From: Amphiscolops sp. MND2022 | Taxonomy: Eukaryota | Assembly: GCA_964187785.1 (NCBI GenBank) | Contig: CAXLNC010000756.1 | Location: 1 to 64,000, forward strand | Direction: 5' to 3' | Length of the DNA: 64,000 nucleotides | Part shown: in pieces, positions 1 to 64,000 of the stretch | How the letters are laid out: every line of letters starts with the position of its first letter | Position numbering within the stretch: the first letter of the stretch is position 1 | Translations under genes and position numbers: made by a program | Notes under the pieces: generated by a model | Seen by the model: only the letters and a program-made list of their open reading frames with translations | What the model was told of the DNA's origin: nothing | Database searches by the model: none

Positions 1-63
1 CTGAATTGATAGACAAATGCATGTCAATGCAAAACCTAATATGCCCATATCTTGGAATGAAGG

Positions 64-530
64 ACTCTAAAATGCAAAGTTGATGCTCAGTCTTGGCGCT
101 TGATTTACTATTGTGCCTTTGATATAATTTTGAAGTTATTACGTCATGATAATGAAACACTGATGGAGCTAATTTTAGTAACGAATTGTTCTAAATTAAG
201 TAGCATGACACTAACCATTTCGCCTGTCACCCCGATCAGACTATAAATAGGAGCAGACCCATGGTCAGGGAACACAACTTCTACTGCGGAACTCACAACC
301 ACAACAAAAACTGAAATTACGAATATTGACCGTTTGTCAAAACTGATCATTTTATTGTTCGCAACATTTGTATACCAGATAATCTCATTTCATTTCATTG
401 AGTTTGATATAGCACATTGCTAAGATAGTTCAATTCTTTAGTCTGAACGATTCTTTGAAATGCCTTCAACTAGGAAGCAGAAAGCAAAAGAAAGACGCTC
501 GAAACAGTCAGATATAGAAAACTTTGACGT
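64..530 (+). repeat. 5' terminal (LTR-like) repeat of element A, copy 1, running into the gag start
   Basis: Aligns to 11046-11517 (e.g. cgcctgtcaccccgatcagact...ggaacacaacttctactgcggaactcacaacca...gtctgaacgattctttgaaatgccttcaactaggaagcagaaagc); the 5' part is more diverged. Confidence 0.85.
242..247 (+). promoter_or_regulatory. Candidate TATA box in the LTR-like repeat
   Basis: cTATAAAtagg ~215 bp upstream of the gag ATG (460); second copy reads ctTTAAAtagg. Confidence 0.45.
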
Positions 531-2176
531 AATGTTGGGGAGCTATCAATGAGATAATAGTGAAACTCAAAATGGAAATGATGCAAGAGAAATTGACCCA
601 ATGTCAATTAGACGTGAGAAAAGTTCAAATCAGAATGAAAATGACCACAGGTCTTACTTGAATACTAATCAAAGTGAGAATAGTTGTTTGACTGTTGAAA
701 CGAGTAGAGCTATTAGTTCAGAAATTTCATCACAAATGTCAAGGAAGTTTGAGGAATGCAATCTAGGTTAAACTCTCAGATATTGGACATTATAAACACC
801 GCAATTGAGACCAGGGTGTTGCCCGGCATCAGAAATTCTGTTGGGAGACATAATTCAACAAAAAATGCAAATTTGGACCTTCGGTCAGATGGACTGCATC
901 CCGAAAATGCCAGTAAGTCTACTCAGGATGCTCAGAATGAGTTTCCGAGACTAGTATTGACTAAAAGTAGCCAAACGAACCACTGTATTCAGTGGATTCT
1001 CAACAAAGTGATGACGAATTTGATTACGACATGGTGACAGGAGCCAACGCTACCCCTCCAACTCTCCCAAAATTTCTGACCGGACCGCCCATGCCACACC
1101 GAAATAAAACTCCCCAACAGCAATGTATCAATGATGACACACTTGATACAACTCTTCCAGCACAACAAATACCAGTGCATACAAACACTCCGAATATAAA
1201 CTCAGAAGCTCCAGTAAATCACATTAACCGACTTGCTGACGTGATTATGGACATGAACAGCAATCCATCGGCACAAACAATGATGGTACGACCAGTCAGT
1301 ACAACCACACTGACAATTGATGGCAAATCTGAAAAATTTGAATTGTTCGAAGATCTTTTTTGAACCATGATAAAGGTGCAACCTGACATGACGGAAACAA
1401 TGAAAATCAACCATTTTTATTCATTGCTGCGCAGGAATGCGCTACAGACTTTCTGTAACATCAATTTTGCAAACAGACAAACACTGGAGGATGTTTGGCC
1501 GGAGTTCGTAGGAAATATGTGAAACCCGTGTCCCAGGCGACCACCAAACACAAAATGGCACTGATTAGTGTTTGATCCAAACACTATGAAACTGCCAGAT
1601 TTCCTTAAACAATTAAACCAAGGACCTGAAAAAGCGTTTGGCCAGAACGCCCAGGCCATGATTGATAGCCTCCTTCACGCTAAACTGCCACCCAAACTGA
1701 AACGCTCGGTCAACATGGCAACACTCGAGAAAGCTACCTATGAGGAAATAGTCACTCACCTGGAACGAGAACTAGAACTGAAAGGACTTGAGGTAGGGGA
1801 CGACATTCCAGTACCAACAATGTCATCCGCCCGACAGTAACTCGACCGAGAACAGGCATTCTTTCCTCTGGCATTGACCCAGTATTATTTGCAACTATTG
1901 CAAAAAACCCAGTCACACAAAGTACGAATGTCGCAAAGTAAAAAAGAAAGAAGAACAAAAACGCAATGACGGTCAGAAAACCAAAAAAGAGTATCCAAAG
2001 TGCCCGACTTGTGAAACAACGAACACCTGGCGGAACGGTGTTGGAAAGGCGCTGGAGCCCACCTCAAACCCAAAAACCTCAAACTGGACAACCCCAGACT
2101 TGAGGAAACGATCATGAGTCAAGATGACGCCACCAATAAACTGACTACTTCTACCCTTAAAAACCCAAAAAACTAG
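460..2176 (+). pseudogene. gag: gag (frameshifted, internal stops)
   Basis: Starts MPSTRKQKAKERRS; capsid-like segment DGKSEKFELFEDLF...KLPPKLKRSVN; knuckles CNYCKKPSHTKYEC and degenerate CPTCETT-HLAERC; ends ...KNPKN-TAG. ORF-track pieces 756-1037, 992-1363, 1568-1840. Confidence 0.85.
2167..2176 (+). promoter_or_regulatory. -1 ribosomal frameshift slippery heptamer A-AAA-AAC abutting the gag stop
   Basis: CCA AAA AAC TAG, in correct XXXYYYZ phase; the -1 frame continues open (KLDLPRLHINEKLRVRQYII...). Confidence 0.7.
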
Positions 2177-3200
2177 ATTTGCCACGACTCCATATTAATG
2201 AAAAACTACGTGTCAGACAATATATAATATCTGACCCTCCTATTGTTCATTATACTGAATACCACTCATCGCTCAAAGAAAATTCATCAACTGACTAGCG
2301 GCATCAGACGAAAAATACCTCTACTAACTTACTTGACTTAGACCGTCAATCCGACAGACTGCATTGCACTACTATTACCCGGCCTCCACCTCTTATAGTT
2401 GACTGTAACCCCCATTACCCTGACCCAGACTTTGGCTTCGACCCCTATTGGGACATTCAGATCTACAACAAATATCATCTTCATTTCTACAACAATTTCC
2501 AAAAAACTCTTACGAAAATGGAACCCGCCTCATATGAAACTGACCAAAATCTCAACATAGCTCTGACCAAGGCTCTCGTAGACCCTCGGCATTGAAAATG
2601 GACTGCCACCAGTCTGGCAACTCAGGATGAACCAATGGAAGCGTCTTCTCAAGACGGACCTGTGGTCACGCTAACTGCAACCGTAGAAGAACGATTTGTG
2701 AATACGCTAATCCCACGAGACGGTGAACCCGACTACGTCCCGACCAACCCGACTACGTCCCGACCAACCCTACAACCAACCTTGGACTAAAATACAAAAG
2801 ACCCATGCTCTACTTTCCGATGGATTTCGACGAACTAACATTAGATGGCCTTGTTGTCACGGGAGCCCTATCTAGCGCGATCCCAGAAGCTGATCTACGT
2901 AAAATCCGATTATTAGCCCCTCCGTCAATAATCAAAGAGGGCCCAGCACCTAACTTCCGGATAATTGTAGCTAGTGGACAACTGGAGACTCCGGAGAGCA
3001 CTGTCGAACCCAAATTTGACGTCGGGGACATCGATTTCCATGAGATTTTCATAGTCATGGAAAAACTCACAAGTCCGTTATTGGTCTCTCGTTCCTTCAA
3101 CGGAACAACCAAACTAGATATGCGACTGGGAAACTTCGATTTTTGAATGCAATTTTTTTCCATGCAATTGAAAACAGCGGATCACAAGTACACTAACGTC
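2177..3200 (+). pseudogene. pol: pol N-terminus with retropepsin-type aspartic protease (catalytic D mutated)
   Basis: ORF 2805-3146: LTLDGLVVTGALSSAIPEADLRKIRLL, from the (I/V)DTGA motif with D->V; continues FFSMQLKTADHKY in another frame. Confidence 0.8.
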
Positions 3201-3617
3201 ATGGAATCTATCTGCCTACTCGACACGATGCAAATACTGACGACGCCGCTGCTGAGCAGCGTGAACACGAAATCAACGATGCGGACCTTCGGTCCGTCGA
3301 CTGCAAAGAGATACTAACTCAGCTGAGTCTGAGCAACTGCCTGAGCAGCCGGCTGAAAATACGGCTGACACGGACCTTAGGTCAACTCGACGGCAATCAA
3401 CTACTGATTCAGAAACTGATGAACCCACCTCTAAAAGCCCCATAGAGACGAGAAATTCTGATTTTTCAAATTGTAGAGGAAAGGATATAATCGTGCCTGA
3501 TTTATCAAAAACGAAAATGATGAAATGGCTGTTGAAAACGGAAGTCCCAGTGGAGGAAAATATAATCTACGTCCTAACCCTACCCCACTTTACTGACGAA
3601 AACAGATACTTGCTAGA
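3201..3617 (+). pseudogene. pol: pol C-terminal tail, joined directly to protease (RT, RNase H and IN core deleted)
   Basis: Acidic low-complexity tail ending GGKYNLRPNPTP; no YxDD, RNase H or DDE motifs between 3200 and 3617. Confidence 0.65.
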
Positions 3618-5243
3618 CCTGTAAACTAAGTCCCCTCAGTTTAATGGGACTGATTGACTTTTTGACCTGACTACAAATAACAACGGATATGAACTGCGAA
3701 AACAAAAGAAAATAAAACATAAAGGGCAATATATTTGAAATAATTTTACAGTTTCATAAACAATGGTACATATAGTACAATTAGCGCTTAGAATTGCTGG
3801 CAGCCAACAAGTCTTTAGCTGGTTGAGTCAGCTCTCCGCCAGTCAATAGATGACTTTTCTTCCGTTTTCCAGGCATCTTGACATTTGGAGTCTTTTTGTC
3901 CCAGGACACCTTGGATTGAGCATCGCTTTCCTGACGAGGACCAAACTGACCCTGTGGATCCAACTGCCGCATAAGCTCGGCTTGGTCGAAGTAATTTACA
4001 CTGTCCCAAGGACACCAAGGACAATACGTATCGGTCATCCCGAAAAACGACTCTAATTGAAGAAATGCAGCCACTGATTGATCGGATCTAACTGCTTCAA
4101 ACCCAGGAGGAACATTACGGAAAACGATTGTACTGGGAGTACAACGTCTACATGACTGCAGATGGGATCATCAGTATCAACGTAACCAAATTTAACAGCT
4201 GTTAACACTTGAAAAACCTCATCAAGGCAAAGACAAGCCAACCGGAAGAGCTTGTACAGTAGAGGTCGACTACGTAAAGAAGACTGCTCGAGAAGGAAAC
4301 TAATGGTATCCGTTACGAATAGAGTAGGCTGAACTAGATCAGGGTAAGTTTTCCTTATGTCGTCAAGAAAGGACCGGTACTCCTCACCACGAGCACCTTC
4401 TTGCTCAGACGTGAAAAAGCTGCGAAGTCGAAAGCTGGTGAAAAGCTGGGAAAAGCAATAGACTGCAAGTTCTATTGGCCCGACCAATATGGTCTCGAGA
4501 TCAAAGTAACATAAACCTTTGACAAAATCGCTTGTAAGAGCGTTCTGGCTCTGAATGCTGTTGAACAAATAGGTAACGTAACTTGGGCTCGCTCTACCAA
4601 ACTCTTCCCTATTCATGGTAACCATTTTGCCCAGACTGAGGGTCTCATTTTTTTGTCATGTTTGTCACGTTCGGCTCTGATTTTACAAGCAACTTGCAGC
4701 TTAGGGTCCAGTTTGGAGCGAGAAATGAATTCAGTGACGGTAGGGGCAGTGGTAGTCTTCAGGTCGAGATCGAGAATCGAGGACCAAATCTGTTCGGACG
4801 GAAGGTCATTCGGACATGAACAGCGCCTGTAAAGTTTGTACAGATCTTTGCAGAGTTGTCGATAGGTGTAGAACCCACCGTCTTCGCGGCCCGAGAGACT
4901 GATAGACAAGCAAGTGGCATCTAAACAATACTGGTCAAAGAGATACTTGTCACAGTAGAACATGGCAAATAAAAAGCGTATACTAACAGTCTCGAGACCG
5001 TCGTTGAAAGAATTCAAATCGGCAATGGGAAAGCTCATCGCATACGAGTGACCATTCAAGGTTCTGTGAGCTTGCATAGAAGTACCTGCTTTATCACTCC
5101 TTGCATCTGCTGAGTCAGCTAACGCGATGCAAGGAAATCGGTTATTGCACTCCAATTGGAGAGAAGTTCCGGATAACACGGGAAGTTTCGAAATGTCAAT
5201 GCAACAATTTCGTATGGCCTTCAAAGATAGATTTGGTTAATAC

Positions 5244-5276
5244 CTGTAAACAAAATAACGATTTAAGCAAACTGAC
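5244..5276 (-). other. Candidate intron 3 of the antisense gene (33 bp, possibly shortened)
   Basis: GTCAGT donor ... ttttgtttacAG acceptor between ORFs 5294-5740 and 4613-5224. Confidence 0.45.
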
Positions 5277-5761
5277 TTTAGACAACTCGGGGGCTAAAGA
5301 AGGCACTCTAGATCAAGACTTCCCCCTAGGCCGACCAGAATGTAGCGGATGACACAGAAAAATTCAAGGCAACCAAAAACGCAATAGCTCTTCTTGTGCT
5401 TCAACTTGGGTAAAGAAATGTCTTCGAAACGCTTGACACTCTGGACTCCTTCTTGAAAGAGTGGGCAATTATCTAAAAGCTGTTTGAGGTCAAACGAGCA
5501 ACCATTACAGCAAACCAAGCTTGCGCGAGTAGAATTGGCAGATAACAGACTGGCAAGGAGGTTGACTTCGGCTTGCGTCTGTCCGACCACTCGTCCGGTT
5601 CGCTCCACTAGCACCCTACATAATTGATTGTCCCTCCAGAAACAGATGTGGAGGAAGAGGAACACACCCCTTTGTTCACATTCAAGTGCGTACTGACCAT
5701 CGGCCACCACATAATTGCCAAAATCTTCAACTAGTTGCAAGAAGATGTGGTGGAACAGAAC

Positions 5762-5942
5762 CTAAAGACAACGGAAATATTTGAGACCTGATCTAAAATA
5801 GGTTAAAACACTCCCTAAGTCAATAAGTTGCAAAGTAAAAACATAACATCTAGTCCTTTCAACAGATAGGTTGACATTATTAGCTAATGCATGCTAATCG
5901 GAACTTGAAAGGAAGATGAAGACTGGTATAACTGGCACTGAC
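5762..5942 (-). other. Candidate spliceosomal intron 2 of the antisense gene (181 bp)
   Basis: GTCAGT donor, ...gtctttAG acceptor; splicing gives KDRLT|VLFHHIFLQLVEDF, in frame with ORF 5294-5740; stop-rich AT-rich interior. Confidence 0.7.
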
Positions 5943-7262
5943 AGTTAGTCGATCCTTCCCTCCAGTTGAAATCTGAGAACAGCGCTTGATGGTTGACTAC
6001 CATCCCAATGTCTTTCCATAACTTTCGTAGCAAGCCGAGATCGCCTTCAGAAGGAAGAAAGTGTCCGAAAATGGAAAGTTGGACTCGGACCCTGTTCTCC
6101 GATGAGGAAGTCATATATGTGTTGCCTGCCCTAAACTCATCCTAGAATGGCAGCTTTTCGCCAATGTCAACTAATTGAGCATCCTTGAACTTTCGGTACT
6201 CTAGTTCCAATAAGGTAAGGTGTGAGAATCTTCCCATCTTTGCCTCTAACTTGGTGACGGATGGCCCCAGTGACGGGATCCTCGATTGCCAGGTGCTCGT
6301 ACCGCCATCTTTGATCTTTCCGAAGATGACGCTCTGTTGAGTGGTGTCTCAGGATTTCTTTTGCTCCTCGCTCAGAGATGGAAATTTTCCCCTTAAAAAT
6401 CTAAGAGTAACATTTGGAAGGGTTCCACCTTGGGTCCATTGGACCAGACACGAAAGTCCGGGTCCAGGTCATCCCCTCGAAAAGTTCTTGTTCTTCTCGC
6501 ATAATCTTAGTCGACCTGGCTACACCTTTTCCCGATCTTTTCGACTTAACCTGGGCACTACCTCGGTTTCTTATCTTGCTTTTGTCTTTAACTGCTTCGT
6601 GTCTCAAATCTGCTAGTGTCTGCATTCTGGGACTGGCAGGATTGTCTACGATGTTGCTTGACGGTAAGTCATTTCGACTGCAGTACCAAGGAGAATCTCT
6701 CATGCTAAGTAGACTAGCCTTGAGGACGGCACTGTTCAACATGTCAAATGAGGCCTTAGCCGTCTCAACTGCCACAGCCTTCACGATACTAGTTATCTGT
6801 TCCCGATTTAGAGCTATGGTCATATGACCCTGGGGTAGCCTAATTGGAGAAGCATCTGTAAAACATTTGCGAATCAACTCGAGGCTACTGATGGATAGAG
6901 TAGGGGGTTTTCTCATTCTGACTTCGGTCGGCACAGTAGAGTCTTGGCTAGTGTAATCATTTCGGTCAACGATGGAATTATGGACAGGAGCGGCTAAAGC
7001 ATCGGCTAAAGTCGATTGGGCATGTCTGCTGTATTCCATGTCACTCTCACTTCGCAGTGTTACTTCGACGTTTGCACTAACCTCGGGCACCTCTTGAGTC
7101 TCAGAATTAAACGACGCAACGTCTAGATGTCCGAAGTGTGTTACCTTATTGAACAAAGGATGTCTAAGTGCTGGAGAGAACTCAAATATGAAAGACGAGG
7201 TGTCAGACGACACTTTATTTCTCTCTTTTTCCATTTCGGGTTCATCTGTCGGGAGCTAGGTG

Positions 7263-7369
7263 CTGTGAAAGAAAAGATTTACTGCATGTGGCATTAACCA
7301 CGGGGCCGACATTGGCACTCTCAGTAGGAGGAGACGTCAATTGATTTGAGCGGAGCTCCAATTGCTCAC
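7263..7369 (-). other. Candidate spliceosomal intron 1 of the antisense gene
   Basis: GTGAGC donor; acceptor aaatcttttctttcacAG with a strong pyrimidine tract just upstream of ORF 6401-7234. Confidence 0.55.
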
Positions 7370-9644
7370 TTTCGCTCTGTTTTTTTTGTGACCCGAAGTC
7401 TCAACAAGGGGATCCTCACCTCTTTTGCACTCAAAGGGATCAACCTTCCGGGTAAAATAGACAGTACAACTCTTATTAGAACCACTACTGCTGAAAGAAA
7501 ACCCCCTTCTCTGAAAGAAAACCCCCTCGAAAGTAAAACTCCGACATCAGCGAGTTGGGAGGAAATTTAGTTTTCACTCCAGCCTTCCCAACCGGTGGTC
7601 TATTGAAACTGGTCCGTGGTGTCGTGTCAATTGGCTCGGCGTTCATTGTTTCTGCTTGAGGGGCCCCACCGACAATAGCAGGTTGGGGACCAGTACTATC
7701 TAGTTCAGACACTTTGGCTTCGGATCCGTTGGACGGAGAGTCACATCGGTCGAGACAGGAGGGGTGATCTCAATCACTTCGGTTTCATCACTGGATAAAG
7801 ACCCAGTTTTTTTGGCTCCTACCACGACTGTAGGGCTGGTGTCTATAGCCTCTTCTGACTCTTGGGCAGGTTGGCCAATTGATTCATTATCTAAACGAAA
7901 AAAATGAATAGTCGCGGTTCATTTCCTGCAAAGGTATCCATCTTGCCGCATTCAAATAACAGCTGGGAGAAAATTCGAAAATTTCACACATCTTGAGATG
8001 TTTTCTCGATGGGAGAAGTAATTCAGTCAAATGAAAGAGCCCTGATCAATCTTGATTGTAACAATTTGAAAGAACCAACCCGAAGGTACTTCCATGACGG
8101 AAGATCTGAATTTCGCCGTAAAGAGTCAGCAAGATGTTGTGTTCTTTACACTAAAAGGATGCCTTCTATTGGTTGTGGCTGTTGTGATTATCCTCAAACG
8201 GGACGTCAGACCATCTCTAGTGGAAATTCCTCAGGAATGGTAACAGGATGAAACTGCAACAACTTTGAATCGTGGAAGAATTCGAATAAGAATTGATATG
8301 CTAATGAAGAGTACGAAACGACGAGAATGTTAGTTGCGTGAAATTGAAACAACAATTGAAATCCAAGGTCAAAGAGACTACGCTACAGGTGTAAATTAGT
8401 CTAACCCAGGTGAAGCTACTCAGAGTTTAAATGTCAATTTCAAATCACGAGTAAGAATGCATGTACAAATCCATGTACGTGGTGCAGCTGAATCAACTGA
8501 ATATATTCACACAAATGGAATTGCATTAGCGCTTGAAACACCGAACACTGTTTACTTTGCCTGACGGTGAGCGCACTTTACTACAGACCATTGTTTACTT
8601 TGAAGTATTAAGGCCTTTGGACTTTGGACTAAAGCTCTACCTGACTGCAAGCGAATACATGTATCAAACAAAAAATGTACCGGGACTGATGGTACACAGG
8701 AGTATATACTTCTATTTTTTGACGTCACTAACACAATTGAACTGTTCGTCTATTCGACCGCACTCATTACTTACATGTATTGTTTCACCTTACTAGATTC
8801 TTGGTATCACTACTTAACTATTGGTAATTAACACCTCTAATAAACGACCAGTATCGTCGACTACAATAAACACTTTGATGAAGTGCAAAAGTGTTTCGAG
8901 AGATAATCTTCAAAAGAACTACCAACTGTATGGCTTCTAATTGTGCGCCTCTATTTGGACACAAGGTTTGGCAAGGAGTCATGGCTACCTGGGACATGAC
9001 ACCAAATATTGGTCAAAATAACTGTCTAAAAATTACTACTGAATTTGAACAATGTGTACTGAAACTGCCAGTCATGTACTAATTCAAAGTCTAAACTTTA
9101 CCAATTTCATCATGTTACCCTACCACCATAATTTGACTCATCATCTCATATGAAATTCCATCATAGTTAGCAAATTAATTAATATTCGCCATTTCCTTAT
9201 AATCTCATCCATTTTATTCAGTTCTTAGTCACTTATTTGTCATCAAATCAACCTGATTGGCCAACCCAAACATTGCCGGGTCGACCGATGGTCTTTGAAG
9301 CTTTTTGTCGACAGAGTGTTAACGGTAACACCTCGTCATGTGATGCCGAGACGTCTTTGAAGAGGAAAGTAAGATCAACTCAAGTGGCTATTATTAAAAT
9401 AAAACCACCAAACAAATATGAATTGTCGACGAACATTAAGTCAAATCGAAGCCTAAGGAAGGAAAATTTTAACGAAAGATGAAGATGAATTTCCCGCTTA
9501 CTCTCACCCGCGAAAATATTATCGGACCTCAGGTCAGTTTGACCGCACAAAATCATTCTTCTGTTACAACGTCTCAAAACCAGCTGACCCTGACCTTGTT
9601 CAAAGATTGCAAGAAAACTATTTCTTCAACGCTTTATCAAGGAA

Positions 9645-10468
9645 ATGTCCTTGCATTCCACTTTGGAAACCAACATTAGACCACAAGTGAGTCTTTCTCA
9701 CCATTCTTCTGATGAAGATATGGAGATAGATGCAGTGTCAGTGACAGATGGTCTAGATAATCAAGACTCTGATAACGACATACAAGTTCTTGCCTGCTAC
9801 CGAGAAAGTACCCCCTTCCCTTGTCAGTTGGCAGCTGGGCGAGTAATGACGACTGAATTGACCCAGTGTCTAAATGACCTCAGTTTGCCACACGAGGATT
9901 TGATTGATTCAGTTAGCACCTTGACTGAACCCTCTCAGCAACTGCTTGACTGGTCTGTTGGAGGTCCTCCAAACAATTCTTACGATCGCTTTGGGAACGA
10001 CCACCCGATTACCCATTGTAGTCAGCTTAACCCAATTCGGGACTCGCCTTGGTCACTGCCGCCTGAAAAACAGGGCCCAATTGATGACTTCCAACATCAA
10101 CGTAACCCAATCAACACCATTGACTCCTGGTATCACAATCCCCACATTACGGGCCTTGGAATTATCATTAGTGGCAGCTGTGGTCTTCCCAACGAAACAA
10201 ACCACAGTGGATGTGTGGTCTGTGGGAAATCATACATAGACATAAGAGAGGAGATAACACTTGGGTACATAGAGCAAACCCATATAGCAGGCGAAACCCA
10301 CGAACAACGGATAGTGCGACGTGACGCCTTCCAAGCTGGTATGAAAGCAGGATCTTTCATATTAGTCCCCGGGGAGTGTCGCAAGCTGCCGCTTCTGACG
10401 GTAACATGTATCGAATAATGGCGGAAGATTTTGAGCATCTACCAGCGGCTGGTGTTTTACCCATCTAG
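9645..10468 (+). pseudogene. Sense accessory ORF of element A, unknown function (acidic N-terminus, CxxC motif)
   Basis: 257-aa ORF 9645-10418 with SGCVVCGKS; a single frameshift at ~10370 extends it as GVSQAAASDGNMYRIMAEDFEHLPAAGVLPI-TAG (10468). Confidence 0.55.
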
Positions 10469-11045
10469 AACAAACTTCAACACAATCACGACATCTACCT
10501 TACTGATTTTAAGTCCAACACATGAACTTTGAATGACCTCCAATTGCAATATACATAAATTCATCCTTTACAATTTTTGACCCAAGGTCAAAGTGACCGC
10601 AAACCAAACGATTCAATATCCTAAAATTAATAATGCCGTGTTGCTAGATGAAAGATTGTATTAACAATGAAACGTATAACTACTCAAGATATAATTATAT
10701 TTTTTGCTTTGGTGATGTAAAGCCTAATGAGTTGATTTGGTTGCTTGATTTGGTTGCTATATGTCTTGCTTAAATGGTACATTTAATTGCTGAATTAGAA
10801 ACATGTTAAACCAGTACAGCTATGCAGTCCTGTTGACGCTTGGTCACTCTAAAAAACATTTAGACTTGATGCTTATTGAATGAGTATGTTACTGCAGTTA
10901 ATAGGACGTTACGTCAACATCAAGTTGTATTTGTATTAATAACCAAATGATGCAAACACTTCGACACTCAGTCAAATGCTTGCCTTGTAGTATACGTAGT
11001 TGTTTCATGTAGTGTTGCCATTCAGCTTTAACATGAAATTATAAT

Positions 11046-11883
11046 ACTCCAAAATGCAATGTTGATGACCAGGCTTGCCACCTGATCTACTATCGTGCTA
11101 TGATATAATTTTACAGTGGTTACGTCATGATGACAAACTTTGATTTTTAGTGACAAAATATTCTGAATTGAGTAGCATGACACTCACAGTTTCGCCTGTC
11201 ACCCCGATCAGACTTTAAATAGGAGCAGACCCAAGGTCAGGGAACACAACTTCTACTGCGGAACTCACAACCAAAACAAAACTGAAAGTACAAATATTGA
11301 CCGTTTGTCAAAACTGATCATTATATTGTTCGCAACATTTGTATACCACATAATCTCATTTCATTTCATTGAGTTTGATGTAGCAAATTGCTAAGATACT
11401 TCATTTCTTTAGTCTGAACGATTCTTTGAAATGCCTTCAACTAGGAAGCAGAAAGCAAAAGAAAGACGTTCGAGACAGTCTGACTTAATGTCAGATATAG
11501 AAAACGTTGACGTAATAAGGAATACTTATGCATTTTAGAAACGTAAATTTACGCGCACTTTGAAAGTTGTGTCTTGTAATGTAGACACTGCAATTGAGAC
11601 CAGGGTGTTGCCCAGCATCAAAAAAGCTGTTGGGAGACAGAATTGAACAAAAAATGCAAATTTGGACCTTCGGTCAGATGGACTGCATCATAGTAATGCG
11701 GCCCAGGAAAATTCTCAGAAGGACCTTCAATCAAATAGACTGCATCCCGAAAATGCAAGTAAATCGACTCAGGATGCTCAGAATGAGTTTCCGAGACTAA
11801 TATCGAATAAAAGTAGCCAAACGAACCACTGTAGAGAGAATTCAGTGGATTCTCAACAAAGTCATGACGGAATTGGTTACGAC
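11046..11883 (+). repeat. Second copy of element A terminal repeat plus rearranged gag 5' fragment
   Basis: 11046-11517 matches 64-530 (gag ATG at 11431); 11590-11883 matches ~802-1030 (DLRSDGLH...PENASKSTQDAQNEFPRL); stops abruptly at 11883. Confidence 0.85.
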
Positions 11884-12229
11884 TAATGAGCACTGCTTGA
11901 AATTTTTTTTACAATGAACAGCACTTTTGGATCACGATCAATTGTGAGTAACGCTGAGTTAATTTCCAGCAACAAAAAAACCTAATAAATTGTTTTATAC
12001 TAGCGGATATTATTACAATCTGTGTAGAAAAAAATGTTCACAATTCCGTCCAGAACAAAACGATGTTTATAAAAATAGTGTGCATGAAACAGGGGTCTCA
12101 AAAGTACTCCTTCAAAATTTTCTCTGGCAATTATCTTTGACAGTTCATGTTGAACCTAAACATGTGACTTCTCCGTTGAAAACATGTAAAAACACCGTAA
12201 ATTTAGGTTAAAATATCACATACCGTTCA

Positions 12230-12315
12230 ACTTCAACCTTAGTCGACGCAACGATGAAGTAGCAATGTGAATTCCGTGTATTCATTGCTGAGGTTGCGTT
12301 GACCTAAGTTGAAGT
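12230..12315. other. Imperfect long hairpin (inverted repeat)
   Basis: acttcaaccttagtcgacgcaac...agcaatgtgaat / attcattgct...gttgcgttgacctaagttgaagt. Confidence 0.6.
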
Positions 12316-12499
12316 GCAGTTTGACTAATTTGCTACGTAGTGCTGACTCAACGTTGGATAGACATTGCTTCCATTCTAGTGACGTAGCATCGAAGTATTC
12401 TGAAATACCTACCTACGCTTTGACGGAACTGTGACGTCACAAGCTTTTTCTCTGGAATCGGTTATTCTTTGGTTACAATGATAAATTAGTCCCACCCAC

Positions 12500-13560
12500 A
12501 ATGCAGCCCGGGCGCGCACTGCCACAGGTCCACTGGCATGGGACGGAACACTTTTCATAGGTTATACTACATCTTACTAGTACTCATCTTACTAGTACAT
12601 AGTACTCATAGGTTGTACTACATCTCGTAAATATTATGGCCTGCTGCATTGAACCACCACACCGGCTCCTTTAGTTGCTGCCCGATTGTTCAATGACTCA
12701 AGCCTGTCTTGTTCATCTTTCTTCTGCTGTCCTGGAGGCTGGTTGAAGGTAGATTGACTGTCTTCTTGGGGGAAATAGTTAATCGTATCGATCGAGTTGT
12801 CCTTTACACTCTGTGGAAGTTTGTAGGCATTCCAAGATTGTTCAGGACGTTTGTCTTCTCAAGTTAGGCAGGGAGGTATATACCTGCGCAGCTCTCCTTC
12901 TTCGTTCTCGTCTGTTGATCAATTGTTTGACTTCGAATGAAGCATTCATTTATTGTTTGTATCGGATGCTATCAACGTTGATTCTTTGACAAAAGGGTTA
13001 ATTTTTCTTTTGAATTAGCGGGATGCTTTCCTGACTTCTGATTGAGACTCAGCTTCTTTCAATCTTTTCAAATCACAAGGGTTGACATTTTGCCAAAGTC
13101 GCTTTTTGTTAGCTAATTTTACACTCTTCTAATCGGTTTCTCATTCTTCAAACTGTTTCTTTTTGCATCTGCTGACGTCATTATGAAACCAATTTGTAAT
13201 GGGCTGTTTTTTTCGGATTCACTGCTGTTTCTATGGACACTCATCTCCCATTTTCCTTTCGTCGTCTTGACTCATGTTCACACAGCGGTTATGAGACAAA
13301 GTATGTTTTTTCGAAGGGTTATTTGCTTCTGCGATATTCAGATTGGCTGTCCAGCAGTTGGTGACTTCATCATTTTCGATCCATTAAGCATTCCCGAATA
13401 GGAAGCAATAACAGATAGGTCTTCTTTGTTTTCGTATTTCCGAAGATTAGATTTTGTGACGCGTCTTGATATATCTATACTCTTATAATCAATCATCATC
13501 CACCACCCAATTTTTGAATGTCTAGAATTGAGATATGTATCTTGAGTTTTAATGTATCTA
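12500..13560 (-). pseudogene. Highly degraded gag-like remnant
   Basis: Coiled-coil/low-complexity residue pattern followed by a knuckle-like relic (KEPVWWFNAAGHNIYEM*YNL); many stops. Confidence 0.3.
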
Positions 13561-13821
13561 ATTTATATTGAATGGCATACCTTATACTGTAAAGCCATTA
13601 CCTGATGTATAACCGTTCAAAACTTCAAAAAAGTCTTCACCGTCAAGTTGTCAGCGTTTTCTAAAGACCTAACAACTCAGTTAGAGTCTCCTTTAAAGAC
13701 TTCATTTCACGATTCTGAAATAATCTAAATTAAAGAAACCATTCCAATTCAAAAACAAGTACTCTCACTAGTGCGACCAGCTCATCTCCCTTCTTTCCTT
13801 CCATTCTCTATTATAACTTTT

Positions 13822-14172
13822 TGTAATAGTCACCCCTTGATTCGATATTTCCAATATCGGTACACAAATCCTTCTGTACTAATCACAAAAAGTGATTCGA
13901 CTAATTGTCGGTACAAAACAACTTTTCTTCTGTACTAACCATTCTTCAAAACTGGTTCGACCTCGTAGTCGGTAAATTCATCTCTTCTGTAATAATCACA
14001 ACGAGTTATTCAGCTTCGTGCTGGTGCACTTAAACCTTCTGTACTAATCAAGTTGATTCGACTCATGTCGGTACAATTCACGTACTAACCTTCTTTGTTT
14101 CGACATTTGTGTAGGTACACTCTTTTCTGTACTAACCAAAAAACTCTTTAGTTCAACTTTTCTGTTGGTACA
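13822..14172 (+). repeat. Array of 7 structured three-way-junction units in a family-B 5' leader (copy 1)
   Basis: Consensus TGTAC-T-AA(T/C)CA(C)-loop-(G)TG(A/G)TT-CGAC-loop-GTCG-GTACA, with compensatory stems CGAC/GTCG, CAGC/GCTG, CAAC/GTTG, CGATAT/ATATCG. Confidence 0.85.
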
Positions 14173-14439
14173 ACTCGAATAAAAAACTTTTTTTATAGTT
14201 TAAATGTCTCCTTTTTTGTTTTTTAATGACTTCGTTGGCCTCCTTGCGATCGTTCTTCTTGTCGTCGACAAATTTATGATGGATTTCATTACCTGATGAA
14301 TCTTTTTCAACTCAAAATCAATGTTTCTAACCAAAAATCATGCACCTATAATCATTGTTTCATTCAATTCTGGCAAACTTGTTTTTCTCATGTCCTTATT
14401 AAAAAATAGTCACATCCCTTTCCGCTAATTTCCAACGGT

Positions 14440-15527
14440 ACACATGAACCCTTCCCATTCCCATCAACCATAAACTCTGCTTTTTCATAACTCAATTTTG
14501 ATATCATTTTCCCTACTGTTTTTAATCACACCTCCGCTAAATGTTCAACCTCTCTCCTTTCTTATATTTTAGCTTCTCTTTCTTCTCCAACCTTATCATG
14601 GCTGTTTCACAATTCATGATAAATACGAATTTTATCCTCTTCCAATGACATTCTTTCATTTTCTCCTTGTTTCTCACACTCAAAATTTATTCCTGAAACT
14701 CCATGGTAAGATTTTCATCCACTCCCCACTGAACCGTTTATTTACCCTGATATCATTTTCGATCTTGGTTCAGATACTACCTTCATCGTCATTCATAATG
14801 TCTGATCAACCTCCTTCTTTCCTTCTCCATTAACCTTTTCCAATAATGATTCCCATTCTCGGCTTTCACGCGAAACCACCCAAAATTTAACCGAACTCTT
14901 CAAAAATCGTATTTATTACTCAACAGTTCCTCTTTCCTATGAAACAGACCCTGAATATATTTACACTATATCTCCTATACGTGAACATCACGACTCATAT
15001 ATTTATCACGACACACAATCTTAAGTAAAAACTCCTGGTGAATCTTCATTTTCCATTTCTTTTGCTTTTCCCCTTCAATCTAATGAAATCTTCCGTAAAA
15101 AATTCTAACCCAATATTTACAATCCTATTGCTCTTCTTTTCACCATACTTCTCATAAATCTCTGAGAAAGGAATAACCTCCTACCTCAACATGATTTCAC
15201 TCCCTCTGCTATACAGGAACTCCTCCCAAAAGAAACTCTTTTTGACCTTCCCATTAATAAACAACTTCGCACTATTTAACATAACCCCCATCATTCGCTC
15301 TCTACCAATATTTTTCAAACTCACCACTTTCAATTACATTTTTTTTCAAAATCTCACTTTAACTGCGCAATTTAGAGAAGTAATTCAAATCTACTCTCTT
15401 TTTATTCGAAAAAAAATAGACACAGTTACCAATTTGTTTGGAGTTCTAAAATCGCTTGCATTATATTCCTTTCCCAATTCTCTAAAGTTGAAGTCCTACC
15501 TTCTTCCGCTACCTCTGAGAATCATCA
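14440..15527 (+). pseudogene. gag: Family-B gag N-terminal fragment (duplicated at 16447-17534)
   Basis: 15300-15527 aligns with 37680-37960 (gag region of B2: ...tacctctga(g/a)aatcatcat); C/T-rich, G-poor sense strand typical of family B. Confidence 0.55.
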
Positions 15528-15828
15528 TGCGGATTGAAAATAGTGACCCTTACAAGTGAAAGAGGAGTCAATGATGAAAACAGTGTCTGAAATTGCTTCA
15601 AATTGGAATCTCAGGTCCGTCCATGTGGAAGACTGGGTAAATTCCTGATAGAATGAAGTTGTAGTTAATCGGTGAAGTTGTAGGCCACGGAGGCGAAGAA
15701 GGAGGCGGACGAAAAGAAGTTTCAAAAACAAAAGAAAACTGAATTCTGGATTTTTTGTGGCGCTATTTTGATTTGTATCATAAACACGTTACACACGTTC
15801 TTTCCTTCCATTCTCTATTATAACTTTT

Positions 15829-16179
15829 TGTAATAGTCACCCCTTGATTCGATATTTCCAATATCGGTACACAAATCCTTCTGTACTAATCACAAAAAGT
15901 GATTCGACTAATTGTCGGTACAAAACAACTTTTCTTCTGTACTAACCATTCTTCAAAACTGGTTCGACCTCGTAGTCGGTAAATTCATCTCTTCTGTAAT
16001 AATCACAACGAGTTATTCAGCTTCGTGCTGGTGCACTTAAACCTTCTGTACTAATCAAGTTGATTCGACTCATGTCGGTACAATTCACGTACTAACCTTC
16101 TTTGTTTCGACATTTGTGTAGGTACACTCTTTTCTGTACTAACCAAAAAACTCTTTAGTTCAACTTTTCTGTTGGTACA
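15829..16179 (+). repeat. Array of 7 structured units (copy 2, inside the tandem duplication)
   Basis: Same as 13822-14172, offset +2007. Confidence 0.85.
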
Positions 16180-17534
16180 ACTCGAAAAAAAAACTTTTTT
16201 TATAGTTTAAATGTCTCCTTTTTTGTTTTTTAATGACTTCGTTGGCCTCCTTGCGATCGTTCTTCTTGTCGTCGACAAATTTATGATGGATTTCATTACC
16301 TGATGAATCTTTTTCAACTCAAAATCAATGTTTCTAACCAAAAATCATGCACCTATAATCATTGTTTCATTCAATTCTGGCAAACTTGTTTTTCTCATGT
16401 CCTTATTAAAAAATAGTCACATCCCTTTCCGCTAATTTCCAACGGTACACATGAACCCTTCCCATTCCCATCAACCATAAACTCTGCTTTTTCATAACTC
16501 AATTTTGATATCATTTTCCCTACTGTTTTTAATCACACCTCCGCTAAATGTTCAACCTCTCTCCTTTCTTATATTTTAGCTTCTCTTTCTTCTCCAACCT
16601 TATCATGGCTGTTTCACAATTCATGATAAATACGAATTTTATCCTCTTCCAATGACATTCTTTCATTTTCTCCTTGTTTCTCACACTCAAAATTTATTCC
16701 TGAAACTCCATGGTAAGATTTTCATCCACTCCCCACTGAACCGTTTATTTACCCTGATATCATTTTCGATCTTGGTTCAGATACTACCTTCATCGTCATT
16801 CATAATGTCTGATCAACCTCCTTCTTTCCTTCTCCATTAACCTTTTCCAATAATGATTCCCATTCTCGGCTTTCACGCGAAACCACCCAAAATTTAACCG
16901 AACTCTTCAAAAATCGTATTTATTACTCAACAGTTCCTCTTTCTTATGAAACAGACCCTGAATATATTTACACTATATCTCCTATACGTGAACATCACGA
17001 CTCATATATTTATCACGACACACAATCTTAAGTAAAAACTCCTGGTGAATCTTCATTTTCCATTTCTTTTGCTTTTCCCCTTCAATCTAATGAAATCTTC
17101 CGTAAAAAATTCTAACCCAATATTTACAATCCTATTGCTCTTCTTTTCACCATACTTCTCATAAATCTCTGAGAAAGGAATAACCTCCTACCTCAACATG
17201 ATTTCACTCCCTCTGCTATACAGGAACTCCTCCCAAAAGAAACTCTTTTTGACCTTCCCATTAATAAACAACTTCGCACTATTTAACATAACCCCCATCA
17301 TTCGCTCTCTACCAATATTTTTCAAACTCACCACTTTCAATTACATTTTTTTTCAAAATCTCACTTTAACTGCGCAATTTAGAGAAGTAATTCAAATCTA
17401 CTCTCTTTTTATTCGAAAAAAAATAGACACAGTTACCAATTTGTTTGGAGTTCTAAAATCGCTTGCATTATATTCCTTTCCCAATTCTCTAAAGTTGAAG
17501 TCCTACCTTCTTCCGCTACCTCTGAGAATCATCA

Positions 17535-19330
17535 TGCGGATTGAAAATAGTGACCCTTACAAGTGAAAGAGGAGTCAATGATGAAAACAGTGTCTGAAAT
17601 TGCTTCAAATTGGAATCTCAGGTCCGTCCATGTGGAAGACTGGGTAAATTCCTGATAGAATGAAGTTGTAGTTAATCGGTGAAGTTGTAGGCCACGGAGG
17701 CGAAGAAGGAGGCGGACGAAAAGAAGTTTCAAAAACAAAAGAAAACTGAATTCTGGATTTTTTGTGGCGCTATTTTGATTTGTATCATAAACACGTTACA
17801 CAAAAAATACCTGTGCTAGAAGTTTTCTATGATAGAGTTCCAAATTTTGATGTTCAAATAGGAATTAGGAAAAAAGAAATATGTTTTAAAAGTACCATAA
17901 ATGTAAAAAAATGTTGGGTTCCCATACTAAACTTAGGAAACATTTCGAAAATTTAACATGACAGACAATTTGTCAAACGTAGTTTGAGAAGTTGTAGTGG
18001 GAGATCTATGGGGTGCAATATGAGTAGATTTGTGTTCTGTATTTTGTTCAGATTTAAACATGAACGAAATGACTTTTGCAGAGATAAAGAGGAGTTCATT
18101 ATAAGCGTAGGCCTCTTTAGAATGAGATGTATAATAAGACGTGTCTTTGTCGTCGAGAGGTGAAGAGACAAGATGTTCAAAAACTGCTATTGGTTGACTA
18201 TTTGTTTGGGAATGTTGCAGGGCAACCAAAAATTGTCGTATTGTATGAGATGATCTTGAGGCACAATGAGTGGACGAGTTGTATCATTATGGGTAAGAAG
18301 ACAAGAGTACTGTTTGATGGGATCGTAGTTACGTAGGTATCCCGTAATTTTGGAGTGTTCAAGTGTATATAGAGTTGTCAATGCGAAAGGAGAAATGTTT
18401 TTGTAGTTTGCGAAAATATAGTTCTGTGGTTTTTTGTACTGGATAAATTTAGTAGGAGTTTGATAATGTGTGGCCTTTTGTGAAGTAAAAAGAAATGAAT
18501 GGTCAGTTTCATCTGTTCCGAAATCGTAGATAGACTAGTGAAGAAAGTTAAATTGCAACGAAAAGAGTTTTACGGCGTTGTCAAGCCAGTATTGGTATCG
18601 GGACATTAGTTTGGAGGCAATGGATGTGAAAAAATCTTGATCTTTATCATACACTTTAAATGTGTAGTCGGTAGGGTGCATGTAAAGAGAAGTTAGTTGT
18701 GATTTAAAAGTGAATATGTCGTGAGGATTGGTATCATATGATCATCTCTAATCTAGGAGATTAAAGGTTTTGAAGGTAAATTATGTGGATATATAGGCAA
18801 GGGAAGACACGCCGGATCTTTCATATTTTCATATTTCGTTTTTGGCGGTGGTGGTGTTCCACGAGATATATCATTATTAGTTGTTTCAGGGGGTGTGCGC
18901 TCTTGTGGAGATAGATTATGATGTTCGATTTGATCAAAATTAGTAGTAGGTTGATCTTGGTCCAATTCTTCAAGGAAGAGAAATGTACAGTCATTAAATA
19001 GAGGTTGAGTTACAAAACAAGATCAGTAGTGTTTTGTTTGCTTGTGTCATATTGAAGATACTATTCTGAACCTACGCGAACGAATGGCTTTATCAGATGT
19101 TTTTGGTAGAGGTGCTGAAACTGTATTAACTGGAATATTTTGAAAAGTTTAGAAGTGAAGATAGACAGCCAAAACAGTTGAAGGATTTATTTTGGAGTGA
19201 CAATTTTGTGTTACAAGAACAATCTGCGCAAGAGAAGTGAAAATTCAGACTGGCGTAGGTTTTAAAAGATGGCGGAGTAAAGGGGTAATTTGTTTTGGAA
19301 TTCACTTTGACAGGACTTTCATTTTCATCA
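17535..19330 (-). pseudogene. Post-env distal accessory ORF region (W) of B1, unknown function
   Basis: ORF pieces 18753-18965, 17933-18229, 17532-17738; the LLFVRLLLRLRGLQLHRLTTTSFYQEF...DLRFQFEAIS segment resembles B2 55647-56177. Confidence 0.5.
17763..17802. mobile_element. 40-bp TGTG...CACA insertion at a TTTTT^AAAAA site (also at 15756-15795)
   Basis: tgtggcgctattttgatttgtatcataaacacgttacaca; removing it restores a continuous - strand frame KTSSTGIFKNPEFSFLLFLKLLF. Confidence 0.5.
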
Positions 19331-20430
19331 TTGATAGGATGTATTTACAGTTTGGATTGACAATTGAATATTGAGGTAATGTAGAGTTTGGTAATTGTGA
19401 AGTATTGCTGATGGTGTTCTTAGTTTGTTTAAGAAAAGATCTTATACGTTTTGAAACGAATTCAAATCGTGTGAATTTGGAATTCGTTTTTGGACGTTTT
19501 GTATATAAAGGTGGTGGTGAATTAATTCCAGGAGGATTAGCAGTAGGAATTGTAGGATCATCTGAATTATCAGAAGATTCATCTAATGGGTGTTAAAATA
19601 TAGTTGACAGGGGAAGTTGTTGTGAACTTTTATTGGGTGGTAATGGTCTTTGAGTCTGCAGTCATGATGGAAAAAAAAGAGGTTTGTCATCTTCTGAGCA
19701 TCAGACGGAAGATAAAGATCTGTATCAGTTAGTTCAATAGGACTGGCATGTGTATTATATAAAAGCAGGAAATAGAGAGTAATGTTTGTTAGGGAAAAGA
19801 GTGTTTTTGTATCAAAACGATGTAGTATACTTAAGTATAGGGACCGTAAAATACAATTTTGCCATATTCTAAAGCAGGAAGTTTAAGGCTCGCGGTTAAA
19901 ATCTAGATACGTGACTTCAAGTGAAGGTGGTGTTGTCTTGTGTCCTTTTTTAACGATGTGAAATACTGGATGAGGGTTTAGGCCATGAAACGTAAGTTTA
20001 ACTTCAAACTTCAGTTCTAAAATAGGGTTTGTAGTCTTCTAAGATCTGTTTATTTTCTTGTGTTTGATAGTGAATCGTTACTTGCAATGAAACGTTCTGT
20101 AGGAATGGGAAAACGAGGATTGTTTTTGGGTTGTCTAGTGTGGCACCGTCAACGCGTATAGAAGAGTCTGCATAATTAGGAAATGGATGTCGAGAATGTT
20201 CTGCTATAAAACTTTTATTTATTCTCACGTGTGCAGGAACATGATTAGGGATGAGAACTTCACAAAATAGGTTGCCTGAAAGATATGCAGTTTGTACGTC
20301 TGAAGACAGTTAATGAAGCGTTGTCAACACGCGATGTAAAATAGGATTGTGGAAAGTGTTCTGAAGAGAGTCTATCAGAAGATCGAGGTTATGCTTGTCG
20401 TCTTGAAAGACGTGATGCTGAATTACTTTT
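19330..20430 (-). repeat. Second, env-deleted copy of the pre-env/post-env cassette of B1
   Basis: 19700-20428 matches 22882-23600 (ORFs 20004-20228 vs 23200-23412); 19330-19660 matches 20430-20760. Confidence 0.85.
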
Positions 20431-20689
20431 GTATTACAGTTTGGATCGACAGTTGAATAATGAGGTAATGTAGATTTGGTAACCGTGAAGTATTGCTGAT
20501 TTTGTTGTCATTCTTACTTTGTTCCTTAAAGGATCTTATACGTTTTGAAAAGAATTTAAACCGTGTCATATTTGGAATTTGTTTTTAGGCGTTTTTAATA
20601 AAAAGGTGATGGTAAAATAATTCCAGAAGGTTTAGCAGAAGGAAGTGTTGGATCTTCTGAATTATCCACTGTGTTAAGTTATAACTGTG

Positions 20690-22860
20690 TTAAGTTATAG
20701 TTGAAAGGGAAAGATGTTGTGAAATTTTAATGGGTGGTAATGGTCTTTCAGTCTGAGCATCATTTAGGTCTTTGACCATTTCAGTTGTAAAAATGTTGAA
20801 AAAACCATGTGCGATAGAACTAAAGAAAGTAATATTTTGTTTAAGAGTTGTTTATGGAAACTATTTTATAAAGTTTGATAAGAAATGTTAAGATTGATTC
20901 TACAAAAAAGGAATGTTGAAATATATATTCTACATTGAACATGGATATCCAAACAATGAAATAAAAGCATCAGAGAATCATGTGGGTGTAAAAAGTGAAG
21001 TTAAATTAGGAAGTTTGGCATGTAGTACATTACGAAATGTACTATGAGGATAATCATCCGGAGAACTTGCATCATAATTTTTGCGTATTAGAAGAGAAGA
21101 AGGAATAGCTATAAGCTTTTCCTAGGAGTAGTGAAAGTGTATCAGAGTGTTTTGAAAAGAGAATTCCGTTCCAAAATTGTTCAAATTCAGCATTAAAAAA
21201 TATACCAGCTTCTTGAGCTGTAATTGTATTAGGTCGTATTGTAGTTTTTCTTTGGCATAGTGTGTGTTTTTCGTTTAATTGGTTCAAGTCTAAGAATGTA
21301 GAAGTCTTGATCATCCAAACCGAGATCGAATTCAATGCTGATTCGAGGATTATTATCACATGCAATATGAGTAGCATAGTCATGTTTGTCTGGTAATTGG
21401 GTCTACGCACATAAGAGTATCTTCGAAATCTATAAGAACACGATTGAAACAACGATCAGCTTTGTATAACGGTATTGTAAAAGTGGACAATCATAAAGCC
21501 TTGCAGTTGAACCTGCAACAAAAAGAAAACTACTTCTGTTTCCTGTTGGAAGTAATCCAGCAAGTTGAGGATTTTGTAGTGACAATGCAAGTATTGTAAG
21601 TAATTGGTTTCGTTCTAGTTCACATACAGTATGAAGAGCGTTCAACTCTTGTACTGTCATGGAGCGAAAAAAATGGTTAACTGTTTAATCTATTTTTGTG
21701 TTTATACGTGTTTATACAGCAAATTTTTGTTTATTTATCATAATCAATTGGAGCTAGGTTATTTGAAACATTTAGTGCAGGTAAATGGTATTGGGTATTG
21801 TTAGGGTCTAAAACTATTTGCCCTGAGATATATTCATTTATTACAGAAGGAGCGTTTGGTTGTCCTGAATGCATGTTAAAACCATCAGTATATGTAACAA
21901 AAGATCTGAATTTTGTGCTGCATACAAAAGTTCTAGTTTGCTAAGAAGGTTTGAGCTTGTGGAAAGACTTCGAAGCGTGAAAGACTAGGATTGTGTGGGT
22001 TTTGTGTGTGTGGAGCATGTACGTATGGTAAAGGGGTTCCTTTTATACCATTGCTGATGTCCAATTTTTTTTGGAATGGAAGAATATACACAAAGTTCAG
22101 TTTCAATCCAGTAACGTTCTACTATCTTAGTCATTCGTCCAACAAAAGCTTGTAATGTAAAATTGAGACAAAAGTCATCACTAAACCAAACTAAAGTATG
22201 AGGAGTGTTTGTGGTTGGTTCAGAGAAACCATAGGCAAAATGACATGGTAATTGATGACCATCAAAAACGTGTTCAGTGTCATCATATTTAAGTTCTATT
22301 TCGGAAACTAAAAGTCGCCAACTGACTTGTTAACTTCAAATTGGCGATGAGCATGACAGTTATGAAGAGGGCTTCGTTTTGGATCATAAATCCAAGTTTT
22401 AGCTGCAGACATGAATGTAAAAGTACCAGTGTACATATTGGTACACTGATAGGAAGTAAAAAGAGTTTGAAATTGTTCTAGATTTTCTTGAAAATATTGA
22501 TCTTCAAAACGAATGATGTTTTTGTTGTAATTTAAGTTGTTCAAGGGTTTTTTATTAGTACCAATGAGATGTCTAATCAGGTCTTTACCTTCCAAAGGAT
22601 CAAACGTAACAGGAAAGGGCATCGTGTTATGGTTCCAAACAGTTCTATCAACGCTTCTATATTTTACAGAGCCTTGACAACATTATTTTTGTTGGCAAAA
22701 GCTTCACATTTGAAAACTTTAACGCGTTTATCTTTTGCGCGAACACAGAACCGTGCTTTAATAATAGCGTGTTGTTTATCAGATGGAGCTTAATTGAATT
22801 ATTTCACATTCAATGGGTTGAAAAAGTTATGTTGTTTTGCACAGTCATAATGGAAAATTA
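20690..22860 (-). pseudogene. env: env-like glycoprotein, chuvirus-G / gB-like class III fusogen motifs
   Basis: N-terminal YDCAKQHN..LNVK (22849), KCEA, MPFPVTFDPLEGKDLIRHL, LHTVCELERNQLLTILALSLQNPQLAGLLPTGNRSSFLFVAGSTARLYDCP (21430-21660), FWNGILFSKHSD, hydrophobic C-terminus SDAFISLFGYPC...SSIAHGFFNI. Confidence 0.75.
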
Positions 22861-22879
22861 TGAGGCTTGTCATATTTGG

Positions 22880-24500
22880 ATCATCAGACGGAAGATAAAG
22901 ATCCGTATCAGTTAATTCAATAGGACTGGCATGTGTATTATCTAGAAGCAGGAAATAGAGTGTAATATTTGTTAGGGAAAAGAGTGTTTTTGTATCAAAA
23001 GGTTGTAGTATACTTAAGTATAGGGACCGTACAGTACAATTCTGCCATAGTCTAAAGCAGGAAGTTTGAGGCTCGCGGTTAAAACCTAGATACGTGACTT
23101 CAAGTGGAGGTGGTGTTGTCTTGTGGTCTCTTTTAACGACGTGAAATATTGGATGAGGGTTTAGGCCTTGAAACGTAAGTTTAACTTCAAACTTCAGTTC
23201 TAAATTTGTGTTTTGTAGTCTTGCAAGTTCTGTTTTCTTTCTTGTGTTTGATAGTGAATCGTTAGTTGCAATGAAACGTTCTGTAGGAATGGGAAAACGA
23301 GGATCGTTTTTGGGTTGTAGATTGTGGCACCGTCAACGCGTATAGAAGAGTCTGCATAATTAGGAGTTGGATGTCGAGAATGTTCTGCTATAAAATTTTT
23401 AGGTATTCTCACGTGTGCAGGAACATTACTAGGCTTGAGAATTCCAGAAAATAGGTTGCCTGAAAGATATGCAGTTTGTACGTCTGAAGACAGTAATGAA
23501 GCGTTGTCAACACGCGATTTAAAGTAGGGTTGTGGAACGTGTTCTGAAGAGAGTCTATCAGAAGATCGAGGTTATGCTTGTCGTCTTGAACGACGTGATG
23601 CAGAATTACTTGAAAAAGCGGAAACGTTGAGTGTTGAAGTGTGGATACTAAGTCTTCGTGAAGGAACAGGTCTACAATACTATCTATGTTGTGGAAAGAA
23701 ACCTCAACTGGTAGAGTCTTGAGATTGTGGTAGGTATTCTGAAGAGGTGTTTGAAAGATTTGATAGTAAAGTGGATTGTTTTCGAATATGTTTGAGAGGA
23801 GGAGAGATTTTTGAAGTCTTGGAAGAGTTCGATTCCAAAGGTAAATGTAATGAGGGACGAGGAGAATATTCCGTATCAGGTGTATGTACAAGTTTTAGTT
23901 GAGGTTGAAGACGAGCTGTTTTGTGTAGCAGTGGTTGTATGTAGTTTACAAGTCTTGCAACAGTTTCTGGATTGGTTATGTGTGTCAAAGGAGTATGAAT
24001 GGTGATGGTTGAGATTGAGAACGGGAAGTAATAGGTATTTCGGATATAGGTGGTCTACTAATATGTGATACTGTTGTAGATACCGAAGAAGTTGTATCTG
24101 AGTTGTTATAACAGTTTGAGAGTCATCACGATACATATGCGGCAAAAGTGGAGTTTATCATCAAATGTATAGTGTAATTTTTTTGTAAAACAAGAACGAA
24201 CCGTATTCTAGTCAAACAGTGCATCATGTTCATCGCGGATTGTGATGCACATTGTAATCAGATTGTGGATTGTGATCATTGAGTGTAATTAGAGAGAAAT
24301 GGAAACCAGTTAAGAATTTTGGTACACAGTGAGTAAAAATAGCTTCAAACAATGCTTCCATTCGTGTGTGAAGTGGAAACCAGTCAAAGTACGTTTTTGT
24401 AGAGAGTGTAAAGTAGTCATTTACTGTATTTTGATCACTACGCGTAATTTCAAATGACACTGTAACGAGCAAAACTCTTAACGCGTTTCTGAAATGTGAT
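22880..24500 (-). pseudogene. Accessory ORF region between pol and env of B1
   Basis: Overlapping ORF remnants 24230-24472, 23876-24145, 23704-23988, 23409-23891, 23200-23412; the last is related to B2 47538-47990. Confidence 0.5.
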
Positions 24501-24544
24501 CACGTTTTTGTCGGCTGTTAGTCGAACTAGCAAGATCTTGCTAC

Positions 24545-27500
24545 TTTGTTGCGGCATTTGTATCGTATTGGTCTGAAGTAGAAGACAGACTTGAAGCAGA
24601 AGGAGATGTATCAGAAGAAGAATCCAGGATGGTAGTTTTCAACGTTTTGCAGGTGGTATCAAAAGACGATAATCGTTTCTTTGTTGTTGTCTCAAGTTAA
24701 ATGAATTTTAACATTTCGTTCAATTGCAGATTGGTTTTGAGAGGGATGTCAATGTCGGTCAAGGAGTGGATTATTTTGATGAGTTTCAATTATTTGTTTG
24801 AAAAGTGAGTTGTCATTTGAGGGAAGATTAGGAGAGGTGTGATTTGATATTGAAGAAGGTATTAAGGGTTTTGATTGGTAAGATGATGAGAAATCGTTTT
24901 GTGATGATTGTTTATTAGAAAGGGATTCATCTGAAGTAAAAGAAGATGAGTCGCTATTTGCATAATTTGTTTGGGAAGGTCATATTGCAGAAAAACATGA
25001 GGGTACAAAAAAGTTCTTTTGGATAATAGTGTATCGAAAGATTTCGATGTGTATGAAAGGTAGAACCATCCTGAGAAGTTCATACGTGACATCCGAAAGT
25101 CTATCGAGTACTTTGTATGGTCCAATCCGACGTGGTTGTTGAAAGATGAACGTGTTGGAAAATTACGTTTTCATAAAAAATTTCCAACACGGAGAGGTTT
25201 TCTTTCATGATAAATTTTTGTAATATAGGCTTGCTTGAGAGTTGTTTTTACGAAAAGTGTAGAAAGTATATTAGAGAATAGATTTGTAACAAAGCAAGTT
25301 CTACTGCCAGTAACAATTGAGGAAGAGGTTTAGAAAATGTACAATAAAAGAATGAACTAAGATCTGCTTTGTCATAATATGAATGTTCTGGCAGTTCAGA
25401 ACAATACTTTGAAGTACAGGTTCTGTTTAAGTCTCGATTGAGGTTCAAGTCAAATGTGAGTGAAATTCGAGGTTGTGTGTAGAAAACAGTTTCTTGATTC
25501 TTCAGGAGAGACTTTTGAAGAAGAAAGAGGTTGTGAAACATGGGCATAGGCATATATCTTAACTTCGTGAGCCCAATCTTTCGGAATGTTTTGCAGGAAC
25601 ATACGAAGGTGTGTACTAATGTTTTTATTTTGAACTTCAACGAGTCCATTTGTCTTTGTGGAGTAAGGAGTTTTAGGAGAGTGACGAAATCCCATAAGAG
25701 TACATAGTTGTGCCATATCAGTATTAATCTATTTGGATGGAGGATCACTGACAAGGTATATAGGTGAACCGAACTTGATAATCCAATGGTGAAGAAAATA
25801 TTTTACAGCAGTTTTAGCGTTCTTAGATTTGATAGGAACAGTGACATCAAAGTGGCTAAAAGCGTCAACAATGACATGTATGTATGAATATTCTGTGTAG
25901 GAGGATTGATAGGACCTTTTGTGTCCCATGAAATTCTGTTTTTGAAGCCGGAAGCATGTTCAGAAAAAGATTTTTTTGGAGCGGTTTGAATTTTGTGGTT
26001 AAAATATTTGTTACGTTGACATTCAAGAGAATCATGTAAGAAAATGGAAGAACTTCTCGGAAAAAAGGTAATTAATAATACTGTAGGAAGGTGTTTTAGG
26101 TGATTTTGAGACCTTTGTGAGAATTGTCATGAAGTTTATTGAAAGTTGTTCTGGAGAGACAGAATGGTAGGGAAATTTCGGAAGTGGTTTGAGGAATGTT
26201 AGTATTTAGGCCTGAGGATGTTGCAGAAGAGCTTTGTTTTTTCGAAAAAAGGCTGATAATATTGGTAGAGTTATCGATTAAGAGTTGTGAAAAGATTTTA
26301 TAATATGCATGTAAACAGGGAGTACCAGTGATTTGAGGTGTTAGAAACATGGTTTAGTGAGAAAGCCAGTAATATAGAAATTTGAGCGCTGGATCTTGTG
26401 ACTGTTGTTGCTTAAGAGGTTGTTTGTCCAGAGATTGATCATCACGCAAGAAAACGCCTTGAAAATAATTTTTGTAAGAAAGTTGAATCATAAAATGGAA
26501 TAGTTTATAAACAAAGTGTAGAAAGTTTGATATGCTGATGTGTCTCCAAAGCATTAGTAGAAAATGTATCAGTTTTGGAATTTGTGATAGTTGAAAAGTT
26601 TCTGTATAAAGGAATACAGTCAGGTGTGAAGGGTGCAGTATCTTATGGAATTCTTGTACAAAATTGTATAAATCTTATACAAATTCTTGTATATGTATGT
26701 ACAATATATATAAAACTGTATAAAATCTTATGGAATTCTTTTATAAAATATCTTCATCATCACTAATGAAATCGGTTAAAAGTGATTGTTGATGAAGTGC
26801 TTAATTATGATTTTTCTAGGAGTTTTGTTTGAAAAGTTGTGATGGGCTTAAAAGAAAACGATTCAAGAGATTTGAAAATGATATCGTAACCCTTGTCTTT
26901 ATTACGGGTGGAAAATTGGTCTGCCCCATAATGAGCAAGAATAGGGTGAGAATCATGTTTTTGATGATGTAAGACTTCTGCGTGTATAATTAAGCAAGCA
27001 ATGAACAAGTTTAGGTGTGTTGTCTTCAAAGATTGCAATGTCAACTTGCGGAGAACGTTGTTCATGTTTGAGTTGTTTAACTTGTACTTCAGTTTTATTA
27101 AAAAACGCCAGAGCATGTCAGCAACTGAAAGAGTTTTCCAGATGATCGATTTTGAGTTGGGGAAACATTTGGTAATTGCATTTGGGCACGATAGAATTGT
27201 GGACTAAGGCTGCCTTTTTGTAAAACATTTTAAAGGAGGTTCATGATCAGCGATAAAATGGATTATATGAGGAGATCCAAACATGTATGTACCATACCGC
27301 GAAGTTCACGGTCAAGTAAAGAAAGTTTTTGTTCTTGTGAGTTATGGCTTTGAAAGTTGTAACAAGCGACTTTCATTTTTTTTTCTTCATTAAGTTGGAA
27401 ACTGACTGCGCCTAATCCAACAAAAGATACACCAATTGTATTTAAAAAAAATGGATGTTTTGTATTAGGTATTGAAGTTCGGTATCGGATGTGAGAGAAG

Positions 27501-29200
27501 TTTTTAATTTTTGAAATAAAAGTTCGTGTTCAGAGGTCCAGTTCCAGGGGGTGTCTTCATATACCAAGTCTTACGAGGGTTTAAGATTAACATTTGATTT
27601 TTTTTAATGAACCTTGTATAAAAGTTGAGTGCAACTATGAAACTCATAAGAGCAACTTTGCCAGTGGGAGAAGGAACTTTATGAATAGCAGCAAGTTTCG
27701 AAAGAATGTGTCTCATGGTAATATAACCAATTTCATGTCCAAGAAATTTTGACTTTTAGTAACATAAAGAAAGATTTTTCAGGAGCAAGTTTGAGATTCT
27801 TTTGTACTAATTATGTGAAGTTGTTGAATTAGTTGGAACACGTGCTCCTTAGAGTTAGGAAGAAGTAATTTATCATCAATGTATTCAAGGGCGAAACCTT
27901 ATCAAAAAAAGTTGTGAAGAATGATGGCAATATTTCTTTGTCAAGAGACAATTTATGTGAGAGCATACGCGTATGTGATGTTATACTTTACGCATTTATA
28001 ATTTTATTTGCGAGAGCTGGTTGAGGAGCAAGAAGTTCAATAGGCAACGATTCATCAATTTGATCTGTGTTAGAGCTAAGAAGTCTTGCGTCTAAGACAC
28101 ATTCAATAGAGTCTGTTTTAGAGATGATAACAAGTGGATTTAGAATGGTAGTACCATATGTAAGTTTATTATGTAGAAAAGAACCAATTTGTTTAATAAA
28201 TATTGTGTTTTTCTAGTTCTTGGAGAAGGTCATTCAAGTTGTCTCTAAATTATTGGAACTTTGGATGGACATTGTGTCATAAGTTGAGCATTTGGTTCTA
28301 GTCTAATTGTGGAATTTTTTCAACATCGTTTTTAGGGGTACCATAACAATTTTTATGTTTTATCAGAAAGTTACGAAGTGAAACATATTCAGCATCTGTG
28401 AGATCAGAATCCCGAAGTTGAATTCGTTGACAAAAATGAGATTTTTTAGGATAAGGAAGAGAAAGAATCACGCGGTTTAGTTGTTTGAGAAGTTTGTTGT
28501 ACATTATAAAGAGAGGAGTTTGTAGTCTTTGTTACAGTATCTCTCATATAAACTTGATGTAATGAAAAAGTAGGAAAAAAACGTGTTCCTTCAGTGTACT
28601 GTAGAGCATAATTTGTCTGTGGCATAGGTTCACTAATATCTGGATGGTATGTATGATCGTGTACTGAAGAGTTAATATCGTTAACTTGATGATAATAATT
28701 AGGTTTTTCATTAGTATTTGGAACTTCTATATAAACAATATGTCCTGTAGCTAAAGTAGCAATATGGTTGGTAGAGTTTTGTATGATTGTTGCACAAATG
28801 TCAGGTTTTTGTTGAGTTAGAGACTTCAATGAAATTGAATGTTGCACGGACTTTAGGACAGAAAGAAGTATGCGGAGTTGTAGGAAAATCTGATTTTTGG
28901 TGTACTAGTGAAGTAAAGATTATAGTAGTTTTTCATTGGGAAGTGTGCATTTTTAGAGGGATTTAAACGTATTTGTGTTCTAGAATAAATTCTACATATG
29001 TACATGAAGTATGGGTAGTTTTAGATAAGAGTGATCTGACTTTGGTAAAGGTGGGGTGTACTTTTGATTGGTGTTTAAATCGTAAAGTAAAGTCATGGAT
29101 GTTAATATTTCGTGTATATTCTTCCAAAACATTCAGTGAGGTGATACAGATGTACTTCAAAGTTGATAGCATCATCTGGAGTTTGTGGTTGATTGGTGTT
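24545..29200 (-). pseudogene. pol: pol (protease region-RT-RNase H-spacer-integrase), Gypsy order
   Basis: RT YIDD at 27872-27883 followed by LKLAPEKSFFMLLKVKFLGHEIG; RNase H QEQKLSLLDREL...ADHEP...SVADMLWR; IN HSHKG...HDSLECQ, VIVDAFSHF, YLVSDP, NGLVEVQNK (25450-26350). Confidence 0.92.
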
Positions 29201-32200
29201 AAGTGTGTTTCTTGTGTTTGAGTGTCATCGAGATCCAGAGTATCTAGAACCTCTTCCTCTTGGAGGTGGTCTGAATGAGGAAGTTAATTTGGAGAAATCG
29301 TTATCTCGAGAATACGAGCGAGATCTATATCTGTGACGAGATTCATGTCTATGTGGAGATCGATACGAGGATCAATAGGGGGAACAATAAGATCTAGAGT
29401 CTCTTTTATAAGGATCATATCATAAACGAGTATAGTGTGGGAAGTGGTATTTTTGTCGTATGCAAAGCGATCTCTGGTTGTAGAACATTATCTATTTTGT
29501 GAGGTGTTGTTTTTGTTTTTATAAGTGTTACGTGAAGTACTTCAACTTCGATATCGACTATGATGCCGTCTTGTTCTGTCAATGGAAGGAGAACGAAAGT
29601 ACTGCTCAAATGACTTTGGAGGGGATTTTGATCGAACATATGCTTCTCGTTTATCTTTATCATCGCTAGGTTTCTTGAAACAAGCTGAGATGGAGTGATT
29701 TGTTCTGAGACAGTAAGAGCAGTATTTTTATGCAGGTTTTGGTTTGTCATTAGGGTCTCGGGGTTGTGTAAACATAACATGATCGTTTTGAGAAAAATCG
29801 AGAGTTTGTGTTTGAAATTGTTTTGTAATATTATTGACTTCAAAAATAAGATCACGTGTACGTATCTTGTCATTAGCAATATCTTCAGCGTCAACTAATT
29901 TTACTACTGTATTAAAGGAAATAAACAGTTCTAAAATAGTAGAATTATGTTTCACTTGTTGTTTACTGGCAGTTGATGTCTTTGAGATTTTTGGGAGTCC
30001 TTCTGTGAAGATTTCATTGCATTTCAAATCTCTTGTTTATGCGTTTTCATTGAATCAGCATTTTTCAACAATGTGTTAAACCTTGAGTGTAAAATGACGA
30101 ACTGTTTCATTGGTTTAGTGACAAGATTAAGTGCTTCAACTTGGGCGTAGTAAGCGTTTTTTTTGTGATAAAAATTGTTTTTTAAATGCTTGTACAAAAG
30201 CACGCCAGCCTTGTGTCATTCAAAAGAATGCACCAACTGAGACTGTGCCAGTTAAAGAACATTGTATAAAAGCAATATGTCTAGCGTGCCAAAATTTGTA
30301 TTCGTGATCTGAACTAGGGTGTAAACCTAAGGAAAAAATACTAGATACTTTTCAGGTGTAATTTTATGATCCAAACCATCAATGGGGTTCAATAGGATCA
30401 GAAATTGATGCAGAAGAAATGAAATATGTTGGGTTTGATACTGTTGAAGGAGGGATTGTTAAGGGTGGTAATATATGATAAGTAGGTGTAATGAAAGGAT
30501 TTGCAGGTTATTTTGTATAAATCTAAAATTTTGAGTAGATGTAGTGTTAATATGAGGATTTGTTCTGATATTCGAAAATTTGAAGTCTATTTAGGATTAT
30601 TCGAAGTAAAAAATGAGAAGTCTGAACTGTATTGGGTGTATCATTAGAACAGTGAGATTTTGAAAGTAAATTGATTTTGGTAGCAAAATGATGAGGGTTA
30701 TAGGTGGAAATTTGTTGTGTCTTATTTGGATTTGTACTTGTTAGACTAAATGAAAGTAGATTTGTAGGAATGGTTTGTAAGGGAGGTCGAGATAAGTTTC
30801 TAGAAGTAGTATAATGAGATAAGGTATTGGTATGAAGGATACTTATTGTAAGATAACGTTGAGTATTTTGCGTATGACATGTTTCGACGGGAATATTTGA
30901 TAATGTTTTGTGATGTGATTGTCTTTTTCGAGTGTTTCTCTGAAATTGAACTTCTGGTGGATTTTCTATTGTGTTTGTGATAGGTGCATTTGACGAACCT
31001 TGTTGAGAATAGTTTTGTGGAGTAGTGTGTTTAGAATATTAGGGTGGAACATGAGGTGGTTCATCATACTCCTTAATTTCGGGGTGAAGTGTGTTGAATT
31101 CGAAGTGATTGTGTAGTATTAGTGATTGATGTCAATATAGTAGTTGTATCTTCTTGATTTTGATTGTTATGTTCTTGTTCGGTTATTGGCCTAACAGGTA
31201 TGTGTAATAAGTTGGAGCCTGTTGTAATTTCTGATGGTCGGTTGTTTGTAGTTACATCTGAAGTATCAGGTAATCTTTGGAATGTAATTGTTCTTTGTTG
31301 TTCATTTGTTCTAGGATCATGTTGCGTTTTTGGTTGTTCTTGAGGAGCGCCTCCGTATTATTCTTCTTGTTGAGGTGTGTCTTCTTGACCTTGAAATGGG
31401 TCTTCATGTTTATAACTGAGATTTTGTTGTTTTATCTCTGTGTTATCATTATCAAAAGATGTTTCAGAGATAAAATTGGAAGTGGTATATGGTCTATTAT
31501 AAGATGTTTCAGAGTGTTTTGTAATGAAATGATCGTCAATAAAATGATCGTAATAAAATGATCGACTTATTTGTCTCAAATGGGATGACGCGTTAAAGAT
31601 GGTAAGATCTTTGTAGTATCTATGTTTATTATGAGTTTTTATGATAAATGGTAAGAGTTATGTTTCTGTTAGTACTTGTTGGAAGTGAATATACGCAGCT
31701 TGACCTTGTTTCTCTCACATTGGTTGATAGTTAAATCTAAAAGGTGTGAAAGGAAGTGTAAAAAACATTTATTTGTGTAGTGGTATCTACGTTGATTATA
31801 ATGTTTTGAAAGAATTTGTATTGGAAATGTTTAATTTGTAAGATATCTTGTTGTAACCAGAATTGGGAATTGTTATGTCTTTGTATCTTTTTCTCGAGAT
31901 CAGGTACTTGGGAATATGGTGTTTTTCTTCAAGACTTTTTAAAAGAGAAAGACGAAAAATTGGTACATCTAAGATCCCATTGTGTTCTATCAATTTATTT
32001 ATATAGGTGATGGAAACATCTTGGATGGGGAGTGTTATACTTTGTGGATATATAGTTCTATAGTAAGTTCCTGAATTTATATTTGGGACCTGATTAAAAG
32101 GAAATTGGAAAGGAGTTTGAGAAGGAGTTATGTTTAGCGATTTGTACTGAAGGTAATATAAATAAGAGTCTCTAAGTGTTCTCTAAGAATGGGAACAATT

Positions 32201-32400
32201 TTTATAGAGTTGGGTTCTGTTTCAAATGGAACAGGGTTTGTATATTGAAAAATGATTTATGTAAGTATGGTATTACATCTTCTGTAAAAGAACGTTTTTG
32301 TATATGTTGTGGTGATGATACAAATGGTGTTGAAAGCATTTTAATTGGTATGAAAAGGTATGTTCAACATGAGGGTCGGTTGATAAGAAAAAAATGTTTT
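29200..32400 (-). pseudogene. gag: Long gag with N-terminal extension and CCHC knuckle
   Basis: YCSYCLRTNHSISAC at 29680-29724; VKLVDAEDIANDKIR; capsid-like segment 30050-30400; RS-rich C-terminus; start uncertain. Confidence 0.8.
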
Positions 32401-32717
32401 CCATAAAGGATACACGTACTGAAGAATAAGACATTGTAGATTATAATGAAAATTATATGGAATATTTTGATCGACGAAAACAAATTGAAGAAAGATTACA
32501 AGTACAATAGTACGAAAAAGTAAGAGGTTGTTAGGTATTAACGAAGTGAGAGTACAAATAGTATGGTATATACCAAGGAGTCCAAAAGAGGAAGTTTTAC
32601 CCTTTGGACCATAAGTAAATTGTTAAAAACTTGAAGTTTAGGTATTAAAGGTACCAAGAAGCTGTCAAAGAACCAGCAAGTAGACCAAGAGAGAACCAGA
32701 GTCAAATATTAAATCGT

Positions 32718-34848
32718 AGTATTCAAAGGCTGAAGGCATTTAGAGAATTGGTTATGTTTTGTAATATAATATTTTGTTATGTAAATATAGGTTGTAATAA
32801 AATGTGTATTATTGTATTATAGTATAGTATTGTATTTCTATCGAGTGTAGTATAATATGTCATATATTGTATATAAAAGAGTTATAATGTTGTATATAAA
32901 TCACGTGGAACTTTTTTTTTTAAAAAGAAACGTATAATAGCTGAAAATGTATGAGAAGTGGCTAGAAACTGAGTCTCAACTAGCAGAATCGCTGAATAGC
33001 ACTGTAGAGAAACCAACACGTATCGCACGTCTGTGGTTGGAACGATGAATTGAAAACCCGCAGGAATCACTGAGGTAGTGTTTGGAACGGAGAAAAATAA
33101 TTTTTCCAGCACGTATCACTGTTAAAGTGGTTGGAACGAAAGTATATTAACCAACACGAATCACATTTTTTGTGGTTGGAACAAAGAATAATTGACAAAA
33201 CGTATCACTTCGAAAGTGGTTTGAACGGAAATGAAGCATAACAGCAGAAAGTACGCGGGTTACGTAGTCAGAACCATACCAACATGAATCAATTTTTGAG
33301 TAAAATTGGTTGGAACGATTAAATAACAGCGTTAGAAAAAAAGAAGAGGAGAGACTGTGTGTCAAACAAACAGTTCTTGGTAGCTAGCTTATCTTTACTT
33401 TCACAAGATCTATTAGGACTGAGATCTTAGATTGTTCTTCTTTTTCTCAGATTAGAAATCGTCTTCAATACAAGAGTCGAGTAATTCTTCTGATTATAAA
33501 GTCACACTGATTACTTCAGTGATTACATCTAGTAAAGATTAGATTCTATCTCATTGAACGATTCACAGGATCATTACTTCTAGAATGAAAGTATAATGAG
33601 ATTATTAGTAAATGTCAGCATCTTAATTCTAAAGTGTTAACTTCTGAATCAAGTGACATATGTCAATGTTTTTGGTCGAATAGTTTAGATATATTTCAAG
33701 TTTATGAAATTACTTGGGGACATGCATCATGGCAATACAACTTGACAGCGTCGTCGAAAATGTTGAGCCACATGAGAGAGAGAGAGAAGTGAGAGTATTC
33801 AAAGGCTGAAGGCATTTAGAGAATTGGTTATGTTTTGTAATATAATATTTTGTTATGTAAATATAGGTTGTAATAAAATGTGTATTATTGTATTATAGTA
33901 TAATATTGTATTTCTATCGAGTGTAGTATAATATGTCATATATTGTATATAAAAGAGTTATAATGTTGTATATAAATCACGTGGAACTTTTTTTAAAAAA
34001 AAGAAACGTATAATAGCTGAAAATGTATGAGAAGTGGCTAGAAACTGAGTCTCAACTAGCAGAATCGCTGAATAGCACTGTAGAGAAACCAACACGTATC
34101 GCACGTCTGTGGTTGGAACGATGAAATGAAAACCCGCACGAATCACTGAGGTAGTGTTTGGAACGGAGAAAAATAATTTTTCCAGCACGTATCACTGTTA
34201 AAGTGGTTGGAACGAAAGTATATTAACCAACACGAATCACATTTTTTGTGGTTGGAACAAAGAATAATTGACAAAACGTATCACTTCGAAAGTGGTTTGA
34301 ACGGAAATGAAGCATAACAGCAGAAAGTACGCGGGTTACGTAGTCAGAACCATACCAACATGAATCAATTTTTGAGTAAAATTGGTTGGAACGATTAAAT
34401 AACAGCGTTAGAAAAAAAGAAGAGGAGAGACTGTGTGTCAAACAAACAGTTCTGGGTAGCTAGCTTATCTTTACTTTCACAAGATCTATTAGGACTGAGA
34501 TCTTAGATTGTTCTTCTTTTTCTCAGATTAGAAATCGTCTTCAATACAAGAGTCGAGTTATTCTTCTGATTATAAAGTCACACTGATTACTTCAGTGATT
34601 ACATCTAGTAAAGATTAGATTCTATCTCATTGAACGATTCACAGGATCATTACTTCTAGAATGAAAGTATAATGAGATTATTAGTAAATGTCAGCATCTT
34701 AATTCTAAAGTGTTAACTTCTGAATCAAGTGACATATGTCAATGTTTTAGGTCGAATAGTTTAGATATATTTCAAGTTTATGAAATTACTTGGGGACATG
34801 CATCATGGCAATACAACTTGACAGCGTCGTCGAAAATGTTGAGCCACA
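32718..34848 (-). repeat. 1076-bp tandem duplication of the B1 5' leader / LTR-like region (32718-33793; 33794-34848)
   Basis: ORF pairs offset by 1076 (32882/33958, 33147/34223); near-identical sequence. Confidence 0.95.
33013..33317 (-). repeat. Array of 6 stem-bulge-stem units in the B1 leader (duplicated at 34089-34393)
   Basis: - strand GTT-CCAAC-CAC(n)-loop-(n)GTG-AT(A/T)C(G/C/A)T-GTTGG; one unit has a CAATTTT/AAAATTG upper stem. Confidence 0.85.
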
Positions 34849-34969
34849 TGGACGCCGTATAAATCGTATGTATCGTCTTGTTCAGACCTGCCGTGCACTG
34901 ACAAAAAAAGAGTTCGATACAGCAAAAGTGACACCGGGACTCGCATATCTCCCGCAATAAAAAGAAGCT

Positions 34970-35047
34970 GAGAGAGAGAGAGAGAGAGAAAGAGAGAAAG
35001 AGAGAAAGAGAGAGAAAGAAAGAGAAAGAGAGAGAGAGAGAGAGAGA
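34970..35047. repeat. (GA)n / (GAAA) microsatellite
   Basis: Directly visible. Confidence 0.98.
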
Positions 35048-36099
35048 AACAGCGGTCAAACCAGAGAAAACACTCGTGAAAGCATGGTCCTCAACTGAAA
35101 AAAATATTGTCATCGGCTCAATGAGCAAATGCTGACAAGTTGTACAATGATTCACATTACGATTTACCCATCATCGGTGATTGAAGTCCCAGGTTGATAG
35201 CTTGGTGAATTGTCATTCTAGTGTTTCACGTCAAATTTGAACAACCTTTTGATGTTTCGAATTTTTTCTCTAGTTACCCTGGAAACTGGAGCTGTTTCTA
35301 TCTTCTTGTTTGAAAGCTATCACAATAAAGGTTCTGAAGAGTGTTTGTTGTCTTTAGCAATACCAGACATGGTCTAAGTCAGAAGATATCTTCACGAAGC
35401 AGGACCACCGTGACAATTGGGGAAGGTAAAACGGACCCATTGGTACTAAGAGCCCCCTCTAGTGCAAGAAAGGCACTAACGGACAATTAACCATTTCGAG
35501 CAACTTGGTATTTTGCAATTTTATACAGTGATACAGTGATATGACCATATTCTTCAATTCACATTTCGCCAATTCACTGTGTCTAGATCTCAATGTACGT
35601 GTCCATAAAATTGATACATTTCTATCTTTACTTCTGTCCACCATATTAACCAATGAAATTGCAAAACACCTTCTGCTTTATATCTTCATCAGACGGTCAA
35701 AAATTTTTTCATCTCCGGGTTTGATCTTCCTAGACCTAATACTGTAGCTCTCTGTTAGTGTCGCTTTCAATATACTTTGACAACGCTGTTCATTGCCGTC
35801 TGAAAAACTTTAACAGCAATCTAAAAACAAGTGCCTTAACAGGCACGACTTGGGCTGTTCCTCCGGCTGTGTTGTTGGCGCAGACATCCTGAATGTAACA
35901 ATTGGAGGTTTAGAACCAGCATCGTCGCTAATCTTGACAATTTCGGCTTTCACTATGTTTGATGGCGTCGTCAGAACAAGTGAACACCTGGTTATTCAAG
36001 GCGGAACTATTCCAAAACCTCTAAAAAGTTAGTTTGTTGTATTTCATTGTTCCAAGACGATTCAGTTTCATTTGCTATGACGCAAACAGTTTTCGAATC

Positions 36100-37620
36100 A
36101 TCAATATGATTTTTAAAAATGTTAATGCTGGACATGGTGAGAAATGAAATCTATATTCGCGGCCATACCATACTTCGTCTGAGCCATATACTGCAGAATT
36201 CAATCATAAAAACTTCCTTTATGAATATTTTATTCCTCGCCTAAAAATCAGTGAAGCATCAAAATTCGTACCAGCTGGAATTATAAAGTATGAACATTTT
36301 CAGAACATAAACTTTCTCGGGATTTCCTGACATGCATTTTGCGAGAAATGCTCAATGCAAAAAGCCGTCCTTTTTGAAGCGCAGGTGTAACGTACTGATG
36401 CTTTTTTGTACCTATTTTTTGTTAAGTATCCAAAAGGTCTGGGAAATCTCCGGAGAAAACTGAGCGGAGTCGAAGAACACATTCTGTACAAAGGGCAAAG
36501 AACGCATCAATCATCACATTCCTCAGCAATAAGTGTTTTTGTGCAGTGCCATCACATCCAATATTTGCAGTTTGGTAATGACAGATATTTGTTGAGGTTG
36601 TTTTCTTTAACTGAATACGTCTCACTACTTTGTATCATGTTAAACTAGATGGATAATGATTGAACCATATATGGCCGAAACTATTTTGTTCAACGAAGAA
36701 CCATGAACGTGTTTAACCAGTCCATGATCACATGATCAGTATGTTATCAAATAGTTGTAATGGCAGATTGAGACTGTACTTTTTTCCTTTCGGTATGACA
36801 GATCACGGTAAGCCCGCTTCTGTATGCGAGGCAACTCCGGTACCAATGAAGTTTGGTTGCAAGGAGCTAGTGTCACTGATCACCGAAAATGGTGGAAAAT
36901 GTTTGCTTTTAGTTTACCTGGTCTTCGCCAGGTTATCCCAAGAGATCTTGCCTTTCATCGCGGCTATATATACCCCGTGGAGGAATGAATCTCAATCTTA
37001 CAATATTACTGATCCAGACAAAGTAGCATACGGCAGCTGTGACGATGATGAAGTGCCACCCTATTGCGAAGCTGTTTACTTCCATAGACGAAGTGAAATT
37101 TTCAGAGTTGTATTTCGAATCCCACGTAAGCAGATTCTTTTGATTTTAGTACTGCTAGTTTCGTTACGGGAAGAGTATCTTAGTCAAGAATTTTGCAGAT
37201 TATTTTAAGCGACCACATGATGCCATTTTTCACCACCATTGAAAAAATCTGTCTTAACTCTTTTTCACCCCGCCCATTTTGGACAGCATACAGAACTATC
37301 AATGGAATATTTGCAAATACATTCATTAAATCTTGTATGAAATTATGTAATTGTACCCGGAGACAAAAACGTCGAACAGCGCAAAGAGCGTCAAATTATG
37401 GAACTTGAGTCTGAAAAAGTTTGGAATAACGCATTCGAAAAAGTACCAACTCTGCTTTTCGTAATTTTTGAGCTACGGATGAATGGAAGAATTTATTGGA
37501 AATGGTGAAAAAAGCGGAAATCGATTTCTGATCCAGTGATGTTCATAACGCTTCCTACTAATTGGCCCGGTCCTCGGAACTTCATAAGCTGAGAAGCAGC
37601 TGTTTGGTAAGCTCTAAAAC
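36100..37620 (+). pseudogene. Possible decayed intron-containing host-like gene fragment, unidentified
   Basis: Balanced base composition, short GT-AG intron-like segments (e.g. gtaag ~37126 ... ttttgcag 37198), 158-aa ORF 36732-37208; no recognised domain. Confidence 0.25.
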
Positions 37621-37659
37621 TCGGCAGTTCAAAAAATAAAAGCACCCCTCCGCTTTTTA

Positions 37660-39900
37660 ACCGCCCCAAAATTGAAAAATCTTCGCACTAGTGAAAATAA
37701 CCCTCATCATTGGCTTACTACCGATGTTCCCCAAAATCACGATTTCCAATACCAATTCTTTAAAAAACTCACTTTCAATACACAAAGTGAAGAACAAAGT
37801 CGACTCAACTCTCTTTTGCTTCGAAAAATTTTAGACACAATTATCAACTTATTTGGGATTGTATATGCCAACACGCTCGCTTTAACATTCCCTCACAATT
37901 CTCTAAAGATGAATTTCCACATTTTCTCGATACCTCTGAAAATCATCATTTCAGAAACCTAAGTGATTTTCTTGTCACCCATTTTAACTACCTTAACTAT
38001 ATTAATCATAGCCTTGATAAACGTCTGAAATTTCCTCCTCCTGTAAGACCACGCGTAAAACGTACGCCTCAATTTTCTTCTTCTGACAGTACCTCCAGTG
38101 TTTCTTACAAACCATCCCTTCCTCCTCTAACATTTTAGTAATTACTCAAGATATAGGTAATCCTCCAACAAATCTCAATCCTCACCCTCCGCCTTCTCTA
38201 AATAATGCCATCATTGCTCAACCTTCAACTTCTCACTCACCACACCCCTATAGTTCTCTTTCTTACTCTCCTCCACCACCAAACCCTATTACTACCCAGC
38301 CCCCAATCTCTCAAAGTCATCAAAATCATCCTCCAATTCCTCTTCCCTTTCCTGAGGTAATCACTACTCAACCTCAAGCTCAAAGTCTCAACATATTTAC
38401 CAACCACTCTTTCTTCTAATGCTATCCCTCCATCATCCTTTCCTACATCTCAAATCTTTCGTTAAATTTTCCACCTCCTTCGTTACCTTCTCACCGTACA
38501 TCAAATGATCCATGCACATCACTTCATACCGCTTTTCATAACAACGCTCCATCTTCTTTTCAACCCTCTACTCTCCCTCCTAACCCCCTCATACCATCTA
38601 CTACTACTTTTCCTTTTCATCCATTTTCTTCTAAACCCCTCCCGAAAAAATTTTAGCTCACCTCAGTGAACGAGTAACATTTCAACTTGGACCTCAACCC
38701 CTTGATATTCAATCATATTTATCTTGGCACTCCGGAAGTATGTCACTTCTTTATTGTTCCCTCACAGGAACTGCCTCTAATTGGTATGATCGTCTCCCAC
38801 AACTTTATAAGGTGATTGGTCTTCCTTCCTCCAATTGTTCAAAAAAACATACCATGCTCAACTTGAAGCTCTCTCTCTCTCTCGTCAAAAAGATAAGGAG
38901 AATGTTAGACATTATGCCTTAAATGTTGAAACTATTGTCAAATGAGGATGGTATAGGGAAATCCCATCCACCATATACCTCAAATGTAATGAAATTTTTA
39001 CTCGTGGTCTCCGAAAAAAACGTAAAAAAGGTTTTGCCAACAAAATTCAAGTTAAACATCTTTCAAGTTCACTTGAACCCTTCATTCCTTTTCACTCCCT
39101 TGTTAAGATAGTTAACTCTAATGACATTACATTTGAAAAAGAAAAAAACAAAAACTTTCTCCTGAACTTAAGAACCTCTCCGATACTTTTACCCAAAACG
39201 CCACTGTTGAAGGAAAACCTCAGAATCTCCACGAAAACACGACGTAGGTCATAATAATAAATTTGACCCTCAAGTTGAAATTTTTTGCTGCTTTGCCATA
39301 AAAATTATCAATATGTTTCCACTTGCTATCGCAGACTCAATACGCCTAAAGATTTTAAGCCTCAATCAAAAGTACCATTTCCATACTTTTATCAAACTTT
39401 TAAAACACCCTGCAACAAATATACCACCCAAACTCCTTGTTATCGTAGTCGAAGTAACAGTAATCTCTATTGAACGTTCTCTCGAGAATCTCGTTGTATA
39501 TCTAGTTCTCACCCCCCACTCAAACTCTCGTTCAAAATATCATGACAAACACACCTCTCATGATTCTTCTCGATACTACGATCGTAACCGATCTCGCTAT
39601 GATCAAAATTATAAAGAAACCTCCTTCACGAAGATATTATGCTTCTCGCTCATACTACAGTTCTACATCCTCTCAAAGCCCACATAAATCTTACCCTCGT
39701 TTTCGCAGACGCCCCTCTAGTTATAATGATTCCTTTTGGAGACGCGTATTACCACCATATCTATCTCCTTCTAAACCTCGCACTGATCGTTATCGATCAC
39801 ACTCAACTTCAAACACCTACTCTAATTTCCGATACGAAGCCACTGTTAACAATGCTTAACAATCTACTACACTAAATCACAATACCGCCACAGAAGTTCG
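37660..39900 (+). pseudogene. gag: gag (5'-truncated, P/S-rich linker, capsid-like, decayed knuckle, RS-rich tail)
   Basis: SLTGTASNWYDRLPQLYK (38740-38810); decayed CCF-HKNYQYVSTCYRRL (~39283-39335); SRYYDRNRSRY tail. Confidence 0.75.
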
Positions 39901-39949
39901 AAATTACGATTTACCACCCGAAAACCTCCTCTTGTTCACAATACTCCAC

Positions 39950-42900
39950 TCTTTCAAATGGTCATGCTAACGCAATCACTCCTTCTACATTGTTTGTAAA
40001 ACTTCAAACCACATGAGAACGCCTATTTATCTTCTAAACTAGAAATCTTACTCATACTAGATAGCAGTGCCTGTATCTGTGTTTTAAATTTACCCACCCT
40101 ATTCTAAAACCATAACAATTGATAATAAAGCTGAAGTTCCTTCATTATTTAATGTGATTCTCACACTCCATACATCGCAATCTTGTAATCCCATTTTCAG
40201 TTGCAAATATTAAATATAAAATATTTGGAACTCATGAATGAAAAATACGTAAAAACTCTCAATATTGAATACATGACCCCGACAATTGATACACCACATG
40301 TATCTCATGTCATTACCATTCCTTTTACTACTCTCAATTAAAAAGACTCCATTTTTTTCTCATTTACACAGTCAAATTCTATTTTAAACCCAACGCTTCT
40401 AAAATTATCCACTTTCCAATTCAACCTACCCTTCCTTTATTTTTCAAACCCTCTGAAAATGAAATAACACTTCCCTTAACTCCACATCTATATTTTATTA
40501 CTCGCCTTCACTCTACTTTTAAGTTAACCAAATTATTAACAATGAACCTAACAGTTTTTCTGTAATAATTCACAGTTTTACCCATCACTCAGTCATCCTC
40601 CCACCAGGATATACTGGATATATTGTTCCTGTCAATATTATAAAACCATCCCACTATAGAGTTAATGATGTTATATCTCGAATACACACTACATTTCATT
40701 CATATTAGCCAGATCACTCAGAACCAAAACGTCCTGTTCGTCAATCTTCTTTCCAAAAAACTAATATTGATATCATTAACTTACAACCCTCCCAACTTCT
40801 AAACAATTTCTAACGAAATTCGAAATTCCAATATCCTTTTGTCATTGGTGACGAGTTTTCAAAACTTTGCTCCATTCTGGTTAATTATCAACACTGCTAG
40901 GCTACTCATCGTAAAGATGTTGGTAAACCAGCCGCCCCTTTAGGACTTCGACTCATTCGACTCAAAGCAAATGCTAAACTCCAAACTCAAAGGCCCACCA
41001 AAGTACCACTTGATTGTAGAGACAAACCTAAAAAGCTACTCGATGAGAAAAACACAATTTTATAAGACAAACTGGCTCTACCACCTCTGATAAATCCTCC
41101 GTCTTTGGTACAACATTTTATATCCACTCATTATTATCCCTTAGACTGAAGTCGTCCTCGACGATAAACACTTAAACTCCAACACTGATCAATCTTGGCT
41201 GGCCTATTGAATCTTTAACTCATCAACTTGCAAGCGCTAAAAAAGTTAACCTGCAAATTACCTTATGTATGCTTACGCACATGCCCTTTTAGATGAAAAA
41301 AGAAACTATCACCCTCACAAGTTTCTCATCTAGAGAAAAACCCTATGTCTTTATTCGAGGTTTTTACGGCCTTAAAGGACTACGAAACTTCTTCGCCAAA
41401 CAAATGTAATCCTTTTTCCAAAAACTCAATGACCAAGGATTTGCAATTGTTTATATCGACTATATTTTCTTCCATGCTCATACCAAAACTCATATGTTAT
41501 AATTACTTGAACAGTTAGACCAATTATGCAGCTCCAATTATCTTGAAATTGCTCCTGGAAAACCTTTTTATATTCTCCTCGCTGTCAATGTTCTCCGACA
41601 TGGAATTGGCCATAGTACTTGTGGCAAAAATACTGGTAATAACACTAATAATTAAACATGTACTCGAACATTGACGGCATACAAAAGTTTAAAACCCCAC
41701 TTCTAAGACTGAACTAATGCGATTCATTGGATCCATGAATTTCTGCTCCAAATTCACAATTGAACTCCATATTTCACTCAAACCTTATTGTATACTCCTC
41801 CTTGATGATATATCATTTGATTGTACTCCTGAATTAGACAAACTCTTCAATCAATTAAAACCTCTCTCTCAAAAGATGCTGAACTCGCAATTCCTAATAT
41901 CACTAATCCTTTCTATATTACCGTTGCCGCCTCTCTTATTGGTCTAGGTTCAATACTATTTCAAACCCACACCCATAATAAAATGCAAATTATATCTTAT
42001 AACTAAGGTGTTTTAACAAATTCAGAACAAAAACATTCTAACCTATGATTGAGAACTCGCTGTAACCCTTGCTCTTACTCAACATGAATTCAATTTCTGC
42101 GATATCTTTGGCTCTAAATTCTCAAAACAATATAAAGTCAATAATCATATTAATCCTATTCTTTTTCTCTTTACTCGGAATGAAATTTTACACCAAGACA
42201 AAATAAAGCTCAAATGTACAAACAAAATTCTCAAATCTTCAAATCATTCCTTCTGCAGGTACTAATCTAACTGTTGCTGGTATGCTCAGTCGAGATTTTT
42301 CACATAATACAAACAAACTGTGTCAGTTACACCAGAAAAATATTCCTCCACACCTTGAATGTCTTCAACCTGAACCCAATGATTCTTTCAAACAACACCA
42401 CTATTTACTCAAACCTGAATCTGTAATGCCCACACAAAAAGACGATTCACACCAAATTTGAGTTGACTAGAGTGATGATCAATTTAGTACTTGATCACTT
42501 CCTTTTCAAGATAAAGGAAATACTGTCACATACACGCCTCTTGATTCATTTTCTTTTCAAACCGTAACATACTTTTTAAACAAATATAAACAACCAGTAA
42601 AGAATAAAGTTTAAAAATTGCTTCAACAGAACCCTCTTTGAAACCAAACAGATTTGTATGAAGATGGTGATCATGTTACCAAAAGGATTCCTCAACAAAA
42701 TTCACAATCACCTCAACTGTCCCCTATTATTCTATACTCTCCTCCCTGAAATCCAATACCAGTTTTTTAATGACTCGCATCTTTCTCAAGAAATCTTAAC
42801 CAACAAGACGAAATCTTTATCTACAACTTCTGATAAATCCCCTCATACTTACGCCCTAATACAAATTCCTAATAAACGTACCTCTACTCAGTCACTGCCA

Positions 42901-44250
42901 TTTTTCGATCCATCCGTTTTTGCTCATTGTAGAGCTTTTGAAAACTTTTTTCTTGCATCTAATACCTCTCGAACGAGACTTTAAGCTCATCATAAAGAGG
43001 GCCCTGTTTCCTCCACTGTTTATACATGGTTGAAACAAAAACAAAGACCCTTCTTTTTAACTACAACTAACTCTTTTCTATATAAATACTACAAACAATT
43101 CCAACATTTATATATTGACCCAAACTCACATCTTATCCAAAAATATATACCCCCAACTCCCGAATATTTGATGAAAATTCTATCAGAGCTCAACCCACTA
43201 TTAACCAAAACCGCATTTGTTTACCGTTCAAACTTTTCTATGCTGCTTTTGAAAAAACAAATATATTTGGACACTCTGTTGAAAAACAATCTATCAAAAC
43301 ATTCAATCAATTTTGTTACGTTCTTCATTTACCTTTATGGTTTTCTATTATCATTCATGATTGTTTTGAATGCCAAACAGTTTCTTAATAAAGAATTTTT
43401 TTCATGCTCTACCATTTTATGAAAAGGCAGCTCACTTTAGTTATAGAATCTCCATGGACACTAAAAGGCCTATTGCTCCTTCTTCACATGGTAACTCTTA
43501 TGTTCTTGTAATCGTTGATGCTTTGAGTCACTTTGTTGTCACAAATCCTGCTCTTCATATTTCCCCTAAAGATGCTATTCAAGCACTGCTCTTTCATTGG
43601 ATTACTAATTTTGTCCCACCTCAATATCTCGTAACTGATCGAGGTACTGAATATATTAACCAAGATATGACCCAAATTTGTTCTCTCTTTGTAATATTGA
43701 CCATTCTCCACCTACTCCGCACACACCCCTTGGACAAATGGTTTAACCGAAGTCCCAAATTGAAATCTTGGAACTCACCTCTGTTCATTTAAACAAAACC
43801 CTCCCACTAATTGGTCATTTCGATATCAAATGTATTATGCCCATAATACTTTTCCTATTTCTAAACCTGAACTTAATCCATATCAAATTGTTTTCCATAA
43901 ACACTCTCCTATTCCATTACCCATTCCTCTCAATCAATCACGTGACTCTTCCAAAAACTGTATTGCGGCATATTGTATATCTCTTCCACCTCATACAAAT
44001 TATAATTTTAACATTATTATAGTATCACTCTACTCGCCCGCGACTTAACATTCCTGATTCTGTCTCCCATCAAAGTATTCTTTCTAATTGACCTCAAAAC
44101 GAATTTGAAACCCTTTTTGAATCTTTTAATCAAACACTTCTATTAAAACCAATGCTCAACACAAAACGGATTACACCCTTTTTTTGACAAAATTTCTCTC
44201 CTTCCATTCCTCTAAAAGACCGTTTAGATGATACGGTTGACTTCATAGAC
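39950..44250 (+). pseudogene. pol: pol (PR-RT-RNase H-spacer-IN)
   Basis: Protease LLILDSSACICVLNLPT (~40050); RT YIDY (41452-41463, D->Y) and MRFIGSMNF; RNase H SEQKHSNL.LREL...AGMLSR; IN MDTKRPIAPSSHGNSYVLVIVDALSHF...YLVTDRGTEY...NGLTEV (43370-43792). Confidence 0.92.
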
Positions 44251-45186
44251 TCTGATTTTGGATTGCTCCAAAATCTTATGTGTCATTCTCTACCTCTTCT
44301 TGCACATCCACGTGTTGCTGATTCTCCCAATCTTTCTTCTGAATCTTCACCCGAATCTCAAACCTTACCCATCATATTCGAGCTCCTCTCTCACCATATA
44401 CCTTACGCCTTCTTTCCAGACTCTCGTTGAATTGTCCTTTGTCTAGACAAAAAGTGTTGTCTGACATCTGGCAATCACAATCTAACTATGAGCCATCTCC
44501 ATGAATACCTACTGCTCATTTTGTTGACAGCCTTTAACTGAATAGTCGCCTAAAAAGATAGTTGATAAATGTTTCAGTTTGCTTCTGCTTACTCTATCAT
44601 CCATTATTATAACACTTATTAAATAGACTAATACAATTGCTCAATAACACTTACTAATAATATTCAAAACTCTTTTATCCTCTGTTTCCTCCTCATTTTC
44701 AACTGTTACTTTAAATCCTCTCAAACCTCGTCTTTATTTTTACACTGTCCTCCTTTAACCCATATCCCTATTCTTTAAATACTACTCCCACTAACACTCC
44801 TACACTCACTCCCAAAACCGCTCCTACTAAGAAATTTTAACAAACCTTAACCTCGTAAATCAATCTTAGTTCCTACTTCTATTGAAGGACGTCGTAGACA
44901 ATCTCAATTTGGACCTACTTTCCCTCTTCCAACACCTTGCATAACCATTCAACCTTTATCTTCGCTTCCACCTCCTAAACCTTTAACAATCCTTGTTCTT
45001 GAATCTAGTTGCGCTTCTAAGCATGCCACTTCCTCTTTAGAAATACTCTTAGAAACCTCTTCCGAATCTACTATTCGCAGACCTGCACGCCATTGATATA
45101 ATCTTAGGTATAGTTGTAACACTACACCTTATCTTGCAAGCAGTAACTCCTCTTTATTAAGACATCACGCTCAATCTCTTTCATCT
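44250..45186 (+). pseudogene. pol C-terminal tail / accessory segment X (partly repeated at 46770-47470 and 54130-54360)
   Basis: RRPARH.YNLRY.CN.TPYL at ~45080-45130 and ~47360-47410; tggcaatca segment at ~44470, 46777 and 54145. Confidence 0.6.
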
Positions 45187-46470
45187 AACCCCATTCACCA
45201 TTGTTTGGGTCACAGAAGAACTATGTTCATTTTTTTCAACCCACTTCTTGATTAGACGTATGTCTAAACTTAATAACCCTTACTGGCTTGAAACTGAACA
45301 CTCCTGTAGTAACAGTAATTCTAATGAAACTACTTCCCATGACTCCGAATCTCAAACCCGTCTCTCGTTTTGAAACTTTCGCCGAACAAAATTTGTTTTG
45401 CAATAAATCCACATCTTTATGTACCACTCAATACCCTGATCTCCTAATTAGATAAAAGAAGATTTGAACATGCACACTGGTAAACGTAATTCTCTTCAAT
45501 TACCTGAAGATGAACAAGATGATAGACTTTTCACCCAATTATGTCTGGGAATAAAAATCACACTCAAAATAAGTTCCTTTTTCTCTGCGTTAAACTCGTC
45601 AAACAGTTTTGCCACTATTGATTAGGTTGCCCATAAAAATACTAAAACTGACTACTCTACTAATAATGTTCTTGAAACAGTGTGAGTTGCTGAACTTAAC
45701 ACTCTCCATAATATTCATGAAGTCAAACGAACTCAACTTTTAACCGTCCTCACAATGCTTCTTAAAAATCCACAACTTGCTGCTTTTCTCTTAACTCAAA
45801 AGCGTAGTATTTTTTATAGGTCGAAGGCTCAACTGCCTGGCTTTATGGATGTCCTTATCATCTTTCGCCTCTATATATAGCTGAACAATGTTTTGACAAA
45901 ATTCCTGTTAACTACATTGCCAGTCTTATGTATATTGACTCTGTCACGCGCCAAACGTTTGAATATGGTAATCAAATAACAAAAATGTTACTGCTCTTGA
46001 CCCTGACAGTTATCAAAATTACGTCTTAACTCCACAACATATTGAAAAAGACCCTCCTTTACTTTCGTTTTTGGAATCGTGTTCTCTTCACCATACATTC
46101 TGATAAAACGTTGCTTCTTGGCAAAGCTTTTAGTTATGAAATTATGAGTAAAAAATCTTCTTAACTATTCCCCAAAAATCCGTACAAAAATTCGAATTGG
46201 TCTCCATGCATATGTGTTAAACCATTTTCACACCTGATTGGTTAACTTGATTGGTTACCCTCTTTCGTTACCCATGTTAATTATTAACCCAAAGTGGAAT
46301 TTGTTTTGCCTTTGTTCTTTTTCTTTAATTTGCTTGCAACACACTCCTTACTTTTTACCACTCATTCACAGTTATGAAAGTTCCTAAAAAACAAACCTCC
46401 CTCCTTTTTGCTCTTGCCTATGTTTTTTTAGAACCATAACTAAAACACTGATGACTGCTATCACCATGTC
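45187..46470 (+). pseudogene. env: env-like fragment (N-terminus deleted), first copy in B2
   Basis: TPFTIVW, LNNPYWLET, AELNTLHNIHEVKRTQLLTVLTMLLKNPQLAAFLL, FWNRVLFTIHSDKTLLLGKA, hydrophobic C-terminus. Confidence 0.75.
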
Positions 46471-47537
46471 TCCCGACGCTACCTGAAATTCTGATGATTC
46501 TGATGCACATCCACCCTCTAATTTCAAATCTACTTTTAACACGACATTAAAACACTCTCGAATTTTTTTTGTTTTCTCGATACCAAATCCAAATTACTAT
46601 GTCTTGAAAAAAAAAAACACGGATCAAAGATCTCCCCCTAAGAATCGCTTTCTATTAATAATTCTCCTCGTCACTCTCAAGTACCTGCATTGTGTTCGCC
46701 TCCACATTTACATATGTACTTCTCCTGAAGATAATTTTTTGACAACTCCTTCAATAATTTCCCCATATCCAATGTGTGGCAATCAACTAAAGTTTATCCT
46801 CCTACTCCACCACCTATGAAATTTATGACATCCCATCAACATCTGTCAATAGTATACTTAATCCTCCCGAAAGCGCTGCTAAAATGCATTCATTGTGTCG
46901 CTTCCCAGTTGAATACATTTAGGTCTCTTTCTTTCCATACTATTCATCACTTCTCTTTCTCTCTGCTCATCGTTCAGTTCATCATGCTCATATTCGTGAT
47001 CCCAGTGAAATTGACCCAATACTCTGAAAAAATAATAACAAACCTTAACCTTGTAAATCAATCTTAGTTCCTACTTCTATTAAAGGACGTCGTGGAACCT
47101 CTCAATTTGGTCCTTTTTTCATCTTCCAAAACCTTGCATAAACACTCGACCTGTATCTCGGCTTCCACCTCCTAAACCTTTGACAATCCTTGTTTTTGAT
47201 TCTTTTGACAGACTCAGTGAAAACTCCTTTTAAGTGACGTTGACTCTACTAGATTGTTCCCTATTTATTATCGTCTTCCTCCTTCTAGTTCCTCTTCTAA
47301 GCATACCACTTCCTCATTAGATATTATCTTAGAAAAATCTTCCGAACTTTCTATTCGCAGACCTGCACGCCATAGATATAACCTTAGATATAATTGTAAC
47401 CCTACGCCGTATCTTGCAAGCACTAACTCCTCTTTATTACGACATCACGCTCAATCTCTTTCATCTGACTCTCTTTCATCTCGCAAAAATATTCAAAGTT
47501 CTGGTGTTGACACTGCCCTCTCCCAACTTCCTATAAA

Positions 47538-47990
47538 ATGACTGGACACCTTTTTTCTCGGCCCACTTCCCAAAATCCCAATGTTTTCTCTTCTGCTGAA
47601 TTCCTCCTAAAGATTAATCTTTCCACTGATCACTGCTCTACTCCAGCTACGCCTAATAGTGTTGATTATCCACTGATTGTCAACAATACTCTTGTCCCTA
47701 GTTCTCGTCAAAATCCCCGCTCTTTATATCGTGCCCCTCATAAATTGAATTCTGATACTCAATTTTCCGACAATCGTCGTTGTAATAAATTTCATAGATT
47801 AGATACTACAAATCTTGATGTTAAAGCTGAAATCACTGTTAAATTTCATAATTTAAGTCCCCATGCAATTATTTCTCATCTCACTGTCAATTTCAAGTCT
47901 TTACCATATCCTTTCATTGCCACTAACCTCAACCTTTTTGTCAGTGATCACCCTCCTTTCAGTCTTCTCCACAATTCTATCACTTCTTAA
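47538..47990 (+). CDS. Pre-env accessory ORF (150 aa), unknown function
   Basis: Open 150-aa frame; KINLSTDHCSTPATPNSVDYPLIV...QNPRSL resembles B1 KNFIAEHSRHPTPNYADSSIRV...YNPKTI. Confidence 0.5.
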   Translation: MTGHLFSRPTSQNPNVFSSAEFLLKINLSTDHCSTPATPNSVDYPLIVNNTLVPSSRQNPRSLYRAPHKLNSDTQFSDNRRCNKFHRLDTTNLDVKAEITVKFHNLSPHAIISHLTVNFKSLPYPFIATNLNLFVSDHPPFSLLHNSITS

Positions 47991-48169
47991 ACACACTCAC
48001 TTTTTTGAAATACACTGCTCAATTTTTATCTTTTCTCCTCATGAAATCTCACTCAAAACTCTACTTTGTTTTCTTTCTCTTCCTCCTCAAATAGTTCACT
48101 CTTCTCAGCATTTCTCTCGACTGTTCTACTGATATAATAGAAGCTAATGATCCTCATATTTCTGACCTA

Positions 48170-50060
48170 TTGGTTTCTCACTTTGATTCTTCCAAACAAC
48201 ATAATCTCCGTCAATGCAGTTTACCTCGAGTACAACCTTGTGCTCAAGTCCCTTCCTCCTTTGAACGCATGCTTCCTCCTCATGCTTTTGCAAATGTTTT
48301 TGTTCGCGCTATAGCTAAACGCCTGAAAGTATGGACCTGTGAAGATTATGTTAAACGTGAAAAATTTGTTTGTGCACAATATGATTGTAAATACTGACTA
48401 TAATCAGAACACCATGGACTTCAGACCCTAAAGAATGCTATTCGTCAACTAATTGGAATTGATAATCCTCAACTTAAGGCTTTTGATATTAGCAACTTCT
48501 CAACTTCATTTGATGATGTAAAAACCAACAACTCCGTGAAACTAAAAAACCTCCTTTTCGTATACCACTCAACACTTTTCCTTGTTTGGATAACAAACTG
48601 TCAACTTGTTTTAAAGGCAACGCTAGAAGAAAACGCTGTTTTCGGGTACCGCTATGATTATAAAATTGAATAAGATAGTTGGTCTTTAATTGTTCGAAAC
48701 TTGAAATCAACTATGATGATAAATATAGTAACTTCATTTATCATGGAAAAACCTTTTCTTTCCTCCATGATGATGATTTTGCAAACCCACCATTTTAACC
48801 ACATTCACCATTGTTTGGTTCCCGGGAGAACTATGTTCATTTTTTTCAATCCACTTCGTTATTAGACGTATGTCTGAACTTAATAACCGTTACTGTTTCG
48901 AAACCCAACACTTCTGTAGTAACAGTGATTCTAATATTCCTCTTGAAACTTCTTGTCATGACTCTGACTCTCAAACCCGTCTCTCTAGTTTTGAAAGCTT
49001 CCCCGAAAGTAAATTGTTTTGCAATAAACCCACAACTTTATATACCACTCAATACGCTGATCACCTAATAACATATTAAGATGACTTTATCATGCACACT
49101 GGTAAACGTACTCCTCTTGAATTACTTGAAGATGAACAATATGATTCACCCAATTATGTCTAGTAATATAATCCACACTAAAAATAGGCTCCTTTTTTTC
49201 CTGCGTTAATTTCGTCAAACAATTTTGCCACTATTGATTAGGAAGCCCATAAATATACTAAAACTGACTACTCTATTAATATTGTTCTTAAAACAATGTG
49301 AGTTGCTGAACTGAACACTCTCCATACTATTCGCGAAATCGAACGAACTCAACGCCTCCAACATCCACACCTTGCTGGTTTTCTCTTAACTCAAAAGCGT
49401 TGCATTTCGAAAGCTCAACTACTTGTCTTTATGGATGTCCTCATCATCTTTCCCCTCTATATTTAGCTGAACAACGTTAGGATAAAATTCATGTTAACTA
49501 CTTTGCCACCCTTATGTATGTTGACCCAATCACTCGCAAAAATTTTGAATAAGATAATCAAATAACAAAACGTTCCTGCTCTTGACCCTGATAGTTATCA
49601 ATATTATGTCTTAACTTCACAACATATTTAAAAAGGCCCTCCTTTACTCTCATTTTTGGAATCGTGTTCTCTTCACCATACATTCTTATAAAACGTTGCT
49701 TCTTGGCAAAGCTATTAGTTATGAAATTATGAGTAAACAATCTTCTTAACTATTCCCCAAAAATCCGTACAAAACTTCGAATTGGTCTCCATGCATATAT
49801 GTTAAACCTTTTTCACACCTGATTGGTTAACTTGATTGGTTCCCTTCTTTGGTTACCCAAATTTTATATTAACTCAATGTGGATTTTCTCTCTGCACTGG
49901 TATTTTTGTTTAATCTGCTTTCAACGCACTCGCTAGTTTATACCGCTCACTCACAGCTAGGAAAGTTCCTAAAAAACAAATTTCCCTCCTTTCCGCTTTT
50001 TCCTATGGTGTTTTGGAACCACAAGTAAAACAATGATGACTGCTATTACCACGTCTCCCG
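48170..50060 (+). pseudogene. env: env-like gene, most complete B2 copy
   Basis: FDSSKQHNLRQCSLPRVQPC...VFVRAIAKRLKVWTCEDYVKREKFVC (48170-48397), then the same mid and C-terminal motifs as B1 env. Confidence 0.75.
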
Positions 50061-53000
50061 AACCTAACTCAGACTCTGATGATTCCGAAGCACCTCCATC
50101 CCCTAATTTTAAACCTACTTCTAATACGAGTTTAAAATACTATCGATTAATTACACGTAATCCCAATAAACAATCTAAATTACGATTCCTTGAAAATGAA
50201 AGTACCATGCAAAGATCTTCACCTAAGAATCGCGATCTATTATTAATCTATCTCCTCGTTACACTCTTAATAGCGCCCTTCAATTTATTGGGAATTATTC
50301 ACCTCCTCCGCCTAATTATAACTTACATAATAATATAACAAAATAATTTCAACTTATTCTTCAATATAATCATTCTCCTGGTCAATCTCAATTAGCTACA
50401 TTGTCTTCGCTTCCACATTTGCATATCAACTTGTTTTAAAGGCAACGCTAGAAGAAAACGCTGTTTTCGGGTACCGCTATGATTATAAAATTGAATAAGA
50501 TAGTTGGTCTTTAATTGTTCGAAACTTGAAATCAACTATGATGATAAATATAGTAACTTCATTTATCATGGAAAAACCTTTTCTTTCCTCCATGATGATG
50601 ATTTTGCAAACCCACCATTTTAACCACATTCACCATTGTTTGGTTCCCGGGAAAACTATGTTCATTTTTTTCAATCCACTTCGTTATTAGAAGTATGTCT
50701 GAACTTAATAACCGTTACTGTTTCGAAACCCAACACTTCTGTAGTAACAGTGATTCTAATATTCCTCTTGAAACTTCTTGCCATGACTCTGACTCTCAAA
50801 CCCGTCTCTCTAGTTTTGAAAGCTTCCCCGAAAGTAAATTGTTTTGCAATAAACCCACAACTTTATAAACCACTCAATACGCTGATCACCTAATAACATA
50901 TTAAGATGACTTTATCATGCACACTGGTAAACGTACTCCTCTTGAATTACTTGAAGATGAACAATATGATTCACCCAATTATGTCTAGTAATATAATCCA
51001 CACTAAAAATAGGCTCCTTTTTTTCCTGCGTTAATTTCGTCAAACAATTTTGCCACTATTGATTAGGAAGCCCATAAATATACTAAAACTGACTACTCTA
51101 TTAATATTGTTCTTAAAACAATGTGAGTTGCTGAACTGAACACTCTCCATACTATTCGCGAAATCGAACGAACTCAACGCCTCTTAAACATCCACACCTT
51201 GCTGGTTTTCTCTTAACTCAAAAGCGTTGCATTTCGAAAGCTCAACTACTTGTCTTTATGGATGTCCTCATCATCTTTCCCCTCTATATTTAGCTGAACA
51301 ACGTTAGGATAAAATTTCTGTTAACTACTTTGCCACCCTTATGTATGTTGACCCAATCACTCGCAAAAATTTTGAATAAGATAATCAAATAACAAAACGT
51401 TCCTGCTCTTGACCCTGATAGTTATCAATATTATGTCTTAACTTCACAACATATTTAAAAAGGCCCTCCTTTACTCTCATTTTTGGAATCGTGTTCTCTT
51501 CACCATACATTCTTATAAAACGTTGCTTCTTGGCAAAGCTATTAGTTATGAAATTATGAGTAAACAATCTTCTTAACTATTCCCCAAAAATCCGTACAAA
51601 ACTTCGAATTGGTCTCCATGCATATATGTTAAACCTTTTTCACACCTGATTGGTTAACTTGATTGGTTCCCTTCTTTGGTTACCCAAATTTTATATTAAC
51701 TCAATGTGGAATTTCTCTCTGCACTGGTATTTTTGTTTAATCTGCTTTCAACGCACTCGCTAGTTTATACCGCTCACTCACAGCTGGGAAAGTTCTTAAA
51801 AAACAAATTTCCCTCCTTTCCGCTTTTTCCTATGGTGTTTTGGAACCACAAGTAAAACAATGATGACTGCTATTACCACGTCTCCCGAACCTAACTCAGA
51901 CTCTGATGATTCCGAAGCACCTCCATCCCCTAATTTTAAACCTACTTCTAATACGAGTTTAAAATACTATCGATTAATTACACGTAATCCCAATAAACAA
52001 TCTAAATTACGATTCCTTGAAAATGAAAGTACCATGCAAAGATCTTCACCTAAGAATCGCCATCTATTATTAATCTATCTCCTCGTTACACTCTTAATAG
52101 CGCCCTTCAATTTATTGGGAATTATTCACCTCCTCCGCCTAATTATAACTTACATAATATTATAACAAAATAATTTCAACTTATTCTTCAATATAATCAT
52201 TCTCCTGGTCAATCTCAATTAGCTACATTGTCTTCGCTTCCACATTTGCATATCAACTTGTTTTAAAGGCAACGCTAGAAGAAAACGCTGTTTTCGGGTA
52301 CCGCTATGATTATAAAATTGAATAAAATAAATGGTCTTTAATTGTTCGAAACTTGAAATCAACTATGATGATAAATATAGTAACTTCATTTATCATGGAC
52401 AAACCTTATCTTTCCTCCATGATGATGATTTTGCAAACCCACCATTTTAACACCATTCACCATTGTTTGGTTCCCGGGAGAACTATGTTCATTTTTTTTC
52501 AATCCACTTCATTATTAGACGTATGTCTAAACTTAATAACCGTTACTGGTTCGAAACCCAACACTTCTGTAGTAACAGTGAATCTAATGTTCCTCCTGAA
52601 ACTCCTTGCCATGACTCTGACTCTCAAACCCGTCTCTCTTGTTTTGAAAGCTTCCCCGAAAGTAAATTGTTTTGCAATAAACCCACATCTTTATATACCA
52701 CTCAATACGCTGATCTCCTAATAACATATTAAGATGACTTTATCAGGCACACTGGTAAACGTACTCCTCTTGAATTACTTGAAGATGAACAATATGATTC
52801 ACCCAATTATGTCTGGTAATATAATCCACACTCAAAATAGGCTCCTTTTTTTCCTGCGTTAAACTCATCAAACAGTTGTGCCACTATTGATTAGGAAGCC
52901 CATAAATATACTGGAACTGACTACTCTATTAATATTGTTCTTAAAACAATGTGAGTTGCTGAACTGAACACTCTCCATACTATTCGCGAAATCGAACGAA

Positions 53001-54077
53001 CTCAACGCCTCTTAAAAATCCACAACTTGCTGGTTTTCTCTTAACTCAAAAGCGTTGCATTTCGAAGGCTCAACTACTTGTCTTTATGGATGTCCTCATC
53101 ATCTTTCCCCTCTATATTTAGCTGAACAACGTTAGGATAAAATTCGTGTTAACTACTTTGCCACCCTTATGTATGTTGACCCAATCACTCGCAAAAACTT
53201 TTGAATATGATAATCAAATAACAAAACGTTACTGCTCTTGACCCTGATAGTTATCAATATTATGTCTAAACTTCACAACATATTAAAAAAGACCCTCCTT
53301 TACTCTCATTTTTGGAATCGTGTTCTCTTCACCATACATTCTTATAAAACGTTGCTTCTTGGCAAAGCTATTAGTTATGAAATTATTGTAAACAATCTTT
53401 TTAACTATTCCCCAAAAATTCGTACAAAACTTCGAATTGGTCTCCATGCATATATGTTAAACCTTTTTCACACCTGATTGGTTAACTTGATTGGTTCTTT
53501 TCTTTGGTTACCCAAATTTTAAATTAACTCAATGTGGAATTTCTCTCTGCACTGGTATTTTTGTTTAATCTGCTTTCAAAGCATTCGCTAGTTTATACCG
53601 CTCACTCACAGCTAGGAAAGTTCCTAAAAAACAAATCTGCCTCCTTTCCGCTTTTTCCTATGGTGTTTTGGAACCACAAATAAAACAATGATGACTGCTA
53701 TTACCACGTCTCCCGACCCTAACTCAGACACTGATTATTTCGAAGCACCTCCATCCCCTAATTTTCAACCTACTTCTAATACGAGTTTAAAACACTATCG
53801 ATTAATGACACGTAATCCCAATAAACAATCTAAATTACAATTTCTTGAAAATGAAAGTACCATGCAAAGATCTTCACCTAAGAGTCGCCATCTATTATTA
53901 ATCTATCTCCTCGTTACACTCTTAATAGCGCCCCTCAATTAATTGGGAATTATTCACCCCCTCCGCCTAATTATAACTTACATAATATTATAACAAAATA
54001 ATTTCAACCTTTTCTTCAATATAATCATTCTCCTGGTCAATCTCAATTACCTACATTGTTTTCGCTTCCACATTTGC
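48601..54077 (+). repeat. Tandem triplication of a ~1826-bp env mid/C-terminal unit (48601-50425; 50426-52252; 52253-54077)
   Basis: ORF triplets 48811/50636/52463 and 50033/51860/53688; identical junction ccacatttgc-ata-tcaacttg. Confidence 0.97.
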
Positions 54078-54399
54078 CTAATTATAGTTCTCCTGAAGAT
54101 ACTATTTTTGACAACTCCGTTAATATTTCTCGCATACACAATGTGTGGCAATCAACCGAATTTTATGCTCCTACTCCACAACGTATGAAAGATATGAAAT
54201 CCCATCAACATCTGTCAATAGTATGTTTAATCAACCCGAAAGCGCTGCTAAAATTCATTCATCCTGTCGCTTCCCACCTGAATAAATTTATGTCTCTTTT
54301 TTCATATAATATTCAGCACTTCTCTTTCTCTCTGCTCCTTGTGCAGTTTCTGTTTCATAACCGCTAAATGCACTTTCATTTGTCAAATTTTCCGCTGAA

Positions 54400-57300
54400 A
54401 AATCAATTATCTTTCTACCAATTCTCAATTTCAAATTGTCTTGCTTCAAACATTCTATAGTATTTTTGACCACATATATGTTTCATCACTATATTCCTTC
54501 TTACTAAACCGTATAATCTCACCTACTACATTAATACTTCACCATGAAAGTTTTCCAAAATCCATAATTTTTCTGTGTAAAGTACAAATTTACTCTAATG
54601 AAATATTATTTCCTCTACATTAAAAAATGAGTGATCTCATTGTGACGAAGAACTTCTCTCAACAATCGCATCTCTGTCAACACCTATTTCTCTCAAATCT
54701 GGTGCCTTGAACTCCCCATTGCTACTCTTCCGAATAACCTTGAAATCGTTCCAGCTGCCGAACCTACTTTCTCTGATACTGAAACTTCCTTTTAAACCCA
54801 TACTTCCACTGTTTATTCTCAACCCATCTCCTCTACTCTTAGAACTCGCCACTCATCTAACTTTCCTGAAAATCCTGTTTTTATTGACTCTGGTATACTA
54901 CCTCCTGTACTCCAACCTGTGAAAAATCTTTCTCAAACCAAAACTATGACCGATAAATGTTTCCGCACTCATCCGAATTTCAATGTTAATTTCCCTTCTT
55001 TCTATTTGACTCCTAACACGTAAAAATTCCGATATCCACAAGATCGTATCTTTGATCATTATGATGTCTACGCCTCCAAAAACTCAAAATAAATCCCTTT
55101 TTGCAAACCAAACGTCTACGCTTCTGCCACTTTCAATTCCACGTTTCAAAACCAACTGAACATGGTTTTGTTTCTAACCCTAATGATATTAGTACTGCTC
55201 CTTCGGTTAACAAACTCCATCACAAACATACCAATTCATTCTAGGACAAAACGACGCACACATTTTTATCTTTCAAAATCACAAATTTACATCACTTTTC
55301 TCCTTCCATTCTTTGTATTCCTCTAATCACCTCTATACCGTCGGGATAATAATTATGACCCGGTCGAAAATATTACATCATTGTTCCATACCATGACCCT
55401 AAACGTCCCCTTTTCTTTCCTCAAGTATCCTTCAGTCTAAATGATGATAATTACTACCCAATCATGTTCCTAACGGCGTAGCTAATTGCTTCCCAAAAAA
55501 GAAAAAAAATGTCGAAGCTCCTCTTGATGATCATTCTACCTCTTTAAACCTCCCTTATACAATAGCATAAGTTCTTCGCCTAACTTTCTTCTTTCATTTG
55601 AAAAAAACTTACAAATGATTTCCAGAAAATTACAATAGAATCCCTGATGAAATCAATAACGCTTTTTCCAAACACGTCCCTCCAACCTCTACAAATCTTG
55701 AAATTCAAATTGTACCTCCTCAAATTTTCATTCAACCACATCCTTCTTCATTTGTATTACAAACTGTCAGTCCTAATGTTTGCATCAACTCCTTTTCTTG
55801 TCCAACCGACAAACTTGTCACTGGAATTTCGAGTCTTCTCCGCCCACATGTTGATCACTACTACTGATCCTTTTATCATTTTAAATCCCATTTTCGACAG
55901 CCACCGTAATCTCCAAAATCTCCTCCAGCTTCATCGCAATGATATCCAAGCTTTCACTTTATCTACAGTAAATGTTACCGATTGTCTCGAAAATTTTGTT
56001 TTCCTTGAAACTTCGAATCAACTCGCCAATTCTTCTTCAACTTTTCGCCCTCACTCTTCTACAAAATTCAATCAATTTCAAGTGAAAAAAAATCTTTTTC
56101 AAAAAATAGTCCACAAGTTTTCTTTTCATTTTCTTCAAAACGATTCATTCAAGTTCTCATCTTTTGTCATCCTTTGACAGCTTCTCTCTTATCATTCTTC
56201 GCTCTTTCATTCACCTCTCTGCTTCTCAAAATTCAAATCTTACCATTTATCCTATTGTCTGAATGACAAGTTTCAATTGATATCTCGCACAAGTACTCTG
56301 TTGACTTCCACATTTTGACATTTTTGAGCTCACATCTGTTGTTCAATCACTCTCCTATTTAATTACTTGTTAACTTTTCAAAAACCAATTTTCCACTTTT
56401 TCTCCTCACTCTCTTTCATTTTCACTGGCAACTTTCACTAGTCCACTTGCTAAGGCTATCACAAAACTTGTTTTCATTCAATTGATTTGTAAAGAAAACA
56501 TAGAAACTTCACAAGAAAAATAATATTACAAAAACTAAATTTTCCCAAGAAAGTCGATTTAAAAAGTCGCTAAATCTGTTCAAAATCTCTAGTAACTCTA
56601 AATCTCGGAGCCAGTTTATGAAAACATTTCGGAACATCTTTTCAATAGGTTTATTCACAACCTTACACATACACGAATTTGAACTAACACTCAACAAAAA
56701 CTCACATTTGCCGAAAATATTCATCGGAAGTTTGTTTTAGTAATCACGCAAATCATCCATCTTCTCATCATGACATCTCTCTTTTCCTCTACTCCTCATC
56801 CTTCCTCGACGTTGGCATACCCTCTTCTCAACCAAATGTTGGACTCTCTTCTGTCAGCGCCTGTGTTTCTTCAACTTCGTTTACTTTCACTCAGCCTACA
56901 TTCACTGTCATTGCAACTTCTTTGTCTTCAAACACGATATCTTCTTCTTCGCCCCGATCACCCATTTCGTCAGTGCTTCCCAATACAAAACACGCTTCAG
57001 TTTCTTCGCCTCTTCCACTCCTGCCACATGACGCTGTTGCTACTCCAGTCCATCTTCAGCAAGTCTCCGCAGTTCGTCAGTAAACTCGCGATTTCCAACA
57101 ACGTAAGCCCAGCCACCCGAAACGTCCAGTTCACGCCGGGTGAAGCTGGCTCGGCGACCAAAAACGTAGTCCACACAGTTGTAAATGAAAAGAAAGTCAA
57201 CCAGTATATTAAAGCTTTAAAAGGTTATGAACAATAGATCGATCAACTCCTTTTTGATAAAGCCACTGATCTTGAAAAAATTATTGCTACTGTGGATACT

Positions 57301-57500
57301 ATTTTAAGTCATTGAAAACCCCCATCGATTTTATCAAAATTCAAACCCCCCGCTTACAACACCCCTCAAATGTTGCCATTCCGCATACAAGTTCCTCCAG
57401 ATAATTTTCAAGATTGTCTCCAGTGCTACCCCTTACGATGCTCATAATTCCCCATGATCAATATACATATACATCTTTCCAACTACCTCTCTCACACCCC
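54400..57500 (+). pseudogene. Distal post-env accessory ORF region(s) of B2, unknown function
   Basis: ORFs 55647-56177 (related to B1 W region) and 56770-57237 (S/P-rich, then helical VNQYIKALKGYEQ*IDQLLFDKATDLEKII). Confidence 0.5.
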
Positions 57501-58439
57501 TAATTCCCATATTTCTTTTTAAAATGGAAACAATTACACCCTTAACCCCCGCGATTCACTAAATTCTATTGGCCCTTTGATATCATCTCTTCAAGATGTT
57601 GACATTTTGATACAAATGATAAACAAAAAACTCTAGTTTGAAACGCAGTAAAATCTTTCCCATTTATCCACTTCTTTTTCCCAACCCCCCGTTTTTTTCT
57701 CTTTTCATTCCTTTTCACATTCACATGCCTTTAATTGAAATGATATTATTTAATGTCATTACATTTGACAAAAATGTTACCTTTTGCTCCTAAAGTGTAA
57801 AGTTCTCCAGGCTTTATCCCCCCAAAACTTCAGTTCAACATAACACATTTCACATGTTTTGTTTTAATCTAACTCCTACGATTTTAACTCGCTCACAAAG
57901 TGTTGCTTTCCCCAACATTTTTGACATTTCCAAATCAATTTGTTTCAACCTACATTCTTTTTTCACCTACTCTCCAAAGTGTTTTAAATTACTCCTCAAT
58001 AATATCAGTTCTAAAAGCTTTTTTGTCTTCAATTTCATTCCTCTTAGTTCACATACAAACGATCACTCACTTCGGTTATTGATTTCCTGTCAAATGACGT
58101 TTTTTTGCTGTCGTTCTCACAGTGAAAGTGTTCTTTCAACGCTTCCTACCCGCCACATGTGATCAATTTCTGAACAAGTGTAGACTAATATTTGATTTCT
58201 TTTTGAACTATCTTGACTATAATCAGACCGTGTTTATGCCATCGAAGCTTTTACTAATTGTAGTTTCTTAGTTTGTCCAAACAGACTATTAATGCTTAGA
58301 CTAATGCTTAAGGCGAAAAAGAACTGAGAGTCTGCGTATAATAAAGCTTCATTTTGTCAACAAGGCCACCAGAAAAGTTTCGTTGCTCTTTTCACACCAC
58401 TCTTCCTTCTTCTACGCCGCCCCTTCACTTGTCAATCAC

Positions 58440-58882
58440 TGTTGTTACTGACCTCGCATAATGGAGGAATTCGTTGTAGCAGTCGTGGGGACAGTGGCGA
58501 TAAAATGATTGGCTAGGAAATGCCCGGAAACATTGACTAAGATTAGAAAAAGGTTGAGACCAATAAAACAACTGATAATATATAAAGTATATATGTTTTA
58601 ATAGGAGGAGTCAGAAAAGAGGAGGGTAACACAAAGGGGACAGTTTCGAAATATATTCTCTGAGGAATTGGTTTCCTCTTTCTCTTTTCTTTTCTCGAAT
58701 TTCGTTTCTTGAACTTCGCTTCTATACCTTGCAACGACACAAAGATCAATTTTCGAATAATTTCATTCAAGAGAACTTGCAATGAGCAATACGAATAATC
58801 AAAAACTGGAAACTATTCAAAAGATATCACATATGAATCACAATCAAAGAATTTCATTCAAACAAAATGTTGAGTCACAACA
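58440..58882 (-). repeat. 3' LTR of the BEL/Pao element (443 bp)
   Basis: Begins TGTTGTgact right after the PPT and ends agtaACAACA (TGTTGT/ACAACA terminal inverted repeat). Confidence 0.8.
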
Positions 58883-58896
58883 TATTCCGCCCCCCA
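58883..58896 (-). promoter_or_regulatory. Polypurine tract
   Basis: - strand GGGGGGCGGAATA immediately 5' of the LTR TG. Confidence 0.75.
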
Positions 58897-58923
58897 AAAA
58901 AGGGTTTGGACGAAAGTTGATGT

Positions 58924-60333
58924 TTAGGTTTTGTTTACAAACTCGACAGGAAGTTTTGACAACATTATGACTGGTCTGTGAATGTAGCTAATGGTCGTTT
59001 TGAGTCTGCAAGATCGCACGAATCCACTCGCCCCCTGAAACACTTTGTCGACTCTTGCCATTGGCCAAAACCCACGTGGTGTAAATTCGTCTAGAAGCCA
59101 AAGGTCTCCTGACTGCAGATTTGGAGTTTGCGTGGACCATTTGCCACGCTTGAGGAGTGTAGACATGTATTCTTTCAGGAAACGATTCCGAAGCTGATCG
59201 AAGAGCTGTTGTGCTTGTTTCCAACTGCTGGAGATAGTAAATGACTTATCCAAGAAGATTCCGGGTGGTAAATTTGGTGATGGGCGACCTAGCAGGAAAT
59301 GGTTAGGTGTGATGGGTTCCATATCTCGAAAATTGCTGGATACTTGAGTTAGAAGACGACCATTCATCATTTCAGCTACCTCGCACACAAATGTCGAGAG
59401 GGTGTCATGAGTTAAAGTTCGAGAAGCAATTACACGATGAAAGGCGTTCTTGAACACTTTTACCAAACTCTCCCAGGACCCACCAAAATGAGGCGATGAT
59501 GGAGGAATAAAGCGCCAATCCAAATGGAGTAGTACGAAGGCGTCGCGAAAGGCATTGTCTGTTCGAAGTTTCTCAATACCATTTTCTAATTCTTTACTAG
59601 CTTTGATGAAAGTTGTCGCGTTGTCGGAGTAAATTTGTTGTGGATTTTCAAGCAAAGAAATGAACCGCCGTATTGCCATGAGCGTTGTTTCTGTATTGAG
59701 ATCAGCACAAGTTTCGATATGAACGGCTCTTGTGACAAGGTAAGTAAAGAGCAGGCAATATCGTCTCCCGAATTGACCATTATCTTTGATGGGAAACGGA
59801 CCAACGAAATCGAGTCCTGTTGTAACAAAGGAAAAAATATTTGCAGAAGGTAAGCGACAATCAGGTAGATCAGCCATGATCGGATAGTCGACGTGCTGGG
59901 TTATCCTTCGGCATGGAATACAATGATGAATGATGGTCTTGAGGGCAGACCGACAACGCAGAATCCAAAACTGCTCCTGGACAATGCTACGAGACTGTTC
60001 GAGGCTAGCATGAGAATTGCTTTTGTGTATATGGAGGAGAAAGAGTTTTACTGCCGGATTTTTAGAATCAAGAATTATTGGGTAACGTGCGACAAGGAGA
60101 TACTTAGCTTTGGCAAGCCTGCCGCGAGAGCGAAGAAGACCTTGCTGATCGAGAAATGGAGAGAGCGATGATATTCGTGAGTTAGGCGATGAAGGTTTTT
60201 GTCTTGTCAAGGCGTAAAATTCTTCCGGAAACGAAGTTCTTTGAGTCCCCAATAAGTTCCATCTGAAGGCTTTCATAAGATGAGTAACTCCTAGTCGATA
60301 GTTGATGCGACGGTGTTTGTCCAGCAAGAGCAA
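58924..60333 (-). CDS. pol: BEL/Pao integrase region, 469-aa open frame
   Basis: HHCC (HIHKSNSH...CIPC), GLDFVGPF, YSDNATTF, GGSWESLVK, C-terminal WLLDEFTPRGFWPMARV. Confidence 0.92.
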   Translation of the reverse strand: MLLLDKHRRINYRLGVTHLMKAFRWNLLGTQRTSFPEEFYALTRQKPSSPNSRISSLSPFLDQQGLLRSRGRLAKAKYLLVARYPIILDSKNPAVKLFLLHIHKSNSHASLEQSRSIVQEQFWILRCRSALKTIIHHCIPCRRITQHVDYPIMADLPDCRLPSANIFSFVTTGLDFVGPFPIKDNGQFGRRYCLLFTYLVTRAVHIETCADLNTETTLMAIRRFISLLENPQQIYSDNATTFIKASKELENGIEKLRTDNAFRDAFVLLHLDWRFIPPSSPHFGGSWESLVKVFKNAFHRVIASRTLTHDTLSTFVCEVAEMMNGRLLTQVSSNFRDMEPITPNHFLLGRPSPNLPPGIFLDKSFTISSSWKQAQQLFDQLRNRFLKEYMSTLLKRGKWSTQTPNLQSGDLWLLDEFTPRGFWPMARVDKVFQGASGFVRSCRLKTTISYIHRPVIMLSKLPVEFVNKT

Positions 60334-62560
60334 ACAGAAACCAACGGTTCTGACGAGACGAGTCCATTGACTAAAGTCTTGATAAGAGGCAATTGAGTCA
60401 ATCGGTGACAGAGGAAAACAAGTGTTTGGACATTCGAGGGCAGTGTTAGGTCTTTCCGGTCAAATTTCAGGATTCTTTAGAAGAAAATCGGGTCCTTTGA
60501 GCCACCGTGACTCGGATGTCAATTCTAAAACCGGTATTCCTCTAGTTCCAACATGATCTGGGTTCAAGGTTGTGGGAACGTAACGCCACTGGGACACAGT
60601 CGAAGTTGAGAGAATGATGGATAAAAAGTTGGCTATGAAAATTTTGTGTCGGCTCTCGGATGAATTGATCCAGGACAGAACAGTAGTGCTGTCTGCCCAA
60701 TAAACAGTTGAATCGAAAAAAAGGTTTTGCTCTTTTTGATGAATTGAGCCAATTTGGCCCCATTCGTTGCTGCCAATAGTTCGAGGTTGGGTGTCGTCAT
60801 TTTCTTGATCGGTTCCACTCGAACTTTGCCGAGATTAAATTGAGACTAACGGAGTTGTCGGGGAAAACTGTACGAAGAAATACAACATTGGCTAGCGCTT
60901 TATCAGACGCATCGCTAAAATATGTAATTCTTTACGAACTGGTTGTTTGGAAGCTTCGAAATAATATCGCTTGATGTGAATTGTTGAAAGATTCGCTACT
61001 TTCTCGAAAAAGTTTTTCAAGTCAGGATAGTCATCAAGGGAAAGTGGACGATCCCAGTGCTGATTGCCCTTCCAAATTAGCTGAAGAGATGTGCGAACGC
61101 GAATTTGAATAGGAGACGACATACCAAGAGGGTCAAAAATTGGAGAAACGTACTTCAAGAGCGTTCTTTGTGTTAGCTTTTTTGGAGTTTTGAAAATTGG
61201 TAGGTTGCAAAAGATAGTAATTGTCATTTGGATTCCTTTTTACACCTAAGACTCTGTCAATGACAGTGTTTGTTTCAACAGGAGCTGAATTTGACCTGTC
61301 GGATTCCGGATTGGACTGATTGAATTCAATGTTGTTGGACGTCCATTTCGTTAGATGAAGACCATCGGTTGCTAAAGCTGTCTGGAGGTCTCGGCGCAAA
61401 TTCTTTGCTTGTTCAAGTGTACAGAAACTTGCATGAACATTGCTTCAATGTCAGCAGATAAGGCAACACGTTTTTCACCAAAGCGCAAAATCAAGCCAGT
61501 AAGGTTACAAAATAGGTCTGGTCCTTTCAGAAGACTGGAGTTTATCGAAGTATTTTGATAAACTGATGATGCATTGTTTACTCTTCGAATTTTACCAGGT
61601 TTATTCACATTGGTAACAGGGTGGTGTGGAAGATACCAAGCGTCTTCTCGATTCGCTTCTGAGTCGGGTACAGCATACACGTAGTCTTTTTTGATGTCAG
61701 TCGCAATAGACGCTTCGTACAGAGAACCCAGTTGAGGCTTTCCTGCCAACTTGATTTCAAGTGAAGACAGCTGTTTTAGCTACCCATTTGCTATTAGGTA
61801 AGGAGGCCGATTTCATAATGCCCATCAACTAGTTTGGTAGTTCTCCTCATTAAAGAAAGAGCTAGCTGATCTTCGGCAGACAGACTCTTTTTGTCACTCG
61901 AGATGCCAGAGCAATCAATGTGCATCCACTCTTGAACTTGCTGGAAAAGAGCGTCATGTCGAGATCGAATACTTGTGACATTTGTGGGAGCTGTTGTCAG
62001 AAGTCTCGAACGACCGGCAATTGTCCAACCAAGTTTGGTCGACATAACGCAAGGGGTGTTGGGTGGCCCTCGAATCACAGTACAACTATGAATGAGGTCG
62101 AAATGATCTGAACCGATGAGAAGATCGACATTTGAGTGGTTGAGGTAAGGAAACGATACGTGATTCAGGTGAGGGTACTGACGGCACAACGAATTAAAGG
62201 GCGCTGAATCAAATGTTTGGAGGTTCAATGTAGGCACAGCCAAAACATTGCGCAACGACATTGCCGCTGAGACTTTGTATGGAGCAATTGTCAAGTCGAG
62301 TGACATAGCAGCAACCAATGATGTAGTATTGACGCTTTCAAGAAGAATAGGGGAAGAATCTGGTAATTTACCTACTAAACTTTCGGCAATTTTCCTGGTG
62401 ATCAACGACACTGAGCTGCCTGTGTCTAGTAGAGCAAAGCAGTCTGCCGTTTTACCACCCGATAAAACAGTCACAGGCACAATTGGACGGATACCGGTGG
62501 TTAGCAGCCGCGAAGCGGACAATGATGAAGTTTGAATTTGATTGTGACCTTGTCTGTCAA
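60334..62560 (-). pseudogene. pol: BEL/Pao protease, RT (catalytic core deleted) and RNase H/Pao-peptidase region
   Basis: CFALLDTGSSVSLI; WYLPHHPV..NKPGKIRRV; LLKGPDL; ADIEAMFMQV joined to LEQAKNLRRDLQ; IFDPLG; TTPNLELLAA. Confidence 0.9.
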
Positions 62561-64000
62561 TATGGAGCAGAGTGTTGTGCCTTTTCATAGATCCAGGCTG
62601 TTGACAAATTTTTGTCGACTTGCAATCATTGAAGTTATGACCTTTTAGGCAGTTGAAGCATAAATGGAACTTCTTTGCGTAGTTTTTGCGGTTCATAGGA
62701 GAAATCCTCACAGCTCCCCAAGTAGAGACAACCTTTCTTCTCCGGACATAAACTAGATAGAGAAGACGGTTTGATGAACGGCGTTTTGGAATTGAGGCCT
62801 TGAGCTTGCGCATTTGTTGATGAGGAGGAGCGCCCGTTTTGATTAGTGTCAGAGAAAGGAAAAAAGCCGTCCCGAGAAGCTGTAGCGAAGTTTTGAAGCC
62901 AAGGAGCAAAGTTTAAGAGCGACGTGTCTTTGATGTTTTCGGATAGGACGTGGCGATTCCAATTTAGCATAACATCCGCCGGCAATTTCGAAAGAGCACT
63001 CGTAAGATTGACGGTAGGGTGAATGTCATGGAGAAAATTTAATTGTGTGAAGGTATCGACAAGAGAATGATGAAATTTGCATAGTTCGTGATGGAGTTCG
63101 GATCATCAGTAGATGGTTGCCTGAATGTTTGGAGACGCTGAAGAAATGACATCACAATACGATCAGGTTTGCCGTATGTTGACTTCAATCTAGATAGTGC
63201 ATACTGGTACATCGCGGGATTACAACCATAACCTGCAATTAATGCGTTTGGTTCTCCAGAGACAAGAGTTTGTAAGTGGATGATCTTTTCTGCTTGCAAA
63301 ATGGCAGCGCTGTCGATGGTAGCGGAAAAAAGACCAAACCAATCTAACCAAGCTACCCTGGAAAACAAGTGGTTGCACTTTTGGCAACGTTAGTCGCCGT
63401 GGTTGTTACACGGTATCTGTATTGTCATGAAGGGCGTTGGTCGAGCCTGTAGACGCTGGATCAATAGCATTAACATGCGCAGATTGTTCGAGCGATTGCG
63501 TGATACCGAAAGGATTGGTTTGAAGATTGTTTGACAAGGGCATATTGGGTTCAAAGGTGGTTGGTGAAAATGAAACGGAAGTTGTTAATGGAGGTACGGC
63601 AGTAGATTTGTCGCCGTGCGGATGATGTGAAGACGATGAAGAAGGAATGTTTGGTTGAAGAGCAGAAGTTGCAGCGGCCGGTGTCGGAGGATCGTTAGAT
63701 TTACTACCAACACGAGCGGGCCGTTTGCTTCTAGCCACTGAAACCTTGAAGCGACGATTGTCGAGCTTAATAGATGTCAATTTGTTGACATGAGGTGCGA
63801 AGTCAGTGGTTGAGATGTGAAGAGCCAGAGATTTTGTCAAGCGAACAAGCTCGCCTCAGCAACTGTTAATTCCGACGTAACAGAACGAATATCATCATAT
63901 TCAGTGTCGTTAGTTTACAAATCAATGCCAAAGGATAACAAACTTTCAACTTCTTTCTGCTGTAACAAAATGAGACTGTGGAAAGTATTCATTTGAGAAC
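62561..64000 (-). pseudogene. gag: BEL/Pao gag (frameshifted, 5' end outside window)
   Basis: WLDWFGLFSATID...KIIHLQTLVSGE...RLKSTYGKP (63039-63368); CFNCLKGH.FNDCKSTKICQQPG.MKRHNTLLH. Confidence 0.88.

Follow-up and report, generated by a model that had tools for sequence, protein, structure and literature searches.

A repeated, structurally conserved unit in the 5' leader of a large env-bearing Ty3/gypsy element from Amphiscolops sp. and its possible role in RNA packaging

Results

A seven-unit array lies in the leader of a decayed retroelement copy

The window analysed here, a whole contig, is a stretch of 64,000 nucleotides from Amphiscolops sp. MND2022 (assembly GCA_964187785.1, contig CAXLNC010000756.1, positions 1 to 64,000). 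It carries a seven-unit array on the forward strand, inside a decayed and truncated copy of an 18.8-kb env-bearing Ty3/gypsy family (family A). Of the element, this copy has kept the 5' LTR, the primer site in mutated form, the array and the start of a broken gag, and nothing beyond. The features of the copy, and a related array elsewhere in the window, are as follows.

13467..13768 (+), 5' LTR of an old subfamily, ~300 bp; it matches both ends of copies L053, L067 and L069, and its end motifs are those of ten long-ORF copies
13769..13780 (+), primer-binding site for tRNA-Met(CAT), with one substitution in the window copy
13781..13821 (+), pyrimidine-rich spacer between primer site and array, from the sequence
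13822..14172 (+), array, units 1–7 at 13822–13864, 13875–13915, 13931–13976, 13988–14028, 14040–14075, 14081–14119 and 14128–14172
14226..14797 (+), decayed remnants of small hydrophobic ORFs before gag, by DNA homology to long-ORF copies
14798..15528 (+), 5' portion of a broken gag, with a clade-specific N-terminal domain (46% identity to A and 33% to B by tblastn); the element ends after the gag start
15798..17802 (+), tandem duplicate of 13791–15795 (99.9%), with a second array copy at 15829–16179
33013..33330 (−), array of a sister family (family B), bulged hairpins; duplicate near 34089–34406, and a further example at L101:2185–2485

An initial annotation, made from the letters alone, had described seven units with these stems in a retroelement leader upstream of a gag fragment. 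The units and stems were found where it had placed them, and tblastn located the gag fragment at 14860–15528, with 46% identity to a long-ORF copy. The unit length of ~40–47 nt had to be corrected to 36–46 nt. Each unit consists of a P1 arm, a U, hairpin P2, hairpin P3 and the second P1 arm, and a UUC flank precedes most units. All 14 core pairs are intact only in units 2 and 5; unit 6 is largely broken (P2 2 bp, P3 1 bp). The window copy belongs to an older subfamily, in three relatives of which the LTR pairs are 79–86% identical. The duplicate at 15798–17802 is either a recent duplication or an assembly artefact. It is one of three near-perfect kilobase tandem duplications on the contig (13791–17802, 32718–34850 and 48601–54080), for all of which the same two origins apply.

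The rest of the window holds two more decayed members of the giant retroelement clade, at 17900–34850 (−) and 37600–58200 (+), whose coding strands are strongly skewed to C over G; the second contains a 1.8-kb segment in three tandem copies (48601–54080). A degraded LTR retrotransposon of BEL/Pao type, with DUF1759, aspartyl protease, rve and DUF5641, lies at 58927–63855 (−); BEL/Pao elements are not known outside animals, and its presence points to an animal host. Several open frames of 155–284 aa at 4056–7255 (−) gave no Pfam match and possibly belong to another mobile element.

The host family is a Ty3/gypsy retrotransposon with env, as judged by its sequence

Among the many copies that an integrase search turned up with open frames close to 2,640 aa, ten were taken for study. 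These long-ORF copies are ~18.8 kb in length, and their LTRs of ~320 bp are 99–100% identical in 10/10. The order is LTR, primer site, pyrimidine tract, array, three small hydrophobic ORFs, gag-pol, ORF2, env, ORF4 and ORF5. The fused gag-pol of 2,640 aa contains the Pfam domains Retrotrans_gag, RVT_1, RT_RNaseH and rve, in that order. The env product belongs to the Monjiviricetes fusion family (PF24664; E 1.8e-27 in family A, 3.2e-23 in family B and 2e-32 in a further family, C); the window copy is truncated before env. The primer is tRNA-Met(CAT): a matching tRNA 3' end occurs 8 times in the assembly, and ARAGORN called tRNA-Met(cat) at 2 of the 4 loci checked. With LTRs, primer site, the gag–RT–RNase H–integrase order and env all present, the host element is identified as a Ty3/gypsy LTR retrotransposon with env.

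Gag carries one CCHC zinc knuckle followed by an RS-rich stretch. The small pre-gag ORFs of the long-ORF copies encode 48, 37 and 78 aa (for example L031:2990–3610), and two or three such hydrophobic ORFs (37–78 aa) precede gag in the env-bearing families A, B, C and F (leaders of L031, L101, L121, L123 and L133). A Gag N-terminal extension (L031:3611–4510) and domains of ORF2 and ORF4 (L032:1846–3204 and 6454–7938) are common to A and B only, and none of the three matched Pfam. The model of the Gag N-terminal domain had a pLDDT of 59, a best Z of 4.2 and no Foldseek match below E 0.001; the ORF4 model had a pLDDT of 48. No RNA-binding fold was identified in these two models, and the Atlas gave no usable match for the ORF2 or Gag domain. 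Six of the ten long-ORF copies adjoin tandem repeats or satellites upstream (L035, L037, L041, L045, L047 and L049), suggesting targeting of, or survival in, repeat arrays.

The array is retained in the leader, close behind the primer site

A degenerate pattern covering part of the unit, matched exactly, occurred 1,338 times in the 1.07-Gb assembly versus 0 for the reversed control. A DNA search returned 603 first-look candidates, and the 40 that were scored showed 77–100% identity. A covariance model built from 56 units and run over 221 kb recovered 7/7 window units, their 7 duplicates and the 5 units of the long-ORF copy L031, and nothing else below E 0.4.

Rather than being absent from most intact copies, the array is kept in 10/10 long-ORF copies examined, with 4–7 units each, and in 17/17 additional family-A leaders that have a primer site. 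These 27 loci form the young-lineage set: the long-ORF copies and 17 leaders taken from a further 20, of which three were set aside (a family-B leader, a repeat and a leader without a primer site). The set holds 133 units, 3–7 per locus, and a locus from another set, selected for the array, reaches 8. Every young copy examined has at least three units, and the later units of an array are often identical recent duplicates. From the first 100 entries in a list of 239 LTR/primer junctions we also picked 20 by hand, the array not being required and two being known to have no exact pattern. At least three units were present in 16; one had a single unit before a deletion, two had deletions and one was decayed. 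The unit parser tolerates four substitutions, and badly decayed units are therefore missed in these counts.

The first unit begins 47–79 nt after the primer site in well-preserved copies and 73–79 nt after it in most young copies. Units are spaced by ~52 nt, and the array lies within the first 500 nt after the primer site. In family A, at least ~130 nt separate its end from the first AUG and ~750 nt separate it from gag. The unit is absent from the LTRs and from the remainder of a long-ORF copy. The near-constant distance to the primer site could point to a pause, strand-transfer or primer-positioning role in reverse transcription, on RNA or on single-stranded cDNA, and equal folding of the antisense strand (see below) would fit such a role. 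However, in the standard retroviral scheme the sequence 3' of the primer site, where the array lies, is copied late; in addition, copy number varies from 3 to 8, and other families use the same primer without an array. We consider this role decidedly improbable.

The exact unit pattern had 0 matches in metagenome contigs and 0 in viral contigs. An RT search found no relative in the viral contigs and, among 79 metagenome loci, one 49% relative whose leader is not included. The array is known from one genome so far.

Pairing in the hairpin stems is under selection

In the young-lineage set, 1,855/1,862 stem cells were paired, and the two hairpin loops had 28 and 23 distinct sequences. The mean pairwise difference per site was 0.017 in stems, 0.258 in loops and 0.242 in linkers; stems thus change ~15-fold more slowly. 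For covariation, we aligned 56 distinct units in which P1 and P3 were required to be intact, a criterion that biases the percentage paired upward. Pairs 2, 3 and 4 of P3 were changed on both sides in 23, 18 and 6 of the 56 units, and pair 3 of P2 in 16. Compensatory changes were present at 3/4 P3 pairs, 2/6 P2 pairs and 0/5 P1 pairs. The covariation score was reached by 0/500 shuffles; event-type measures fell within the shuffles (258 and 378 of 500), and by our own count the double-changed cells trace to about five or six independent events. The earlier reading, that the hairpins covary around free loops, therefore applies to P2 and P3 but not to the closing stem P1. Its claim that structure, rather than plain slippage, has shaped the units is supported by the slow stems and by the P2 and P3 compensations.

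Old-family copies behaved differently. After two near-duplicates were dropped, 28/30 loci with 171 units were analysed; 87.5% of cells were paired, and single changes were evenly split between G-U (77) and A-C (75). This even split, unlike the young lineages, is the outcome expected under neutral decay. Their double changes were Watson-Crick in 10/15 cases, versus roughly one third estimated for independent changes. That excess, the few independent compensations and the identical recent duplicates would all be expected of a slippage repeat without function, its hairpins kept complementary by template-switch mutation. Against this, subfamilies share conserved stems, junction base and UUC flank, although the co-duplicated loops and linkers have diverged by ~25%; the minimum of three units in young copies and the even decay confined to old ones argue likewise. 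We regard the absence of function as highly improbable.

The array might instead act as double-stranded DNA, as a cluster of transcription-factor, insulator or chromatin sites. The 5' UTR tandem repeats of ZAM, Tirant and accord bind proteins as DNA, according to the accessible text of the sources (PMC5408687, PMC8872304). Much of the unit is invariant in sequence, and the two strands fold equally, both of which would fit a DNA role. However, P3 is changed on both sides at three pairs, and covariation of this kind argues against a purely DNA role. The P2 spacers of the old family range from ~1 to 13 nt, which a dimeric DNA-binding protein would hardly tolerate, and the inner stems of family B alter in sequence and length while staying paired. 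A DNA role is therefore improbable. As judged by these comparisons, the array is a selected, copy-variable, modular cis-element in the 5' leader.

P1 may close each unit or join neighbouring units

The window array had a folding energy z of −3.63, which 0/100 shuffles equalled. When units were folded in isolation, 85% of 52 formed a three-way junction. In 12 whole leaders, however, P1 was predicted to pair with a neighbouring unit (mean probability 0.77) rather than within its own unit (0.05). P1 is invariant, and its GUAC core is a self-complementary 4-nt palindrome. The outer P1 arms, those of the first and last units, are conserved in 27/27 and 26/27 loci, respectively, which, together with a homologous closing C-G pair in family B, speaks for closure within the unit. 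The initial annotation had assigned a three-way junction to every unit. The isolated folds agree with it, and on these models it is plausible; with P1 invariant and without covariation, its core self-complementary and inter-unit pairing predicted in context, a closed junction per unit is a candidate fold.

The same annotation took the sense-strand RNA as the working form. The sense strand does fold, but the antisense strand of the window array folds equally well (z −3.53), and distinct G-U and A-C events in young copies (6 vs 4) do not separate the strands.

A flank that the earlier reading had missed precedes the units. Positions −3 to −1 are U, U and C in 97–99% of 87 distinct unit-plus-flank sequences, in which positions −6 to −10 and +1 to +6 vary. 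This unpaired 5' UUC, by its conservation, belongs to the unit. The motif UCUG, which spans the boundary between linker and P1, starts 128/133 units. The linkers are pyrimidine-rich, and UACUAAY occurs in nearly every family-A unit, buried in P1/P2; the motif is not kept in family B, whose leader contains it once. We considered a 3' splice site and rejected it: the order UACUAAY–pyrimidine–CAG was found only in CAGC-type units (32/52) and not in family B.

The sister family B carries a homologous array with a different fold

Family B has 73% RT identity to family A and is its sister in the tree (98/96). Young B copies encode a 2,695-aa gag-pol and have primer site and env as in A. The family-B array of the window sits in a 1,057-bp tandem duplication (99.1%). 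B units align base by base with A units, without the extra P3 arm, and are predicted to fold as a 5-bp stem, a 6–7-nt bulge and an inner hairpin, with two stem types. Across 9 loci, all five stem pairs are Watson-Crick in 45/45 young units, three of the pairs having changed on both sides, and the inner stems vary in sequence and length yet stay paired. We also imposed a B-like fold on the A units and rejected it, the main helix being 80% paired and the covariation score 0.145, versus 0.140 for shuffles. The last B unit resembles the three-helix form of A. Taken at the level of sequence and pairing, the A and B arrays are homologous and folded differently.

The base before the B stem covaries with a bulge base (G-C in 25 units, C-G in 19). 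This hints at a small two-pair pseudoknot, but the change is one event and follows unit type. One B unit has a GACG loop in 29/32 copies; the other B loops vary (26 distinct of 35). The commonest B unit type has no UCUG, and a pyrimidine-pyrimidine-pyrimidine-G flank is present in 35/45 young and 73/138 old B units. The whole B array was not more stable than shuffles (z −1.5).

Families C to F have ~45% RT identity, the same primer site and env homologues in all. The unit of the A/B array was absent from their leaders examined, as judged also by the covariance model; C, E and F share the primer site, the knuckle and env, yet have no such array. C to F also have no counterpart of the Gag N-terminal domain, the ORF2 C-terminal domain or the ORF4 core common to A and B. 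This co-occurrence of array and domains amounts to one evolutionary event on the tree. In family D (~48% RT identity), which uses the same primer site, an unrelated hairpin is repeated three times downstream of that site at intervals of 48–52 nt; its 5-nt loop is invariant and its stem varies (L135:2847–2986; also L127 and L139). The family-C leader of ~1 kb (L123:1700–2300) has several long-range inverted repeats and a G-rich conserved block.

The array matches no described RNA family

Rfam gave 0 matches in the window, and the best E values were 1.2 for a young A leader and 2.9 for a young B leader. With no family at the gathering threshold, the view that the array lies outside described RNA families holds. 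Inspection for hammerhead, HDV-like and twister cores revealed none, and a self-cleaving ribozyme was rejected. No description of the array was found in the literature searched, subscription papers lying outside its coverage. The predicted fold and the array form are thus new for a cis-element of a retroelement leader, with a putative function.

Discussion

The reading we favour, tentatively and with slightly less than an even chance, is by analogy with retroviruses: the array would be a multivalent Psi-like packaging and dimerisation signal for Gag on the genomic RNA. Each unit would offer one putative Gag site, with UCUG at the linker/P1 boundary as the candidate for the single zinc knuckle. 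P1, with its GUAC core, could find its partner in the same unit, in another unit or in a second genome and so hide or expose that site, and copy number would tune avidity for a very long (~18 kb) RNA. This reading draws on the position and repetition of the units, the half-buried UCUG together with a single-knuckle Gag, the palindromic P1 core and the GACG loop in family B. We also count for it the three-copy hairpin of family D, which has a similar place in the leader.

Several observations count against packaging. The commonest B unit has no UCUG, the antisense strand folds equally and the B array is not more stable than shuffles. Families C, E and F have no such array, so that the lineage can replicate without it. 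The self-complementary dimer candidates are only the 4-nt GUAC of P1 in A and the one GACG loop in B; the free variation of the family-A loops argues against loop-loop kissing.

In both MLV and FIV, UCUG serves as a site for Gag/NC; in MLV it stays base-paired until the RNA dimerises (PMC13736810), and GACG loops stabilise MLV dimers (PMC5874298). In the accessible text of these two papers, the MLV Psi/dimer linkage (SL-A to SL-D) resembles the array in its leader position behind the primer site, palindromic stems, partly paired UCUG, GACG tetraloop (here in family B) and zinc-knuckle Gag. It differs in having four different stem-loops, where 3–8 repeats of one multi-helix unit are found here with free family-A loops, and there is no sequence homology. 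The MLV parallels consist of 4-nt motifs, and every parallel drawn here is short and was recognised only in retrospect. The packaging signal of MHV is marked by repeated structural units (PMC12911879), and, as far as the accessible part of that source goes, embecovirus packaging signals and coronavirus SL5 repeats resemble the array in units kept by covariation and in variable repeat number. In those RNA viruses the repeats all sit inside a single stem-loop, as bulges or loops, unlike the separate units in a retroelement leader.

Among retroelements, ZAM, Tirant and accord also combine variable-number leader repeats with an env-bearing Ty3/gypsy structure in the accessible text (PMC5408687, PMC8872304). 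Their units are 102–307 bp and have been described as DNA protein-binding sites, unlike the ~42-nt units with compensatory pairing described here; the accessible text of PMC8872304 makes no mention of hairpins or secondary structure. The 'ancient errantiviruses' with a gB-type env (PMC13524379) share, in the parts seen, the LTR, tRNA primer site, RT–RNase H–integrase order and Monjiviricetes-fusion env. The present element differs by its 18.8 kb, its fused 2,640-aa gag-pol and several extra ORFs. The accessible main text of that paper does not mention UTR or leader, RNA structure or tandem repeats, and a term search of the supplement also gave 0. MDG1-group leaders with sORF1 and sORF2 likewise have small ORFs, some hydrophobic, before gag, a likeness by description in the accessible text; MDG1 elements are without env, unlike the small-ORF families here (PMC11952523).

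The strongest competing reading makes the array an RNA element that serves the nuclear export, retention or translation of unspliced RNA. Like the RRE, CTE or IRES modules, it would provide repeated docking sites for a protein of the host or an accessory protein encoded by the element. With gag-pol behind three small ORFs and followed by four more ORFs, unusual expression is needed. UACUAAY, which we take to be a branch-point/STAR-protein motif, is present in nearly every family-A unit, the pyrimidine-rich linkers presumably resemble PTB sites, and the ORF2, ORF4 and Gag N-terminal domains are common to A and B only. However, the motif lies buried within P1/P2 and family B has not kept it, the array ends well before the first AUG and gag, and families C and F have small leader ORFs without an array. 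We consider this explanation rather unlikely.

Packaging could also work through a more elaborate arrangement, which we think unlikely and which would make the array a new class of RNA among retroelements: a copy-number-tunable array of switchable modules. An ancestral unit would have been rewired between the sisters, from a bulged hairpin with a possible pseudoknot (B) to the three-helix form (A), with the conserved bases kept. Exchange of palindromic strands within a unit, between units or between genomes would then unmask several Gag or accessory-protein sites at once.

To our knowledge, selection of their own RNA by Ty3/gypsy elements, especially by the very large env-bearing elements of invertebrates, is poorly mapped. 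The leader described here is a compact, repeated and naturally varied element with built-in controls: 3–8 copies, compensatory variants, a differently folded sister and relatives without an array. With it, RNA valency in retroelement assembly or export becomes directly testable with short RNAs. The array also appears to present an RNA module that has switched its predicted secondary structure while homologous bases stayed in place.

Follow-up and report, generated by a model that had tools for sequence, protein, structure and literature searches.

The window, by which we mean the whole stretch of 64,000 nucleotides analysed here, contains on its minus strand a row of short inverted repeats in the leader of a decayed LTR retrotransposon, B1. 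This locus raises the question of whether the row is a functional element, whether it acts as RNA or as DNA, and what purpose it could serve. To our knowledge, the cis-acting signals of animal LTR retrotransposons are, outside yeast and Drosophila, almost unmapped.

The array and its units

The initial annotation described a six-unit stem-bulge-stem array at 33013-33317 on the minus strand. This array is real and can be read directly from the letters. Each of the six units is an inverted repeat of 44-45 nt with the form CGTT-CCAAC-(upper stem)-loop-(upper stem)-AT(T/A)C(G/A/C)T-GTTGG, and Tandem Repeats Finder (TRF) reports the array with a period of 44 and a score of 127. The upper stems CACA/TGTG, CACT/AGTG, CACTT/AAGTG and CAATTTT/AAAATTG are all found as claimed. 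Relatives supplied the 70 intact units for a covariance model (R1). Applied with its filters off to the complete window, this model gives exactly 12 matches at E <= 0.011; these are the six units and their six duplicates, all on the minus strand, and the next-best match in the window has E = 2.4.

The first unit, U1 (33279-33313, R1 match 33276-33317, E = 2.1e-9), reads CCAAC-CAATTTT-loop-AAAATTG-ATTCAT-GTTGG, and its minimum-free-energy fold is the stem-bulge-stem shape. It is followed on the minus strand by U2 (33196-33223, R1 33193-33227, E = 3e-4) with the upper stem CACTT/AAGTG, U3 (33151-33179, R1 33148-33183, E = 1.5e-12) with CACA/TGTG and the bulge ATTCGT, U4 (33106-33134, R1 33103-33138, E = 3.7e-8) with CACT/AGTG and the bulge ATACGT, U5 (33057-33085, R1 33054-33089, E = 0.011), also with CACT/AGTG, and U6 (33013-33040, R1 33010-33044, E = 1.6e-9). 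The lower stem had been called conserved. Relatives have the intact forms, but several stems are damaged in the window copy. The lower stem is CAAAC/TTTTG in U2, CCAAC/GCTGG in U4 and CCAAA/GCGGG in U5, where the bulge is mutated as well, and the upper stem of U6 is CACA/TGCG in place of the intact CGCA/TGCG.

The count of six stands for units of this form but overlooks a seventh and perhaps a weak eighth. The 88-nt gap between units 1 and 2 contains U1b (33242-33271, minus strand, columns 83-121 of alignment A1), which has the same shape with other stems. In relatives U1b reads CTGAC-TACGT-loop-ACGTA-ATTCCT-GTCAG, and it has decayed in the window copy (about 33271-33242). The possible eighth unit, U7 (32980-33007, minus strand), reads CTA-CAG-T-GCT-loop-AGC-GATTC-CTG-C-TAG. 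Its helices (16-17 of alignment A1) are 74-82% paired, roughly half of the copies have lost three of the pairs and 3/18 stem columns are polymorphic; its standing as a unit is doubtful.

A tandem duplication, consisting of 32718-33774 and 33794-34850, has given the window two copies of the complete array. The two 1057-bp blocks (together 32718-34850, minus strand) are 99.1% identical and have a (TC)n filler between them, and each comprises 35 nt of flank, a truncated LTR and the leader array, followed by about 260 nt more. The second six-unit array, in the upstream block, lies at 34089-34393 on the minus strand and is found by both TRF and R1.

The element and its primer site

B1 belongs to an old, dead Ty3/gypsy family, and all copies seen are decayed. 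In the window the remains of gag-pol extend over 24983-29721 on the minus strand, with a CCHC zinc knuckle near 29721, RT_RNaseH at 27266-27529, an integrase core (rve) at 25732-25959 and an integrase SH3 domain at 24983-25162. One relative (L014) has RT_RNaseH at E = 2.3e-10 plus rve_3. The order RT, RNase H, integrase on one strand is that of Ty3/gypsy elements. The knuckle, CX2CX4HX4C, is at the matching gag position in the window and in another relative (L019) and is absent from the control strands. The array had been placed a few hundred nt upstream of gag, which is not confirmed; gag is marked only by this knuckle and by a Retrotrans_gag match that is weak, some 2.7-3.3 kb downstream of the array. 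The open reading frames just downstream of the array match no Pfam family. A 178-aa open reading frame in a third relative (L017), considered as gag, was rejected as it looks non-coding, with no usable hit in the Atlas and only 32 residues that align to the window frame.

The 5' LTR of the window copy (33373-33738, minus strand) starts TGTATTGCCATG and is without approximately its last 88 nt. No 3' LTR was seen for this copy. In a full-length relative, which is collinear with B1, the LTR module occurs at each end and the array module follows the 5' LTR alone; this supports the placement of the array in the 5' leader of a minus-strand Ty3/gypsy element. The LTR pair of this relative aligns over 434 bp with 85.7% identity and has the ends TGTGA.../...GTACA. 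Solo or 3' LTRs diverge directly past ...GTACA, and 5' copies go on with TT-TGGTGCGACCACGAA.

The sequence TGGTGCGACCACGAA resembles a primer binding site (PBS). With at most three mismatches it is present in 25/33 rows, a median of 149 nt upstream of unit 1, and in 21 of these 25 it begins exactly 2 nt past the LTR end. The leader of the relatives runs in the order LTR end, 2 nt, PBS, about 135 nt, array, so that TG..CA LTRs go together with a tRNA primer site immediately internal to the 5' LTR. Four identical tRNA-Met genes in the genome, found with a plain acceptor-pair pattern, are complementary to the PBS, over 11 nt for the B1 family and over 13 nt for the 13.8-kb family described below. 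Because the array is downstream of the PBS, it is part of the full-length RNA.

Other routes to a primer tRNA were tried and set aside. A pattern with TTCG before the acceptor strand had no match in the genome; a T-loop-anchored pattern returned only variant genes, namely one tRNA-Val(TAC) (13/13) and two of eight tRNA-Leu(TAA) (12 nt); and a loose Y/R pattern did not outperform its control (1156 vs 929 matches). Additional contacts between the leader and tRNA-Met past the PBS were also rejected, the best complementary run, 10 nt, being close to the average for shuffles (9.8) and equalled or exceeded in 109/200 of them.

There is no PBS-like site on the minus strand of the window. A deletion of about 175-180 bp, with its junction near 33373/33372, has taken away the LTR end, the PBS and about 90 nt of leader, and for this reason the initial annotation found no convincing PBS. 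It had suggested that minus-strand DNA might be primed at the bulges, which would then act like hepadnaviral epsilon in an element that has no tRNA primer site. The stem with its 6-nt bulge and the PBS missing from the window copy are all that speaks for such protein priming, which we consider very improbable. It is contradicted by the PBS complementary to tRNA-Met, 2 nt past the LTR end in relatives, by the loss of the window copy's own PBS through deletion, by a pol with Ty3/gypsy-type RNase H and integrase, and by the absence of an Rfam match (see below). Since the element has an ordinary tRNA-Met primer site, protein priming is needless, and the record for this locus is corrected in this respect.

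Conservation among genomic copies

A first look at the genome gave 780 candidate places for the B1 family, of which 40 were scored; two of these are the window's own. The other 38 scored copies all have the array with identical unit order (38/38, alignment A1), the exceptions to fixed number and order being local deletions or one local duplication, and the span from U1 to U6 is stable with a median of 303 nt. The view that this is a family-wide element is thus upheld, and the element was under constraint.

Column identity over 39 copies is 0.909 in the stems, 0.902 in the bulge and 0.925 in the CGTT flank, and 0.795 in the loops and 0.786 in the spacers. A second allele common to at least 8 copies is present in 3/210 stem, bulge and flank columns vs 38/108 loop and spacer columns (Fisher p = 4e-17). 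The sole shared stem change is from A-U to G-U, and the CpG-bearing bulge has been retained. Comparison of the copies shows purifying constraint on the stems, on the 3' bulge AT(T/A)CGT and on the CGTT flank; loops and spacers have drifted.

A short palindromic unit could also have been amplified by slippage and then merely inherited, with no function. Tandem repeats are common in untranslated parts of LTR retrotransposons, according to the accessible parts of the literature, and both arrays of the window lie in regions prone to larger tandem duplication; the weak stability of the units reported below would also fit. This explanation is hard to reconcile with the unit number and order kept across copies, with shared polymorphisms that avoid stems, bulge and flank, with a CpG-bearing bulge that has been kept, and with differences between units that are compensated. 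We therefore think a functionless repeat improbable.

Evidence for and against RNA structure

Between units, six of the nine pairs have changed on both sides (58 cells vs 12.6 in shuffles, a value that 0/500 shuffles reach), which corresponds to about six events in four unit types, because intact pairing was the basis on which rows entered alignment A2 and because rows that represent one unit type are related to each other. If the partners are shifted, pairing is 26-42%. RNAalifold applied to the units recovers the stem-bulge-stem shape unaided, with 5/8 pairs compensated. For the upper stems of all 39 copies, taken unselected, the stem's own partner pairs in 87.5% of cells vs 64.4% with the partners of other units.

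The folding energies are no better than those of shuffles and the stems are thermodynamically weak. Whole-array z-scores are -0.26 for the sense strand, -0.06 for the antisense strand and -0.43 in a relative. Folded singly, the units have energies of about -4 to -8 kcal/mol, and the mean z is about -0.8 for six of the eight. For the 40-copy alignment of the full array RNAalifold predicts almost nothing (-3.29 kcal/mol) and the units are not recovered. Pairing among genomic copies is no better than with shuffled partners (87.7 vs 87.3%); this absence of covariation is as expected, because the copies decay neutrally after insertion. G-U-type and A-C-type cells are equal in number (128 vs 115), and so there is no strand signal. 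The compensated changes between units and the constraint favour a conserved RNA structure; the folding energies and the full-array consensus fold do not.

A sister family with differently wired units

A second array, near 13.8 kb (13822-14172, plus strand), has seven units of the form GTAC - hairpin 1 - hairpin 2 - GTAC and is duplicated at 15829-16179. Its model, R2, gives 14 matches at E <= 0.0016. This second array is part of a sister family, which shares the primer site of the B1 family and has a homologous leader start rich in pyrimidines. The mutated PBS of the sister-family copy (13769-13781, plus strand) is TAGTGCGACCAGC, and relatives have TGGTGCGACCAGT. The first look gave 823 candidates for this family.

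The units of the sister array are also structured, with compensated changes: pairing is 88.6% vs 84.0% in shuffles and 57 cells are compensated vs 21.7, each value being reached by 0/500 shuffles. Hairpin 2 occurs as CGAC/GTCG, CAGC/GCTG and CAAC/GTTG. The core AAYCAC..GTGATTCG is common to both arrays as judged by eye. In the window GTGATTCG occurs 6 times vs 1.83 expected, with 2/100 shuffles reaching 6 and 5/6 occurrences inside arrays, a count that the duplicates inflate. By the refuting condition that the initial annotation had itself set, one joint model for both arrays fails, each model finding only its own array; at E <= 10 with filters off, R1 finds no 13.8-kb units and R2 finds no B1 units. 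The primary core letters have been kept in the sister family and the helices are wired differently.

The sister array also contains the heptamer GGTTCGA. Mimicry of a B-box or a T-arm was considered by eye; the letters after the heptamer do not fit the B-box.

Possible functions of the array

We tentatively propose that the array is a multivalent RNA docking site for the zinc-knuckle Gag of the element and serves as a packaging signal. The seven (perhaps eight) units likely fold into small stem-bulge-stem hairpins in the genomic RNA, the hairpins together would form a multivalent docking site for Gag, and docking would serve the packaging of this RNA. We infer three things, namely constraint at the level of RNA and not of DNA, Gag as the partner, and packaging as the purpose. 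The array sits after the PBS and before the CCHC knuckle near 29721 and the weak Retrotrans_gag match, which is the position of a packaging signal. The layout is unusual, though not unprecedented. In six units it is the sequence of the CCAAC/GTTGG stems that is conserved, and a DNA-binding factor would account for this equally well.

The main rival to Gag docking is a regulatory array at the DNA level, in which sites for host transcription or chromatin factors just downstream of the promoter would form an enhancer or insulator, on the model of the 5' untranslated regions of Drosophila gypsy, ZAM and Tirant. Drosophila gypsy has an array of Su(Hw) sites. In B1 the half-sites CGTTCCAACC and GAT(T/A)CGTGTTGG are strongly conserved in their letters, and AACCAC/AACCGC resembles a Runx-type core. 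The weak folding of the RNA, the absence of a wobble signal on the sense strand and a sister family that retains the core letters and pairs them differently all suit binding to DNA. Such binding does not account for inner stems that vary between units yet stay complementary (CAATTTT/AAAATTG, TACGT/ACGTA, CACA/TGTG, CGCA/TGCG), for U1b, in which two lower-stem pairs have been altered on both sides, or for hairpin 2 of the sister array, which also varies with complementarity. We regard a DNA-level array as possible, if uncertain.

The same structure and constraint would serve an RNA element with another task, and the data name no partner. A host RNA-binding protein might act on nuclear export, translation or the stability of unspliced RNA, or the units might mediate dimerisation. 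The export elements of retroelements are usually near the 3' end, which does not suit a leader array, and the loops are free to vary, which makes loop-loop kissing dimerisation less likely. We consider another RNA task unlikely.

If the array is a docking site for Gag, it is conceivable, albeit doubtful, that animal gypsy-like elements have repeatedly used rows of small, sequence-specific leader hairpins as a tandem-repeat packaging signal. In this clade the helices would have been rewired from one sister family to the other about an unchanging GUGAUUCG-type core, the row itself being long kept, and multivalency would stand in for the one elaborate Psi fold that retroviruses have. The locus offers a natural row of about seven bulged hairpins that are almost identical. 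Constraint has acted on this row throughout the life of a large family (hundreds of candidate copies), and the sister family has a counterpart that is differently wired. The row would provide a simple model for how multivalent weak sites give specific genome packaging or, at the DNA level, a new leader enhancer or insulator.

Comparison with known systems

Searches against Rfam 15 gave no match at E <= 1 in 32600-34900 or 13400-14400, and hence none to epsilon or TAR, to which the units had been likened. TAR is a hairpin at the 5' end, in R and upstream of the PBS; the B1 array is found beyond the PBS, at a distance of about 135 nt. The primer site for tRNA-Met in relatives of both families speaks against the proposed likeness to epsilon. 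Hepadnaviral epsilon has the same stem-bulge-stem outline and a 6-nt bulge. However, epsilon is single, and the virus that has it lacks a tRNA PBS and uses the terminal protein of its own polymerase for priming; the B1 array comprises seven or eight units, in an element with a Ty3/gypsy pol and a PBS for tRNA-Met.

The coat-protein operators of RNA phages (MS2, PP7) are short hairpins with a sequence-specific unpaired base motif, and they are used in engineered arrays. The B1 units would likewise be short hairpins with an unpaired motif, and repeats in a row would raise avidity. The natural operators are single and are unrelated to B1 by descent, so the analogy is one of mechanism only.

Packaging signals have been described for MLV and MMTV (Psi) and as determinants in Ty1 and Ty3 (PMC8096270, PMC4974528). 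Like Psi, going by the accessible parts of these sources, the B1 array is in the leader after the PBS, would have small stems with unpaired bases and has a presumed Gag partner with a CCHC knuckle. The known signals are, in the same parts, single composite structures; the B1 array is a row of near-identical units.

Full-text searches listed no description of hairpin arrays in LTR-retrotransposon leaders, which is not proof of absence. The closest arrangement is that of the gypsy-like 5'-UTR arrays (Drosophila gypsy, ZAM, Tirant), which are tandem, lie between the 5' LTR/PBS and gag and are conserved within families, as given in the accessible part of PMC5408687. The repeats of these arrays measure 102-307 bp or consist simply of DNA sites for proteins, and no compensated hairpin stems are described for them. 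The B1 array is likewise a tandem repeat between the 5' LTR and gag; unlike these repeats, its units are only 44-45 nt long and have an inner stem that differs from unit to unit yet remains complementary.

Host element and position of the array

The element B1 carries decayed open reading frame pieces for RT_RNaseH (27266-27529), an integrase core (25732-25959) and an integrase SH3 domain (24983-25162), all on the - strand; B1 is therefore a Ty3/gypsy-type element with its sense on that strand. The 1057-bp block that contains the array has 1452 first-look candidates in the 1.07 Gb genome. One relative, on contig C5, aligns collinearly with B1 for about 18.5 kb. The first module of the block (33740-33359 in the window) is present at both ends of this relative (434 bp aligned, 85.7%), and the array module is restricted to the position after its 5' copy. 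The first module is therefore the LTR and the array lies in the leader. The start of gag was not found, which leaves the initially proposed distance of a few hundred nt from array to gag tentative; gag is marked by a CCHC knuckle near 29721 (- strand), which is in the same place in another stretch of this genome (L019) and absent from control strands, and by a weak Retrotrans_gag match in a further stretch (L017). The array is part of the full-length RNA, between the PBS and gag.

The sense strands of all three gypsy-like elements in the window (12000-58000) are strongly C-rich and G-poor, with a GC skew of 0.3-0.49 in 2-kb windows whose sign follows the strand of the element. A + strand element with its integrase at 43370-43792 hosts a 1.83-kb unit in three head-to-tail copies (48601-54080, 96-99% identical) and an older copy (45186-46678, 82%). 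A BEL/Pao-type pol at 58924-62912 (- strand) comprises an open frame of 511 aa, which encodes DUF5641 and the zinc-binding and core domains of integrase; an aspartyl-protease frame lies upstream of it. In the full-length relative (G000:C5:16973611-16980028, L013+L014) the pol region contains a 3.2-kb internal tandem duplication, 94.7% identical.

Units of the array

The array (33317-33013, - strand) comprises six units with a period of 44 (TRF). Each begins with CGTT and a 5-nt lower stem (CCAAC). There follow an upper stem of 4-7 nt, a loop of 3-5 nt and the upper-stem complement, then a 3' bulge of 6 nt, AT(T/A)CGT, and finally GTTGG. The array is present twice, with a second copy at 34089-34393 (- strand), because 32718-33774 and 33794-34850 are a tandem duplication, 99.1% identical. 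The first 35 nt of each duplicated block are flank from outside the element, and (TC)n filler joins the blocks; the genomic duplication therefore post-dates insertion. A covariance model (R1) was built from an alignment of 70 intact units of relatives (A2). Run unfiltered across the entire window, it matched just the 12 units of both copies (E <= 0.011, all - strand), the next-best match having E = 2.4.

Searching with just the array yielded 780 first-look candidates. Of these, 40 were scored, two being the window's own copies, and all 40 carry the array at 73-85% identity. The 40-row alignment (A1) shows that the units are orthologous one-to-one. It also brings out a further unit, the seventh, lying between units 1 and 2, whose outline is the same but whose letters differ (CTGAC-TACGT-loop-ACGTA-ATTCCT-GTCAG), and a weak eighth after unit 6, in which three pairs are broken in roughly half the copies. 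The span from unit 1 to unit 6 is stable (median 303 nt). Of the proposals in the initial annotation, the six units are confirmed by the sequence, the TRF period and R1 matches; their place in the leader is supported by the C5 relative and their family-wide occurrence by the 40 scored places.

Primer binding site

Solo or 3' LTRs of relatives part ways directly after ...AAGCAGTACA; 5' copies go on TT-TGGTGCGACCACGAA. Among 38 loci surveyed, 33 rows contained both unit 1 and unit 6; they represent 32 loci and include one spurious opposite-strand match. Of the 33, 25 have a PBS-like site (<=3 mismatches) at a median of 149 nt upstream of unit 1. In 21 of these 25 the LTR-end motif stops exactly 2 nt ahead of it. 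The genome has four identical tRNA-Met(CAT) genes; their 3' end, once CCA is added, shows complementarity to the site over 11 nt. Degenerate tandem tRNA-gene clusters also occur (L029, L030, L023), many of the genes having mismatched acceptor stems; they comprise eight tRNA-Leu(TAA), one every 270 nt; seven tRNA-Met and an eighth whose anticodon has mutated to Leu(CAA); and five tRNA-Val.

In both duplicates of the window, a stretch of about 175-180 bp known from relatives is missing. It took in roughly the final 88 nt of the LTR, then the PBS and some 90 nt of leader, and the window's - strand retains no PBS-like site (<=3 mismatches). This loss is why no convincing tRNA PBS was seen initially, a claim that does not extend to the family, and it leaves no reason to give the bulges a priming role. 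Three findings contradict epsilon-like priming: relatives have a PBS, pol is of the Ty3/gypsy type, and Rfam 15 gave no match, to epsilon, TAR or otherwise, in 32600-34900 or 13400-14400 (E <= 1).

The sister array

The 13.8-kb array (13822-14172, + strand) comes from another large family (823 candidates), whose LTR starts near 13467. Its PBS, TGGTGCGACCAGT, is exact in 4 of 12 relatives, has one or two mismatches in seven and is deleted in one; the window copy reads TAGTGCGACCAGC. The same four tRNA-Met(CAT) 3' ends (with CCA) are complementary to 13 nt of TGGTGCGACCAGT. The array has seven units, each made of GTAC, hairpin 1, hairpin 2 and GTAC. Pairing is 88.6% versus 84.0% in shuffles, and compensated cells number 57 versus 21.7; none of 500 shuffles reaches either value. 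In hairpin 2, three of four pairs are compensated.

The pyrimidine-rich leader start can be aligned by eye with that of B1. Letters that make up the bulge and lower stem in B1 fall within two hairpins in the sister array. The sister-unit model (R2) gave 14 matches, seven units in each of two copies, and no match to B1 units at E <= 10; R1 matched no sister unit (whole window, filters off). What the arrays have in common is thus their context and, by eye, a short core, AAYCAC..GTGATTCG; the relatedness proposed for them holds to that extent, the single joint model having failed.

Both leader arrays lie within recent tandem duplications (13791-17802, 2005 bp, 99.9%; 32718-34850, 1057 bp). In relatives, a segment of LTR part, leader array and 5' internal region recurs head to tail with periods of 2837, 4551 and 2936 bp, and four sister-family copies are spaced 1.3-3.9 kb apart. 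Besides the window, 5'-end repeats occur in L016, L017, L018 and G000:C5:18876802-18884321. The 5' ends of both families seem prone to satellite-like amplification.

Pairing, conservation and possible function

The A2 rows were picked for intact pairing and are related within a unit type; in them both-sided changes occur at six of nine pairs, with 58 compensated cells versus 12.6 in shuffles (0 of 500 reach 58), and slid partners are 13-42% paired. Counted as separate events, these compensated changes come to about six, of which three fall in the seventh unit and one each in units 1, 3 and 6. RNAalifold run on the units finds the stem-bulge-stem shape unaided, with five of eight pairs compensated. 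Across all 39 copies, unselected, 87.5% of upper-stem cells pair with their own partner versus 64.4% with partners from other units.

RNAalifold found almost no structure in the full 40-copy alignment. The fold of the whole array has no stability advantage over shuffles (z = -0.26 in sense, -0.06 in antisense and -0.43 for a relative), and the free energy of individual units is -4 to -8 kcal/mol (mean z near -0.8). Such weak RNA folding energies, with the strong conservation of the stem letters, suit the main rival explanation, a DNA-level enhancer or insulator array; the compensated inner stems count against it, and we regard it as possible, though less likely than the packaging reading. By eye, the GTGTTGG that closes one unit could conceivably also pair with the CCAA(C)CAC that opens its neighbour (33013-33317, - strand), and the array could therefore alternate between within-unit and between-unit helices.

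Pairing among genomic copies is 87.7% versus 87.3% with shuffled partners, compensated cells are few (17 versus 10.1), and G-U-type cells are as frequent as A-C-type ones (128 versus 115). The absent pairing excess and the equal cells are the expectation for neutral decay after insertion and are uninformative on strand. Columns differ sharply in mean identity: it reaches 0.909 for stems, 0.902 for the 3' bulge and 0.925 for the CGTT flank, whereas loops (0.795) and spacers (0.786) are lower. Alleles common to at least 8 of 39 copies are changes from the family's living period. They occur in 3 of 210 stem, bulge and flank columns versus 38 of 108 loop and spacer columns (p = 4e-17), which makes a functionless repeat unlikely. 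The only shared stem change is A-U to G-U, and one shared bulge change is the T/A difference also seen between units.

Since position, multiplicity and a fixed unpaired bulge fit, we tentatively suggest that the array may be a row of hairpins docking Gag, and a packaging signal. A row of weak, sequence-specific hairpins would bind Gag via its knuckle, and the Gag-bound array would mark genomic RNA for packaging. Gypsy-like elements offer precedents for an enhancer or insulator role at the DNA level, the Su(Hw) array among them. ZAM and Tirant are further examples (PMC5408687).
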